NCBI GenBank assembly: GCA_977862235.1
Contig: OZ374565.1
Coordinates: 1,240,001-1,304,000 of the forward strand
Reading direction: 5' to 3'
Origin: Dudresnaya verticillata
Lineage: Eukaryota
Length of the DNA stretch: 64,000 nt
Made by a program: the position numbers and the translations under genes
Notes under the pieces: generated by a model
Seen by the model: only the letters and a program-made list of their open reading frames with translations
Databases searched by the model: none
Told to the model about the DNA's origin: nothing
Part shown: positions 1-64,000 of the stretch, piece by piece
Position numbering within the stretch: position 1 is the first letter of the stretch
How the letters are laid out: each line of letters starts with the position of its first letter

Positions 1-540
1 GCGCGAATCAAGATCGCACGCGCCATGAGGCGCATGCGGCTGTAAGGAAATAGTCCACGTGTAGGTGTAAGGACTCGAACGGGGAAGCTACGCGTGATCT
101 GTCAGGAGCGCGGCTGCATGACGGACGGATCTGTCAGACGCGCCTCGGGGCAACACGTGTCCCGAGTTCCCGCGTGACGCGTACACACGCGTCGCCGCCG
201 CTAGGTAATTCTATACTTAGTTGATCCGTCTCAGACGTCACAGTAAACCCCGGAAAGCCGGCCTTGGTCCAGACTTCCCCGTTTAGGACGCGTGCACCCT
301 ACCGCTGCCTACGGCTAAGCGTCTACCTCCGTGCTTCCACGTCTCTACCCGTCCTTGACGTGTTCCCTTTCTGTTCTCTTTTGTTCTTCTTTTCCGCCTC
401 GGGCGTTTACAGTCCGCCCAAGGCGAGTCAACCGCTCTACCACCAGTCGCCTACGGCGAGGCTACTCATCGCCGCAGGCGGCGCTACCCACCGAGCCCCG
501 AACTGCTCGGCGGTGTTCCGTCACCGACGTTTGCACTACA
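1..540 (+). repeat. Gypsy-type LTR, 3' part (5' end outside window); same family as 874-1786
   Basis: Near-identical to ~1245-1786; ends ...TTTGCACTACA; followed by CCGA-TGGCG, a possible PBS/leader. Confidence 0.85.
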
Positions 541-873
541 CCGATGGCGTTATGAATCATTCGAGTACGAACCGTCTCCCGCGTTGACTTGTATTCGTGC
601 TCACGTAGTATTATTTAGCCAGTCGTCTGGCACAACCTCCGAGGGTTTCCGGTAAGCGACCAGCGCCCGGACCTCGGAGTCTTAGGTAAAGGCCTGTTTC
701 TTCGAATTCAGTGTCTTTGTCTTCGTGACCGCGGATACGGTCGAGCCTCGCTTTCGATAGCCCCGCGCACCCGGAGTCATCCCCGGTGATCTATCGCTCG
801 AGTCCTCCCTTCCGCACACGAATACGTTGACACCGAGGTCCTTCGCGTTGGTCGCTCCGCTCTACCACGCTAC

Positions 874-1786
874 TGTAGTGCCAGGGGGGTCCCCCATTTT
901 CGCTTTCAAGCGGGTTGATAAGCAGCGTCTACGGACGGACGACCGCCAACGGCGCGCTCAACCCGCCCGCGGCGCAAACACGTCACCGACGCCTGCCGCT
1001 GGCCACTTGGGCCAGAACGGCTCGCTCGGCGTGCAGACCGCACGCCTGAACCCGGGACACTGTACGGCGCCACGCGTACGCGCATGGCGCAGTGGCGGGA
1101 ACGTTCGCTGTGAGCGTGGCCCGAATCCGGATCCAATCGGGATCCCACATCGGGATCAGACATCGGGATTAGGTAGTGTAAGGCACGCGCCTGTAAGCCT
1201 GGAGCATCCGCATCGCTGGCCCGAATCCGGACTGGATCGGGATTGGTGCGGATCGAGATCGCACGCGCCATGGGGCGCATGCGGCTGTAAGGAAGTAATC
1301 CACGTGTAGGTGTAAGGACTCGAGCGGGGAAGCTACGCGTGATCTCTCAGGAGCGCGGCTGCATGACGGACGGATCTGTCAGACGCGCCTCGGGACAACA
1401 CGTGTCCCGAGTTCCCGCGTGACGCGTACACACGCGTCGCCGCCGCTAGGTAATTCTATACTTAGTTGATCCGTCTCAGACGTCACAGTAAACCCCGGCA
1501 AGCCGGCCTTGGTCCAGACTTCCCCGTTCAGCACGCGCGTACCCTACCGTTGCCTACGGCTAAGCGTCTACCTCCCGTGCTTCCACGTCTCTACCCGTCT
1601 TTGACGTGTTCCCTTTTTGTTCTCTTTTGTTCTTCCTTTCCGCCTCGGGCGTTTACAGTCCGTCCAAGGCGAGTCAACTGCTCTACCGCAAGTCGCCCAA
1701 GGCGAGGTTACTCACCGCCACGGGCGTCGCTACCCACCGAGCGCCGAACTGCTCGGCGGTGTTCCGTCTAGGACGTTTGCACTACA
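874..1786 (+). mobile_element. Solo LTR (Gypsy-type), 913 bp
   Basis: TGTAGTGC...GCACTACA termini; 5-bp TSD GCTAC at 869-873 and 1787-1791. Confidence 0.92.
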
Positions 1787-1851
1787 GCTACCACCCTTTT
1801 TCGTTTCTCCGTTAGGCGACGAGGCCATTCGTTAGGCTCCGAGGCCATTCC

Positions 1852-2193
1852 TTACAGTGCGAGACTTCCCCGCGTCACGTGGACTTCGTTATACCACATA
1901 CCTTCCATTACTATGGATCCCGATTCCGGATCCCGATGTCCGATCTGGATCCGATCCGGATCCGGGCCAAGCTTACAGGCATGTGCCTTACACCTTGTCG
2001 ATCGGAATGATAATCCGGATCTGCACGTACAGTGCGCGTGCGCGCCGCGCCGCGCGGGGTAACGGCGGCCGTAGGCCCGTGGGCCAATCGTCCATGACGT
2101 GTTCGCGCGCCAACGGCGGTTGAAGTGCCGTCGGTAGACGTTGCCATATAATACGCTCAAAGCGAAAAAGGGGCAGCCCCCCCTTACACCACA
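1852..2193 (-). repeat. Truncated 5' part of a related Gypsy LTR
   Basis: Minus strand begins TGTGGTGTAAGGGGGGG...CCCCTTTTTCGCT like LTRs at 874 and 40581; same GATCCG-rich tract. Confidence 0.7.
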
Positions 2194-2917
2194 AAAGTGA
2201 CCAAGGTGGAACGATACTACCTGCACACACGAACCACGTTCAAGAAGGCTGGCCACCACCGGCTCCTCCAGGATATCATTCTCGTCAACAACACCCTCAA
2301 CAAGGGGACAAGGTGGCGGACATTTCGGCTTCATGGATCACTTAAAATTCAAGAGCACTGTCGTGCAGTGTGCACCAAAGAAGAGCAATACTGCTTTAAT
2401 TGATTCAGGAGAAACCCACAACTTCTTTTTTCGAAATCTTTCTTCCACGATTATGAGACAATGAAGAAGATGAAATTTACAGCTGCAGCGGGTAAATCCA
2501 TCATGGTTGGAAAAGGAAGATTTGTGCTTCTAATTGATGGTGGGAACAAAATTCAAGCGTACCACGCCCCGGAATTTTCGACGAACATCCTTTTTGTGGG
2601 TGTGCTCTCGAAAGTTTTCAACTTCTTTTTTACGAGCAACCCTCCAGCACGGAATAATATCAGCACCTGTTTCATCCATCGCAGGCCTGACAATGTGATT
2701 GTATACAAAATTGAAATCCTCGAAGGATTATATACCCGACATCTATCCACCCATGTTGAAGAATCAAGGAGCAGGCTTGGTGCATCGCTTAGAAATGCTG
2801 GAACATATTTTCACGAGGTTTATGGTCACTGTTACTCAACATCACAAGCCCCATACGGAAAGACAGAATCCGACCATGCCTTACATGGGCATTACCGCAC
2901 TGCTCATCCAAGCAGTG
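2194..2917 (+). pseudogene. Degenerate Ty1/Copia polyprotein, part 1 (protease to GAG-pre-integrase region)
   Basis: LIDSGETHNFF protease motif near 2400; YHAPEFSTNILFVG; HYRTAHPSS, which continues after the nested insertions. Confidence 0.75.
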
Positions 2918-3610
2918 TGTGGTCAAGCGGCCGTTGTGGAGTGCCGACGACGGTTGAGCCGACTCACGACCGGCGCACCGATGAGCTGGCGCCAAAAACC
3001 GAACGGGAGTGCAGCGACACAGTAGCACTGTACGCCTTGCTGGAGTCTGCGCGCACCACCAATAGGAGCCAAGTAGTTGATTTATTTGTAATTAGGTAAT
3101 TGTAATGATGCTGTACAGTACGTAGTGTCAGCCGGCCAATGAGAATGCCGAGCATGTCCGCAACGGTGACTGGGACCAGTAGGGCCGGACCCACCTGGTG
3201 GCCCAGACCCACCTGGTGGCCCAGACCCATTGGGGTCTGGCCCACACGGACCGGACCGCGGGGCGTATCTCCCAGTATATTAATGGGTGGCCACCGCGAG
3301 TCCTACAGTAAACGGGTACGCAACCCTTGGCAAAGTGACTTACCCTAAGCCTTACCCTCATACTCCTTTACGGTTTCCCCTCGCCAGCCCCGCGCACGGA
3401 TTCCTCTTACCTCCGTCCCGGTGTAGCTGCCCTAGCACTGTACCGTCCCCCTTGTCTGTTGCGTCCCTTTACTCCTTACAGGTTTTGCCGCTCGAGGTAC
3501 TCCCTTCGGTCTACGAACTAAGCTCTACCACCCCGGTGCCGTGTGAGATCACTCCTTATTGGGATTGCCTGAACAGCTCTCCTTACAGGTGTGCCTTTCA
3601 CATCACCACA
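2918..3610 (+). repeat. 5' LTR of family A
   Basis: TGTGGT...CACCACA; direct repeat of 14700-15395 with about 20 differences by eye; internal 18-bp tandem GACCCACCTGGTGGCCCA x2. Confidence 0.95.
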
Positions 3611-3770
3611 TCTTTTTGGTCTCCCGACCTAGAACACCGTCAAGGTAGAATAATCTCCGTTGGACTCCGCTTCGGTAGGAGATCAGCTTTGTGACAACTC
3701 CGTATTGGTGTAAAGGCAGGACAAGGCAAAACACTCGTTGACTCCATTTTGGTAACCTAAGAATAGACAC

Positions 3771-6378
3771 ATGGACCCTACCGTATCGGATCAAGGTGAG
3801 GTGCCGTCAACCGCGAGATCACGCCGCGGTGACGATAACACCGTCCCGGAGGTGCCCTCTACTGCGAGAACACGCCGCAGTGAGCCCACCGCACCGGAGG
3901 TAGCCTCAGCCACGAGAACACGCCATGGCGATGCTGCCGACCTGAACCCCGGTATGGAGAACCCCGAAGAACTCCTTAAAGGTGTAGCCAGTAAGCTCGC
4001 TAGATCCCGACCTGGTTCAGACACTTCCCGCAAGGATGTATCCAAACCAGGTGACTCCAATCGTGTCCATTGGATACTTTCGGAGGTCATCCCACGGGTG
4101 TTGGAGAATCTCCGTATAGAGGTGCAACCCAACATGGTCAAGGAGGTTGAGACCACGCTCGCCGACACCGTTCCGGTCATTGTTATCTCCTACCTGGAGA
4201 AACACCTTCCGGAGTTGGTACAGACGCTCATCCGTCAGGAGCGTCAGGCATCGGAGATCGTGCAGATGCCCATCCCCGGACAACCCCTACCGGGACCCAA
4301 GGAGCAGCCCTTTTCTGGACCTACCCCGATACGGAATAACTTCCTGGCGAAGGGAGAAACGACGTACATATGCCAGAAATCCCCACTCAGGTGTTTCCGC
4401 CCGATCCGGTAAGGACAGCGGCAACCCCTGGGTTACCTACCCAAACTGAATACACCGAATTTGATCCAACACACCAACCCCAACCGAATCGGAGTACGGT
4501 CCCTGGACCCGCAGAAGTGCCTGCGGGGGAACGTATCACCGTGCCGGTGGCTTCGCGTAGAGGCAGTGAGCACTCCGAAGGTGACTCCAAGAAAAGCCAA
4601 GACCGGAGTGGTAGAGACAGTGCTGACAGAAAGGCCAAGGACTCCCACTCTGATAAGGAACGTGACCGTTTCGCAACGGAGCAAACGCGCTTCGCGACGG
4701 GACAAAGAACACTCCGGTACGGAATCTGATGATAGCCAACACCGCAATAGGAAGAATAATAAGCGCAACTCGCGCCATAGGCGCCGAAAAGGGGATGACT
4801 CCTCCCATTCCTCTGGCTCTGATACGAGCTACTCCGATACGGATAGGGACGAGCGGCGTCGGGCCAGAAAACACGACGCCAAACACCGAGAGGTCGACAG
4901 GCCACTCCCAAAGGTGATCCGGCCCCTGAACGACAGGTTCGTGAAGGCGCTGGATTTCCGAACATACCGACTGGAGAAAAGAGTTCATACTACAGCTCTA
5001 GCTTGTCCCAGAATATGGGACGTATCCGCAAAAAGCTGGAGGTGCAAATGAAATCCCACTCCTTTAACGGTACAGACCCCATCACGGTCCTTGGATTTCT
5101 CGCGAAGTTTAAGGATGCGTGTAACATCAACTCCATTTCCGAAGGAACCGCACTGTGGTGTTTCCAGTTTTTCTTGAGTGGACAGGCTGAAGCTTTGCTT
5201 CAGGCCCATCTCGCTGGTGGCACCATGGCCGTCGACGAGGAACAAGCAGAGATGCTTCGCACCAATACCGAAGTGGTGAACTTTTTGCTAAGGACTTATG
5301 CTACCGATGAGGTGATTGCCGAAGGGTATTCGGACGTAACGTCGTTTCGACAAACGTCGGCCTTAACGGAAGAGCAATTCTCCAACCAACTTTGGACTAA
5401 GGCACTCCGATGCGGTACAGTATTCTCCGACAGGTCCCTCAAGTCGCTGTTTGTGGAAGGACTCCTGCCGGGAACGTGTCAGCAGATGCGCAATTATCTG
5501 GAAACACACCCCCACATGGATTACCAAGCCATCACCCGCTACGCTAAAGGGCTTGGAGAATCCCATCGGGCAACCAGACGCCAAACCTCAGCGGTGCACG
5601 TCTACGATGGAAACCTAAGAGTCAGTCACGACGCTCTGGCGTTCTGTCCATTGGTTCTCCATCGGATTACACCTACTCGAAGTATCCCACTGAATCGGAA
5701 GAGCACGTGCTCGCCCTGGAAGGTGGCGCGGGTCGAAGCGCCGGCACCTCGTCGGGGGTTACGTTTACTACCGCGTACTCTTCCCCACCGAGTAGTGTCT
5801 ACCCTACTCCGCCTCGGACTCCCAACCTTCGCCCACTAGCGCCAAGGATGCTACCACCCCGGCAACCCCGCTACGGACCGGCTGATAGCCGCTACGGCCC
5901 CTCCACGCACCGTCAAGGAACCGAATACCGTCAAGGAACCACCGGGCAGCATCCCAGCCATATCGGACACCCCCACGGCAACACGCCTCCCCGTCAAGGG
6001 AAGGGCGAACACCGTATTGGAAAACAATCCTATGCCGCAGAGCATACGGATCACACCTCACCGGATGTTAGACGCCTCTATGGAAGCGGCTACTGTCGTT
6101 TGGGCCTCTCCCCGGACCATGTCATTTGTCCGTATCTGAGCGATACCGAAAGGGGTCCCCTGATGGAAGAGCGCGAGCGCAACTATCAGGCGCTCCTCCT
6201 CAAGCGGCAGGCCTTCGCAAACTCCAATACGGGAAATCGTCCGCCGGGTGACTACCAGCAACGCCCAGGGCGGGTGTTGACTGTCGATGGTGGTGCGGTT
6301 GGCGAGCCCCCAGCTGATATGGTGGAGGAGGCACTCATGGCGCATCCCGACTCGGAAAACGTCGCAGGAGACGTGTAA
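3771..6378 (+). pseudogene. gag: gag of family A, broken by about 4 frameshifts
   Basis: Consecutive ORFs 3771-4412, 4370-4729, 4461-5051, 5003-5839, 5707-6378; capsid-like block FNGTDPITVLGFLAKFKDACNINSISEGTALW; degenerate CCHC-like CRLGLSPDHVIC. Confidence 0.8.
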
Positions 6379-6416
6379 GGGCGTCCCCGTCTCCTCAATG
6401 CGACGTTGTACGCCCA
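6354..6416 (+). promoter_or_regulatory. Putative -1 programmed ribosomal frameshift signal (G GAA AAC plus pseudoknot)
   Basis: Heptamer in gag phase just before gag stop; -1 frame open into protease; AGGAGACG/CGTCTCCT stem and GGGCGT/ACGCCC second stem. Confidence 0.7.
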
Positions 6417-9400
6417 CCAATACGGGCTTTGCCGGACTGTCAGTACGCCACCATTACGGAGTACCCCCTTGATTTTGTTCCAGAAATCCCCCTTGAATTT
6501 CCACCACCCGGTGATTCTGTCTGTGTTCTACAACGGCAGAATTATAAAATCCAGATTACCGTGGGAAAGAGCAATGACCTCATGTTGCCTCTCATCACCG
6601 TATTGAATTCTGGTGCTGGGCCAAATCTCATTAACGCCAGACGGCTTCCGCGCCACTGGTTGTCTTTGATTCGCCCCGCTGACAGTCCACCTTTACGGGA
6701 TGCGTCCAATAGGTCGATACGCCCTCTTGGTGTCACTCAACTTTTTGTCCGTATCGGAGAATTGCGTACTCGAGTGCACTTCCTGGTGGTCGCGAACCTC
6801 GCTGCTCCGTATATTCTGGGAACCAGTTTTATTGATCGCCATGTCAAGGCGATCCTCCCACCGGCAGGGAAAGTTGTTTTTCATCACCACCCCCCGGTTT
6901 CGCTAACGGGACAAACCAGATACTCCAAAACGGTGGCTGCTTCTACTCTTCAGGGCCCCCTGTGTCATCCGCTTCGGTATCACAAAAGCTCCGACTAGTA
7001 ACATCCCTTATTATCCCCCTACGACCCAATCCCTTGCATTGGTCACCACTCCTACCGGTGGTTTGTGTTTCCTTCAAAACCATCCCAAACCCATCCATAA
7101 GCACCTCACCCTTATGGCTAATGGAGTTATGGATATAAACCCTAACAAACCCTTTAAGGTGTGGCTGACTAATGTTTCCCCCAAACCGGTGCGGTTACCC
7201 AAGTCTACCGTCCTGGGCCTCGCTACTGCTGCTCCCTCTGCCATACTCACCGTTAACGGTGTACCTCCATTTAAGGAGGGGGGAGGACATATTAATTCCT
7301 TTCCTACTCCTCCTAATGAAAGCAGCAAGGCTACACCCCAAGATGGATTCAAAGGAAACACCGTATCGGAATCAACTACAACCCCTGACACCGATTGGAA
7401 AGATAACATCCATATTGGTGCCAAGGATGAAAAACTCCGCGCTAAGGTGGTTACAATCCTTGAGGAGTTCAGCACTATGTGGAACGGTGAGTTAGGAAAT
7501 ATAACTGCCGCAAAACACCGTATTGAATTAATGCCTGGTGCCAAACCGGTGTATCAAGCACCATATCGGGCAGGACATAAACAGCGCGAGCTGGAGAAGG
7601 CAGAAGTGGATCGTGTGTTGTCCGCTAAGGTGATCGAACCATCCGCTTCGGAGTGGGACAGCCCTGTGGTCTTCGTTCCTGAAAAGGACGGCTCCATGCG
7701 GTTTTGTGTCGATTATCGACTTCTTAACGCTGTCACCGTTCGGGATTCATACCCTTTACCCCGGATGGATGAATGTATCGACTCCCATGGAGAAGCTACA
7801 GTATTCACCACTCTGGATTGTAATAGTGCCTACTGGCAAGTAGAGATCCCCGAGGAGGAGCGTGACAAAACTACCTTCACCAGTCATTATGGATTATCCC
7901 GCTTCCGGAGAATACCTTTTGGGCTCAAGAATGCACCCGCTACTTTCCAACGGGCGGTTGACATCATCCTATCTGCGGTGAAATGGCAATTTGCCTTAGT
8001 CTACCTGGATGATGTGATTGTATATTCTAACACCGTCACGGAGCACTTCAAACACCTTAAGGAGGTCCTCACACTACTCCGTTCCGCAAGTGTAACTCTG
8101 AAATTCTCAAAGTGTGCCTTCTTCGACACTTCCGTACAGTATCTAGGCCACATAGTGCGCCCGGGCCAACTGGAAGTGGAACGGAAGAATATTCTCGCCG
8201 TTAAGGAGGCTAAGCCACCTACAAACCAAACGGAGTTGCGCTCTTTTCTAGGATTATGTAACGTCTATCGACGCTTCGGTCCCAATTTTGCACGTATTCT
8301 TTCGCCACTCAATAAGAAAACCGGCAAGGGTCTGGTATTCGAGTTTGGAACTCTCACCGAAACGGAGTTTAACGCCTTTGAGGAGTTAAAGAGACACCTA
8401 ATCTCCCCTCCAATATTGGCTTTACCCCGTCATAGTTTCAACTATACGTTGGATACTGACGCTTGTTATTTCCAAGTTGGGTGTGTCCTTCTCCAGGAGC
8501 CACCTAGTGGAGATAATCTACCAGTGGGTTACTGGAGCCGAAGTCTAACCGATGCGGAGAAGAATTACAGAACCACTGAAAAGGAGTGCCTTGCTGTCGT
8601 TTGGAGTATGCTAACGCTACGCCCCTACCTTTACGGTGAAAAGTTTATACTCCGTACGGATCACGACGCATTACGTTGGATATTGAGTCTAGCCGATGCC
8701 TCTGGACGATTAGCAAGATGGCGCCTACGCCTATCGGAATTTGAGTTCGAAGTACAATACCGCCCTGGTACCAAGCACCAACTCGCAGGCGGTATGTCGA
8801 GACTCCGAACAGGTGGTGCTGACAAAGCTGAGTTGGATGAGGAAGTACCTTGCTTCGTTATGGAATCGACTCCTAATGGTGTAGTGCAACATGGTGTGCG
8901 ACTAACCAATTGGAAACAGACCCAGCAGCCTGATTCCGCAAGCAGCTTTGTCCTAGGCGGTGAAAGTGGAGACACCGAAACGGATACTACGCCTGAAAAG
9001 GATACAGTACCACCCACTCCACTCCGGCAAACGGTCATCCAACAAGAGGATATGCGCAATGAGACCCTTACCCGTGAGGCGTTCATAGCCGCGCAAGCAA
9101 CAGATACTTTCTGCAAGCTTAAATCCGAATCGGTGGGATCCCCTGGATCACAATTTGACTACGACCGACATGGGTTTCTTGTGCGCAAGTCTGCCCTCGA
9201 CGGCGCACTCCAAAAGGTGGTACCGCAACAGATGCGCGGCAGGATCCTGTATCTTGCCCACTACACCTTGATTTCGGGACACCCTGGAGGAATTAAGATG
9301 TACTACACCTTACGGAGAGACTACTATTACGAAAACCAAACGGGGGTATGTCTTTGTACTGGTCATCACCGATCGGTTTTCTAAGCTAACACGGTGCATT

Positions 9401-11400
9401 CCGTTACGGACTATTACAGCCGTCGTGGTAGCGAACGCATTTTTAGACCATTGGGTGTATGCGTATGGCGCTCCTAAATTTGTACTCACCGACAATGGAC
9501 GACAGTTCACGGCGAAGTTCTTTGACGCTGTCTGTGCCCTATGTGGCATAGACGTCAGGTCGAACTGACGTCTAGCTGCGCTGGTCGATCAGTCGCACCC
9601 AGACCCGTCGAAGGGTGGTAGCTGTGGTGGTAGAGCGGTGGTGTCGGCCGTGCGCGCCGTCGACGGTCGCGGATCAACGGCGTCGAAGCCTGAGCGCGCA
9701 CGGGGCGTACCGTAAGCGGGCGGCAGCGGCCGGATCCCTGCGTCCCCGTCGTGGGGCGGCACGAAGCCGACGGTAGGGAAAGGAAAATGAAAGCCTAGGA
9801 GGCTAGGGAAAGAGGGAAGCCGTAGGGCGAAGGACTGGGAAAGAAACCCAAAGCAGAACGGGCAAGCCTGGCGTAGGCTGGCTTGCCTTGTTTACTGAAG
9901 CCCAGAGGGGCGACTACTAGATATACTACAGGGCCTACGGCGGCACCCACCCAGGACGTGCGCCGGCGCGCCCCAACACGCATCGGCGCGTACGGGTAAC
10001 GGTAACCCGGGGGCGCGCGTAGGCGGAACGGTCCACACGTACTCAACGGCTCGACGCCGGGGTGCGCGCGCGTGTCACGCATTCAACGGCTCTGCGCCAG
10101 AGTGCGTGCGCACAGCGCGCAGGACAGCAGGGCGTTCGACCGCCGCTTACACTAGACGGTGCTGTACACTTACAAAACAAAACAATAAACGTAGAAATTA
10201 CATGGGAGTTTCAGTGTCACACGCGAACGCGTGCACACTTGGGCGCCACTGCGCACTCCCTTACAGTTCAGCGGGGCTTCGGCGCCACCGGCTGACAGCG
10301 TGCGCACAGCAGTGCACACGTGTCGCAGCTGGTCTTACAGCTGCGCGTGCGTGGCACAGCTGGTCTTACAGCTATGCCACACCCTACTCGGAGTGCGGCA
10401 TTTGCTGACCGCTGCTTCTCACCCGCAAACCAACGGGCAAGCCGAGCGGTTTAACAAAACCATCGCGCAGCGCCTCCGACACTACGTCGAGGATCACCAC
10501 ACCGATTGGGATTTATACCTACAGCCGTTAACCTACTCCTATAATATGCAGGTACACCGGATCACGGATACTACTCCTTTTGACTTGGTGTTAACTCGAC
10601 ACCCACCGGATATTATTGTGCGTGGCACCCCTGTGGAGTTGGAAGAAACCGTTACGGAGGGGCGTATGACGCCCGTACCCCAAAAGCGGGGAACCATGCG
10701 GCGTTTGCGTTATGCCCTACAGAAGGCGCAGACCAAACAGACTACAGCCCAGTTGAAGTCCAAGGTCCTATTCGACCGTAAGGTGCGCTTCCGACCGGTG
10801 GTTCGCGGTGGCGATCAGGTCTACGTAGATCGCCCGCCGCGCAATCTACGGCCCACCGAACGGAAGGAACGCAACCGATTGGGCCAAGGCCCTGACCACG
10901 TCGGTGAATTTGCGGAGCAAATGAAGAAGCTCCTCCCAAGATCGACGGGCCCCTACTAGGTGCACACCGCAACGGATACTGTAGTCACTATCAAGAAGGA
11001 TGGCGTCCTGATTCCCATGAGCATCGATCGCATCACTAAGGTACCAATTGGAGTTCCCGTGCAACCGGCGCCGCTATTGGCTCCGCCGGTTACGCCACAC
11101 ACCGACGTGGACGGTACAGTATCCCAGCAGGCGGGAGGCACCACAGTAGTATCCCAAACACCAGGTGGTATTACTGTAACGCCCCAAATGCCAGGCGGTA
11201 TTTCTGCCCCCGTGTCAATTAGAGACAATTGATGCCGACACGGAGTATGTCATCGAGCAGATCGTGGGACACCGCGAAGAACCCACGGGCATGACCTACA
11301 AGGTGCGTTGGTACAGCTAACCACCAGACCAGGACACGTATGAACCCGCTGAGGAGTTGCCGCAAAACTTCACATACCGCTATTGGAATAGAAAGCGCAC
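6360..11400 (+). pseudogene. pol: pol of family A (PR, RT, RNase H, IN, chromodomain), disrupted
   Basis: LNSGAGPN (protease D>N), RFCVDYR, YLDD, LDTDAC, TDHDAL, VITDRFSK, LTDNGRQF, HPQTNGQAERFN; chromodomain EYVIEQIVGH..YKVRWY..DTYEPAEEL at ~11240-11400; frameshift ~7000, deletion ~9326, solo LTR insertion, stops. Confidence 0.92.
9542..10381 (-). mobile_element. Solo LTR inserted in family A integrase
   Basis: TGTGGCATAG...CTATGCCACA termini; TSD CCCTA; integrase DAVCAL|LGVRHLL rejoins on removal; orientation inferred from CAGTAAAC motif. Confidence 0.9.
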
Positions 11401-11828
11401 GGCAGCCGCTGCAGCTCGACTTCGCAGAGCTCCCACACGTCGATAGCCAGTCGCTACACACCCACGCAGTAGGGTTTTGGCAAAATCGGGCATGACCCGT
11501 GGACTCCGTGTTCACAGAACCCTTGCCCAAGGGACTCTACTCCATATTGGTGACTTGGCGTTGGTACAAAATGGGCATGACCTCTGGACTCTGGAACCAC
11601 AGAACCCTTGCCCAAGGGGCTCTACTCCATATTGGTGAATAGCCGGCAAGCGAACAACCACTTCTTGTATGAGGTGGTCGTCAACCTGACGCAAAGCCTT
11701 GTATGGTGTAGGGTATCCCCGCCACTTCGGGACTCACTCCACAGTGGTGTTATTCCACTTCCCCTCCGCCAGTGGAAGGGGGGCTCACAAAAATCACAAG
11801 ATTTTATTGACAAGTGGCATTTTTACGC

Positions 11829-14684
11829 TTACACTGCATTTCGCGGACGCTTCGCTGGTGGCGCCAGGTCAGCCTCCGTATCCTCCTCTTTTGCCGCACT
11901 CTGCTCCAAGTCGGGAATATCTTCACCATACACCCTTGCGGTAATCATGGTGAGTCTCCTACCGGTGTCTGCCTTGCGACGACGCAAGGCGCGAATGGTG
12001 CGCCGCAGGCGCACCAGACGCCCGACCCACAGCACTGCGGTGTTAATGGCCTCGTTTGCCGACGCTGGGAGCGGCATACCCGCGTCCCTACACCCTTCGC
12101 GGAGTCGCTGCAGAGCAGCCCCATCGACACGCAAATCCGCGTCGCACCACGTCGCCATTTCCACATCGGTCTCCTTCTCCTTCTTGACCGTGACGGAGTC
12201 GGTCAGCCTTGCCGCGGCACCAGCTGGATCCAAGGGCGTGATGCAGACGACGGAGTCACTAGACTCTGTCGAAGTCGGTTTGACCACGCCGCCCAGTTTT
12301 GGTGTACCTCCCTGCATTGTAGCGAACGGACTCACCCCCAATGGTGTAGACGCCTTTCTTTTCCCCATTGGCGTCGTAGCCACTTCCGCATCGGAGTCTT
12401 CTGGCGATCCAATGGGTCCCAGCTGAGCGGTCTCGGCCACCCGCGCTACGGGCTGGGTCTCCACGCTGGTAACCTTCTCTCCCGTAGTTGGTGGAGCACG
12501 GGCTTCACTAACCCTTGGCAGCACCAGTGTCCTAAGCGGAACCGCATCGGTGTGCGCCGGTGATGACGGGGGCGGCAACACAACCATCCTCCCCTGTGCC
12601 TCTGCTCCTTTTGGAGACACCGTTACGGGCTTAGTCGGCGGTACCGCCCCGCGATCGCGGTTACTCGCCTCAACCTCTGGCGATTCGCGGGGCACCAACA
12701 CCCTCGGGTCTGCACACGTTGACTGGATGCCTACCATTCCCACGGGTGTAACTTCTTCTTGATCTGCCAAGGGGCTCCCGCCACGCGCACGTTCCCCAGA
12801 CGGCATACCCCACTCGCGGTGTCCCGACCGCCTCGGTGGCCCCTCCGTGACCGGATAGTGCCTTGCGTGGGATCGCATCGCATTCCAGTTGGCCATCTCC
12901 TCATCAAGCAACCACACCGGATTGGGGTCCTCTGCCGACAAGTAGTAAAGCAGACCGCACCCTGGACTCAGCGGTGGAACGGACAACACCCGGTCGTCGT
13001 CCCAATGGTAGCCGACGAAACCCGGTGTCTTCTTCCAGTTGGTGTTTGCGTGAATCGTGAACAACCATTGCACGCGCTCCGACGGATACTCGGTCCCCTC
13101 CACGAGCGCGGCTACTCCCATCTGGTGTATGAGCGAAACGACCTTGGCGGGGAACTCGAAAATGCGCCCACAGTCGCCATCCTCCGGCTCGGTGCTGTCT
13201 CTTGGGAAGGCTCTCCAATCGGTCATCTTCGTGTTGGCACGCACACCACGATAGGTAACTTGTAGCCACGAAAAGAGCACGAACATCGCCCACCCCGAAC
13301 GCAGGATCAACTCCAAAACGGCCATCTGTGGGTGATCGATCGACTTCTCTCCGCCTGGGTGTAACTCTTTCCAATTAAGGTGCCGAAGGAACCTATTCGT
13401 GAAGTACGCCACCACGGTCGGAGTTGGCACCGAAAGCCAGCGGGTGACCTCGTACTCGGCCCACCACTCCGGCGCGGTAAGGTAGAGGCTGCGGTGCGAT
13501 GACGCCGGCACTTGGAAGAATTCGTGGGTATTACACGTGTGGAGTAACACCCTACCCAAACGGCGCCCATCGCGATCCCGTGAACGGAGTAGGTGTTCCT
13601 TTGCTGCGTCGTCGGACCACCGTTGCGGATTGCCAAACCAATGTACGCCTTGGTCGTACGGTTTGGTGTAGCACAAGAACTCCACACCCACTGGACGATC
13701 CTGCAGCCGATGTGCGGACACCAATAAGCGGAACAAATTCTCGGGATAACCCTCTTCTTCTTGACACCGCACCCATACGATGTCACACCCACGAGGAGTC
13801 CTTGTCCGGCAAGCGGAGTGAATCCAGCGGGACTTCCACATTTCTTCCCGCCGGTTCGGAAACCACTTGTGGTTGATCAGCCCGCTGGACTCCGTCACGG
13901 CGTTATAGCGGCGCCCCTCCAGCGTCTCGGCATAATCCATCACAAAAACCGAAACGGGAAGGGGGAGGCGGACCATGTCGCGCTCCTCTTCCGTGCGGTG
14001 ACGCCGACCTGTGCGGTGGTCGTATTCGCGACCCAACCACGTCGCCTCATGGATGTAATTGGTTGAGCTCGCGAGACCCCGATACCCAGCTGGAGTGTAA
14101 GACCTTTGCCCAGGTGGAGTCATCACGTCACCCCTCGTCGGTGACGGCCGTGGATGAACGTTCCCAGTCCGACCATGCGGAGTCGCCCACTGCTGCTCCG
14201 ACGTAACGGGCGTGAGCCCCCTGTCGTGGCTCACCGCTTGCGCGGTACTCCATTTCGGTGTTACCCCTGCCAGGCCGATGCGCCCCTTCTCCCACTTGAC
14301 GATCCGGAAGCGGTGTATTCGCCATCCGGCCCTCGCCCCTGAGTTGGCGGCGTGGCACCCTCGGGCTTGCCGGGCGCCCTGGGGTCCGGCCGCCCCAGTC
14401 GGAGACTCCAATACGGTCGTCGCCCGCGCTTCGTCTTGATGCGTGAGCGCCTCCGCGGCCGGCACCTCCCCCGTCGACTGCGCATACCGCGTCGGTTGAA
14501 AAGGGGGCCGCCCGCGGTCAGTGCTGCCACCCGCCATGGCAAGCGGCACACTGGAATGGAAGAACGCGTTGGTTGACGTGCAAGATGATGCGCCAGTTGG
14601 TAAGAGAGCGGATGATGGAACGTGGCGGTGCACCTGAGCGGAGTGCGTACCCAACTCCCGCGGCGCACGAGGACGTGTCGCCAT
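11829..14684 (-). CDS. Antisense accessory protein of Gypsy family A, 951 aa, unknown function
   Basis: Uninterrupted ORF between pol and 3' LTR; ATG 15 nt from LTR boundary; W/Y/F-rich central region, low-complexity linker, basic helical C-terminus ending PPAKRPR. Confidence 0.8.
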   Translation of the reverse strand: MATRPRAPRELGTHSAQVHRHVPSSALLPTGASSCTSTNAFFHSSVPLAMAGGSTDRGRPPFQPTRYAQSTGEVPAAEALTHQDEARATTVLESPTGAAGPQGARQARGCHAANSGARAGWRIHRFRIVKWEKGRIGLAGVTPKWSTAQAVSHDRGLTPVTSEQQWATPHGRTGNVHPRPSPTRGDVMTPPGQRSYTPAGYRGLASSTNYIHEATWLGREYDHRTGRRHRTEEERDMVRLPLPVSVFVMDYAETLEGRRYNAVTESSGLINHKWFPNRREEMWKSRWIHSACRTRTPRGCDIVWVRCQEEEGYPENLFRLLVSAHRLQDRPVGVEFLCYTKPYDQGVHWFGNPQRWSDDAAKEHLLRSRDRDGRRLGRVLLHTCNTHEFFQVPASSHRSLYLTAPEWWAEYEVTRWLSVPTPTVVAYFTNRFLRHLNWKELHPGGEKSIDHPQMAVLELILRSGWAMFVLFSWLQVTYRGVRANTKMTDWRAFPRDSTEPEDGDCGRIFEFPAKVVSLIHQMGVAALVEGTEYPSERVQWLFTIHANTNWKKTPGFVGYHWDDDRVLSVPPLSPGCGLLYYLSAEDPNPVWLLDEEMANWNAMRSHARHYPVTEGPPRRSGHREWGMPSGERARGGSPLADQEEVTPVGMVGIQSTCADPRVLVPRESPEVEASNRDRGAVPPTKPVTVSPKGAEAQGRMVVLPPPSSPAHTDAVPLRTLVLPRVSEARAPPTTGEKVTSVETQPVARVAETAQLGPIGSPEDSDAEVATTPMGKRKASTPLGVSPFATMQGGTPKLGGVVKPTSTESSDSVVCITPLDPAGAAARLTDSVTVKKEKETDVEMATWCDADLRVDGAALQRLREGCRDAGMPLPASANEAINTAVLWVGRLVRLRRTIRALRRRKADTGRRLTMITARVYGEDIPDLEQSAAKEEDTEADLAPPAKRPRNAV

Positions 14685-14699
14685 TTAAGCAGGGGGGTC

Positions 14700-15395
14700 T
14701 GTGGTGAAGCGGCCGTTGTGGAGTGCCGACGACGGTTGAGCCGACTCGCGACCGGCGCACCGATGAGCTGGCGCCAAAAACCGAACGGGAGTGCAGCGAC
14801 ACAGTAGCACTGTACGCCTTGCTGGAGTCTGCGCGCACCACCAATAGGAGCCAAGTAGTTGATTTATTTGTAATTAGGCAATTTTTATCATGCTGTACAG
14901 TACGTAGTGTCAGCCGGCCAATGAGAATGCCGAGCATGTCCGCCGCAACGGTGACCGGGACCAAAAGGGCCGGACCCACCTGGTGGCCCAGACCCACCTG
15001 GTGGCCCAGACCCATTGGGGTCTGGCCCACACGGACCGGACCGCGGGGCGTATCTCCCAGTATATTAATTGGTGGCCACCGCGAGTCCTACAGTAAACGG
15101 GTACGCAACCCTGGGCAAAGTGACTTACCCTAAGCCTTACCCTCATACTCCTTTACGGTTTCCCCTCGCCAGCCCCGCGCACGGATTCCTCTTACCTCCA
15201 TCCCGGTGTAGCTGCCCTAGCACTGTACCGTCCCCCTTGTCTGTTGCGTCCCTTTACTCCTTACAGGTGTTGCCGCTCTAGGTGCTCCCTTCGGTCTACG
15301 AACTAAGCTCTACCACCCCGGTGCCGTGTGAGATCACTCCTTATTGGGATTGCCTGATCAGCTCTCCCTACAGGTGTGCCTTTCACTTCACCACA
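14700..15395 (+). repeat. 3' LTR of family A
   Basis: Direct repeat of 2918-3610, preceded by PPT, followed by TSD. Confidence 0.95.
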
Positions 15396-15408
15396 CAGTG
15401 CACGGTAT

Positions 15409-16171
15409 TGTAGTGCAATGATATTGCCCATTCTCGTGTTACGACGTGATCAGCACGTTACTCGCGAAGGCGTACATACGTGTGCTCGTTACGCAGCAGA
15501 CGTGGCCACGCCGGCCCACTTCGGACGCGCGCAGCCCATTCTGGGCTTGCCCGCGCGCCCTCGTATTACTTACATTTCCCTTTACAGTAGTCAACACTCA
15601 GTGTACACTAGGTACACTGAGGTGTCAGTGTTAGTTTATTGTAGGTACTGTATGGTAGCCCTAGCTATCCTACCGCCGTGGCTAGGGACTTAAGGCGAGT
15701 ATCGCCGGCCACCCTCCGTAAACCAACCCCAAGCATGGGCTCTGCAGCTGCGTTCCCCCGCGCCTGATCCACGAGCTCGTTGCTCGGCGTCACCGCGGGC
15801 TAAGGCTAGCGCAACCCGTTCCAACCGCCTGCCCGACGCTCCCTACGCGCACCTCACTGCTGCTCCTCCCCGCGCCGCACTCGGTTCCCTTTATTTCCCC
15901 CGTTTCTACCTCTCCAGCACACCCCTTCCGGTCCTCCCCTTATCCCTTCATCCTCCCTTCACCTTTGGCGTCTACGCCGCTTCACTGCTGTTTACACCTA
16001 CTTTTGGCGTCCACGCCCACACACAACCCGACGGTGTTTACAGTCCGCTGCCGGGTTGCTTCCTAGCTCTACCACCGCGTTTAAGCGATACTCATGCGTG
16101 ATCGCGCAGCTACCCTCCTGAGCCCGAACTCTCGGGGGTGCTCTACAGCCGCGTACAGCCATTTGACCACA
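15409..16171 (+). mobile_element. Solo LTR (Gypsy-type), 763 bp
   Basis: TGTAGTGC...GACCACA; TSD GGTAT at 15404-15408 and 16172-16176. Confidence 0.88.
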
Positions 16172-16176
16172 GGTAT

Positions 16177-18720
16177 ATAAAGTTAGCTGCCATTTTCCCG
16201 ATGTCCCCTTATTTTCAAAGAATGTTATGGAAAATCTCTTTTGTACTCAGTGTGCAACTGGGAAAGCGAAACGTGTACCATTACAACCAAGCTCTCGTGA
16301 AACAAGCCGTCCATTGGAACTTATCCATTTAGACATAACCGGGCCAGTGACAACAGTATCGATTGGTGGAAGCAAGTACGCATTGGGGATCATTGACGAT
16401 TACACGGCCAAGTAAAATGTATACTTTCTCAAATCCAAGTCAGAGCTGACCAACGAGATCGTACAGTACAAAGCTCGCGCAGAAAATGAGACCGAATATC
16501 GTATCCTCAACATTCGTCTTGACGGTGCTGGAGAAACTAAGAGCGATGAGCTAGTGAACCTTTGCACACAAGCTGGGATTACACTGGAATATTCTCCGCC
16601 TTATGCGTCACAAAGCAACGGACGAGCGGAACGCCTTATCCAAGAATTAACCGTTCGGGCTCGTTTCCTACTGTTTGGAAGCAAGCTAGACTTCCGTTTC
16701 TGGAGCGAGGCGAAGAATCATGGAAACTGGTTGAGGAACCGGCTGCCTTCAGAGTCCTTAAAGGGAGGCATATCCATCATGGAATGGAACCGACATACAA
16801 TGATACAGTTTTCATCCCTGCCAATTTTCGGTCAATCTGGATATGCCGTCCTATATTATCCGGACGCCATGCCGAATAAGAAGTTCCTCGCTCGTAGTGT
16901 GCAATCCCACTTCGTCGGGATTCAAGGGGATGGGTATCTGTTTCACGTTTACGTCCCGTCGACACAGAAACCCATCATAGTCTGCAAGCATGAATTCCGT
17001 TTAAGCAAGGATGAAGGCCTTCCTGGTGTTACATCACTAATCCATGGCTTGCCATGCAGAAGCCAATTGGAATCTGAACAAAGCATCGAGAGTTCAGCCG
17101 AGGAGGTTCTTACAAAATCCTTTATTGTTTTTCGACTACCGCTCGCTGCCATCTTTGTCGCAAAGAAGAAAAGAGCGGATCCTCGTTTGCCACGCTCATT
17201 CAAGGAAGCTGTCACCCACGAATTGTGGTGCGTCGCCATTGACTGGGAGTATGACGCACTGATAAATCGAGGAACTTGGAAATACACCGCTTGTCAACCT
17301 GGTATGCAGCCGTTACCATTTACTTGGGTCCTCAGACTCAAGCCACTGGACACTTATGGAAAATCCTTCTTACATAAGGCACGCTGTTGCGTTCGCATGG
17401 GCTTCGATCCGCATCCAACGTATGCCCCTGTTGCATTACACGAAGCTATCCAACTTCTGATCGCCGTCTCCGCCGCTGAGCACCTCCTTGTCGAAGGAGG
17501 GGATGTCGCGAATGCCTACCTCTACGGCAATATCAACGCAGAGGTATTCATGGAGCAACCGACCGACTCTTCCGGCATTGAAGCGCTACCAGGAGATATT
17601 TGCGTCCTCCAAAAGTCAATCTATAGACTGCGCCAGGCGGGAAACTTATGGGGCTCTCTACGCCCAAACGCTCTTGAGCTGGGGATTTATACAATCAAGA
17701 ATTGACCAACGTGTCTTCTTCAAGATTGTACAAGACAAATATATCATCATTGTAGTCGTGGTCGATGATATGAAATTTACAAGTAACTCTCCGGAACTGC
17801 TGGAAGAATTCAAGAGGAAACTTAATTCTACCTTTGATGTCAAGCTGTATGGAATGCTCAAGCACTTTATCGGATGGGAGACATCACAAAGCCGAACTGG
17901 GATATCTATCTCACAGAAGAGGTACACAACAGAACTGCTTGACAAGTACGGGCTAGCAAAACCCAATGGAAATTACACTCCGCTTGCAACAAAGGCAGAC
18001 CTAGGACCAAAAACTGAAGACGACACCGTTCTTTCAAATTTGGAACATACTCAGTATCGATGCGCTGTTGGGGAATTGCTGTACCTTGCAAGATGTACAC
18101 ATCCGGACCTTTCCTTCCCGGTGACTGCTTTGGCTCGACAAGTACACTGCCCAACACTCCGACATGCACAACTTCTTAAACGCGTGCTGAGGTATTTGGC
18201 AGCAACACGTGATGAAGGGATTCTATACCCTCGAATTCATGCATACAACAAAAGTCATCTCGTGGTGAACGTAGATGCCGATTGGACAGGCTGCACTGAG
18301 TCGAGGCGATCATCGACTGGATTTGTCATTACCTACCATGGGGCTCCTGTATCCTGGAAGAGCCCCCAGAAAAGCATCGTCGCCTTATCATCTGCTGAGG
18401 CCGAGTATGTTGCTCTATCCACAAGTACAAAGCAATTATCGTGGATGCGGAGACTCACATGGGAAATGCATCACAAGTCACCTTACCAAGATGCTGGAGC
18501 AACAATGCGGTCTACTCCTTTTGTAGTTGACAACACAGCTGCTATCTCGCTCGCAACTCGTGATCAAGTCTCGGCGCCCAACAAACACGTTGAGCTCAAG
18601 ATGCATCATGTTAGGGACATATTAAGGCTCAAGGAATTGGAGCTCTTCTAAATTAAGACAAAGGAGCAAGTCGCAGATATTCTAACAAAGTCGTGGAAAA
18701 AGACACGCTCAGGCAGCATC
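16177..18720 (+). pseudogene. pol: Degenerate Ty1/Copia polyprotein, part 2 (IN, RT, RNase H)
   Basis: CTQCATGK, LIHLDITGP, SQSNGRAER, KARCCVR, DVANAYL, VVVDDM, VDADWTG, SSAEAEYVA, KHVELKMHHVR; stops and frameshifts. Confidence 0.92.
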
Positions 18721-20380
18721 TTAACACACTTCTGTGCCTGAACGGCACATGCAGTGAATGGAAGCATGAGTAAGGAACAAAATAGCTACATCGGAAATGA
18801 GTAGCAGCACAGGAGGCGCGGCCCCGACGAGCAGGTCTAAAATTTTATTGTTGTTGCTTGTGAATTTGGCAAATAACTCGCAGGTGGCGAGGCTGAAGAA
18901 CAGAAAGGCAGACGCATTTGACATTGGATGCAAGGGGACAGAGGGGCAAAGGGAATCCCGGACCTCTTACTCTGTTCCCCCCTCGCTGGGCCTTATGGTC
19001 ATTGGTGGTTAACCTCTGTTTCAGTGGATCTCAAAGCGGGGTGTTACGAACGACAACCCTGCTCCGCGGTCAAGACCGGCGGTTCTCAATACTCATGGTA
19101 GGGCCCAAGAGACCAGCTTCGATTCCTTGCGCAAGAGGCGAAAACGGTTCTACTTATAGGAAACCATCGCAATAACGGCCCAGGAGGGGTCCTTAAGCGG
19201 GCCATTGTGTGCGTGTGGCACACGTGTCATGGTTTGATCAAGAAAATCAACAAAACGTCTCATAAGGGCGCAATAGCCGAGTGGGCAATTTTATCGGGTT
19301 GAAAAATGAAGGTCTCGGGTTCGATTCCCAACCTTGCAAACAATAACTAATATTTCAAGTCTGGCGGTGAGGAGGGGTGTTGAGACCCTGCACTGTGCAA
19401 TGCCAGCCTGATCCGGGGAGGGGCCAGACAATGCGCAAGTGGCGACAGATATCCTTCTGTAAGGAGGACATCTCGGGAGATTACCAAATATCAAATAGGG
19501 TTACTGTAGCCGGCGTGCGGTATACAGAAAAGGACCCTGGGGAAGTAAAACAAACCCGGAGGAGAGGGGAGAGAATCGTAAGGATCGCTAACCTTTTCAG
19601 TGCTCTCCCGCGTGCATTCCGGCAGTGCCTCGCCCGTGCTCTAAATTGGTTTGGTCGCTGTATTCGTGTGGTCCTTGCTTTTAAGAAAAATATTTTTGCG
19701 ATTAGTAAGCTTACAGTAGAAGCAGTATCTGCAACAAATATAACCGAATCACCTGTCGGATATTTTCGGCCGTTTCCCAGTCACTGTATTGGCCACATGA
19801 GGGGCTGTCTTATTGTCAGTGACACAGAGGTTTATTGGGAAGAATGATGATTATGATGATAGCGTAGTGGCGTGGGTAAACGGTACTAATATTAAGCGCC
19901 GCAAACTGTCCGTGTACCAGGATATTCACTCTGGAATGCGCAAAATCGGCACCAGAAGCCCGTTTTTGTCCTGCAAAAGCGCAACCCGGTGCTTCACACA
20001 GCAACCTGTCACGTGGTGCACCGCAAGAGAGCGTTAAAATAAAGCAACTGAGCTATTTGCACCACAACAACCGTTAAATAAAGGGAACATGGACGCCAAT
20101 AACAAAAATTGCCGCACTGGATAACTGCAGCACGGTGTTTATTTATCATACGTTGGCCCGCTCCAATGGCGTTCAGAGCGATCATTGCTTGCCATGCTGC
20201 CTGCGTGCAGAGCACACCACTACTGTACGGTTCAACCTCTTCACTTGCTCTCCAAAGCCACACAAACTGTCCCCGAAACCGACTTGCGTCCCATGGCGTC
20301 CATGCGTCTCTGAGCACGAGACTTTTCAAAGTCTCACGACGCGTCATGCGAACAGAGCGTAGGGAGAGCAATCAGCGAAG

Positions 20381-21956
20381 CTACTCCTGATTCTCCGTAT
20401 AACCCTCTTGCCGTTTGCGTCGCGAATGCGCCCGCACACGCAAACGCTTATCCCTTTTATCCTTTTGAAGTCTCGCACGCTCTTTCCGCTCCCTCAAAGC
20501 GGCGATGCATTGTGCGGAGGTTAAATGAGCCCCTGATTTTTCTGACGCGCGAACAGTCCCCTTCTTTGTAGTGAACACACTAACGTCGCGAAGTAAATAC
20601 CTCGCTCACTGAGCGAAAAGTTTCATTAAACTGTCCACTGAGGGCAGTTTAGCTGTTCCTGGATCCCCATTGTTGGCGTTCGTAGACTCTTGAAACACTT
20701 GTCGCAGTACCGAAACTGAAGCAGAACAGGATGTGGAGTCCCACAGCCCTGACTTAATAAACCCGCTTATCATATTGCCAGCACTATGGGACTTATCATA
20801 GCATGAGCGTATAATGAAGACCACATCAAAGGCATCAAGGACTTTTCTCACGCGAGACGCCTGATGCATTGCGTGCTGTAGGTATGGTTTAAAAGGGCTG
20901 AATACCCCGACATCGAGGGGTTGTGGAACATGGGATGTGTGTGCCGGTAGGCCAATTAATATAATCCCTCCTTCTAATAATGTCTGCAGGGTCTTCCAGT
21001 AAAGATGGCCCGCATAGCAGTCAACGACATGCAACAGCTTCTGCCCGCCCTCTCGTAAGTATACAGTCTCCTTCAAAACTTACAGCGCCCATTTTCCGTA
21101 TATTGTAGAATCAGCCCCAGCAATGTCTCGCTGATAATAGTGACACTCAGGGAGGAAGGTCAGTGGAAACTGCTCCACTCCATTCACGGACCAGTGGTGT
21201 ACTTGACGGCCTGGGTACGCCACAATGGGTTTGAAGCGCATACCCGCATCATTAACAACACTCATGACCGTGACATGGTCCAGCGTTCCCTTTGTCCAGA
21301 CCATTGAAGCCACAAGCCTCGTGGTTTTGAGACCGATCGATACCCTTACGAAGGCTCCGGCCAGCCATACGCTTGAAGCCTATTCCAGTCTAATCTATAT
21401 TGAAGATAAACCGGCGATCCCGTATATTATAACACCTCATTGCTGCATTCACGCGGGATATGTGCTCGGAGATGTGCTGTACTGTGACAGAATTCGTGCG
21501 AGCGGAGTCAATAGCTTGTACGGGTCGAATTCGAAGGTCAGGGTTGCGATTCAAAAAGCCCTTCAGCCACACTACAAACGGCATATCGCGCTTGATGCTT
21601 ATTTGTTGACGTCGATGTAACGGGAGTTGCTCACGAGTGTGAGCAGCGAGCTCTAATACGCATTGCCAAGTGAGCGGTGTGAGGATCGTACTGTAGCGTA
21701 ATATGGCCGCTCTTATGAGCTTTCCCCCTTCGGGCAGGGACAGACGAGGACGACCGCGTTGAATCGGAGGAATGCCGACATCTATTGGTTGCACTGGCTG
21801 ACTGGAATGTGGGTTTTGCTGGAGACAACGTTTATACTCACGGCGAAACTTCGACTCCTCGATCTTAAACTTGGAGGCAATAGAGCGGAATGTAGTGTTG
21901 TTCGAGAACCGCTCGAGTATTGCGGCTTGGAAACTCTGCTTCTCGTCGTCGTTCAT
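20381..21956 (-). pseudogene. pogo/Tc5/Fot1-like DDE transposase with HTH N-terminus, degenerate
   Basis: In-frame ORF pieces: HTH-like FRSIASKFKI, WLKGFLNRNPDL, IFNID, HVTVMSVVNDAG, LHVVDCYAGH, LPAHTSHVPQPLDVGVFSPFK, basic tail. Confidence 0.85.
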
Positions 21957-22740
21957 TCTTCTTCGGTGGTCGTTAGACTTTCGGGGCGCGTTGTGTAGTT
22001 GTGGGGCCTGTTTGGGAGGGTTTTGAGCTGCTGAGCGCCGTACCGTCAGATGGTGGTGTAGACAGGTTTGTCCTGGAGGTGCGCTACTGCCAATATGGGC
22101 GGGAGTATGTCCTGTTCTGATGTTTTACCGGGTTTACTGTTACGGTACCATACTTAACCAGATCCGCTGGCGCCAAATCTCACTGAACGTTTTGATAAAT
22201 CACAAGGCACTCTTTATTTTCTGCGTCACTTTATGTTACCACCGTTTACTGTGTCCCTTGATATAGGGTTCGGACCCTCACTCGTCGAGGGATCCGGCGT
22301 CGTCCGTACCGACAGTGCTCGCCTATCTTACAGTACATAACTTACACTACCCGTTAAATTCACACCCCAAGCTTTATTGGAATCGGCGGGTGCGTGTAGT
22401 ACCGGCAAATGCGCCTACGGTGGCCGAGGAGTGTGAGCACTTGCGCATATAAAAGCACAGCTGCACCCCTACACCGCTCGAGCGCAGCCCAGTCATCACT
22501 TCGAAGCCGTGTTGCTGCATCTGTGTCCCTCGTTCCCGTTGGTTTGCAGCCGTAACTGTGGGTTGAGTGCGGTGCCAACTGAGCACTGTAGTGCACGGGA
22601 GCGCAGTTGCTCTTACGGGTTACTGCGCGGTGCGCGTGTGTACTGCGTACAGTACTGTACCGGATTCCCGGCAGCGTGCGTCATTTTTGTGCTGCGTGGC
22701 GGAGCCCTGAGGCTACTTCGTGACCCTGATCAGTATCCCT

Positions 22741-24812
22741 TTCAATCTTGGGATGATGATATTGGGCTTCTGTAAGGGTGAACAACCAACCAAGAGGGGA
22801 CGTGCGATCTGCATTGCAGTAACCGACCGCGATGGCGCAGGGCACTGTAGAAAGCGCGCCTGGTGTCCCACGGGAGTTCGAAGCAATCCTTGTGGGTGAT
22901 GTATCCAAGGGCAATGGGGAAAATGGAAAACGCTTGCTCGCGGTTACGTGTACACTTCTGCGAATATGACAGGTGGTCACGAAAACTTCCGCCCCATCGA
23001 TCCAGAGTCGATTCTTCTGTCGTGTCACGGAGAAGTGGGTTTCAAGTTTCCGACGCTGGTGTTGGACAGGTCTCGGAATGATTATCCAAGATAGTGTGTC
23101 CTAACCGAAGAAGACCTGGACTGGAATGTCGGACAGGAGTGGGACGCTAATCCTGTCGACTGTCTGCTTTGCTTTTGCAGACGCAATAAAGGCGTTGCAG
23201 TTCTGCTTGGCGGTCCCGGTGCGCGTGATGAGAACGGGTCGTTGTCTTAGCATCGTTACCGGGAGGCGAGACGAGTATTTGCACGGAACAATCTCCTGTC
23301 TCGTGCTTGGGCTTCAGTCATGAATACGGTTACGAGTCTCAGCGGGGATGGTATAGGTCTCAAGGTGCAGGAGAAATCGAAGGACATGCCACAGCATGTT
23401 CGCAAGTTGGATCAGCTTGGTCCATTGATTTATCAGTTGGGTGAAGGGCTCAATATTGTGGGCTTGTCCAAGAAGGTGAAGAAGTAATTGAGGAAGGATG
23501 GGTTTAGTTGGATAACTAACACAACTATCCAAGCCAGGGGTCTGTGGCTTGTGAGGTTGTGCGATCCTCCGTCGATGGATGATTGGGTTGCAGTCGATGC
23601 AGGAAAAAGTCTTATCTGGGATTCGGAAGAAGAGCGGCCTGTGAAGTTTTCCATGGAAAGGAATATGGAGAGGTTGAAGTTGAACAAGATGAGAAAAGGA
23701 AGTCGCTTGACTTCGTTGAAGTCGCTTGACTTCGTTTACTGCAGTCGATCATCCGACAAGGCTTATATCGGCTTTTCGGATGAGTTGCTGCGTGAACACA
23801 AACAAAAAACCATTAAAGAAACGCCCAAAATCCCTATCATCAAATGGGCGGGAAAAAGTAAAGCAATCAAATCTACCAAATCATACTCTCAGCACACTCA
23901 CATCCGCCACCAAAATGGGTGGGAACTTGCACACCAGTGTTGCTAACTGCTGACATCAGCAATCCCTCTTGCGACCGCATTTCCTGCCATCCATATGTAC
24001 TCCAACTTTGGGCGGGAACGTGAAAGTATCGAGTGTCCCCGCATGGCTGCAGTCGGACAACGCTGCACACCACGTGGCCGCACTTACCAGCTCAAGTCCG
24101 TCCATGAATATCCAACTTGGATCATTGACCACGCAATCACCCAGATTTGCCTACGTGGCAGCTGTAAACCAACGTGTCGGCCGCACGACAGCTACGTGCC
24201 AACTGTAAACCAACGTGTTGGCCGCGCGACTTCAACGTGGCAACTGTAAACCAACGTGTCGGCCGCACGACAACTGCATCTGCTGATATCACAAGCCAGG
24301 CTCCACGTAGCGCAAGTCCCTGCAGTACCAACTCAGACGCCATCAGCACATTGCATGGCACGTTCATGTGTACTTGTGGAGTACAGTGCGCGTCATACCA
24401 ATACCATTCCATGCCATACCACGTGCATCCATGTGGTCCAATCAGATTGTTCCACTTGGCCGTTTCTGTTATAACCGCCAATTCCAGCACAACACTTGTA
24501 ACCCATATAGACCATGGAGGCGGTTTGGAACAACCAATCAGAAGCCCGTTTCACGTTGCTTTTACAAAAGGCCTAAATGCGCCGTGATTTTGGAAGCCCG
24601 GAAAAGGGGCTGTCGTTTCCGGAAGGTTTGGTGACAGCGTGCCAGGGTGCCATCTGGGGTGCCTGACCCGTGACGTGAGGCGCCAGCGACCATGTCCCCA
24701 ACATTCCAAGATTACACTGCGCATGTGCGCCGGTAATGCTTCCAGAAAATTGTATTTGGGGGAAGTCTATGAGTTGAAGTTGCCATTATTGGGGAAGTGT
24801 AGAGGTAGTTAA
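22741..24812 (+). pseudogene. Degenerate ORF of unknown function, possibly cysteine-peptidase-like, split by solo LTR
   Basis: Single frame with 4 stops from 22741 to 23653, resumes in frame after LTR/TSD (FS|KITLRMCAG); C-terminal WVAVDAGKSLIWDSEEERP. Confidence 0.5.
23654..24703 (-). mobile_element. Solo LTR of the young Copia family
   Basis: Reverse complement of 31388-32420 LTR; TSD TTCCA on both sides. Confidence 0.93.
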
Positions 24813-25570
24813 TTCTTCTTCTCAGCTGTTGCTCGGGGCTTGGGAACAGTTGCTGTTGGAATCCAACGGGTGTTTCGATACTTGAAATCTTGCAGCATGA
24901 ACACTGTTCATTCGCCAGGTGTTTTGGAGCGGTTCTCGGAGACAGCGGCGGCTAGTCTCTTGTTAGGTTTTGCCTTGGTCATTGAATCTGCGGGGTTGCT
25001 GGCACCAGGGATGAGGCATACTGAAGCAATTCTTCCGTCTTGAATCGGTTCGCGGCATTGGTGCCCAATCTCGGGGATAGAGGGACTGTTTCATTCATAA
25101 GGTTGCCCCAGAGAGCCTGGTTGTCGATGTTTACGATAATGGGTACTTCCTTCTTGGCAAGCTGGAAGACGATAATTCGCAAGTCGTTGATACAGCGAAG
25201 TGCAGGATCTAATGCCATAAGCTCCGACTCTTCCGTCGAGTTTGCTCGTCGTAGGGCACCGGACCTCTGCCAGTGGACCGTTGAAGACATCGTTGCGATA
25301 TGAGATGCTGATAAGGAAGCCAATTTGCGCATGCTTCGTGGCCAGGTTTTGGAAAGGGGCATCTGAGTATACGCGGATATGGGTGGACTTCTCATCCAGC
25401 GGAGCGAACTTGAGGCTTGCGTGTCCACTGTTAACACTGATTTTTACAGCTTCAGAACAGAATTTTCCAATTTAAACAGAATCAGAAACACCCCCCTTTT
25501 GTTACGTATGTACATGCATTCGACAGAGGAGAACGAGTTGAGAACAATGGTGGAAACCGTGTACTCTAAA
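24809..25570 (-). pseudogene. Copia-type RT end/RNase H fragment
   Basis: AYTQMP (degenerate YxD), WQRSGALRRANSTEESELMALD, NIDNQAL, NPADSMTK. Confidence 0.7.
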
Positions 25571-26233
25571 GCCTAGCCGTTCCGAAGTTATAGTCGTCCG
25601 CACACAGCTAAATGCGCCCCTGAAATGTCCCGAATTTCCTCTGAAATTTTCCGGAAATATTTCTCAGAAATTGCCCCGGGGCCCCGCCAATGCCCCGCGG
25701 GCCAGGCCCGACTTGCCGCAATTTGCCACCGGGCCCGGGCCGCCCTTGGACACTGCGAAGTGTTCAACATCCCTGCGCACGGCCCATCTGCTCACATCGC
25801 AACTGTGGTGCGTTATTATTCACAACTCCGTACGTTTTATTATACCTATTTTCGAGTTGAACACCGTCGAGGAAAGGGCGGGCTGAATTTCTATTGGAGG
25901 TGGTATTCCCTCACCGCGCGGTGCTGCACTTACCATGGTCAGCGCTCATTTCGAGCGAATACCAGGTTCAACTGTTTCGCCCGGAAAGAATTCTGAAAGC
26001 TATTTCGTCTGTTGGGTTTAAACGCGACAGGGGAGATTGTAACCACAGAGATCTTGAACATTTCCCCGCTGTAGGCGACAATGTGAGTACAACGGCTGCG
26101 GAAAGCACCGCGAAAGGCACCTGGTCAGTGCAGGACATGTGTCTTCCTGGTGAATCCGTAGACGGACTTATTCAGCGCGTTGGTGTGGATCCCATAATCA
26201 CTGCGATGATTGCAACGGAAGAAGCAGGGAAAC

Positions 26234-27244
26234 TGTTGAGGACATGGTCGCTGGCGCCTCACGTCACGGGTCAGGCACCCCAGATGGCACCCTGGCACGC
26301 TGTCACCAAACCTTCCGGAGACGACAGCCCTTTTTCCGGGCTTCCAAAATCACGGCGCATTTAGGCCTTTTGCAAAAGCAACGTGAAACGGGCTTCTGAT
26401 TGGTTGTTCCAAACCCCCTCCATTGTCTATATGGGTTACAAGTGTTGTGCTGGAATTGGCGGTTATAACAGGAACGGCCAAGTGGAACGATCTGATTGGA
26501 CCACATGGATGCACGTGGTATGGCATGGAATGGTATTGGTATGACGCGCACTGTACTCCACAAGTACATATGAACGTGCCATGCAATGTGCTGATGGCGT
26601 CTGAGTTGGTACTGCAGGGACTTGCGCTACGTGGAGCTTGACTTGTGATATCAGCAGGTGCAGTTGTCGTGCGGCCGACACGTTGGTTTCCAGTGGGCAC
26701 GTAGCTGTCGTGCGGCCGACACGTTGGTTTAAAGCTGCCACGTAGGCACATCTGGGTGATTACGTGGTCAATGATCCAAGTTGGATATTCATGGACGGAC
26801 TTGAGCTGGTAAGTGCGGCCACGTGGTGTGCAGTGTTGTCCGACTGCAGCCATGCGGGGACACTCGATACTTTCGAGTTCCCGCCCAAAGTTGGAGTACA
26901 TATGGATGGCAGGAAACGCGGTCGCAAGAGGGATTGCTGATGTCAGCAGTTAGCAACACTGGTGTGCAAGTTCCCGCCCATTTTGGTGGCGGATGTGAGT
27001 GTGCTGAGAGTATGATTTGGCAGATTTGGTTGCTTTACTTTTTCCCGCCCATTTGATGATAGGGATTTTGGGCGTTTCTTTAATGATTTGTTTCGTTTGT
27101 GTTCACGCAGCAACTCATCCGAAAAGCCGATATAAGCCTTGTCGGATGATCGACTGCAGTAAACGAAGTCAAGCGACTTCAACGAAGTCAAGCGACTTCC
27201 TTTTCTCATCTTGTTCAATTTCAACCTCTCCATATTCCTTTTCA
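26234..27244 (+). repeat. Solo LTR of young Copia family lacking TSD
   Basis: TGTTGAGGACATGG...CCTTTTCA; flanks GAAAC vs AATGA differ. Confidence 0.9.
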
Positions 27245-29056
27245 AATGAAGAGGCTCCTCGTGATCGCGGAAGACCTCATCGCGCAAGTTTTGTAACTCC
27301 TTTAGCTTCGCGGAGTCATTGATTCGCAGCTCCTTTGAGCGTAAGCGCTTGCTTACTTCTTCTTTATCTGGAGGGGAGATTATCGCAGTGGAAGGTGTCT
27401 TTCCCAACTCGGGTGGGAATAACAAGAAACCTTGTTTAGGTCCCTTTGTTTTTAACGCCTTCCACGAATCCTTGCAACCCACTCGTACCTCACACGTCGT
27501 CTTATAATAAGCTGCAGTAGAGCCGGAGTCCAGTTCCGATCTGGACAATTTGAAGTAGCGAAAGTGGGAGAAAGGCTCAACCCCCCAATACACTTTTCCT
27601 GTTTGCAGAGTCCGGACCCGTTCGCGATGTGTCGCATGCGCGTCACTATAGGCGCGGGTGTGTACGATTGGCGTAGTTCCTCCGTCAAGTCCTGTATAGT
27701 CACCGCGTCGTGGATGCGAAGCCTCCTGGAGGTGCAACAAAAAAATTTGGTCGATGTCGGCATGTGTGTGCCCGATTGGCAAGAAAGACATATGCACTTC
27801 AGTTAATACTCCCCGGGACACGAGCGACTCCAAGTACGCGAGTAGGAACGTGTTCTTGTTTTCACGTGTACAGTTGTCTCCTTGCAGAAAGAGAGTGCCC
27901 CGGACCTCCCCTCTATCATATTTGGTTGCTAACACGCGGTACAACGCCTCAACAATATGGTTTGCACCGGATTCGAACTCGTCAGTCATTGTTAATAACG
28001 ACAATCGATCTGCAGCACCGTGGTACAGTACGCCTATTAACTTTGCTGCCAGCGCATGACCCGTTGTGGCTTTCGATCGAACATGGAAGTGCGGCAGACC
28101 ATACGCCGATTGATCTGCACCATCGATAATCATTGGACAATACCTTGTCGGCGAGAGTTTTGCCATGTCGCATTTCTTCCGGTACTCGATTCTTTCCAGC
28201 CTTACCATCTCTATATGCCGCCTGCAGCGCTGTCTCAATCCCTCCGTCGCCGTCTGGTCGGACCCCCTGACGTCATGCGGGCAAGTTGGTCCCTCACAGT
28301 CTCGCACTCGGCACACTTCGCAAATCGGTGGGTTTGCGCACCTTGATCCTTGCGCAATGTGTAGCCCAAACAGTTTAAAAGTAGCTCTGAGAGGGCGGCG
28401 TCTTTCCCCGGTACAATTTGGCAAGCTCACGTACAAAGACGTTGTAGACCGCCTGCTTTTGAAAGAAGGGCAGATGGAGCTCATCTTCGTCTGGCATTGC
28501 GTCAGATGTAGCTTCCGCTAACCTCTCTAAGAAGCTCCCAATGAGTTCAAGAGAGCTGTGGAAGCATCTCGCGAGCTCTTTCCGGGGCCAGTTCGCCTTC
28601 GGGCATGTCTTGTCCCTTTCGTCGATGACTGCAAGTCCCTCGAAAATCCAAATGCCCGTTCCAGAAATGTGTAACACACCGGCCTGGCGTTGAAGAAGTA
28701 CATATTCGAGTTGGGTCCAACAGTCTTCGTAGATATGCCCGCCGAGCTGCCCCATTCATTGCAATTGTAAGCATTGCTTCCTCCTGCACATATGTGCTTT
28801 CGATTGTTCCAAAGCATTGTTTGGACTGACAGCATACCCACGATGAGATGTTTGCGCTCTCAAGGTCTTCGAGCAGTTTCCGGCGCTTGCTGGCCATCAA
28901 CGGTGTAGTGGGGTTGCCTCTCGGCCTGTTGTGATAGACGTAGCGTCGGTTCTGCCGAGTGTTTTGTTCTTCCATGTGCATGTCCTCCTCTTCCGGTCCT
29001 GGGCTGGCAGCAGCATTTGTCTCCGTAGGAGGGCTGGACATTGCGTTTGGTTCCAC
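27245..29056 (-). pseudogene. Sola-like DDD DNA transposase, frameshifted, truncated by LTR
   Basis: IIDGADQ, GANHIVEAL, LFLQGDNCTRENKN, SFLPIGHTHADIDQIF; N-terminal Cys-rich CCQSKQC; superfamily assignment from motif recall. Confidence 0.65.
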
Positions 29057-30093
29057 TGGCCCTTCTGTTTCAGCCCCTCCTCCGCTTTTTCAAGCGTATC
29101 GCTATCGTCCCCCTCTCTCCCCGGTACATATGCCTCGTCACTAGATTCTTCTTCTTGCGGAGTAGGTCCATCTGCTAGGTTTAAAACCTGTGGCCGAGGT
29201 GGCCATGCAGGTCTGGTTCGAAGTGTGTACTGTAGAGGAGATGACAGGAGACGCTGTTAATGCTGGCGACGGTGCTGTTTGCGGGGAATCCACAGTGAGT
29301 CGCTTTACTCCTCTCCCAGCCTTGGGTGGTGTTTTCACGGCCTGTTTACGCCTTTTTCGACGTGTCGCGGGGGTTGGTGTGTGAGGTTTACTATTGGAGC
29401 GGCCGGCAACGTGTTTGTTGCGCATCTGCGACACGTCCCAAACATGCATTCCAACCTCGAGACCGCGAAGAGTAGCAGGTCGATCTTCTACGCCCTTGTA
29501 GGTGTAACACTATGGCTTCGAAGCAAACTCTGCCTCTATCTTGACCTTGTAAATGACCGCCAATTTTTGCCCTTCCTCCTCGACTTCTTGCAAATAATGC
29601 CCATGTAGTCTAGTGCAATAGCATCCTGTACTGTCCGCTGCACTAGGCCCTGGCGGGACGAGCGGCTCAGCTGTGCCGACTATCAGCCCTTTGTCGAGCA
29701 ACTGAACACGCCTTCGAGTAGGGGAAGTAGCAGTTTCCTTGCCATCATTATCTTCACGCACTGCAGCTGAAGATGTCGACATTTCTGGTCCAGATTGCCG
29801 ACCATTTTCGTCTCCGCGTGGCGGAGATCTCCTTCCAGCTGATGATACCACCGGGAATTAATACTGAGGAGGCGACGGCAGGTGTCGGCGCTGGTGATAC
29901 GTCTGGGAGATATTGCGAAATGGCGTGGAACCACCTGACTTGCCAGTCTGATTCTAGGAGGTTCTGATATTTTCAGAAAGAGAACACGCAAATTTGCCTA
30001 ACCGGACGCATCCCAGCGCCAGAAGGCCATGGGTAAACCGGCTTTTACCTGCCACATTACCCAACCCCTATCAATATCAACAGCGCATGTTAT

Positions 30094-30460
30094 GTGTTCC
30101 TACTCGACGGGGTGGACGTACATGAGATCAAATTTCTCTCGCCGAGATATCAGATCGGTATTATAACGCAAACACCGGCCTTGTTCAGGACGTCAAATAG
30201 CAACAGTATTGCATTGGGCGGGGTGGCTCTCATTACCAAAGACAAGAAGACTGAGAAGGTCTTGGCGACGTCTCGAGAAGTTGCAGTAGATGAGATCTTT
30301 GCAGCTGCGAAGTTTTCGGACGCTAATGGTTCTGTCTCAAAACGCCCTTAGGGGTACTGCACATTGTTTGGGGAACGAGGCGCTACGATTAGGAGTGGGA
30401 GGAAGCAGCGGGTATGTATTGCTCGAACTCTCGTGACAAATCAATCCCAAGATTTTCAGT
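30094..30460 (+). pseudogene. ABC transporter (ABCB/MDR-like) NBD fragment, Q-loop to signature region
   Basis: LLDGVDV..IGIITQTPALF..GERGATIRSGRKQRVCIAR..NPKI. Confidence 0.75.
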
Positions 30461-30520
30461 GGGCTTTGTTATTGGTCCCGACACGCCTTTGTATTGCCTG
30501 ATTTGGGCTATGATTTACTT

Positions 30521-30782
30521 TTACGGTTTCGGTTGAACTGGCTGGGCGTCTTCTTCCGCAAGGTCTTCCGTCTCTTTCTCATTGCGCTTGTCGATCAAAC
30601 CTCCATGCTTTCCTCTCTCGACAATAATCCATCTTGGAGACATGAGATCGCATCGGTGCTCTTTGACAGTTGGCAATCTATGTGCAATCGTGATGGTTGT
30701 TCGGCCTGCAGCTGCTTTTTCCAAGGCATCCTGTACTATTATCTCGCCGGCCGTGTCAACACTGGCATCGGACGCATCCAAG
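30521..30782 (-). pseudogene. ABC transporter NBD fragment, Walker B to H-loop region (inverted)
   Basis: LDASDASVDTAGEIIVQDALEKAAAGRTTITIAHRLPTVK..IVERGKH. Confidence 0.8.
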
Positions 30783-31280
30783 TAAACCAACGTGTCGGCC
30801 GCACGACAGCTACGTGCCAACTGTAAACCAATGTGTCGGCCGCACGACAACTGCATCTGCTGATATCACAAGTCAGGCTCCACGTAGCGCAAGTCCCTGC
30901 AGTACCAGCTCAGACGCCATCAGCACATTGCATGGCACGTTCATATGTACTTGTGGAGTACAGTGCGCGTCATACCAATGCCATTCCATGCCATACCACG
31001 TGCATCCATGTGGTCCAATCAGATCGTTCCACTTGGCCGTTCCTGTTATAACCGCCAATTCCAGCACAACACTTATAACCCATATAGACCACGGAGGCGG
31101 TTTGGAACAACCAATCAGAAGCCCGTTTCACGTTGCTTTTGCAAAAGGCCTAAATGCGCCGTGATTTTGGAAGCCCGGAAAAAGGGCTGTCGTCTCCGGA
31201 AGGTTTGGTGACAGCGTGCCAGGGTGCCATCTGGGGTGCCTGACCCGTGACGTGAGGCGCCAGCGACCATGTCCTCAACA
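30783..31280 (-). repeat. Truncated LTR of young Copia family
   Basis: Reverse complement of first ~500 bp of LTR; breaks inside 41-bp tandem array. Confidence 0.9.
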
Positions 31281-32420
31281 CCCATCTACAATCAACCACG
31301 TCTAGGACGCACCGCTACATAGGCACGACAAAAATGCTAAGCCAGCGGAAACGGGTCTCCCCCAAACGATGTCTCTCGACGATCATCTGTTGAGGACATG
31401 GTCGCTGGCGCCTCACGTCACGGGTCAGGTACCCCAGATGGTACCCTGGCACGCTTTCACCAAACCTTCCGGAGACGACAGCCCTTTTTCCGGGCTTCCA
31501 AAATCACGGCGCATTTAGGCCTTTTGCAAAAGCAACGTGAAACGGGCTTCTGATTGGTTGTTACAAACCGCCTCCATGGTCTATATGGCTTACAAGTGTT
31601 GTGCTGGAATTGGCGGTTATAACAGGAACGGCCAAGTGGAACGATCTGATTGGACCACATGGATGCACGTGGTATGGCATGGAATGGTACTGGTATGACG
31701 CGCACTGTACTCCACAAGTACATATGAACGTGCTATGCAATGTGCTGATGGCGTCTGAGTTGGTACTGCAGGGACTTGCGCTACGTGGAGCCTGGCTTGT
31801 GATATCAGCAGATGCAGTTGTCGTGCGGCCAACACGTCGGTTTACAGTTGCCACGTAGCTGTCGTGCGGCCGACACGTTGGTTTACAGTCGGCACGTAGG
31901 TGTCGTGCGGCCGACACGTTGGTTTACAGCTGCCACGTAGGCAAATCTGGGTGATTACGTGGTCAATGATCCAAGTTGGATATTCATGGACGGACTTGAG
32001 CTGGTAAGTGCGGCCACGTGGTGTGCAGCGTTGTCCGACAGCAGCCATGCGGGGACACTCGATACTTTCGAGTTCCCGCCCAAAGTTGGAGTACATATGG
32101 ATGGCAGGAAATGCGGTCGCAAGAGGGATTGCTGATGTCAGCAGTTAGCAACACTGGTGTGCAAGTTCCCGCCCATTTTGGTGGCGGATGTGAGTGTGCT
32201 GAGAGTATGATTTGGTAGATTTAATTGTTTTACTTTTTCCAGCCCATTTGATGATAGGGATTTTGGGCGTTTCTTTAATGATTTGTTTTGTTTGTGTTCA
32301 CGCAGCAACTCATCCGAAAAGCTGATATAAGCCTTGTCGGATGGTCGACTGCAGTAAACGAAGTCAAGCGACTTCCATTTCTCATCTTGTTCAACTCCAA
32401 CCTCTCCATATTCCTTTTCA

Positions 32421-32434
32421 GGTTATGGGCCCAG
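32421..32434 (+). promoter_or_regulatory. PBS complementary to internal half of tRNA-iMet
   Basis: GGTTATGGGCCCAG directly after LTR, as in Drosophila copia; also at 55496, 58876 and (minus strand, AGTTATGGGCCCAG) ~50202-50215. Confidence 0.85.
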
Positions 32435-33360
32435 AAGGTCGACCTACGCAGACTTCATCGCTTCGCTGCAACCTTCTTCCTTTTTCTTTTCATTCTTGAT
32501 ACTGTCCGGTCCCGTCCTGGCCTGTCCTGTCTGCTTGTGTCCTGTCCTGTCGGCTTGTGTCCTGTCCTGTCTGCTTGTTGTCTGTTGAAAGTGGTCCCTA
32601 TCCCACTGTGTCGGCTTGTGTCTCTGATTTTGTGAGAGAGTTCTCGAGGCTCTCGTCCGCTGTTGTCTTGGTCCGTGAGCTTGCTGAGAGGTTGAGTGTT
32701 GTGCGTGGTGACTCTCGTTAAGTCAGGACCTCGTTGGCCTAGGGGAGCAGCCTCCAGTAAGATCCAGAACCTTGACACGGTTGGGCCTAGTTCCATTCCT
32801 GCAAGAGACTGGACCTGTTCGTGTGGTGAACACTCGTTTTGAGTTAGTACCCATAAGGTGGACGTCTCGTAAGGATTGCATACTTCGTGTCTGTGTGCGC
32901 ACGACACGAAAGGGCTGCTGAAAGACGCATTTCACCCGGAGAATCATATCCGGGGGCCAGGAGTCCGACTCCTAGGGGTGACTAGGTAGAACCTGGTGCC
33001 AGAACATCCCGCGTCAAACAAAAAGACGTTCAACTATCAAGAATCAACTTTTCAACTTCAAGTTTCAACTTTTCTTCTTCAGTCCAGGTGATCCCATCAT
33101 CACCTGAGAGTTTCATTACTCCAAGCGTGGGAGCTACTTGGCAAAGTGTGCTCCGCTTGTGACTGTATTATATTACCGACGTGTTCGACACATTTCTCAG
33201 TTTCGTCGTCACGTCTTCGTTGTGTGAGCTGCACTGCTCTGCTTAACACGACTATTACCCTCTGGGCATCGACACTGTTGCACTAACAGCACTGCCCCAA
33301 GTTCACCAAGTCTTCTAAAACTATTCAAGTTATCTCTTCTCAGCATCAGTCCCAACAGCG

Positions 33361-36300
33361 ATGACTGATACCGAAGCCGAGATGGATACTTCGAGCGGGG
33401 TCAAGATACCCCGTTTCCACGGCAGGAGAGGTGACGACTACAGTCTCTGGCGTCATCGCCTTCGTGCCGCATGCCGCATCAAAGGGGTTTGGAATGTTGT
33501 CCACACCTCAAACGACACACCGAGCAGCTCACAGTCAACTGGAGAGGCCTCAGCGGATACTTCCATTCTTCACGCCAGAACCTTGGCCAAACGTGAGAAG
33601 GCTTGCGGGATCATTATCTCCGCACTTGGTGATGCTCCGCTTCGTGTCGTTATGGAGGTTGATGATGACCCCAAACGCATGCTGGAGCTATTGGACTCGC
33701 GCTATGCGTCCAGTCGAACCGTATCCCGTATCGCCGTACAGACCAAGCTATTCCGTATGACGTACACCGGTCAGAATATGTCCAACTATGTCGACCAGTA
33801 CACGTCACTGTTCGCCCAACTCGACCGCATGGGCAACGACTCGGCGATACCGGAGACACATAAGGCACCTATGCTGCTTGCTTCCATTGATCCGTCCTGC
33901 CACCTGGAGTCAACAGCTGCAGCTCTCCGCACCAAAGATGCTGCTGAGCTGACTTGGGACTACGTCGCAACCACGCTGATCGATGAGTACAACGCCAAAG
34001 ATTCTCATGGATCAAACGCAGGTGGGAGATCCAGTAAGTCGAAGAGTCGTCGGAAGAAGAAAAAGAAGTCCGCGTCGTCAGGTTCTCGCCAGCAACACAA
34101 CCCGCTGGATGACAACGACGACTCCGATGACTCTTCTGATATTGAATCCACCGTCCGTGCGTTGGCGGTTGCACTCAAGTCCGCCAAGCAGGCTCACTCC
34201 ACCCCGAACCGGCACCTTCACTGTGATGTTTGCGACAAGGATGGACACACCGCGGATCGATGCTATCTCAATCCGGAAAATCCTAACAACAAGCTTCCTC
34301 CAAAGGTGCGACAGATGTTCACCAACCAGGGCAAAAAGGGCAACGCCAACTCGGCGGTAGCTGCATCTGGTAAGAATAATGGTAAATCTGCAAAGGTAGA
34401 AATCGCCGGTGCATCGGTTGAGATGACTACTGTTGTTCCTCCGAACGACCAAGGAACGTATGCCGACAGTGGAGCAACTGTGCATTGCTTCCACTCAATG
34501 ACTTCTTTTGTACCGAGCTCAGTATCGCGCTGCGAAAAGCGTACTGTAGTGCTTGCGGACAAGTCGTCTGTCACCTCAGACCTATTTGGAGATGTGATTC
34601 TGCCGTTTGAGCATGCCAATATTCGGCTCAAGAAGGCCCTCTTCATCCCGCAGATGGGATACAATCTTGTCTCTACTGGGCGTTTGGCAGATAAAGGAAT
34701 TGAATCCCACTTTCGCCGCTTGGACGTGCGCTTGGTACTCGACTCTGATGGGTACTATATTGGATCCGGTGTTCGCGATGCGAGTTCTGGAATGTACATG
34801 CTACCAGAACCCGGGCCGCACACTTCGGAGGAGCAAGTACTGGCTGTCCCCAGCACGCAGCAAACTACTGAGCTCTGGCATCGACGTCTTGCCCACATTA
34901 ATTTTCGGGACTTGGCCAAAGTGCACGAGCATGTTGAGGGTGTTCCGGAGTTGGGCTCCACTCATGAAGTGTGTCGGGCTTGTAGACTTGGGAAAGCACA
35001 CAAACAATCATTCCCAGGGCACTTCCGCCTGGCCAAAGCTGTCGGTGATCTCGTGCACTCCGACATTGTGGGTCCAATCCAGATCTCCTTTCCCGATCGT
35101 TTCCGGTATGCCACGACGTTTCTGGATGACAAATCCCGTTTCTTGGTCGTCGCATGTATGAGAAGTCGCCGTATGTTGAGTGCAGCATTTGATCAAGCTT
35201 CAGCAAAGTTTATCGAGCTTGGAGGAGCGGAAATAACAAAACTCCACTCAGACGGGGCTCAGGAGTATTTGGCTTTGCAGAAAGATTTGGGAGGAGTTGG
35301 AGACAGTGGCAAATCCTTCTCCCCACCTTATACTCCGGAGCTCAATGGAATCGCGGAAAGGGTGAACCGAACCATGGTGGAAGCTGCCCTGACTTTGCTG
35401 ATCCAGGCTGATCTACCGGGATGTTTGTGGCCGTTTGCACTGAAGCATGTCAACTACGTGCGCAATCGGGTACCACACTCAACCGTTGGGGCTACGCCAT
35501 ACTCGGTCATGACAGGTGATGTTCCTGATTTAAAACATTTAAGAGTGTTTGGATGTGCTGCATATGTCCTAAGGCTCCCACGCGGATCCAAGTTCGAGTC
35601 TCGTGCACTTGAGGGGGTGCACTTGGAGACTCTAGAGCATGGGATCTACAGGATATTGGTCACTGGCGGTGACGGTATACCTCGTGTGGTTGAGTCGCGG
35701 CATGTCACATTCGACGAGTCCAAATTCCCGGGTGCTCCAAGCCTGTTGGAATATGGGCAGGACGAGGCAGATTCGGATGAAGATTACGAGTCTAACTCAG
35801 AGGCCTCTATTTGCAACTCGGACTCTGATGACGATTTGTCGCTGGGTAACTTTGAGGATGAAGAGGATGCGATTGAAGTTGACACACCTTCTTCACCTCC
35901 ACTACCTCCATCAGAACCCAGCTCATTCGAATCTGATGACACGGCTGAGGAAGAAAACGTCTCTGACAGTCCTCCGGCTGGTGTGAGTTCAGATCCAGAA
36001 CGCCAGCAACAGAGTCGATATCCTCGTCGCCAACGTCGCCAGACGTCGAAATGGTTTATGGCGAGCTCTGCACAAGCTGAACAACAGGTTGCCCTCACAA
36101 CGGGAGATGAGCCCACTCTTCGAGAGGCCATGTCTGCCACTCCGGAGGAGCGCGGGTTGTGGCAATCTGCCATTGATGATGAGTTCGCATCCTTGGAATC
36201 CAAAGGCACTTGGGTCCGTGATGGCAGTCCCGGTGCACAGCCGCTTCCAACGCACGCCGTGCTGAAAGTTAAACGCAAGTCCGACGGGACCGTCGAGCGC

Positions 36301-37683
36301 TTCAAAGCGCGGGTCGTCGCTGGTGGAAACTTCCAGACGTATGGTGAAGACTACATGGAAACATACGCCCCAGTTGTGTCGTTCTCGCTGGTGCGCATGT
36401 TCCTATACTTGGTACTGTGTTTGAACCTGTTTGTTGCACAGCTAGACGTGAAGACGGCTTTCCTGAATGGTGATCTGGCAGAACACGTGTGGGTAATGCC
36501 ACCGCGTGGGATTCCTGGAAGGGAATCTCTCTGTTACAAACTTCTGAAGGCTATGTATGGGCTAAAACAGGCTCACCTAGCTTGGCACACCAAGCTGTGT
36601 GGTGACCTTGCTAGGATGATGTTTGAGGAATTGCCAAGTGCACCTTGCGTGTTTCGTCGCAAATCCAAGTCTTCTGGATACGCATACATCTTGGTGTACG
36701 TTGATGACTTGCTCATCCTCGCACCCACAAAGGCGGAGAGAGACGCCATTGTTAAGGAACTGCAGGGCCTCTACGATCTACGGCTGTCTGAAGGGGTTGA
36801 CCTCTTCCTCGGAGTCGAGCTTGGATGGAAGCTAGACTCTGATGGCAGATTTGTGTCCCTCAAGATGACTCAACAGGTCTACACGGAAAGTGTTCTTCGT
36901 CGATTTGGACTTCAGAACTCTAAGCCGGCTTGTACGCCGATGGTTGAGTCTTTCTTCACTGGACTTGCCGCCGAAGAGGACAAGGCCGTCGTGTCGGTTG
37001 AGACGTACCAGCAGATGATCGGGTCACTTCTGTACTTGGGGCTTCGCACAAGGCTGGACATTTTGGCCTCTGTGCTTATCCTCGCACGGTTCCAGAAGGC
37101 TCCAACTGCGTACTGTCACCGTGGTGCAAAGAGGGTTCTGCGATATCTTCGAGGCACTCACAAGCATGGAGTTACGTACCAGTCCGGAAGCACTCGTATC
37201 CAAGCTTATGTGGACGCTGACTATGCCGGTGACACCACAGACCGAAAATCTATGTCTGGTTACATGGTGAAACTGGGAGATGCAGTGTGTATTTGGGGAT
37301 CCAAGAAGCAGTCAACTGTTGCTCTCTCAACTTGCGAGTCGGAGTACTATGCAATGACTCTGGCTGCGAAAGAGACGGTTTGGGTCACGCGAGTGCTGAA
37401 GGAGGCCGACTTGAACGTCGAAGGCCCGGTTCCATTGAGATCAGACAACCAGTCTGCCATCAATTGGGCTACTGGAGAACGCTGTCCATCTGGTCGTGCC
37501 AAGCACATCGACGTTCGTGTACACTTCATTCGCGAACTTGTCGCCGACTCTGTTCTGGAAGTGGTGTATGTGCCGTCAGAAGACAACGACGCGGACTTGC
37601 TGACAAAGCCACTCGGGCCCACTTTGCTCAATAGGATTCTACCAAGGGTTGGACTTGGAGGAGCCATCGAGGAGGAGTGTTGA
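33361..37683 (+). CDS. Copia gag-pol polyprotein, 1440 aa
   Basis: CDVCDKDGHTADRC zinc knuckle, ADSGAT protease, WHRRLAH..CRAC, HSDIVGP/HSDG/NGIAER integrase, YVDD RT, YVDADYAG RNase H; stop codon lies inside 3' LTR (TGT TGA). Confidence 0.97.
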   Translation: MTDTEAEMDTSSGVKIPRFHGRRGDDYSLWRHRLRAACRIKGVWNVVHTSNDTPSSSQSTGEASADTSILHARTLAKREKACGIIISALGDAPLRVVMEVDDDPKRMLELLDSRYASSRTVSRIAVQTKLFRMTYTGQNMSNYVDQYTSLFAQLDRMGNDSAIPETHKAPMLLASIDPSCHLESTAAALRTKDAAELTWDYVATTLIDEYNAKDSHGSNAGGRSSKSKSRRKKKKKSASSGSRQQHNPLDDNDDSDDSSDIESTVRALAVALKSAKQAHSTPNRHLHCDVCDKDGHTADRCYLNPENPNNKLPPKVRQMFTNQGKKGNANSAVAASGKNNGKSAKVEIAGASVEMTTVVPPNDQGTYADSGATVHCFHSMTSFVPSSVSRCEKRTVVLADKSSVTSDLFGDVILPFEHANIRLKKALFIPQMGYNLVSTGRLADKGIESHFRRLDVRLVLDSDGYYIGSGVRDASSGMYMLPEPGPHTSEEQVLAVPSTQQTTELWHRRLAHINFRDLAKVHEHVEGVPELGSTHEVCRACRLGKAHKQSFPGHFRLAKAVGDLVHSDIVGPIQISFPDRFRYATTFLDDKSRFLVVACMRSRRMLSAAFDQASAKFIELGGAEITKLHSDGAQEYLALQKDLGGVGDSGKSFSPPYTPELNGIAERVNRTMVEAALTLLIQADLPGCLWPFALKHVNYVRNRVPHSTVGATPYSVMTGDVPDLKHLRVFGCAAYVLRLPRGSKFESRALEGVHLETLEHGIYRILVTGGDGIPRVVESRHVTFDESKFPGAPSLLEYGQDEADSDEDYESNSEASICNSDSDDDLSLGNFEDEEDAIEVDTPSSPPLPPSEPSSFESDDTAEEENVSDSPPAGVSSDPERQQQSRYPRRQRRQTSKWFMASSAQAEQQVALTTGDEPTLREAMSATPEERGLWQSAIDDEFASLESKGTWVRDGSPGAQPLPTHAVLKVKRKSDGTVERFKARVVAGGNFQTYGEDYMETYAPVVSFSLVRMFLYLVLCLNLFVAQLDVKTAFLNGDLAEHVWVMPPRGIPGRESLCYKLLKAMYGLKQAHLAWHTKLCGDLARMMFEELPSAPCVFRRKSKSSGYAYILVYVDDLLILAPTKAERDAIVKELQGLYDLRLSEGVDLFLGVELGWKLDSDGRFVSLKMTQQVYTESVLRRFGLQNSKPACTPMVESFFTGLAAEEDKAVVSVETYQQMIGSLLYLGLRTRLDILASVLILARFQKAPTAYCHRGAKRVLRYLRGTHKHGVTYQSGSTRIQAYVDADYAGDTTDRKSMSGYMVKLGDAVCIWGSKKQSTVALSTCESEYYAMTLAAKETVWVTRVLKEADLNVEGPVPLRSDNQSAINWATGERCPSGRAKHIDVRVHFIRELVADSVLEVVYVPSEDNDADLLTKPLGPTLLNRILPRVGLGGAIEEEC

Positions 37684-38715
37684 GGACATGGTCGCTGGCG
37701 CCTCACGTCACGGGTCAGGTACCCCAGATGGTACCCTGGCACGCTTTCACCAAACCTTCCGGAGACGACAGCCCTTTTTCCGGGCTTCCAAAATCACGGC
37801 GCATTTAGGCCTTTTGCAAAAGCAACGTGAAACGGGCTTCTGATTGGTTGTTACAAACCGCCTCCATGGTCTATATGGCTTACAAGTGTTGTGCTGGAAT
37901 TGGCGGTTATAACAGGAACGGCCAAGTGGAACGATCTGATTGGACCACATGGATGCACGTGGTATGGCATGGAATGGTACTGGTATGACGCGCACTGTAC
38001 TCCACAAGTACATATGAACGTGCTATGCAATGTGCTGATGGCGTCTGAGTTGGTACTGCAGGGACTTGCGCTACGTGGAGCCTGGCTTGTGATATCAGCA
38101 GATGCAGTTGTCGTGCGGCCAACACGTCGGTTTACAGTTGCCACGTAGCTGTCGTGCGGCCGACACGTTGGTTTACAGTCGGCACGTAGGTGTCGTGCGG
38201 CCGACACGTTGGTTTACAGCTGCCACGTAGGCAAATCTGGGTGATTACGTGGTCAATGATCCAAGTTGGATATTCATGGACGGACTTGAGCTGGTAAGTG
38301 CGGCCACGTGGTGTGCAGCGTTGTCCGACAGCAGCCATGCGGGGACACTCGATACTTTCGAGTTCCCGCCCAAAGTTGGAGTACATATGGATGGCAGGAA
38401 ATGCGGTCGCAAGAGGGATTGCTGATGTCAGCAGTTAGCAACACTGGTGTGCAAGTTCCCGCCCATTTTGGTGGCGGATGTGAGTGTGCTGAGAGTATGA
38501 TTTGGTAGATTTAATTGTTTTACTTTTTCCAGCCCATTTGATGATAGGGATTTTGGGCGTTTCTTTAATGATTTGTTTTGTTTGTGTTCACGCAGCAACT
38601 CATCCGAAAAGCTGATATAAGCCTTGTCGGATGGTCGACTGCAGTAAACGAAGTCAAGCGACTTCCATTTCTCATCTTGTTCAACTCCAACCTCTCCATA
38701 TTCCTTTTCATCATC

Positions 38716-41463
38716 ATCGTTTTACAACGAAATAGCAAGGTTTCGCCACCTGCTACCGCACGTGCAACCCGAACGAACTACGCTATTACAGCGGAACACT
38801 ACCAACCAACGCCACCACAACGCAACTCGCGGCTAGGACTGATGGCATCACACGCCAACGCTACTCTAGCGGGAATCAAGGAAACGACGTAAAGTCGACG
38901 TGGGACCACCTTAAGCCGACGCGAATCGCGACGCAGAAAGACACTGACAATGGTCAAGTTTACTGGGCTAAACAAGTGGGGAAAACCCCGCACCCTTGTT
39001 AACGACCACTGCAGCTAACACGTCACAACGACAGCGACACTAACCGTCAACGACGAATGGGAACAACCCCCGCTCATCGACGGCGAAGAGGAGTCAAAGA
39101 GCGTCACAGTACGCAATCTCGCGTCCTCTACCCGTTTCAAAAAAGATATCAAGTATCTTTTGTCGCAGACGAGTTGGCTGGGACAACCTTAGCATCGCTC
39201 TCGGCAGACACGCGCAACGCCTCTTCATAGAGGTCGTCCTCCGTCGTCGACGGTAAACCCGCGGCAGGAGCAGGGACGGAGCGCAAGGTCCCCGCGCCTA
39301 CTACTGCCTGAGTGCTCGCGACAGGCGCCGCAGGTGCAGGGGCGACTCATCTATCGCCTTTGGCGAAGTCGCTAGAATACCCGCCACAGGCGATGGAGCA
39401 ACTAAATCCTCCGCAGGCGTAGAGTTCAACTCATCATCCGCCTTTGGGCCCGACCCAGAACCAGCCGCCTTTGGCGTAAGCTCAGAAACCGCCTCGATCG
39501 GAATCACATCCTCACTCGCCTTTGGCGATATTTGCTCTACATCCGTCACTGACGCAGGAGCTCCTGGCTCCTTTTGGGGCGTCGACGACGTTTTAGCAGC
39601 ATTCGCTTCGCTCGCCGCAGGCGGTACAGTAACAATAACGTCTTTAGACGCTGGACCATTCGCCTTAGGTGATGGCGGCTTTCCTGCCATACTGTCGTTC
39701 GACACGGAGCCTACGACAACAGTCGGTTCTGGCACGGACCCACCCTGGGATAGCAACGCAACCGCCAAGGATTGGCTCACCCACTCTGTGGGTGAGCCGC
39801 TCAAACCGCTAGTAGCGACGCCGGCAGCCTGCAATAACGCGAGAACTGTACGGAGCTGTTCTTCAGTTCAGACTGGCACACCGGGAGCTCAAATTCCACT
39901 CCAACGTCCAGACAACGCCAAGGGGCAGGACCCCTGGCAAGAATCCGCTAGAAGCGTAATGACCGACCAGTTCGTCGCTGCGCAAAGCGTCCTGGTCGAA
40001 CCAGGGGACCCGCGCGAAGAACTGCGCGTAATCGCGAGGATTATTACCGATGAAGTCGACTGTCGATGCGTATATGGGCGCGGCAGAGGGCGGCGCCACC
40101 TGCATGCCATTGAATACCGGCATATCCTCGAAGTCGTGGATAAGTTGTCGCCGCAGGCGATGTATGCAAGAACGTCAAAGACGACTACTGTACAGCGCCG
40201 CTGGCGAAAGTCTTGCACACGTGCGTCAAAGACGACTACCGCTCGGCACCACAGGTGATGGAAAGAAATATCCGTCAACGACGTTCAGTTGCAACGCTAC
40301 AGGCGATACGAAAAAACATGACGATTGCCTCGCGGCGCCAGAAGGCGAGGGAACCTGAACGACGTCAACGACGGGAATCGAGACGCGACACGGGCGGTGA
40401 TGTCGGGACAGCGCAAGTGCACGCAGCACGCAACACGAGCGGAGTTAGTACGGCACAGCCAAAGTCGCAACGAACACGCGGGTACACCAACACGAGGCGC
40501 CGGAGCGGGCAAGGACGAAGAGGCAACGCGCGCGGCGGCAAGTTGGGGGTCGGACGTGTTCGCGTTTTGGAGGTGTGTTGTGTGGTGCAAGGGGGGTGAG
40601 CCCCTTTTTCGCTCTGAGAGTGTAATACGCCGTCGACCGACGTGCAGTCCCAACCGCTGTTGGCGCGCGCGAACACGTCACGGACGGTCGGCCCAACGGC
40701 GTACGGGCGCCGCAATCGCGCACGGGCATGGCGGCTCAAGCACTGTACGCCCGGCGCGGCACGCATCCGGATCACCCATCGGGATCCAGGAGGTGTAAGA
40801 CGCGCATCTGTAAGTATGGACCAGATCCGGATTTGATCTGGAGCGGATATCGGGACCAGATCGGGACCCGTTACAATGTAAGACGTGCGCCTGTAATGAC
40901 GACACGCCAGCAATGCCGGTAGGGATCGAGATCCGAATCCAGATCACCTCTAACGACGTGCGGACGAGCCTGTAAGCTACTCATTACACGCACGCACGTC
41001 TGTATGCTACTGTTTACCCGCGGGTACGCGGCTGCATGACGATGACGACGAGTGAGACGCCCGGCGGCGTGACACGCGTCCCGAGTTCCCGCGTGCCACG
41101 CCACGCCGCCACCGCACGCATCGTAGCGATAGTATATTAGGTAACCCGTCTGGGACGTTGAGTAAATCCCGGCAAACCGGCCCCGGAACTGAAGCCCCTT
41201 CGCTAGTGCGTACTTCTCGTTACCAACGAAGGCAACTGCGCAGCTCCGCCCGCGCTTCCGCGTCCGTCTACGTCCCCAATGCGTCTCTCTTTTTCTCTCT
41301 CTTTTCTATCTTTGTGGCTTTGTTTCCACTCCTACCGCCCAGAGCGTTTACAGTCTACCCTCGACGTGTTCCCTTCGCTCTAGCACACCCTCGCTACCAG
41401 CGTTCTACCACCAGGATCGAACTACCCGGAGGTGTTCCTCGTCTCTAGCCGGTTTGCACCACA
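38716..41463 (+). mobile_element. Gypsy family B remnant B1 (3' internal region with deleted antisense ORF plus 3' LTR 40581-41463); also includes 31281-31387
   Basis: Inverted homology to 44001-45586 and 52417-53725; LTR TGTGGTGCAA...TTGCACCACA. Confidence 0.85.
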
Positions 41464-41469
41464 CTGTTG

Positions 41470-42120
41470 TTTCAGTGAATGCATTCCAACGCTCCCAGGA
41501 ACCTTTTTTCTAAACAAACCGTCGTTAGACCTTTCGAGCCATTGTTCAATTGGGTGGTAGGAACATCTGTGGTCTAAGACTGCAGTGTTGAGTATTCGGA
41601 GTAGAATATAACACTTGCCTTTCTCTGCCAATCCATCTGCGGGATTGAACTCAGATATGTTGAATCCAACTTGAGCCAGTTCATTACTCTTATAGGCGCT
41701 TTTAACAACCTTAAGGTCAGTTATGATGCGCTTCTCGGCTGTTTGTGATGACAGCAAAGAGCGAGAGACTATCGGTCAACATGACGATTGGAATATACTG
41801 TTTTATCATAGTTTGTAGATCGTTTCTGATTTCCAAATCCATATCAAATGCGTCTGCAAGTGCCATTGTTTCACTCCCTAAAACTGACCGAGTTACGCGT
41901 TTAGATTTGAGGGAAGACCAGGAAATTTGTTGGCATTTTTTGGAGCGGTCGGTCAAGAAGATGATCTATCCAGGTTCTGATGTTTCATCGTAATTGTTTC
42001 CATACGATGCATCTGAATAGACCTGTATTCGTAGTGAGCTCGTATACAGATTTGGGTACTGTAGTAGAATGGCTTTCAAGCCAGAAACAGACGACACCAC
42101 AGCAGGACAGCTGTCTCGAA
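41470..42120 (-). pseudogene. GalEa-like Copia RNase H fragment
   Basis: QVYSDASYGNNYD, WSSLKSKRVTRSVLGSETMALADAFD, LTDSLSLF, EKRIITDL, NPADGL. Confidence 0.82.
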
Positions 42121-42180
42121 AGCAAGATCCCATTCGCGTGGTAGGTAGCTTGGCAATAGGGTGGTAGCGACTTAAGAAGT

Positions 42181-44000
42181 TGTGGTGCAACGCCCGAGCT
42201 CCCCGTACGTGGGGTTTTATAACCCCTTTCTGCGCGCGATCGCGCTCATCCGCGACGCGAACCGCCAAGTTGGGCTTACCCATTGGCCAGTGGTCAACCA
42301 CCATAGCAGGACCGCCCCCGAACTCGGGGCTTTCCCATTCCATCGCCTTTACAGGGCCGCACTCGCCGCCTTACAGCCACCGCTACGCAAGCGCGCGCAC
42401 GACACGCGCAACACCCATGACACGTGCACACGGGCGCAGTCGCGCGTCATTATAAGTCTTACAGCGTGCTGGTGTCGGTGTATAGCAGGTACGCTGTGCT
42501 ACTGTAGTGTTAGTTTATTGTACTCTAGTGTTAGTTTATTTGCTAGTGTACAGCAGCCCTAGTCGCCACCGCCACGGCGCCGCCGGGGTGGTGGGACTTA
42601 AGGGTCTAGGACCACCCTCCTGCAGTAAACCCAGCCAAGCTTCGGCTCCACACTTATGGTACCCCTACCTCCCTTCGCTTGGCAAGTGAATCCTTCGCGG
42701 ATCTGGGCTACGTACGCCTGTGGTGCTGACACACTTTTCGTTCGTGTATTCACGCTGGTCCAGTGCCGGCGCTCTCGCTACCTGAGCACTTGTCGTGTTT
42801 GCACGAGTTCCGCTGGGCGTTCAAAGTCCGCGCGCCGGGGCTTTCCCCTCTGATCTACCACTACGCGCTGACGCAATCCGCACGCGTCTCCGCGCCTCCT
42901 CCCTGATACCCGGCCACGTCTGACCAGTGGGTTGCGTTGGTTGCGACCTTCATTCGGAGGGTTGCACTACACCTCTCTGGTCTCCTGACCTAGAATCCCA
43001 CCCGATTGGAGCGTTCTCCGTCCAGTAGGGATCTCCAGCTTTTCGTACCTGCCCCGCCGACCTCTCCGTTTTGTCGGCCTGCTCAAGTTGCTTCCAAAAG
43101 GATCACCCAAGACGCAGGCGCATCATGGTGAGACCACCTACGTCAAGTTGCAAGGCGACCTCGTTCACTTCGGAGCCCCGCCGCTCCCTCCGCTTTCAAG
43201 GCCACCCGCCGCCGAATCCGGGACCAAACCCGTCGATTGGACAGCTATTCAGCCGCTCGCGCGTTGGTGCCGACAGCCAGCGAACGGGTGATCCCGCGGA
43301 ACCGATGGCGATCACTTCCATCGCCGGACCGTCAATGGCGTCCGACGCTCCGCCGGCAATGCGGCCGCGACCGTTTTTTCACGAGAACTCCCGCCAGTTC
43401 GTCTTGGAAAGTGGGACTTGCCGTCTCCCAGGCGCCATCTCAGTCGTCCGACTCGACCTCTGCGGGTTATCCCGCTTTGCAGGCGCCTTCGAACGGTTAT
43501 CCCGCCTCGCAGGCGCCTTCACAGATGCCTGCGTCCAGCTATACGGGGTATCCCAATCCGGCTTCGACTGCCACGGCACCTTTGGCGCCGTCGGCATCGG
43601 CCCCGGAGTCTATAGTCAGCGCCCCTGTGGCAAGGGTACCGACTGCAGATCAAACAGTGGCTGATCCGCAAGGCCCCGCACCGTCTCGCGACGGTGTGGC
43701 CAACACTGTATCCGTTAACGGGTCTCCTGCTCCACGCAGTCAACGGGTTAGCCCGATTCGTTCGCCGGAACCAGCGCCTTCGCCGCCGCATCCAGAAGGC
43801 CCAACGGCCGGAGCAACGGGTAATCCCGAAGCTGCCAGCGTCCACATCGCTTCAGGACTTACTGTCCCCCGGGCGGCAGTCCGCAAGATTTTTATCTCGT
43901 AGGATGCCGTCCTGGTAGACAACCTGGCACAACACATGGACGCGGAAGTTGCGCAGTTCACGGAGACCTGTTGTGAACAGTTTAATGGCGTTAACTCATG
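42181..44000 (+). mobile_element. Gypsy family C 5' end: LTR 42181-42971, PBS, leader and low-complexity gag start, truncated at B2
   Basis: TGTGGTGCAAC...GTTGCACTACA; TGGTCTCCTGACCTAGAA at 42978 nearly identical to family A PBS. Confidence 0.8.
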
Positions 44001-45704
44001 TGTGGTGCAAACCGTCTATAGACGAGGAGCACATCCGGGTAGCTGGATCCCGGTGGGTAGAACGCTGGTAGGGAGGGTGTGCTAGAGCGAAGGGAACACG
44101 GCGAGAGCGGGCAGTAAACGCCCTGGGCGGTAGGAGTGGAAACAAAGCCACAAAAAGGGAAAAGAGAGAGAAAGAGAGAGAAAGAGAGAGACGCATCAGG
44201 GACGTAGACGGACGCGGAAGAACGGGCGGAACTGCGCAGTTGCCTTCGTCGTTAGCGAGAAGTACGGACTAGCGAAGGGGCTTCAGGTCCGAGGCCGGCT
44301 TACAGGGATTTACTCAATGTCCCAGACGGGTAACCTAATATGCAATCGCTACGATGCGGGCGGCGGCGGCGTGGCGTGGCACGCGGGAACTCGGGACGCG
44401 TGTCACGCCACCGCGCGTCTCACTCGTCGTCATCGTCATGCAGCCGCGTACCCAGGGGTAAGGAGTAGCTTACAGACGTGCGCGCGTGTAATGAGTAGCT
44501 TACAGGCGCCTCCGCTCGTCGGTAGGGGTGATCCGGATTCGGATCCCAATCCCTGCAAGCATTGCTGGCGCGTGGCCATTACAGGCGCACGCCTTACATT
44601 GCAACGGATCCCGATGGGTGATCCCGATGTCCAATCCAAATCCAATCCGGATCTGGTCCATGTTACAGATGCGCGTCTTACACCTCCTGGATCCCGATGG
44701 GTGATCCGGATGCGTGCCGCGCCGGGCGTACAGTGCTTGAGCCGCCATGCCCGTGCGCGATTGCGGCGCCCGTACGCCGTTGGGCCGACCGTCCGTGACG
44801 TGTTCGCGCGCGCCAACAGCGGTTGGGACTGCACGTCGGTCGACGGCGTATTACACTCTCAGAGCGAAAAAGGGGCTCACCCCCCTTGCACCACACAACA
44901 CACCTCCAAAACGCGAACACGTCCGACCCCCAACTTGCCGCCGCGCGCGTTGCCTCTTCGTCCTTGCCCGCTCCGGCGCCTCGTGTTGGTGTACCCGCGT
45001 GTTCGTTGCGACTTTGGCTGTGCCGTACTAACTCCGCTCGTGTTGCGTGCTGCGTGCACTTGCGCTGTCCCGACATCACCGCCCGTGTCGCGTCTCGATT
45101 CCCGTCGTTGACGTCGTTCAGGTTCCCTCGCCTTCTGGCGCCGCGAGGCAATCGTCATGTTTTTTCGTATCGCCTGTAGCGTTGCAACTGAACGTCGTTG
45201 ACGGATATTTCTTTCCATCACCTGTGGTGCCGAGCGGTAGTCGTCTTTGACGCACGTGTGCAAGACTTTCGCCAGCGGCGCTGTACAGTAGTCGTCTTTG
45301 ACGTTCTTGCATACATCGCCTGCGGCGACAACTTATCCACGACTTCGAGGATATGCCGGTATTCAATGGCATGCAGGTGGCGCCGCCCTCTGCCGCGCCC
45401 ATATACGCATCGACAGTCGACTTCATCGGTAATAATCCTCGCGATTACGCGCAGTTCTTCGCGCGGGTCCCCTGGTTCGACCAGGACGCTTTGCGCAGCG
45501 ACGAACTGGTCGGTCATTACGCTTCTAGCGGATTCTTGCCAGGGGTCCTGCCCCTTGGCGTTGTCTGGACGTTGGAGTGGAATTTGCGCTGTGCCGTTCC
45601 TCCGGAATGGCTCTGGGTCCGAGCCGGACAGTCGCGTGCGGATTTCCGTGCTCGTTTCGTCTCAGTCGTCTATCGGCGATTCACGCGTTACCCCGGGTCG
45701 GCGT

Positions 45705-48700
45705 TGTTGAGAGTTGAGAAGTTGGCTTGGTTGTTTACTTGTGTCTACCTCTATTCACTTCAATGTGCGAGGTAACTTATACTACTCGTGGGTAGCCAAA
45801 CTCTCTAAAGCTTCAATACTACAAAGGGTAACTCCTACATTTGGTTACCTCTGAATTTGGTGAAGGCCAAACTCGTGTGCATCTCGATTGAGGAAGCACT
45901 GCAGTTGTTACTGCTTTTGACACTCCCTCTCGTCCTCAAGCGTCTGTTTCGCGTAGGCCCATGCCTTGGACAAACTGGGTGTGCTTCTTCGCGTTGAGAG
46001 ACTCCGTCATGATGTCGGCAACCATCTCGTTCGTAGGCACGTACAGCAGCTTGATGGTTCCATTGCGAACATGGTCTCGAAGAAAATAATACTTGACATC
46101 GATGTGCTTGGAGCGGTCGTTGCATACATCGTTCTTCGCCAGCTCTAAGGCTCCCTGATTGTCGCCCCGAATTAGCACGTCAATGCTACTAGACGAAGTG
46201 CAGTCAAACTCGGCAAGCATCCGGCGTAGCCAGATGGCTTCTCGAACTGCGTAGGACAGGGCGATATACTCAGCCTCTACTGTAGACTGTGCTACCACAT
46301 CCTGTTTCTTACATCGCCAAGAGATAGCTCCACCAGAAAAGAGATAAACGAAGCCACTCACTGACTTGCGCTCGATGCGGTCAGCTGCGAAATCGGAGTC
46401 AGTGTAGCCCAGGAGCGTTGTTCCCTGTTTAGCGGCGCGATGATACACAATGCCTAGGTCCCTTGTCTTCTTCAGATAGCGCAACACCTGTTTGGTCGCT
46501 TTCCAGTGCATCACCAGGGGATCCTGCATAAACCGGGCAAGGAAAGAGGTGGCGAAAGCGATGTCGGGCGGGTCGTGTTGGCCAAGTGAAGTAATGCGCC
46601 GACTAGTTCGCGTTATGGCACGAACTGCATGCGCCGGTACTCCCCCTCGTCCCGAGACTGTAGTAGAGGTGGAGAATCTAAGACCATCCCCGGAGGGATC
46701 GGGACGTCTGCTGTACGGCACTGTGACATTCCAAACTTCTCGGTGAGCTGATCAATCATCAGGGCACTGTGGATCTTCAACGTGCACTGTGGATCTTCAA
46801 CGTGCTGAGCTGGAGATTTCGTTCGATGATGATTCCCAGGAACTTCGATACATCATCTTCGACTCGAATTGAGACATGTGCGGCGATGCGGTTGGCGACT
46901 GTGGTAAGATCGCGGCGAGATGGACCAGCAAGCAGCATGTCATCGACGTAGACAATCAGGTAAATCGTTATGTTGCGAATGTGGAGGATGTAGAGAGTGG
47001 AATCGGATTTTGATTTGGTAAACCCCAAAGAGGTAAGAAGCCTATCGACGACGCGATGCCAGGCCCGGGATGCTTGTTTCAAACCATACAGGCCTTGAGC
47101 AGACGATAGACCCACTTAGATCTTGAACGGTCTACAACTCCTTCTGGTTGCTCCATGTAGATGGTTTCATCGAGTTCGCCGTTCAGGAAGGCTGCCTTGA
47201 CATCCAACTGCAGAAGAGCCAACTCCTCATCAGTTGCGAGAGCCAGGATGAAGCGCAGCGTGGAGTACCTTGCAACAGGAGCGAAAGTCTCGTTGTAGTC
47301 AATGCCGTGTTTTTGCGTAAAGCCTTTCGCCACGAGACGCGCCCGACGACGAGTGAGAAGACCTGTAGCATCAAACTTGTTCATGTAGACCCACTTGTTC
47401 TTGACTGGCTGGATGCTGGATGGTCGTGCTTCGAGAGCCCAAGTTCCATTTTGGTTGAGCTCATCGATCTCGTTCTGCATGGCATCTTGCCACTCAGGTG
47501 CGTGAGGTCCCTTGACAGCCTCACTGTATGTCGTTGGCACAGTACTGTCATCATTTCCGAGGCGGACGTTTAGAGCGATGGCGGTGAGATCCGTGTAGCG
47601 CCTAGGCGGCTTCGAGATGCGACCGGAGCGCGTGGCATTGGGAAAATGGGTGACATCGTCCGGATTGTGTGCGGGAGATGGATTATCCTGCGCATCATGG
47701 AAATTGTCTTCGTCGTCGCCCGAAGAATCGTCAGAGTCGTCGTCAGAATCGGTATCATCACTGGAATCGTCATCCGTTGTCTCGGAGGCGCTGTCGTCTT
47801 CACTGCCAAGGAGAGAAGGGCAGTCATCATCATCCTCATCCACGTTGAAGGAAACGTTAGAGGGTCGTCCAGACTTGAAGGTAGCGGCACGATCAGAGCG
47901 AGACTGACCATAGCGTTGTGTTTCATCGAAAGTGACATCTCGGGGGGTGATTACTTTGTTCTCAGTCGGAATGTAGACCTTGTAGCTGTTCCCGCTATCA
48001 TAGCCGACCAGAACCCCCTTCTTTGCACGCGCAACGAACTTTCCAGAGCGCCGTGGCTTCGGGACGTGTACGTAGGAGACCGCGCCGAAAGCGCGAAAGT
48101 AAGAAATATCAGGGCGCTCTCCAACAATGACTTCGTATGGCGTCTTGTCAGGGTCGTTGCAAGCAGTCGTGAAGAGCCGGTTGCGGATGTAGTTCGCGGT
48201 GTGCATGGCTTCAGGCCCATAAACGGTCATGACAATTGAGATGGGAAACCTCCTGTAAGAGTGTACGTACCATGTCCATGAGGGTGCGGTTGAGGCGTTC
48301 GGCCTTTCCATTCGATTCCGGAGAGTACGGAGCACTGCGTTCATGGATGATACCTTTGTCGGCGAGCCATTTTTTGAAGGATCCGGAGAGGAATTCTTTA
48401 CCGTTGTCTGTGTGAAGACGGCGGACGGTAATGCGCTTGACATTGCCACGGAAGATTGTCTCCAGTTCGAGAATCATGTGCTTGATGCATTCGGCAGCCG
48501 GCTTCTTTGATTTCATGAAGCGAACGAGAGACAGCGCGCTAGCGTCATCATACAATGGGATACAGTAGCGAGACCCGTTGAGGGAAGGGTCTCTCACGGG
48601 TCCGATGATATCTGCGTGGACAAGGTCTAGGGGTTTTAAATTGTCAGAGCGCGAGGGCGGGCGGGAGTCGCGAGTGCACGTACCGGTCTGGCATGGTTCG

Positions 48701-50433
48701 CAGATAGAAATCTTGGTACAATGCTTGAGCGAGATGCCGTTGACGATGGGGATAGTCTTTTAAATGGTCCCTTTGCTCGCATGTCCAAGACGGGAATGCC
48801 AGAGGTCTTGTTCTTCTTCCTTCGTGAGTAGAGCGAGGTCTTCAGTCAGCATGTCGATTTCATAAAGCCCGTCAGACCGCTCGGTTCCTTTGAGGAAGAT
48901 TCCTGAAGTGCCAGCACGGGAAACGACACAGATTCCGTTTCCCTGGTTATCAATGTCAAAGTGGATTCTGAAACCGGCACGGCGGAGCTTGCTCACAGAG
49001 ATGAGGTTGCACATGAGATCAGGGATGAAAAGTGTGTCCTGCATACGAACGGACTGGGTCATGCCATCAAACGTCGCACGACCTCGAACTGTGCCTACAC
49101 CTTTGACTTGAGTCTGGGTTCCATCTCCGACGGAAACCGAGGTGTCTGTTCCATTTGAGCTTAGATCTTTGAAGAACGTTTCGTTGTTGCACATGTTTGA
49201 AGTGGCCCCGGAATCGAGGAACCACTTGTCCTTAAGCTTTAGCGCAGAGCCTGATCGAGAGGTGAGGCATGTAGCAATAAAGGTGATGTAGCTCGAGCCT
49301 ACGTCTTCAGAGGTGTCGTCCTTGTCGTTTCGTTTGTCACGAGATCTTCCATGTCTCCTTGAATGCGAACCACGGGTTCGACGAGTGCTATACGTGTCGT
49401 GGTTACCCCGATGGGTGGGGTTGGGGCGATACCTCGGACTCTCGGGGTTGTGGAAACATTTCGACTTGACATGCCCGTTTCGACCGCAGTGGGTACATTT
49501 CTTGGCATGTTGAGCAGAAAGGGCGGCGGAGTCTTCCGCGGAGGACATATCGGTGTCACGAGGCGGCAATGAAATCTCGTGAGTGACAAGCATGCCAATT
49601 GCAACGTGACGGTCGTGTTTCATGGCACGGATGACTTGCACAGGAACACTGTAGTCCTCGGTCAAGCCGCGAAGCAGGGCTCGCTTCTTGTCGCTTTCGG
49701 AAACAGTGTGTCCGACACCGGAAAATTTGCTCTCGAGTTCCCGAAGGCGGTTGACATACTGGACGATTTTCTCGTCGGTCCTCATCTTGAGAACCTGGTA
49801 CTGCGCGAGGTATGTGTCGACTGACGCTTCGGAGATAGCCTGGTAGGTAGTCTGTAGTTGTGTCCAGACTTCGGTCGGGTCTCGGAGGTCGATGACGGCA
49901 GCATTACAGGAATCATCAATAGTGAGGAGAATGTTGCTCAACGCCGAATCGCGCCGGCGGAGGTACTTGGCCTGCTCGATAGGGTCTTCGGGTGTGAGTT
50001 CAGATCCACTGACGATTTTCCAAAGACCTTTGCAGCGGAGAACCAGTTCGACCTTGCGGGACCAGCGGTAGTAGTTGGTAGAGTTAAGACGCTCAATGCG
50101 ATAGCGACTAGTATCCACGGTGTCTAGGGGCTCCGTCATCGTGGTACTGGCGGTCGGTAGCACAGAGGAGACAATTCAGCGTAGCACAGTAGCTTTTAGT
50201 TCTGGGCCCATAACTTGTTGAGAGTTGAGAAGTTGGCTTGGTTGTTTACTTGTGTCTACCTCTATTCACTTCAATGTGCGAGGTAACTTATACTACTCGT
50301 GGGTAGCCAAACTCTCTAAAGCTTCAATACTACAAAGGGTAACTCCTACATTTGGTTACCTCTGAATTTGGTGAAGGCCAAATTCGTGTCCATCTTGATT
50401 GAGGACGCACTGCAGTTGTTACTGCTTTTGACA
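45705..50433 (-). mobile_element. Ty1/Copia element with 218-bp LTRs, degenerate
   Basis: LTRs 45705-45922 and 50216-50433 (4 differences seen); TSD GGCGT; CTHCGRNGHVKSKC, WFLDSGAT, HTDNG, YVDD, YTDSDFA; stops, frameshifts, 20-bp duplication at ~46764-46803. Confidence 0.95.
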
Positions 50434-51634
50434 GGCGTTAACGCCGACCGTCTTCAACTTTGACGCGGGGCAATATCAGCTAACCGGCGAGGCCGAATAT
50501 GGTGGTCATCTTGGGACGTTATCGCTCAGACACGTGAACGTGTCGATTGAGCCTCGCGTTTTGCAAGAGGCTTACCTCTTAGGTGTAAGCTTGAAAGCGG
50601 ATTTTCGTTATCTGCATCGGACGGGTACGTTCTTTAGGGAGCGTCGTATCTGTTGGGAATGTGAAACGCGTCGCAGAAAGGGCGTGTTTGTACCTCATCA
50701 GGACATCCAAGTCGACCGCATTGAGCGGAGTAAGTTACACCACTGTTTTGTGAATATGCCGCCTGTGTGGCGTGAGTTTGAGATATGCGAAGGTTCTGCA
50801 GCCGAGCTCCCCGCGTGTGACACGTATCTTGGTTCCGAACTGATGACAGACCCGTATTCGAGGCATGGGTAGCGTTCTACACCGAATGGGTGGCCAACGT
50901 AACATACACTTGGTTGTGTGAGGTATATGACACCTTCCGTATGTACTACAGTATATGCCGCTGCGTGTGGTCGCCATTCTTGGTGGCCTCGACGTAGTCG
51001 AAATACACGGTGGTTCGCGGAACTGCCAGGCGTTCTGGTATTTACGCGCTGCTGCGGATGGTATTGATTGGAACGACCCAGTTGCCATGCCGTTAGCCAA
51101 CAACCAACATAAGGCGAATCGTCCGCGTTACGCGATGAGTCGTACTCATTCCGTTTGTGGCGATTGGATTTGATATAGCCCTTGGCCAAAACGTCGCACG
51201 ACGAAGAATATTGCGGAAAGCCATCGCAAGAGTGATGGCTTCACGCCGGGTAATCACCCGCGCGATTTGCGTAAGAACTGCTACTTTGTCGGTGATTTTC
51301 CTCCTCATTTTAGCGCCTTGATAGCGGGAGAGGATGCCTTCCACGCCAATGGCGGACCGGAGAACTGTATTATCTCTAAAGCACCGCCGCGTCAGCAGCC
51401 AAACGAGACCCCAAGAAGACCACAAAGACCTGTCGGATTTAACCAAAAATTGGCCAGAACGTAGAACGGACCTGCGCGTCGGTAGCAAGCGTGGTAGAGC
51501 GGGAGCGCGCAGACGAAGTCGTGACCAAATTCTGCGATGAGGACAGAAAATGGCCAAGCCGGGGGTTCAGTTGCTAACTTTACTCCCAACCTCTGGCGGG
51601 ACGGCTTCGTACCTATTCTGGCCGAGCCGTAGTC

Positions 51635-52150
51635 TGTGGCCTTCTAATTAGGCCCAAAATCGGTCACTAGAGCTAATCTAGAGCTAGTCTACAGTTAGTG
51701 GCCGAGGTTACCCACCATGGCCCAAAATATCTTCTCGCATCCTGCCTTCGGGCCAATATTAGAGCCCTACCGAGTTAAATCGAGTACTTGTCAGTTGATC
51801 AGTGGTTGTAGCAGTTAGATTTCCCTTGATTTTTTTTCGTGCTTGATTCCTTGATATGGTGGCGCGGCCAAATCCTTTTCCCGTAATCCGATCCCGTTTT
51901 GATCCTGATTCGCCGATCCAGATCACCTCTGTCGTCCAGATATGATCACTCTTCCTTGCGCTGGCCACGTGGTTGACACGTACACACGTATGGCCCACGT
52001 GTCATGCGTGTGGCTCCCTACCGGCGTCCACGCCGTCCGCGTGGCTGTACAGTAGCGACTCCGGCCAAGTGTCTTTTTGGAGTTGGCCAATTCGGTTGCG
52101 TGGCCCGGTCGACAGGCGTGTTTTCGGAGGCCCCTTGCCATTGCACCACA
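51635..52150 (-). repeat. Insert containing 5' part of another Gypsy-type LTR
   Basis: Minus strand starts TGTGGTGCAATGGCAAGGGGCC; ~51915-52150 is an inverted copy of 57570-57807; left boundary approximate, no TSD. Confidence 0.6.
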
Positions 52151-54292
52151 AGAACCCGCCTGGGACTGCTATTGCTACGCCTATGGCGGTAGAGTCTGTC
52201 GCTGGAGCTTGCTTTTCCGTCCACGACGTTACCCACGGAGGTTCCCGCGGCGGGTGCAGTGCCAACTGGCGCACCAGCTGTTGCGCACTTGGACCTTGCA
52301 GTGCCCGTTGTTGACGACAAGGGTGAAGTCATTAAGGCTGTGCCAGTGTCGGAGCTACCCTGGCCGTAATTCCAGAAGGCGGAGAATCAAGCGTCGTAGA
52401 TGACGGTTCAGAGACAGCTCCCGGTGTGCCGGTCTGGACCGAAGAACAGCTCCGTACAGTTCTCGCGTTATTGCAGGCTGCCGGAGTTGCTACTAGCGAT
52501 TTGAGCGGCTCGCCCACGGAGTGGGTGAACCAATCCTTGGTGGCTGCGTTGCCGCCCCAGGGTGGGTCCGTGCCGAAACCGACTGTTGTCGTAGGCTCTG
52601 CGTCGAACAATGGTATGGAAGGAAAGCCGCTATCGCCTAAGGCGAATGGTCCAGCGTCTAAAGACGTTATTGTCACTGCACCGCCTGCGGGGAGCGAAGC
52701 GAATGCTGCTATAACGTCTTCCACGCTCCAAAAGGAACCAGGAGCTCCTGCGTCAGTGACGGACGTAGAGCCAATATCGCTAAAGTCGAGGGGGACCCGA
52801 CGCCGACCGAGGCGGTTTCCGCGGTTACGCCAAAGACGTTTGATGGGTTGCCACTTGCGCCTGCGCTTGATGGCTCTCGGTCTGTGCCAAAGGCGAATAA
52901 TGAGTTAAACTCTGCCCTACGGCGGTTGTTGTTGCTCCATCGCCTGTGGCGGGTATTCTAGCGACTTCGCCAAAAGCGATAGATGAGTCGCCCCCTGCAC
53001 CTGCGGCGCCTGTCGCGAGCACTCAGGCAGTAGTAGGCGCGGGGACCTTGCGCTCCGTCCCTGCTTCTTCCGCGGGTTTACCGTCGAGGACGGAGGACGA
53101 CCTCTATGAAGAGGCGTTGCGCGTGTCTGCCGAGAGCGATGCTAAGGTTGTCCCAGCCAACTCGTCTGCGACGAAAGATACTTTACATCTTTTTTGAAAC
53201 GGGTAGCAGACTCGAGAGCGCGTACTGTGACGCTCTTTGACTCCTCTTCGCCGTCGATGAGCGGGGGGTACCCCCATTCGTCGTTGACGGTTAGTGTCGC
53301 TGTCGTTGTGGCTTGTTAGCTGCAGTGGTCGTTAACAAGGGCGCGGGGTTTTCCCCACTTGTTTAGCCCAGTAAACGTGACCATTGTCAGTGTCTTTCTG
53401 CGTCGCGATTCGCGTCGGCTTAAGGTGGTCCCACGTAGACTTTACGTCGTTTCCTTGATTCCCGCTAGAGTAGCGTTGGCGTGTGATGCCATCAGTCCTA
53501 GCCGCGAGTTGCGTTGTGGTGGCGTTGGTTGGTAGTGTTCCGCTGTAATAGCGTAGTTCGTTCAGGTTGCACGTGCGGTAGCAGGTGGCGAAACCTTGCT
53601 CTTTCGTTGTAAAACGATGATGATCGTCGAGAGACATCGTTTGGGGGAGACCCGTTTCCGCTGACTTAGCGTTTTGTCGTGCCTATATAGCGGTGGGTCC
53701 TAGACGTGGTTGATTGTAGATGGGGCTGGGTTTTACCCTTATCAAACCTCATGTCGTCGCCAATACAGCGTATTGTTTGTGCGGCGTCGCGGACGAAGGT
53801 CGCAACGACGATGAGATAGGTGCTTAAGCGACTCGGCGTCGCTGCTCTTTTCGTCTCTGACGTTCGCCTTCAGGGGTGAGGAATGGTCGCCGTCCCTCGA
53901 CTTTGGTCATGACGGCCACACCCAGCGGCGGAGTCATTGCGCAATTTGTTGGCGCGTCGTTCACGGAACCCACGATAACTGCTTCTTCAACCACCTTTCC
54001 CCCTTTTCGGCGGGTTCGGTGGTGTGCCCTCTCGTTGCGAGCTACGTCGGAGACGTACGGCGCGTGTTTTCTTCACAGCCGTGGCCGGTAGGGTGACGGT
54101 GCCAGGGACTTCGCCGTGGTGCGAACATGGTGCCCCGACGTCGGAGAGGGTCGTTGCGCGATTCCACTTGCGCCTGTCGTCGCTGGTGTCCGTAGCAATT
54201 GCTTATCCACTTGGAATTATTGTGTTCGTCGCGTCGTTAATTGTTGGGCAATGCGCCTCGCCGTGTTTGTGAATTAGAAGTTGTCCAATCGC

Positions 54293-54994
54293 TTTTTGTT
54301 CCCATTACCCGATTGGTAGGGTGCGTATCTCGATTTGCGATCTGGATCCAGCGACGTGCGCGTATCGCGAAACAAACCATCTGTAAACGTTACACAGGCC
54401 GCGAAATCTCCGTAGCTCCTTCTGAGCCCGTGGATGCTTGGCTTCGCGCAGCGCGGCAGTGACAGTTTGATCGACTTCCAGCCGTCCTGGACGTATGACA
54501 GGACCCAAATAGTTGACAGTCAGGGTGAAGAGGTCACACTTGGTCAACTTCAAAGTCACCCCGGCCCGATGTAAGGTCGATAGGATCTCGTCAATGTGAC
54601 GGAAATGGCTGTCGATGTCGTTTGAGAAGATGATTACGTCGTCACGGTAGACGAGGCATGAGCGCCACTTGTAACCAGCGAGGAGGATGTCAAGCGTCCG
54701 TTAAAACGTAGCGGGCGCGTTTGTGAGACCGAAACGCATACTGTTAATGTTATAGTGGAACAGTCCGACATGGCACGTAAAAGCAGTCTTATCGCGGTCT
54801 CACGGATTTATCGGCACCTGCCAGTACCCACCGTTACCGTCTAGGGTGGTGAAGACGTTTGCCTCCCCTCGACTGTCAATTCACTCGTCGATAAACGGAA
54901 ACGGGTGCGTATCCCGCACGGTTACTGCGTTCAAACGACGATATTCTACGCAAAAGCGGAGGGTCCCGTCCTTCTTGGGGGCGAAGACCACTAG
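54293..54994 (-). pseudogene. Gypsy reverse transcriptase fragment
   Basis: PKKDGTLRFCVEYRRLNAVT, GYWQVPI, FGLTNAPATF, LVYRDDVIIFS, LKLTKCDLF..YLG. Confidence 0.9.
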
Positions 54995-57390
54995 TGATGT
55001 CTACGTCGATTGTGCTAGATCAACCGATATCTGCCAAACCTAGCACTCTGCAGGTTTGCAGTAATTAGTTGAGTAGGCATTTGGGGTGTCTCCACTTGAC
55101 TCCTCCACACCTCAGTCATGCTAGGACCTCTGTGTGTCCTGTACGCAGTTGCACAGTGCACAACTAGCTCAGACCCTGATTGAGTTCAGATCACTGACGC
55201 AACGTCGCCATCGTCACTTAGGTTTACGCACCACCGCCGTCGTCCGTTAGGTTAGGGTTGCTCAACATCGCCGTTGTGACCAAGGTTTGTCCACCGTCGC
55301 CGTCATCGCTTAGGTTTGCGCATGGTCACCGACGTCAAGCCCACCTTGGGGATCCGCCAACTCCGGTACCCAAGGTCTAATTAAACCGCTTCTCCCCTCA
55401 AGCTTCGAGTAAACTCAGACAAATCCATTTGTCTCCCTCTCCGCTCAGCTCTCAACTTCTCTCCTCATCTGGTCGCTCCCACTACCTCTCCAATAGGTTA
55501 TGGGCCCAGTAACGCATATATCTACTCGTTTCACAAACGTTCACCCGGTGGCTCGTCTCTGCGTTACATACTTCGGTTTGTCTCGCGGCCGGTGTTGCCG
55601 GTGTTGAATCGCGCTTCGGTCTCTGCGTCACATACTTCGGTTTGTTTCGTGGCCCGCTTCGCAATTCGACAGTACGTTTCTTGCGACTTGCAATTTTCTT
55701 TTCTTCATTCTTTCCTCTTTCGATGAGCCTAATCCCCCTCCAGTGGGCATCTGTCGCTCTATCCGCTACCGCGGTATTCGCATATCGCGCCGCGACCCTG
55801 TCGTTCGTCACCTGACCTTCAAAGACGACCCTTCCGGCCAACTTCGTGCATCCCGCGCCATCTGCGTCCCACGTGCTGTTCGCATACCCCTAGCTATCCG
55901 CCCTCCGCCGCGCCCGAAGAACCCGCTCATAGATGACTCTGCCATTGGGTATGACAGTGAGGGTGGTAACGTCTGCTCAACTCCCACTACTCCATCATCT
56001 TCCCCTGTCAGGCCCATCATCGAGAAGGCTCGAAGGGCTCCTCGTTCACCCCCACTACCTTCCGCAGCCGCACCCGAAGTTGTGTCGCTTGTCTCCCCAA
56101 GTCCAGCGCGACCCCGCGCAAAACGACCAACTTGAAAACTGTACGGTAGGTGTCCGGTTTCAAGCAGCTCATTCGCTACCGGAACAGTAAGAAGTGTTAG
56201 AACCGAGTAGAAAGACTGTCCACAATTACGCCTTGTGGTCACTGTCAGCGTGTGTTCCCTACTCTCCACGATCGCGATAAGCACCTCAGTAAGCACAACA
56301 AATAAAACTTCCTTAGCTCTCCTGGACCATGGAAACCACCTCTGGGATCAAGATCGAAAAGCTGCGGGACGACAACTTCCACACTGGGAAGACCCAGATT
56401 CAGCTTGTTCTGTCACTGAAGGAGGTTGACGGCTACATTTCCGACGACCATCCTGAACGTTCCTCGGACGAATATGCAGAATGGCGCAAAGGCGACATCA
56501 AGGCAAAGGCTTTACTCGGACTAACTCTTTCTGACGCGCACCTGGAGCAAATTCAGCATGCATATTCCACCAAGGAAATGTGGTCTCTCATCTATGACAT
56601 TTTCGAGAAACTGTTATTCAGAAACATACCCTCCTCAACAAGCTCGCTGCCCGACGACGTTTTTACACAGCAAGAATGCATGAGAACGAGAAGTTGCTGC
56701 CCTTCGCCGCTCACATTCGCCAACTGCCCGCCACTCTCAAGTCCATGTCGGTCAGTGTTGAGGACCCCGAAATGGCCATGGCACTACTGAATGGCCTTCC
56801 GGGCCGGTTTGACAGCCTTATTCCGGGCTTTGGATGCTGCGCATACCGATAAAAAACTCTTCACATTCGAGTTTGTGAAGAGTCGGTGCTTGCAGGAAGA
56901 ACAGAGGCATGTTGATCGGAATAAGGAAGCTCTCAAGACTTCTGAGACTGCTGCCCTATTAGCCAGAAACAGTTCCAAATCGCGCAAGAGTCCCTCAGCG
57001 GAGATCTGCGTACACCGCGGGAAACATCGGGACAGCTCCCGTTGCTACCCTAAATACCCCCATCTGGCTCCCGTTGGTCACCCGAATCGTGCACGCCTGG
57101 GCAACGACACTAACAAGAACAAAGCGTCCATCTCCAACAACTGTCCTGCCCCCTGGGCGATATGGCCCATGAGTATGTCTGCCTTTGGAACTTCCCTGTC
57201 ATTAACAGTATCGCCTTGCACTCCCCCGGTATCTCTCTGCTGACCTCCCAACACTGGATTATTGACTCTGGTTGCACTTCGCAAATCACTGCTTCAGCTT
57301 CACCACCTACCACCAACTTACCACCCCTTCCACTTTGGCCCTTGGTGCGAACGCCAACACTCCCATTGTTGGTCGTGGTGATGTCCCTCA
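54995..57390 (+). mobile_element. Truncated Copia: 5' LTR (~54995-55495), PBS, leader, degenerate gag-protease (56329-~57390)
   Basis: GGTTATGGGCCCAG at 55496; IKIEKLRDDNFH gag start; WIIDSGCTS protease. Confidence 0.8.
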
Positions 57391-57394
57391 AATC

Positions 57395-57545
57395 CGACGA
57401 CGAGGCCCTAGAGCGGGTATGCGCACGAGAATATCTCTACAGTCATCCAGAAGCGTGCCATGGCATCAACGTCAGCCGCGCGGAAGGCGTCGTAGAAGGC
57501 AACGTTGGCCGCGAAGACGGCGGCGTCCTCGTCGCCCGTCATGCT
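57395..57545 (-). pseudogene. SnoaL/NTF2-like domain gene fragment
   Basis: AVFAANVAFYDAFRAADVDAMARFW..SCAYP matches the N-terminal SnoaL-like pattern AN.AFY.AF...D...M...W....C.HP. Confidence 0.6.
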
Positions 57546-57569
57546 GAAGCTGTGCGTCAACGGCAATCG

Positions 57570-57813
57570 TGTGGTGCAACGGCAAGGGGCCTCCGGAAAC
57601 ACGCCTGTCGACCGGGCCACGCAACCGAATTCGCCAACTCCAAAAAGACACTTGGCCGAAGTCGCTACTGTACAGCCACGCGGACGGCGGTGGACGCCGG
57701 CAGCGAGCCACACGCATGACATGTGGGCCATACGTGTGTACGTGTCAACCACGTGGCCAGCGTAAGGAAGAGTGATCATATCTGGACGACAGAGGTGATC
57801 TGGATCCGCCAAT
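57570..57813 (+). repeat. 5' fragment of Gypsy-type LTR (same family as 51915-52150)
   Basis: Begins TGTGGTGCAACGGCAAGGGGCC; cut by Copia LTR starts. Confidence 0.7.
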
Positions 57814-57883
57814 TGTTGAGGACATGGTCGCTGGTGTTGAGGACATGGTCGCTGGCACCTCACGTCACGGGTCAGGTACCCCA

Positions 57884-60800
57884 TGTTGAGGACATGGTCG
57901 CTGGCGCCTCACGTCACGGGTCAGGTACCCCAGATGGTACCCTGGCACGCTTTCACCAAACCTTCCGGAGACGACAGCCCTTTTTCCGGGCTTCCAAAAT
58001 CACGGCGCATTTAGGCCTTTTGCAAAAGCAACGTGAAACGGGCTTCTGATTGGTTGTTACAAACCGCCTCCATGGTCTATATGGCTTACAAGTGTTGTGC
58101 TGGAATTGGCGGTTATAACAGGAACGGCCAAGTGGAACGATCTGATTGGACCACATGGATGCACGTGGTATGGCATGGAATGGTACTGGTATGACGCGCA
58201 CTGTACTCCACAAGTACATATGAACGTGCCATGCAATGTGCTGATGGCGTCTGAGTTGGTACTGCAGGGACTTGCGCTACGTGGAGCCTGGCTGGTGATA
58301 TCAGCAGATGCAGTTGTCGTGCGGCCGACACGTTGGTTTACAGTTGCCACGTAGGTGTCGTGCGGCCGACACGTTGGTTTACAGCTGCCACGTAGGCAAA
58401 TCTGGATGATTACGTGGTCAATGATCCAAGTTGGATATTCATGGACGGACTTGAGCTGGTAAGTGCGGCCACGTGGTGTGCAGCGTTGTCCGACAGCAGC
58501 CATGCGGGGACACTCGATACTTTCACGTTCCCGCCCAAAGTTGGAGTACATATGGATGGCAGGAAATGCGGTCGCAAGAGGGATTGCTGATGTCAGCAGT
58601 TAGCAACACTGGTGTGCAAGTTCCCGCCCATTTTGGTGGCGGATGTGAGTGTGCTGAGAGTATGATTTGGTAGATTTAATTGCTTTACTTTTTCCCGCCC
58701 ATTTGATGATAGGGATTTTGGGCGTTTCTTTAATGATTTGTTTTGTTTGTGTTCACGCAGCAACTCATCCGAAAAGCTGATATAAGCCATGTCGGATGGT
58801 CGACTGCAGTAAACGAAGTCAAGCGACTTCCATTTCTCATCTTGTTCAACTTCAACCTCTCCATATTCCTTTTCAGGTTATGGGCCCAGAAGGTCGACCT
58901 ACGCAGACTTCATCGCTTCGCTCCAACCTTCTTCCTTTTTCTTTTCATTCTTGATACTGTCCTGTCGGGTCCTGGCCTGTCCTGTCTGCTTGTGTCCTGC
59001 CCTGTCGGCTTGTGTCCTGTCCTGTCTGCTTGTTGTCTGTTGAAAGTGGTCCCTATCCCACTGTGTCGGCTTGTGTCTCTGATTTTGTGAGAGAGTTCTC
59101 GAGGCTCTCGTCCGCTGTTGTCTTGGTCCGTGAGCTTGCTGAGAGGTTCAGGGTTGTGCGTGGTGACTCTCGTTAAGTCAGGACCTCGTTGGCCTAGGGG
59201 AGCAGCCTCCAGTAAGATCCAGAACCTTGACACGGTTGGGCCTAGTTCCATTCCTGCAAGAGACTGGACCTGTTAGTGTGGTGAACACTCGTTTTGAGTT
59301 AGTACCCATAAGGTGGACGTCTCGTAAGGATTGCGTACTTCGTGTCTGTGTGCGCACGAAAGGGCTGCTGAAAGACGCATTTCACCCGGAGAATCATATC
59401 CGGGGGCCAGGAGTCCGACTCCTAGGGGTGACTAGGTAGAACCTGGTGCCAGAACATCCCGCGTCAAAAAGACGTTCAACTATCAAGAATCAACTTTTCA
59501 ACTTCAAGTTTCAACTTTTCTTCTTCAGTCCAGGTGATCCCATCATCACCTGAGAGTTTCATTACTCCAAGCGTGGGAGCTACTTGGCAAAGTGTGCTCC
59601 GCTTGTGACTGTATTATATTACCGACGTGTTCGACACATTTCTCAGTTTCGTCGTCACGTCTTCGTTGTGTGAGCTGCACTGCTCTTCTTAACACGACTA
59701 TTACCCTCTGGGCATCGACACTGTTGCACTAACAGCACTGCCCCAAGTTCAAGTTTTCTAAAACTATTCAAGTTATCTGTTCTCACCATCAGTCCCAACA
59801 GCTATGACTGATACCGAAGCCGAGATGGATACGTCGAGCGGGGTCAAGATACCCCGTTTCCACGGCAGGAGAGGTGACGACTATGGTCTCTGGCGCCATC
59901 GCCTTCGTGCCGCATGCCGCATCAAAGGGTTTTGGAATGTTTTCCACACCTCAAACGACACACCGAGCAGCTCACAGTCAACTGGAGAGGCCTCAGCGGA
60001 TACTTCCATTCTTCACGCCAGAACCTTGGCCAAACGTGAGAAGGCTTGCGGGATCATCATTTCCGCACTTGGTGATGCTCCGCCTCGTGTCGTTATGGAG
60101 GTTGATGATGACCCCAAACGCATGCTGGAGCTATTGGACTCGCGCTATGCGTCCAGTCGAACCGTATCCCGTATCGCCGTACAGACCAAGCTATTCCGTA
60201 TGACGTACACCGGTCAGAATATGTCCAACTATGTCTACCAGTACACGTCACTGTTCGCCCAACTGGAACGCATGGGCAACGACTCGGCGATACCGGAGAC
60301 GCATAAGGCACCTATGCTGCTTGCTTCCATTGATCCGTCCTACCACCTGGAGTCAACAGCTGCAGCTCTTCGCACCAAAGATGCTGCTGAGCTGACTTGG
60401 GACTACGTCGCAACCACGCTGATCGATGAGTACAACGCCAAAGATTCTCATGGATCAAACGCAGGTGGGAGATCCAGTAAGTCGAAGAGTCGTCGGAAGA
60501 AGAAAAAGATGTCCGCGTCGTCAGGTTCTCGCCAGCAACAAACCACGCTGGATGACAACGACGACTCCGATGACTCTTCTGATATTGAATCCACCGTCCG
60601 TGCGTTGGCGGTTGCACTCAAGTCCGCCAAGCAGGCTCACTCCACCCCGAACCGGCACCTTCACTGTGATGTTTGCGACAAGGATGGACACACTGCGGAT
60701 CGATGCTACCTCGATCCGGAAAATCCCAACAACAAGCTTCCTCCAAAGGTGCGACAGATGTTCACCAACCAGGGCAAAAAGGGCAACGCCAACTCGGCGG

Positions 60801-63800
60801 TAGCTGCATCTGGTAAGAATAATGGTAAATCTGCAAAAGTAGAAATCGCCGGTGCATCGGTTGAGATGACTACTGTTGTTCCTCCGAACGACCAAGGAAC
60901 GTATGCCGACAGTGGAGCAACTGTGCATTGCTTCCACTCAATGACTTCTTTTGTACCGAGCTCAGTATCGCGCTGCGAAAAGCGTACTGTAGTGCTTGCG
61001 GACAAGTCGTCTGTCACCTCAGACCTATGTGGAGATGTGATTCTGCCGTTTGAGCATGCCAATATTCGGCTCAAGAAGGCCCTCTTCATCCCGCAGATGG
61101 GATACAATCTTGTCTCTACTGGGCGTCTGGCAGATAAAGGAATTGAATCCCACTTTCGCCGCTTGGACGTGCGCTTGGTACTCGACTCTGATGGGTACTA
61201 TATTGGATCCGGTGTTCGCGATGCGAGTTCTGGAATGTACATGCTACCAGAACCCGAGCCGCACACTTCGGAGGAGCAAGTACTGGCTGTCCCCAGCACG
61301 CAGCAAACTACTGGGCTCTGGCATCGACTTCTTGCCCACATTAATTTTCGGGACTTGGCCAAAGTGCACGAGCATGTGGAGGGTGTTCCGGAGTTGGGCT
61401 CCACTCATGAAGTGTGTCGGGCTTGTAGACTTGGGAAAGCACACAAACAATCATTCCCAGGGCACTTCCGCCCGGCCAAAGCTGTCGGTGATCTCGTGCA
61501 TTCCGACATTGTTGGTCCAATCCAGATCTCCTTTCCCGATCGTTTCCGGTATGCCACGACGTTTCTGGATGATAAATCCCGTTTCTTGGTCGTCGCATGT
61601 ATGAGAAGTCGCCGTATGTTGAGTGCAGCATTTGATCGAGCTTTAGCAAAGTTTATCGAGCTTGGAGGAGCGGAAATAACAAAACTCCACTCAGACGGGA
61701 CTCAGGAGTATTTGGCTTTGCAGAAAGATTTGGGAGGAGTTGGAGACAGTGGCAAATCCTTCTCCCCACCTTATACTCCGGAGCTGAATGGAATCGCGGA
61801 AAGGGTGAACCGAACCATGGTGGAAGCTGCCCTGACTTTGCTGATCCAGGCTGATCTACCGGGATGTTTGTGGCCGTTTGCACTGAAGCATGTCAACTAC
61901 GTGCGCAATAGGGTACCACACTCAACCGTTGGGGCTACGCCATACTCGGTCATGACAGGTGATGTTCCTGATTTAAAACATTTAAGAGTGTTTGGATGTG
62001 CTGCATATGTCCTAAGGCTCCCACGCGGATCCAAGTTCGAGTCTCGTGCACTTGAGGGGGTGCACTTGGAGACTCTAGAGCATGGGATCTACAGGATATT
62101 GGTCACTGGCGGTGACGGTATACCTCGTGTGGTTGAGTCGCGGCATGTCACATTCGACGAGTCCAAATTCCCGGGTGCTCCAAGCCTGTTGGAATATGGG
62201 CAGGACGAGGCAGATTCGGATGAAGATTACGAGTCTAACTCAGAGGCCTCTACTTTCAACTCGGACTCTGATGAAGATGTGTCGCTGGGTAACTTTGAGG
62301 ATGAAGAGGATGCAATTGAGGTTGACACACCTTCTTCAGCTCCACTACCTCCATCAGAACCCAGCTCATTCGAATCTGATGACACGGCTGAGGAAGAAAA
62401 CGTCTATGACAGTCCTCCGGCTGGTGTGAGTTCAGATCCAGAACGCCAGCAACAGAGTCGATATCCTCGTCGCCAACGTCGCCAGACGTCGAAATGGTTT
62501 ATGGCAAGCTCTGCACAAGCTGAACAACAGGTTGCCCTCACAACGGGAGATGAGCCCACTCTTCGAGAGGCCATGTCTGCCACTCCGGAGGAGCGCGGGT
62601 TGTGGCAATCTGCCGTTGATGATGAGTTCGCATCCTTGGAATCAAAAGGCACTTGGGTCCGTGATGACAGTCCCGGTGCACAGCCGCTTCCAACGCACGC
62701 CGTGCTGAAAGTCAAACGCAAGTCCGACGGGACCGTCGAGCGCTTCAAAGCGCGGGTCGTCGCTGGTGGAAACTTCCAGACGTATGGTGAAGACTACATG
62801 GAAACGTACGCCCCAGTTGTGTCGTTCTCGCTGGTGCGCATGTTCCTATACTTGGTACTGTGTTTGAACCTGTTTGTCGTACAGCTAGACGTGAAGACGG
62901 CTTTCCTGAATGGTGATCTGGCAGAACACGTGTGGGTAATGTCACCGCGTGGGATTCCTGGAAGGGAATCTCTCTGTTACAAACTTCTGAAAGCTATGTA
63001 TGGGCTAAAACAGGCTCACCTAGCTTGGCACACCAAGCTGTGTGGTGACCTTGCTAGGATGATGTTTGAGGAATTGCCAAGTGCGCCTTGCGTGTTTCGT
63101 CGCAAATCCAAGTCTTCTGGATATGCATACATCTTGGTGTACGTTGATGACTTGCTCATCCTCGCGCCCACAAAGGCGGAGAGAGACGCCATTGTTAAGG
63201 AGCTGCAGGGCCTCTACGATCTACGGCTGTCTGCAGGGGTTGACCTCTTCCTCGGAGTCGAGCTTGGATGGGAGCTAGACTCTGATGGCAGATTTGTGTC
63301 CCTCAAGATGACTCAACAGGTCTACACGGAAAGTGTTCTTCGTCGATTTGGACTTCAGAACTCTAAGCCGGCTTGTACGCCAATGGTTGAGTCTTTCTTC
63401 ACTGGACTTGCCGCCGAAGAGGACAAGGCCGTCGTATCGGTTGAGCCGTACCAGCAGATGATCGGGTCACTTCTGTACTTGGGGCTTCGCACAAGGCTGG
63501 ACATTTTGGCCTCTGTGCTTATCCTCGCACGGTTCCAGAAGGCTCCAACTGCGTACTGTCACCGCGGTGCAAAGAGGGTTCTGCGATATCTTCGAGGCAC
63601 TCACAAGCATGGAGTTACGTACCAGTCCGGAAGCACTCGTATCCAAGCTTATGTGGACGCTGACTATGCCGGTGACACCACAGACCGAAAATCTATGTCT
63701 GGTTATATGGTGAAACTGGGAGATGCAGTGTATATTTGGGGATCCAAGAAGCAGTCAACTGTTGCTCTCTCAACTTGCGAGTTGGAGTACTATGCAATGA

Positions 63801-64000
63801 CTCTGGCTGCGAAAGAGACGGTTTGGGTCACGCGAGTGCTGAAGGAGGCCGACTTGAACGTCGAAGGCCCCGTTCCATTGAGATCAGACAGCCAGTCTGC
63901 CATCAATTGGGCTACTGGAGAACGCTGTCCGTCTGGTCGTGCCAAGCACATTGACGTTCGTGTACACTTCATTCGCGAACTTGTCGCCGACTCTGCTCTG
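57884..64000 (+). mobile_element. Second copy of young Copia family (5' LTR 57884-58875), runs off window
   Basis: Highly similar to 31388-37560 with scattered substitutions; PBS at 58876. Confidence 0.95.
59804..64000 (+). CDS. Copia gag-pol polyprotein, partial (3' end outside window)
   Basis: ATG at 59804 colinear with 33361; absent from ORF track, consistent with no stop inside window. Confidence 0.85.
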   Translation, partial: MTDTEAEMDTSSGVKIPRFHGRRGDDYGLWRHRLRAACRIKGFWNVFHTSNDTPSSSQSTGEASADTSILHARTLAKREKACGIIISALGDAPPRVVMEVDDDPKRMLELLDSRYASSRTVSRIAVQTKLFRMTYTGQNMSNYVYQYTSLFAQLERMGNDSAIPETHKAPMLLASIDPSYHLESTAAALRTKDAAELTWDYVATTLIDEYNAKDSHGSNAGGRSSKSKSRRKKKKMSASSGSRQQQTTLDDNDDSDDSSDIESTVRALAVALKSAKQAHSTPNRHLHCDVCDKDGHTADRCYLDPENPNNKLPPKVRQMFTNQGKKGNANSAVAASGKNNGKSAKVEIAGASVEMTTVVPPNDQGTYADSGATVHCFHSMTSFVPSSVSRCEKRTVVLADKSSVTSDLCGDVILPFEHANIRLKKALFIPQMGYNLVSTGRLADKGIESHFRRLDVRLVLDSDGYYIGSGVRDASSGMYMLPEPEPHTSEEQVLAVPSTQQTTGLWHRLLAHINFRDLAKVHEHVEGVPELGSTHEVCRACRLGKAHKQSFPGHFRPAKAVGDLVHSDIVGPIQISFPDRFRYATTFLDDKSRFLVVACMRSRRMLSAAFDRALAKFIELGGAEITKLHSDGTQEYLALQKDLGGVGDSGKSFSPPYTPELNGIAERVNRTMVEAALTLLIQADLPGCLWPFALKHVNYVRNRVPHSTVGATPYSVMTGDVPDLKHLRVFGCAAYVLRLPRGSKFESRALEGVHLETLEHGIYRILVTGGDGIPRVVESRHVTFDESKFPGAPSLLEYGQDEADSDEDYESNSEASTFNSDSDEDVSLGNFEDEEDAIEVDTPSSAPLPPSEPSSFESDDTAEEENVYDSPPAGVSSDPERQQQSRYPRRQRRQTSKWFMASSAQAEQQVALTTGDEPTLREAMSATPEERGLWQSAVDDEFASLESKGTWVRDDSPGAQPLPTHAVLKVKRKSDGTVERFKARVVAGGNFQTYGEDYMETYAPVVSFSLVRMFLYLVLCLNLFVVQLDVKTAFLNGDLAEHVWVMSPRGIPGRESLCYKLLKAMYGLKQAHLAWHTKLCGDLARMMFEELPSAPCVFRRKSKSSGYAYILVYVDDLLILAPTKAERDAIVKELQGLYDLRLSAGVDLFLGVELGWELDSDGRFVSLKMTQQVYTESVLRRFGLQNSKPACTPMVESFFTGLAAEEDKAVVSVEPYQQMIGSLLYLGLRTRLDILASVLILARFQKAPTAYCHRGAKRVLRYLRGTHKHGVTYQSGSTRIQAYVDADYAGDTTDRKSMSGYMVKLGDAVYIWGSKKQSTVALSTCELEYYAMTLAAKETVWVTRVLKEADLNVEGPVPLRSDSQSAINWATGERCPSGRAKHIDVRVHFIRELVADSAL

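What the first reader, a model, noticed from the sequence alone, without database searches (positions are those of the whole stretch)
11829..14684. Intact 951-aa antisense ORF in an otherwise dead Gypsy element
Seen: the ORF fills the space between the chromodomain and the PPT on the opposite strand, its first ATG is 15 nt from the 3' LTR, and it has no stops or frameshifts, whereas gag/pol of the same element carry about ten lesions in ~7.6 kb. I recognise no domain and see no obvious signal peptide or TM anchor, so it does not look like env; it ends in a basic helix and NLS-like PPAKRPR. Known: antisense extra ORFs occur in plant Tat/Retand, RIRE2 and Grande elements. Inference: a nuclear accessory factor (e.g. 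anti-silencing or targeting) driven antisense from the 3' LTR, possibly retained under selection.
Basis: partly seen in the sequence, partly recalled or inferred. Interest (0 to 1): 0.9.

Follow-up and report, generated by a model that had tools for sequence, protein, structure and literature searches.

The report
Antisense accessory gene of seaweed retrotransposons
A broken retrotransposon, likely from a red seaweed, still carries an unbroken backwards-facing extra gene that many related elements share; its protein is predicted to fold into a shape that matched no solved structure and likely works in the nucleus to help switch the element on, though its survival in this particular copy may be luck.

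Summary
A stop-free 951-codon ORF (11829-14684, minus strand) lies between pol and the 3' LTR of a chromodomain-bearing Ty3/Gypsy element whose gag/pol carry about ten lesions.

It is a real gene of an unnamed family. Residues ~214-578 have 79 homologues; the only ones naming an organism are red algae. They fold confidently (pLDDT 87.6, pTM 0.89) and match no Pfam family, PDB structure or viral model searched (best Z 3.1).

In related elements, 15-17 of 32 carry a homologue antisense just behind pol, none in sense. The count is 0-1 of 28 in distant Gypsy elements. The gene shows purifying selection in relatives (dN/dS 0.21-0.49) and largely tracks the RT tree. A disordered linker leads to a conserved helix-loop-long-helix module (weak bHLH-zipper likeness) and a frequent C-terminal NLS-like motif.

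The arrangement is known from Retand, Grande and Boty; the protein family is not. Special retention in this copy is not supported: chance survival is 0.03-0.33, and a second copy in the window is shattered.

Best mechanism (inferred, ~40%): a nuclear trans-regulator made from the 3' LTR that promotes the element's own expression. Transcription, dimerisation and binding are untested.

The parts
2918..3610 (+). 5' LTR (TGTGGT...CACCACA), preceded by TSD CAGTG
3771..6378 (+). gag, broken by four frame changes (the first weakly supported)
6500..11430 (+). pol (protease-like region, RT, RNase H, integrase, chromodomain) with six lesions; the RT-RNase H frame 6907-9384 is still open
9542..10381 (.). 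nested solo LTR (TGTGGCA...TGCCACA, TSD CCCTA) inside integrase
11483..11645 (.). 85-bp-period duplication in the spacer between pol and the antisense ORF's stop; no unusual RNA fold
11829..14684 (-). 951-aa antisense accessory ORF
12951..14045 (-). conserved globular core, residues ~214-578, unnamed family, confidently predicted fold
11910..12131 (-). helix-loop-long-helix module, residues ~852-925, shared with homologues; weak likeness to bHLH-zipper dimerisation domains
11832..11861 (-). C-terminal basic motif PPAKRPR (NLS-like; motif class recalled)
14685..14699 (+). polypurine tract region (AAGCAGGGGGG) between the ATG and the 3' LTR
14700..15395 (+). 3' LTR followed by TSD CAGTG; presumed site of the antisense promoter (inferred)
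50434..51170 (+). second, broken member of the same ORF family (three frames, directly after a Copia insertion), antisense to and downstream of a Gypsy RT fragment at 54347-54991 (-)

Best explanation
This ORF is the antisense accessory gene of a clade of chromodomain-bearing Gypsy retrotransposons, likely of red algae, and it likely encodes a nuclear, predicted-dimeric regulator, made from a promoter presumed to lie in the 3' LTR, that would bind the element's own nucleic acid and help it be expressed despite host silencing. SHOWN: the family, its fixed antisense position behind pol, purifying selection in relatives, and largely vertical inheritance with RT. PREDICTED: a compact ~365-residue core with no structural match, a disordered linker, and a helix-loop-long-helix module. 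INFERRED: nuclear import (C-terminal basic motif); dimerisation (HLH-zipper-like module); nucleic-acid binding (about a dozen conserved Arg plus conserved Trp/Tyr/His in the core); a separate antisense transcript that can be made while the genomic RNA is off; and an activating rather than repressing role. This copy's intact frame is most likely a survivor of ordinary decay.
For: FAMILY: 79 homologues of residues 190-620, best E 1e-26, 24-43% identity. Gracilariopsis chorda holds it at five named gene loci; the four distinct proteins are 91-97% identical. A Gracilaria changii Trinity transcript is a member. CONTEXT: of 60 loci with the 3' end of pol and >=2 kb downstream, a homologue lies on the minus strand in 15 of 32 (profile built before the loci were seen) or 17 of 32 (iterated profile) with RT >=45% identical to the window's. 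It lies on the plus strand in 0 of 32, and appears in 0-1 of 28 more distant Gypsy loci. Reversed decoys gave no hit. L004 and L011 have open gag, pol and antisense ORF together. SELECTION: dN/dS in the ORF frame is 0.21-0.49 in 10 pairs, against 0.98-2.16 in the other two antisense frames. TREES: 8 of 9 supported ORF-tree splits recur in the RT tree; Mantel rho 0.43 (n=17), 0.23 (n=13). STRUCTURE: pLDDT 87.6, pTM 0.89; the full-length model shows core, disorder and C-terminal helices. Four of the seven best structural rows for residues 849-922 are bHLH/bHLH-zipper chains (OmoMYC Z 5.8, rmsd 2.3 over 65; TFEB 5.3; Max 5.1). BASIC MOTIF in the last 25 residues: 13 of 27 long proteins; 20 of 43 with redundant members, against 1.8% background. 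The element already has a chromodomain for targeting. [quoted passage not shown]
Against: Nothing here measures function, localisation, binding or transcription. The core has no structural relative to lend a mechanism. The core's net charge is neutral (48 K+R, 49 D+E), so the conserved Arg may be internal salt bridges. The bHLH likeness is under the tool's bar for helical shapes (Z<13), the top row is a centriole linker, Pfam finds no HLH at E<=10, and there is no basic region before helix 1. About half of the clade loci (15 of 32) show no homologue at E<0.001; some are truncated or weak, but L006, L089, L099/L114 and L136 seem to lack it, so it is not essential. The 32 loci are not independent (about nine positive lineages). 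L101 has a homologue in sense after a truncated pol. The host of the window is inferred; only 2 of 30 homologue clusters looked up name an organism.
Confidence: 0.42

Rival explanations
1. Rev/CERV-like factor: the nuclear protein binds the element's full-length RNA and escorts it out of the nucleus or stabilises it.
For: Same architecture fits: conserved Arg/aromatic core, oligomerisation module, basic motif. CERV of Cer1 does this for an LTR retrotransposon (PMC10309623, abstract).
Against: No conserved structured RNA was seen in the spacer: the 85-bp repeat folds no better than shuffles (z -0.45 to 0.39), 9 of 11 relatives' spacers have no repeat, and Rfam gives nothing. CERV is made from a spliced mRNA of the element.
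Confidence: 0.2
2. Cofactor of the particle or integration complex (nuclear import or tethering with integrase).
For: Basic C-terminal motif; largely co-inherited with RT. This role is proposed for such ORFs in PMC7264820.
Against: Pol already carries a chromodomain. In the L103/L107/L119 family, RT and this ORF have swapped partners (RT/ORF dS 0.87/0.31 versus 0.24/0.86). A separate antisense message is an odd route for a stoichiometric particle part (inference).
Confidence: 0.12
3. The core is an enzyme of unknown type (for example acting on methylated or damaged nucleic acid).
For: Near-invariant Asp/Glu/Arg/His/Tyr scattered along a compact domain.
Against: No match to any solved enzyme fold and no recognisable catalytic motif.
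Confidence: 0.1
4. A self-limiting or host-rewiring factor, like HTLV-1 HBZ: the basic-less HLH-zipper-like module traps host bHLH factors and damps or redirects transcription.
For: bHLH/bHLH-zipper chains are frequent among the top rows for residues 849-922, and an acidic rather than basic stretch precedes helix 1. HBZ is a nuclear antisense product (PMC11963269, passage; its bZIP and 3' LTR origin are recalled).
Against: Z scores are in the range of common helical shapes, and the motif is detectable in only 16 family sequences.
Confidence: 0.08
5. This particular copy has been kept by host selection (domestication) while gag/pol decayed.
For: 0 lesions in 2.86 kb against ten in ~6.8 kb: P 0.015-0.03 if the region is fixed beforehand. 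0 of 11 columns conserved at >=90% deviate, while the window RT deviates at 5 of 118 near-invariant columns, the worst of 34.
Against: The ORF was picked because it is open (P~0.33 for some gap this long). Substitutions alone at the LTR-derived rate leave it open 26% of the time. 4 of 27 columns conserved at >=80% deviate, rank 29 of 36. The second copy in the window is broken. In 12 reference-to-copy comparisons there were 39 stops or frameshifts in 3608 ORF codons against 13 in 4139 RT codons (my sum; loci were chosen by pol, which favours intact RT).
Confidence: 0.12

Closest known systems
Antisense ORFs between pol and 3' LTR of plant non-chromoviruses (Retand/TRP28, maize Grande gene23, rice RIRE2, PvRetro13 ORF2); PMC7264820, PMC11963269
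   Same: Position, orientation, family-wide conservation, SMC-like coiled-coil hits in some members, proposed nuclear regulatory role.
   Different: The carrier is a chromodomain-bearing element, likely of red algae. No TRP28 (PF04195) or PMD (PF10536) hit in 80 + 15 proteins. The core is a different family with no structural match.
brtn of Botrytis Boty/BcGypsy1 (PMC7264820; 10.1101/2021.04.13.439636, passages)
   Same: Antisense extra gene in a non-plant Gypsy element.
   Different: No fungal protein was named among the 30 homologue clusters looked up. Direct comparison was not possible because no brtn sequence came from a tool.
VANC anti-silencing proteins and MAIN/PMD (PMC13547354, passages)
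   Same: Transposon-encoded accessory protein with a globular domain plus a coiled-coil predicted to dimerise; the working model for what this does.
   Different: VANC belongs to Mutator DNA transposons. No PMD sequence hit here; whether the folds are related is unresolved.
CERV of C. elegans Cer1 (PMC10309623, abstract); HTLV-1 HBZ
   Same: Nuclear accessory regulators of LTR elements; HBZ is antisense.
   Different: No sequence or fold match found. CERV comes from a spliced mRNA.

Membership tests
Ty3/Gypsy LTR retrotransposon with chromodomain (chromovirus type) | LTRs with TG...CA ends, TSD and PPT; pol order RT-RNase H-integrase | tested here: met
Ty3/Gypsy LTR retrotransposon with chromodomain (chromovirus type) | chromodomain at the integrase C-terminus | tested here: met
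   PF00385 below cut-off in the broken copy; 46-54% identity to intact pol there; PF00385 on most top relatives
Ty3/Gypsy LTR retrotransposon with chromodomain (chromovirus type) | placement in a named chromovirus clade by reference phylogeny | not tested
   no REXdb/GyDB reference set was available
aORF-3R class (antisense ORF between pol and 3' LTR) | lies between pol and 3' LTR, antisense | tested here: met
aORF-3R class (antisense ORF between pol and 3' LTR) | carried by many related elements and conserved like element genes, not a one-off capture | tested here: met
   15-17 of 32 clade loci; dN/dS 0.21-0.49; tree congruence
aORF-3R class (antisense ORF between pol and 3' LTR) | present in most copies of this element's own family | not testable with these tools
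   no genome is held for the window
aORF-3R class (antisense ORF between pol and 3' LTR) | own antisense transcript | not testable with these tools
   no run was listed; a homologue is a Gracilaria changii Trinity record of unknown strand
Retand/Grande TRP28 proteins | PF04195 Transposase_28 domain | tested here: not met
   0 of 80 and 0 of 15 proteins at E<=0.01; none for the window protein at E<=1
Retand/Grande TRP28 proteins | carried by a non-chromovirus (no chromodomain) | tested here: not met
PMD/MAIN/VANC | PF10536 plant mobile domain by sequence | tested here: not met
PMD/MAIN/VANC | same fold | tested here: inconclusive
   whether a VANC/PMD structure is in the PDB copy is unknown (one search found no paper); no AlphaFold DB library was on hand
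env-like ORF | sense orientation | tested here: not met
env-like ORF | signal peptide and membrane anchor | tested here: not met
   N-terminal 19-residue hydropathy maximum 0.5; overall maximum 1.59 falls on the central helix (452-479) of the globular model
bHLH-zipper proteins | helix-loop-helix-zipper geometry | tested here: inconclusive
   Z 5.8, rmsd 2.3 over 65 residues to OmoMYC; under the bar for helical shapes
bHLH-zipper proteins | basic DNA-binding region before helix 1, and PF00010 | tested here: not met
   the stretch before helix 1 is acidic; no Pfam hit at E<=10
bHLH-zipper proteins | four-helix dimer | not testable with these tools

The most novel reading that the evidence does not exclude
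Red-algal chromoviruses evolved, independently of plants, their own anti-silencing or trans-activating protein. It would be a new ~365-residue fold joined to a basic-less HLH-zipper dimeriser, expressed backwards from the 3' LTR and carried vertically with RT through many lineages. This copy may have been kept by the host after the element died.
Probability: 0.25. Interest if true: 0.8.

Novelty: new variant of a known kind. Interest (0 to 1): 0.56.

Why it matters
The origin and function of antisense extra ORFs in LTR retrotransposons is an open question (PMC7264820, PMC11963269). This case adds a carrier clade far from the known plant and fungal ones, one that already has a chromodomain. It has an alignable family, a confident model with no structural match, natural elements with and without the gene, and intact examples (L004, L011). 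That makes the accessory-gene question testable in a new lineage, and suggests that 'globular domain + coiled coil + NLS, antisense from the 3' LTR' has arisen more than once. It also re-labels several Gracilariopsis 'hypothetical proteins' as likely transposon genes.

Tried and rejected
NO ANNOTATION FOUND:
- Pfam, PHROGs and NCBIfam: only coiled-coil-type hits.
- PDB by sequence or profile: nothing at useful E-values.
- Foldseek on PDB and BFVD: no match at E<=0.001.
- VIA-align against 48,161 chains: best Z 3.1 for the core. A missing match does not prove a new fold.
- ESM Atlas: nothing >=0.8 by features; its own model of the Gracilariopsis protein is poor (pLDDT 0.31).
- Word-seeded protein searches found nothing, even with an alignment of known members, so those blanks are insensitivity.

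NO DATA AVAILABLE:
- No genome is held. No sequencing run was listed, and no RNA holder.
- Viral contigs gave none of the clade.
- Complex prediction for the C-terminal module was not available.
- Earlier findings: nothing shown.

IDEAS DROPPED:
- A SAP/HeH reading of the C-terminal module (recalled motif): no Pfam support and not among the listed structural rows.
- A structured-RNA role for the 85-bp repeat.

CONTROLS AND ERRORS:
- The 'spacer' dN/dS control failed because those stretches hold decayed coding sequence.
- The sense frame that shares third positions also gives 0.35-0.74, as expected.
- The first co-phylogeny took the wrong RT for L137; corrected.
- The sigma-70 promoter scan does not apply to a eukaryote.

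LITERATURE: nine searches listed no paper describing an antisense ORF in red-algal Gypsy elements. Subscription papers, Repbase/GyDB entries and genome-paper supplements were not seen and could hold such a note.
Full report
1. THE OBSERVATION. The frame 11829-14684 (-) is open for 951 codons; same-composition simulations reach at most 390 codons in 300 trials. It sits in an LTR element bounded by 2918-3610 and 14700-15395, with TSD CAGTG and 2.6% LTR divergence. Its ATG is 15 nt from the 3' LTR. Gag changes frame four times and pol has six lesions, one of them a nested solo LTR.

2. IT IS A PROTEIN FAMILY. Word-seeded searches missed it, but phmmer of residues 190-620 over 1.84 billion representatives found 79 homologues, 21 at E<=1e-10. 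I looked up 30 of the 79. Two name an organism: Gracilariopsis chorda (five gene loci; four proteins 91-97% identical) and a Gracilaria changii transcript. The window's host is therefore inferred to be a red alga, not shown.

The alignment has many conserved Arg, Trp, Tyr, Asp and Glu columns. AlphaFold2 with 80 sequences gives pLDDT 87.6 and pTM 0.89. The full-length model shows disorder at 1-213 and ~596-851, the core at ~214-578, and a confident helix 855-868, loop and helix 876-918. No Pfam, PHROG, NCBIfam, PDB or BFVD match explains the core. The best Z against 48,161 chains is 3.1, below the tool's usual background of 7-8; that is suggestive of, but does not prove, a new fold.

The C-terminal module's nearest shapes include several bHLH/bHLH-zipper chains at Z 4-6, a lead only. 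A basic motif ends 13 of 27 long proteins, the window's included.

3. IT TRAVELS WITH THESE ELEMENTS. A pol alignment retrieved 159 loci. I dropped 99 that lacked the 3' end of pol or had under 2 kb downstream. Of the other 60, 32 have RT >=45% identical to the window's. A homologue lies antisense within 6 kb behind pol in 15 of the 32 with a profile built before the loci were seen, and in 17 with an iterated profile; it lies in sense in none. Among the 28 more distant loci the count is 0 and 1. The positives fall into about nine lineages, so they are not 15 independent events.

Five plus-strand hits elsewhere in the loci were checked. L122 is antisense to a second pol; L109 follows an inverted LTR; L142 is short and unresolved; L148 is weak and overlaps RT; L101 is in sense behind a truncated pol and is unexplained. 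Several clade members seem to lack the gene (L006, L089, L099/L114, L136).

Between related copies, dN/dS in the ORF frame is 0.21-0.49 in 10 pairs against 0.98-2.16 in the other antisense frames. RT values in the same families span 0.05-0.95. Eight of nine supported ORF-tree splits recur in the RT tree; two of the 17 tips were paired only by equal contig length and source, and one of them used a cluster-mate, P0210. In four of the five relatives where I could place the PPT or LTR with some confidence, a start codon lies within about 20-270 nt of it; in L137 it is ~1.5 kb away.

4. IS THIS COPY SPECIALLY PRESERVED? The evidence is weak. With the region fixed in advance, P is 0.015-0.03; allowing for its having been picked because it is open, P is ~0.33. 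Substitutions alone at 1.3% leave it open 26% of the time. It deviates at 4 of 27 columns conserved at >=80% (rank 29 of 36) but at 0 of 11 columns conserved at >=90%. A second member in this window (50434-51170, antisense to an RT fragment at 54347-54991) is split across three frames directly after a Copia insertion. Decayed relatives have 39 lesions in 3608 ORF codons against 13 in 4139 RT codons (my sum of 12 comparisons; biased because loci were chosen by pol). I put retention at ~12%.

5. MECHANISM. The gene is conserved yet not universal, is separate from the gag-pol message, has no membrane features, and usually ends in a basic motif after a coiled or HLH-like module. Its carrier already has a chromodomain. 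That anatomy fits a trans-acting nuclear regulator that can be made while the genomic transcript is off. I commit to activation or anti-silencing through binding the element's own nucleic acid (0.42). The rivals are Rev/CERV-like RNA handling (0.2), an integration or particle cofactor (0.12), an enzyme (0.1) and an HBZ-like damper (0.08).

6. COMPARISON WITH WHAT IS KNOWN. Antisense ORFs at this position are described for Grande, RIRE2, Retand, PvRetro13 and fungal Boty, with function unknown (PMC7264820; I read parts 1-2 of 3, the whole main text). 97% of Retand clusters carry TRP28 (PMC11963269, passages). Extra ORFs in green-plant Gypsy elements are typical of non-chromoviruses and very heterogeneous (PMC6317226, passages). 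Also seen: 10.1101/2021.04.13.439636 (passages), PMC13547354 (passages) and PMC10309623 (abstract). This ORF meets the positional definition of that class but fails the TRP28, PMD and env tests. Nine searches of the open library listed no description in red algae; closed papers, supplements and repeat databases were not seen.

7. VERDICT. A known kind of arrangement with a new protein family and possibly a new fold, in a lineage where I found it undescribed. The headline 'intact gene in a dead element' is probably incidental. New variant of a known kind; interest 0.56.

Noticed in passing
window 9542-10381: 840-bp solo LTR (TG...CA inverted ends, 5-bp TSD CCCTA) nested in the integrase; no other copy in the window or the loci.
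   Followed up: partly
window 50434-51170 (+), 54347-54991 (-), 45704-50433: Second, shattered member of the ORF family beside a Gypsy RT fragment in the expected opposite orientation, directly after a Copia element with 219-bp LTRs and TSD GGCGT.
   Followed up: partly
window 3611-3640: After the 5' LTR comes TCTTTT then TGGTCTCCCGACC, a possible primer-binding site set 6 nt off the LTR. It looks tRNA-Tyr-like from recall only; relatives have a different site, TGGAGCAGCAGGGG.
   Followed up: no
window 11483-11645; L011 9302-9652: Short duplications in the pol-ORF spacer in the window and L011, none in 10 other spacers.
   Followed up: partly
L103, L107, L119: RT and antisense ORF give opposite relationships (dS 0.87/0.31 vs 0.24/0.86), suggesting recombination between the two modules.
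   Followed up: no
L099 6339-9588; L114 3557-6806: Clade elements without the ORF family but with several overlapping long frames (500-800 aa) on both strands behind pol; no Pfam hit for the four L099 frames tested. Possibly a different accessory gene or a GC artefact.
   Followed up: partly
L101 5505-7580: A family member in sense orientation behind a pol that stops in RNase H; inversion or misassembly.
   Followed up: no
L003-L012 (records CAZKHC01...): A bacterial MAG labelled Algimonas holds ten contigs of eukaryotic Gypsy elements of this clade, i.e. likely host contamination; many other MAGs hold Gypsy contigs too.
   Followed up: no
window 31388-37557 and 57884-64000; 23654-27244; 39886-41464/44000-45590: Two 97.5% identical Copia-like copies with long open frames (1454 and >=1413 aa) and several large inverted repeats; the window appears to be almost all nested elements.
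   Followed up: no
window ~6360-6378; L003, L005, L008, L009, L011: Gag frames end at a shared ...SEN/...RN motif overlapping the start of the pol frame, suggesting a conserved programmed frameshift.
   Followed up: no

Follow-up and report, generated by a model that had tools for sequence, protein, structure and literature searches.

Plant retrotransposons of the Tat/Retand group (maize Grande, rice RIRE2, Silene Retand) encode an antisense third gene, aORF-3R, which is characterized as conserved across families and as consisting of a domain plus a coiled-coil-like part (PMC7264820, PMC11963269). For the antisense maize representative, Grande gene23, a promoter of its own and nuclear localization are reported (PMC7264820), and Retand is presented as a non-chromovirus limited to flowering plants (PMC11963269). 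An antisense extra gene, brtn, is also mentioned for Boty/BcGypsy1 of Botrytis and Sclerotinia (PMC7264820; bioRxiv 2021.04.13.439636). Transposon-borne accessory proteins with a proposed or demonstrated effect on the element that encodes them include Plavaka PAG1-3 of red algae and VANDAL VANC (bioRxiv 2025.02.11.637652), and in HTLV-1 the HBZ gene is described as an antisense 3'-end gene, driven by the 3' LTR, that acts as a nuclear regulator (PMC7264820, PMC11963269). What antisense third genes do in LTR retrotransposons is an acknowledged open question in the same two sources.

In this study we analyzed a window of 64,000 nucleotides from Dudresnaya verticillata (contig OZ374565.1), which is a nest of LTR retrotransposons (Table 1). 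The first-pass annotation had proposed that two Gypsy families, here called A and B, share an old, functional antisense accessory gene. The reading that we favor, with a probability of roughly 0.6, is that B represents a broken copy from a family of antisense genes situated behind pol, and that its protein probably works in the nucleus as a regulator, with the DNA or RNA of the element itself as the target. That this Gypsy lineage shares a family of antisense accessory genes is in itself highly probable; the carriers are taken to be chromodomain Gypsy retrotransposons, probably of red algae.

Family A has the features of a Ty3/Gypsy element, i.e., LTRs and a target duplication (CAGTG, flanking the element), the order PR-RT-RH-IN and a chromodomain past the integrase; its coding content comprises gag, protease, RT, RNase H, integrase, and a chromodomain remnant. 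The chromodomain piece misses the Pfam cut-off (E 0.0012) because a stop splits the domain, and it is matched by P0089 at 2e-14. The antisense ORF has its first ATG 15 nt away from the 3' LTR, adjoining the purine tract, and the protein, which ends in KRPR, matched no domain family in Pfam (sole match unrelated, E 0.19). Within 3756-14684, seven lesions were identified by homology in gag-pol (four frame changes, two stops, and one insertion) and none in the antisense ORF, a difference that is not significant (P ~0.09). A stretch of ~800 bp of GC-rich, non-pol sequence lies inside A's integrase (9550-10350).

Table 1. Features of families A and B in the window, with positions counted from its first letter
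Feature	Position	Strand	Remarks
Family A chromodomain Gypsy element	2918..15395	+	LTRs, target duplication, pol domains
Family A LTRs	2918-3610 and 14700-15395		mutual identity 96.9%
Family A antisense ORF, intact	11829..14684	-	951 aa, uninterrupted
Conserved domain of A protein	residues 215-583
Helical motif of A protein	residues 857-895		within tail
A motifs	13035-13484	-	single frame
Second B copy, internally deleted	38711..41464 plus 31281-31387	+
B LTR-like repeat (3' LTR in element's sense)	44001..44895	-	895 bp; ends TGTGGTGCAA...TTGCACCACA
B antisense gene, N-terminal piece	45353..45704	+	117 aa from first ATG, open frame
Nested Copia in B	45705..50433	-	target duplication GGCGT
B core-domain piece 1	50434..50869	+	profile positions 75-211
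B core-domain piece 2	50870..50954	+	past frame change; profile 215-245
B core-domain piece 3	50955..51365	+	past second frame change; motifs 3-4, one internal stop
B motifs	50747-50785, 50801-50830 (+2); 50875-50916 (+1); 50955-51005, 51036-51071 (+3)	+
Nested solo LTR, third family	51366..52150	-	target duplication AGAAC
B tail	52151..53197	+	low-complexity, A/P/S/T/V-rich; several frame changes and stops
Gypsy RT fragment, presumed remnant of B's pol	~54330..55000	-	3 stops

The antisense gene of family B starts (first ATG) 457 bp from an LTR-like repeat that has a terminal inverted 10-mer, ends in TG...CA as A's LTR does, and shares its end point with the second B copy at 41464; each B copy has one LTR-like repeat, and no partner LTR was found within the window. 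The two insertions that had been excised in the first-pass annotation are real, each with its target duplication, the Copia having 219-bp LTRs that are 98% identical and the solo LTR being 95% identical to 57570-57813. About 1.1 kb separates the end of the B tail (~53197) from an RT fragment, which is 65% identical to P0169 and 54% to A (E 4e-53 for its longest piece) and is presumed to belong to B from position and strand only; the Gypsy identity of B would follow from this adjoining fragment. Neither gag, RNase H, integrase nor chromodomain gave a match for B. Since B is without an integrase, the claim that both antisense ORFs occupy the same position, between integrase and LTR, is borne out for A, where the ORF lies behind the integrase, and would hold for B by extension. 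In the B tail the NLS-like terminal motif is absent and the family's C-terminal helical motif has no match. This copy is broken, strongly diverged and cannot make protein.

The second B copy keeps the LTR, the ORF start and the tail, whereas its core domain is missing altogether, and it does not extend as far as the RT fragment; both copies are interrupted by Copia insertions. A selection test on the B tails gave pN/pS of 0.41 in the annotated frame, the lowest of six frames, with two others at 0.45 and 0.51, and 28 of the 36 changes being transitions and 14 falling at second positions, which weakens this value. The two copies are 100% identical across 928 bp (39886-40813 vs. 44663-45590) with flanks at ~90%, which reflects either a gene conversion of recent date or an artefact of the assembly. 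LTR pieces at 3-540, 1248-1786, and 1901-2196, which are ~73% identical to B's LTR and have similar ends, form a family related to B. Elsewhere in the window, a young Copia (31388-38710) is bounded by identical LTRs of 1,033 bp and carries an intact ORF of 1,454 aa; another copy of it, 97.5% identical, is located at 57884-64000, and further copies of its LTR at 23654-24703, 26234-27244, and 30782-31280. Amid Copia LTRs lies a 524-aa frame (26943-28517, minus strand) that matches DUF7869 (E 2e-29). A short minus-strand frame at 57411-57545, which we take to resemble an NTF2/SnoaL-like N-terminus, had no Pfam match at E ≤ 0.01 and adjoins a fragment of the solo-LTR family.

The homology of A and B had been proposed from an alignment made by eye across frameshifts. 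All ten quoted motifs are present in the sequence, but the alignment itself was no better than shuffled controls (Smith-Waterman score 38, shuffle mean 38.6, with 519 of 1000 shuffles reaching at least that score), an outcome that the first-pass annotation had named as a refutation and that applies to the A-B pair taken alone. Direct A-B alignments, full length or core, did not exceed the shuffle level with either of two matrices, tblastn with A against the window did not find B, and the identity between the two is 16% across 172 core columns. As had been stated, the LTRs of A and B are unrelated beyond their ends (score 31, against a 100-shuffle maximum of 33).

A family profile, built from 76 relatives of A's domain with A and B left out, was searched against the whole window, divided from stop to stop into 2,226 pieces. 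The top rank went to A (E 3e-86) and the next two to B pieces (50432-50869, E 2e-7; 50821-50994, E 0.02), while the third core piece of B reached E 8 only. Taken jointly, the four B pieces scored 37.8 bits (reversed: -2.1), a score reached by none of 1000 whole and 1000 windowed shuffles, the maxima of which were 5.5 and 11.6. Individually, core pieces 1 and 2 obtained 27.4 and 10.0 bits, in both cases with 0 of 500 shuffles reaching the score, and the N-terminal piece was not significant (358 of 500 shuffles). In the profile alignment, motif pairs 1 and 2 keep their register, but pairs 3 and 4 are weaker, as the piece containing them scored -0.3 bits alone (reached by 21 of 500 shuffles) and they are aligned solely in the pairwise match of B with P0047 (whole stretch: E 4e-9), which spans all four motifs of the by-eye alignment. 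Among the 76 relatives, P0016 matched B directly at E 1e-10. With an identity of at best 25% to its closest relative and 10 of the 20 most conserved columns kept within its span, B is the most diverged member of the family and has the longest branch in the domain tree (57 of 81 sequences had enough coverage to be included). Judged from these comparisons, the homology between A and B is real and visible only via third sequences.

The relatives were obtained with A's core in an unindexed search, which gave 76 proteins at E ≤ 0.001 (identity 24-43%), 21 of them at E ≤ 1e-10; a word-indexed search with the same core returned none among 7,143 candidates, and the family surfaced only in the unindexed one. 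The only named relatives are multi-copy hypothetical proteins of Gracilariopsis chorda (an organism name was attached to 1 of 30 clusters inspected), which makes a red-algal host likely. Fused forms of 1,758-5,000 aa numbered 0 of 2,368, which is weak evidence. The phages searched for the domain family and the locus searches with single proteins provided no match, and a metagenome scan returned one distant RT. Domain proteins and pol relatives came from same-sized source contigs (P0010/P0092, P0045/P0105) for 2 of 52 lengths vs. 0.16 expected (P ~0.012), an indirect coincidence on which we do not rely.

Genomic context could be read directly for three intact genes (A, L002, and L004) and for 0 of the 76 database proteins. 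A total of 80 Gypsy loci, 78 of them obtained from genome contigs via pol alignment together with two others, were scanned in six frames, and the profile matched L002 (E 2e-18) and L004 (E 2e-23), where minus-strand ORFs of 853 and 1007 codons lie directly behind pol with chromodomain; the L002 ORF starts at the LTR/purine-tract edge, as in A. The 12 closest loci have an RT-RNase H identity of 51-57%, and seven of them extend past pol. Among these seven, L006 contains the last 474 codons of a homologous ORF, cut at the contig end (37% to L004, E 9e-81), L007 has only a 75-codon ORF end of weak similarity (E 9e-5), and L009, L012, and L013 show no domain within 1.2, 0.6, and 2.0 kb past pol. 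The other 68 loci had no profile match. A chromodomain was found in L002, L004, L006, and L007. Every positive locus belongs to a single assembly, G001, where a third domain member lies on a 2.5-kb contig without context, and the profile run over 201 genomes of G001's family matched in G001 only. This assembly, filed as a bacterial MAG, contains at least 10 eukaryotic Gypsy contigs (L002-L008, L010-L012, and L084); as many other MAGs also contain eukaryotic Gypsy contigs, this is a case of eukaryotic contamination.

In an RT tree of 194 sequences (FastTree), A, the B fragment, and L002/L004 fall within one clade (support 0.93) but in three different subclades, and L009, L012, and L013 belong to the group that is sister to L002/L004. 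In each of the three cases where an intact gene has a readable context, it is antisense in a Gypsy element and behind a chromodomain pol. The idea of an old, shared antisense accessory gene is sustained by the 76 relatives, by the profile homology of B and by the antisense position behind a chromodomain pol in another genome; its description as functional would follow from the family-level conservation and the confidently predicted fold. The gene is old and spread through the RT clade but may not be universal in it, no domain being detected in three of the seven close elements that extend past pol.

Family proteins are 550-1000 aa long and share a domain of ~350 residues, in which Arg, Trp, Tyr, His, Asp, Glu, and Pro columns are conserved but no cysteine column is; no column is invariant across 86 sequences, and L002 and L004 are without several conserved residues. 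None of the 76 members matched a Pfam family at E ≤ 0.001, with only coiled-coil families appearing in the tails at E > 0.001. The AlphaFold model of the domain, based on the 86 sequences, is a mostly helical, single compact domain (pLDDT 89.6, pTM 0.90). A PDB sequence search gave no match to the domain (the best hit, at E 0.003, fell in the profile's tail portion), Foldseek against PDB and BFVD found nothing at E ≤ 0.001, and the VIA structure comparison had best Z scores of 2.5 and 2.9 (for the latter rmsd 6.2, 120 aligned, among 48,161 chains), by which a new fold is not proven; compared with solved structures, the modeled domain is a candidate new fold. The tails are 26-54% A/P/S/T, with coiled-coil-like stretches in some members, an NLS-like motif within 40 residues of the C-terminus in 14 of the 29 long members (vs. 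14 of 116 control windows) and a small conserved helical motif in 11 of the 29 tails (A and 10 relatives). The pI of the domain varies between 5.5 and 9.9 and its net charge between -10 and +14, i.e., it is not consistently basic, which weakens the case for nucleic-acid binding.

Under the regulator reading, a promoter of antisense orientation, located within the 3' LTR or next to it, would produce a separate mRNA, as the anatomy and Grande gene23 suggest. The protein would then enter the nucleus, often by means of the predicted C-terminal NLS, and may bind nucleic acid through the conserved Arg, Trp, Tyr, and His residues and partners through its disordered or coiled-coil tail, and in the end the element's expression would be raised or the element shielded from silencing. 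Taken by itself, a nuclear regulatory function is tentative and somewhat short of even odds. We consider it rather unlikely that a large, old clade of red-algal chromodomain Gypsy elements has evolved, independently of the plant TRP28 and fungal antisense genes, a factor of new fold for anti-silencing or self-activation, as the retrotransposon counterpart of VANC. If it has, antisense nuclear regulators behind pol would have arisen three times.

In place of a binding regulator, the protein could also be an element-borne enzyme, e.g., one that modifies nucleic acids or chromatin and thereby lifts silencing. The globular domain is large and conserves D, E, H, R, and Y columns, and putative modifying enzymes are accessory genes of red-algal DNA transposons (bioRxiv 2025.02.11.637652). 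Such an enzyme is improbable, given that none of the columns is invariant and several conserved residues are replaced in B and L002/L004. We assign a similarly small chance to a post-transcriptional role, either in the export or packaging of unspliced element RNA or as an escort of the integration complex, like retroviral Rev or Cer1 CERV. NLS-like ends, Arg-rich conserved motifs, and coiled-coil tails are equally compatible with it, and functions of this kind are raised in PMC7264820, but the expression of an antisense gene would not depend on the genomic RNA.

The family could alternatively be a roving accessory gene of unrelated mobile elements, possibly Plavaka PAG1, with B being non-autonomous or non-Gypsy and the RT fragment unrelated to it. 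The missing integrase and gag of B, its long branch, and the three of seven close elements that have no domain would agree with this, as would the movement of Plavaka accessory genes among red-algal TE families and the lack of a known domain in PAG1 (bioRxiv 2025.02.11.637652). It is nevertheless very unlikely, because the intact genes lie antisense behind a chromodomain pol in 3 of 3 readable cases, the B repeat shares its TG...CA ends with A's LTR, and the RT fragment is on the expected strand and side. Hardly credible is an envelope-like or movement protein: the gene does sit where env lies, and in 9 of the 29 long members the mean hydropathy of a 19-residue window is ≥ 1.8, but the orientation is antisense, the maximum in A is 1.59, the ends are NLS-like and the model is a single compact domain. 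An env-like protein is defined by sense orientation and a transmembrane segment, and the antisense A protein with this maximum was not assigned to this class.

Compared with the described systems, the regulator family preferred here shares its layout with the plant aORF-3R of Tat/Retand, likewise an antisense third gene behind pol: an antisense ORF between pol and the 3' LTR is seen in A, L002, and L004 (in B, between the RT fragment and the LTR only), and conservation across families and species applies as well, as does the combination of a domain with a coiled-coil-like part. The carriers differ, with a chromodomain here and a non-chromovirus pol in Retand. Membership in the Retand lineage was ruled out by the chromodomain in A, L002, L004, L006, and L007, and membership in the TRP28 (PF04195) family of Retand by the result that neither A nor any of the 76 members matched it at E ≤ 0.001. 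In brtn, too, an antisense extra gene occurs in a non-plant Gypsy element, a likeness by description and not by sequence. The Plavaka and VANDAL carriers are DNA transposons, whereas those considered here are Gypsy retrotransposons, and no methylase, SET or oxygenase domain was detected in the antisense protein family; PAG1 was compared by description only. HTLV-1 HBZ is an analogy of layout only, with no similarity of sequence or fold found. No description of the protein family in red algae was found in the openly accessible literature searched. Antisense third genes are already known in plant and fungal Gypsy elements, and what is new here is an undescribed domain family. With it, a set of multi-copy "hypothetical proteins" annotated in Gracilariopsis chorda can be explained as probable genes of transposons. 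The family also offers intact natural members, conserved residues, a confident model and a candidate new fold. To the antisense genes of plants and fungi it adds an unrelated, large and, by prediction, well-folded domain family in a third host lineage.
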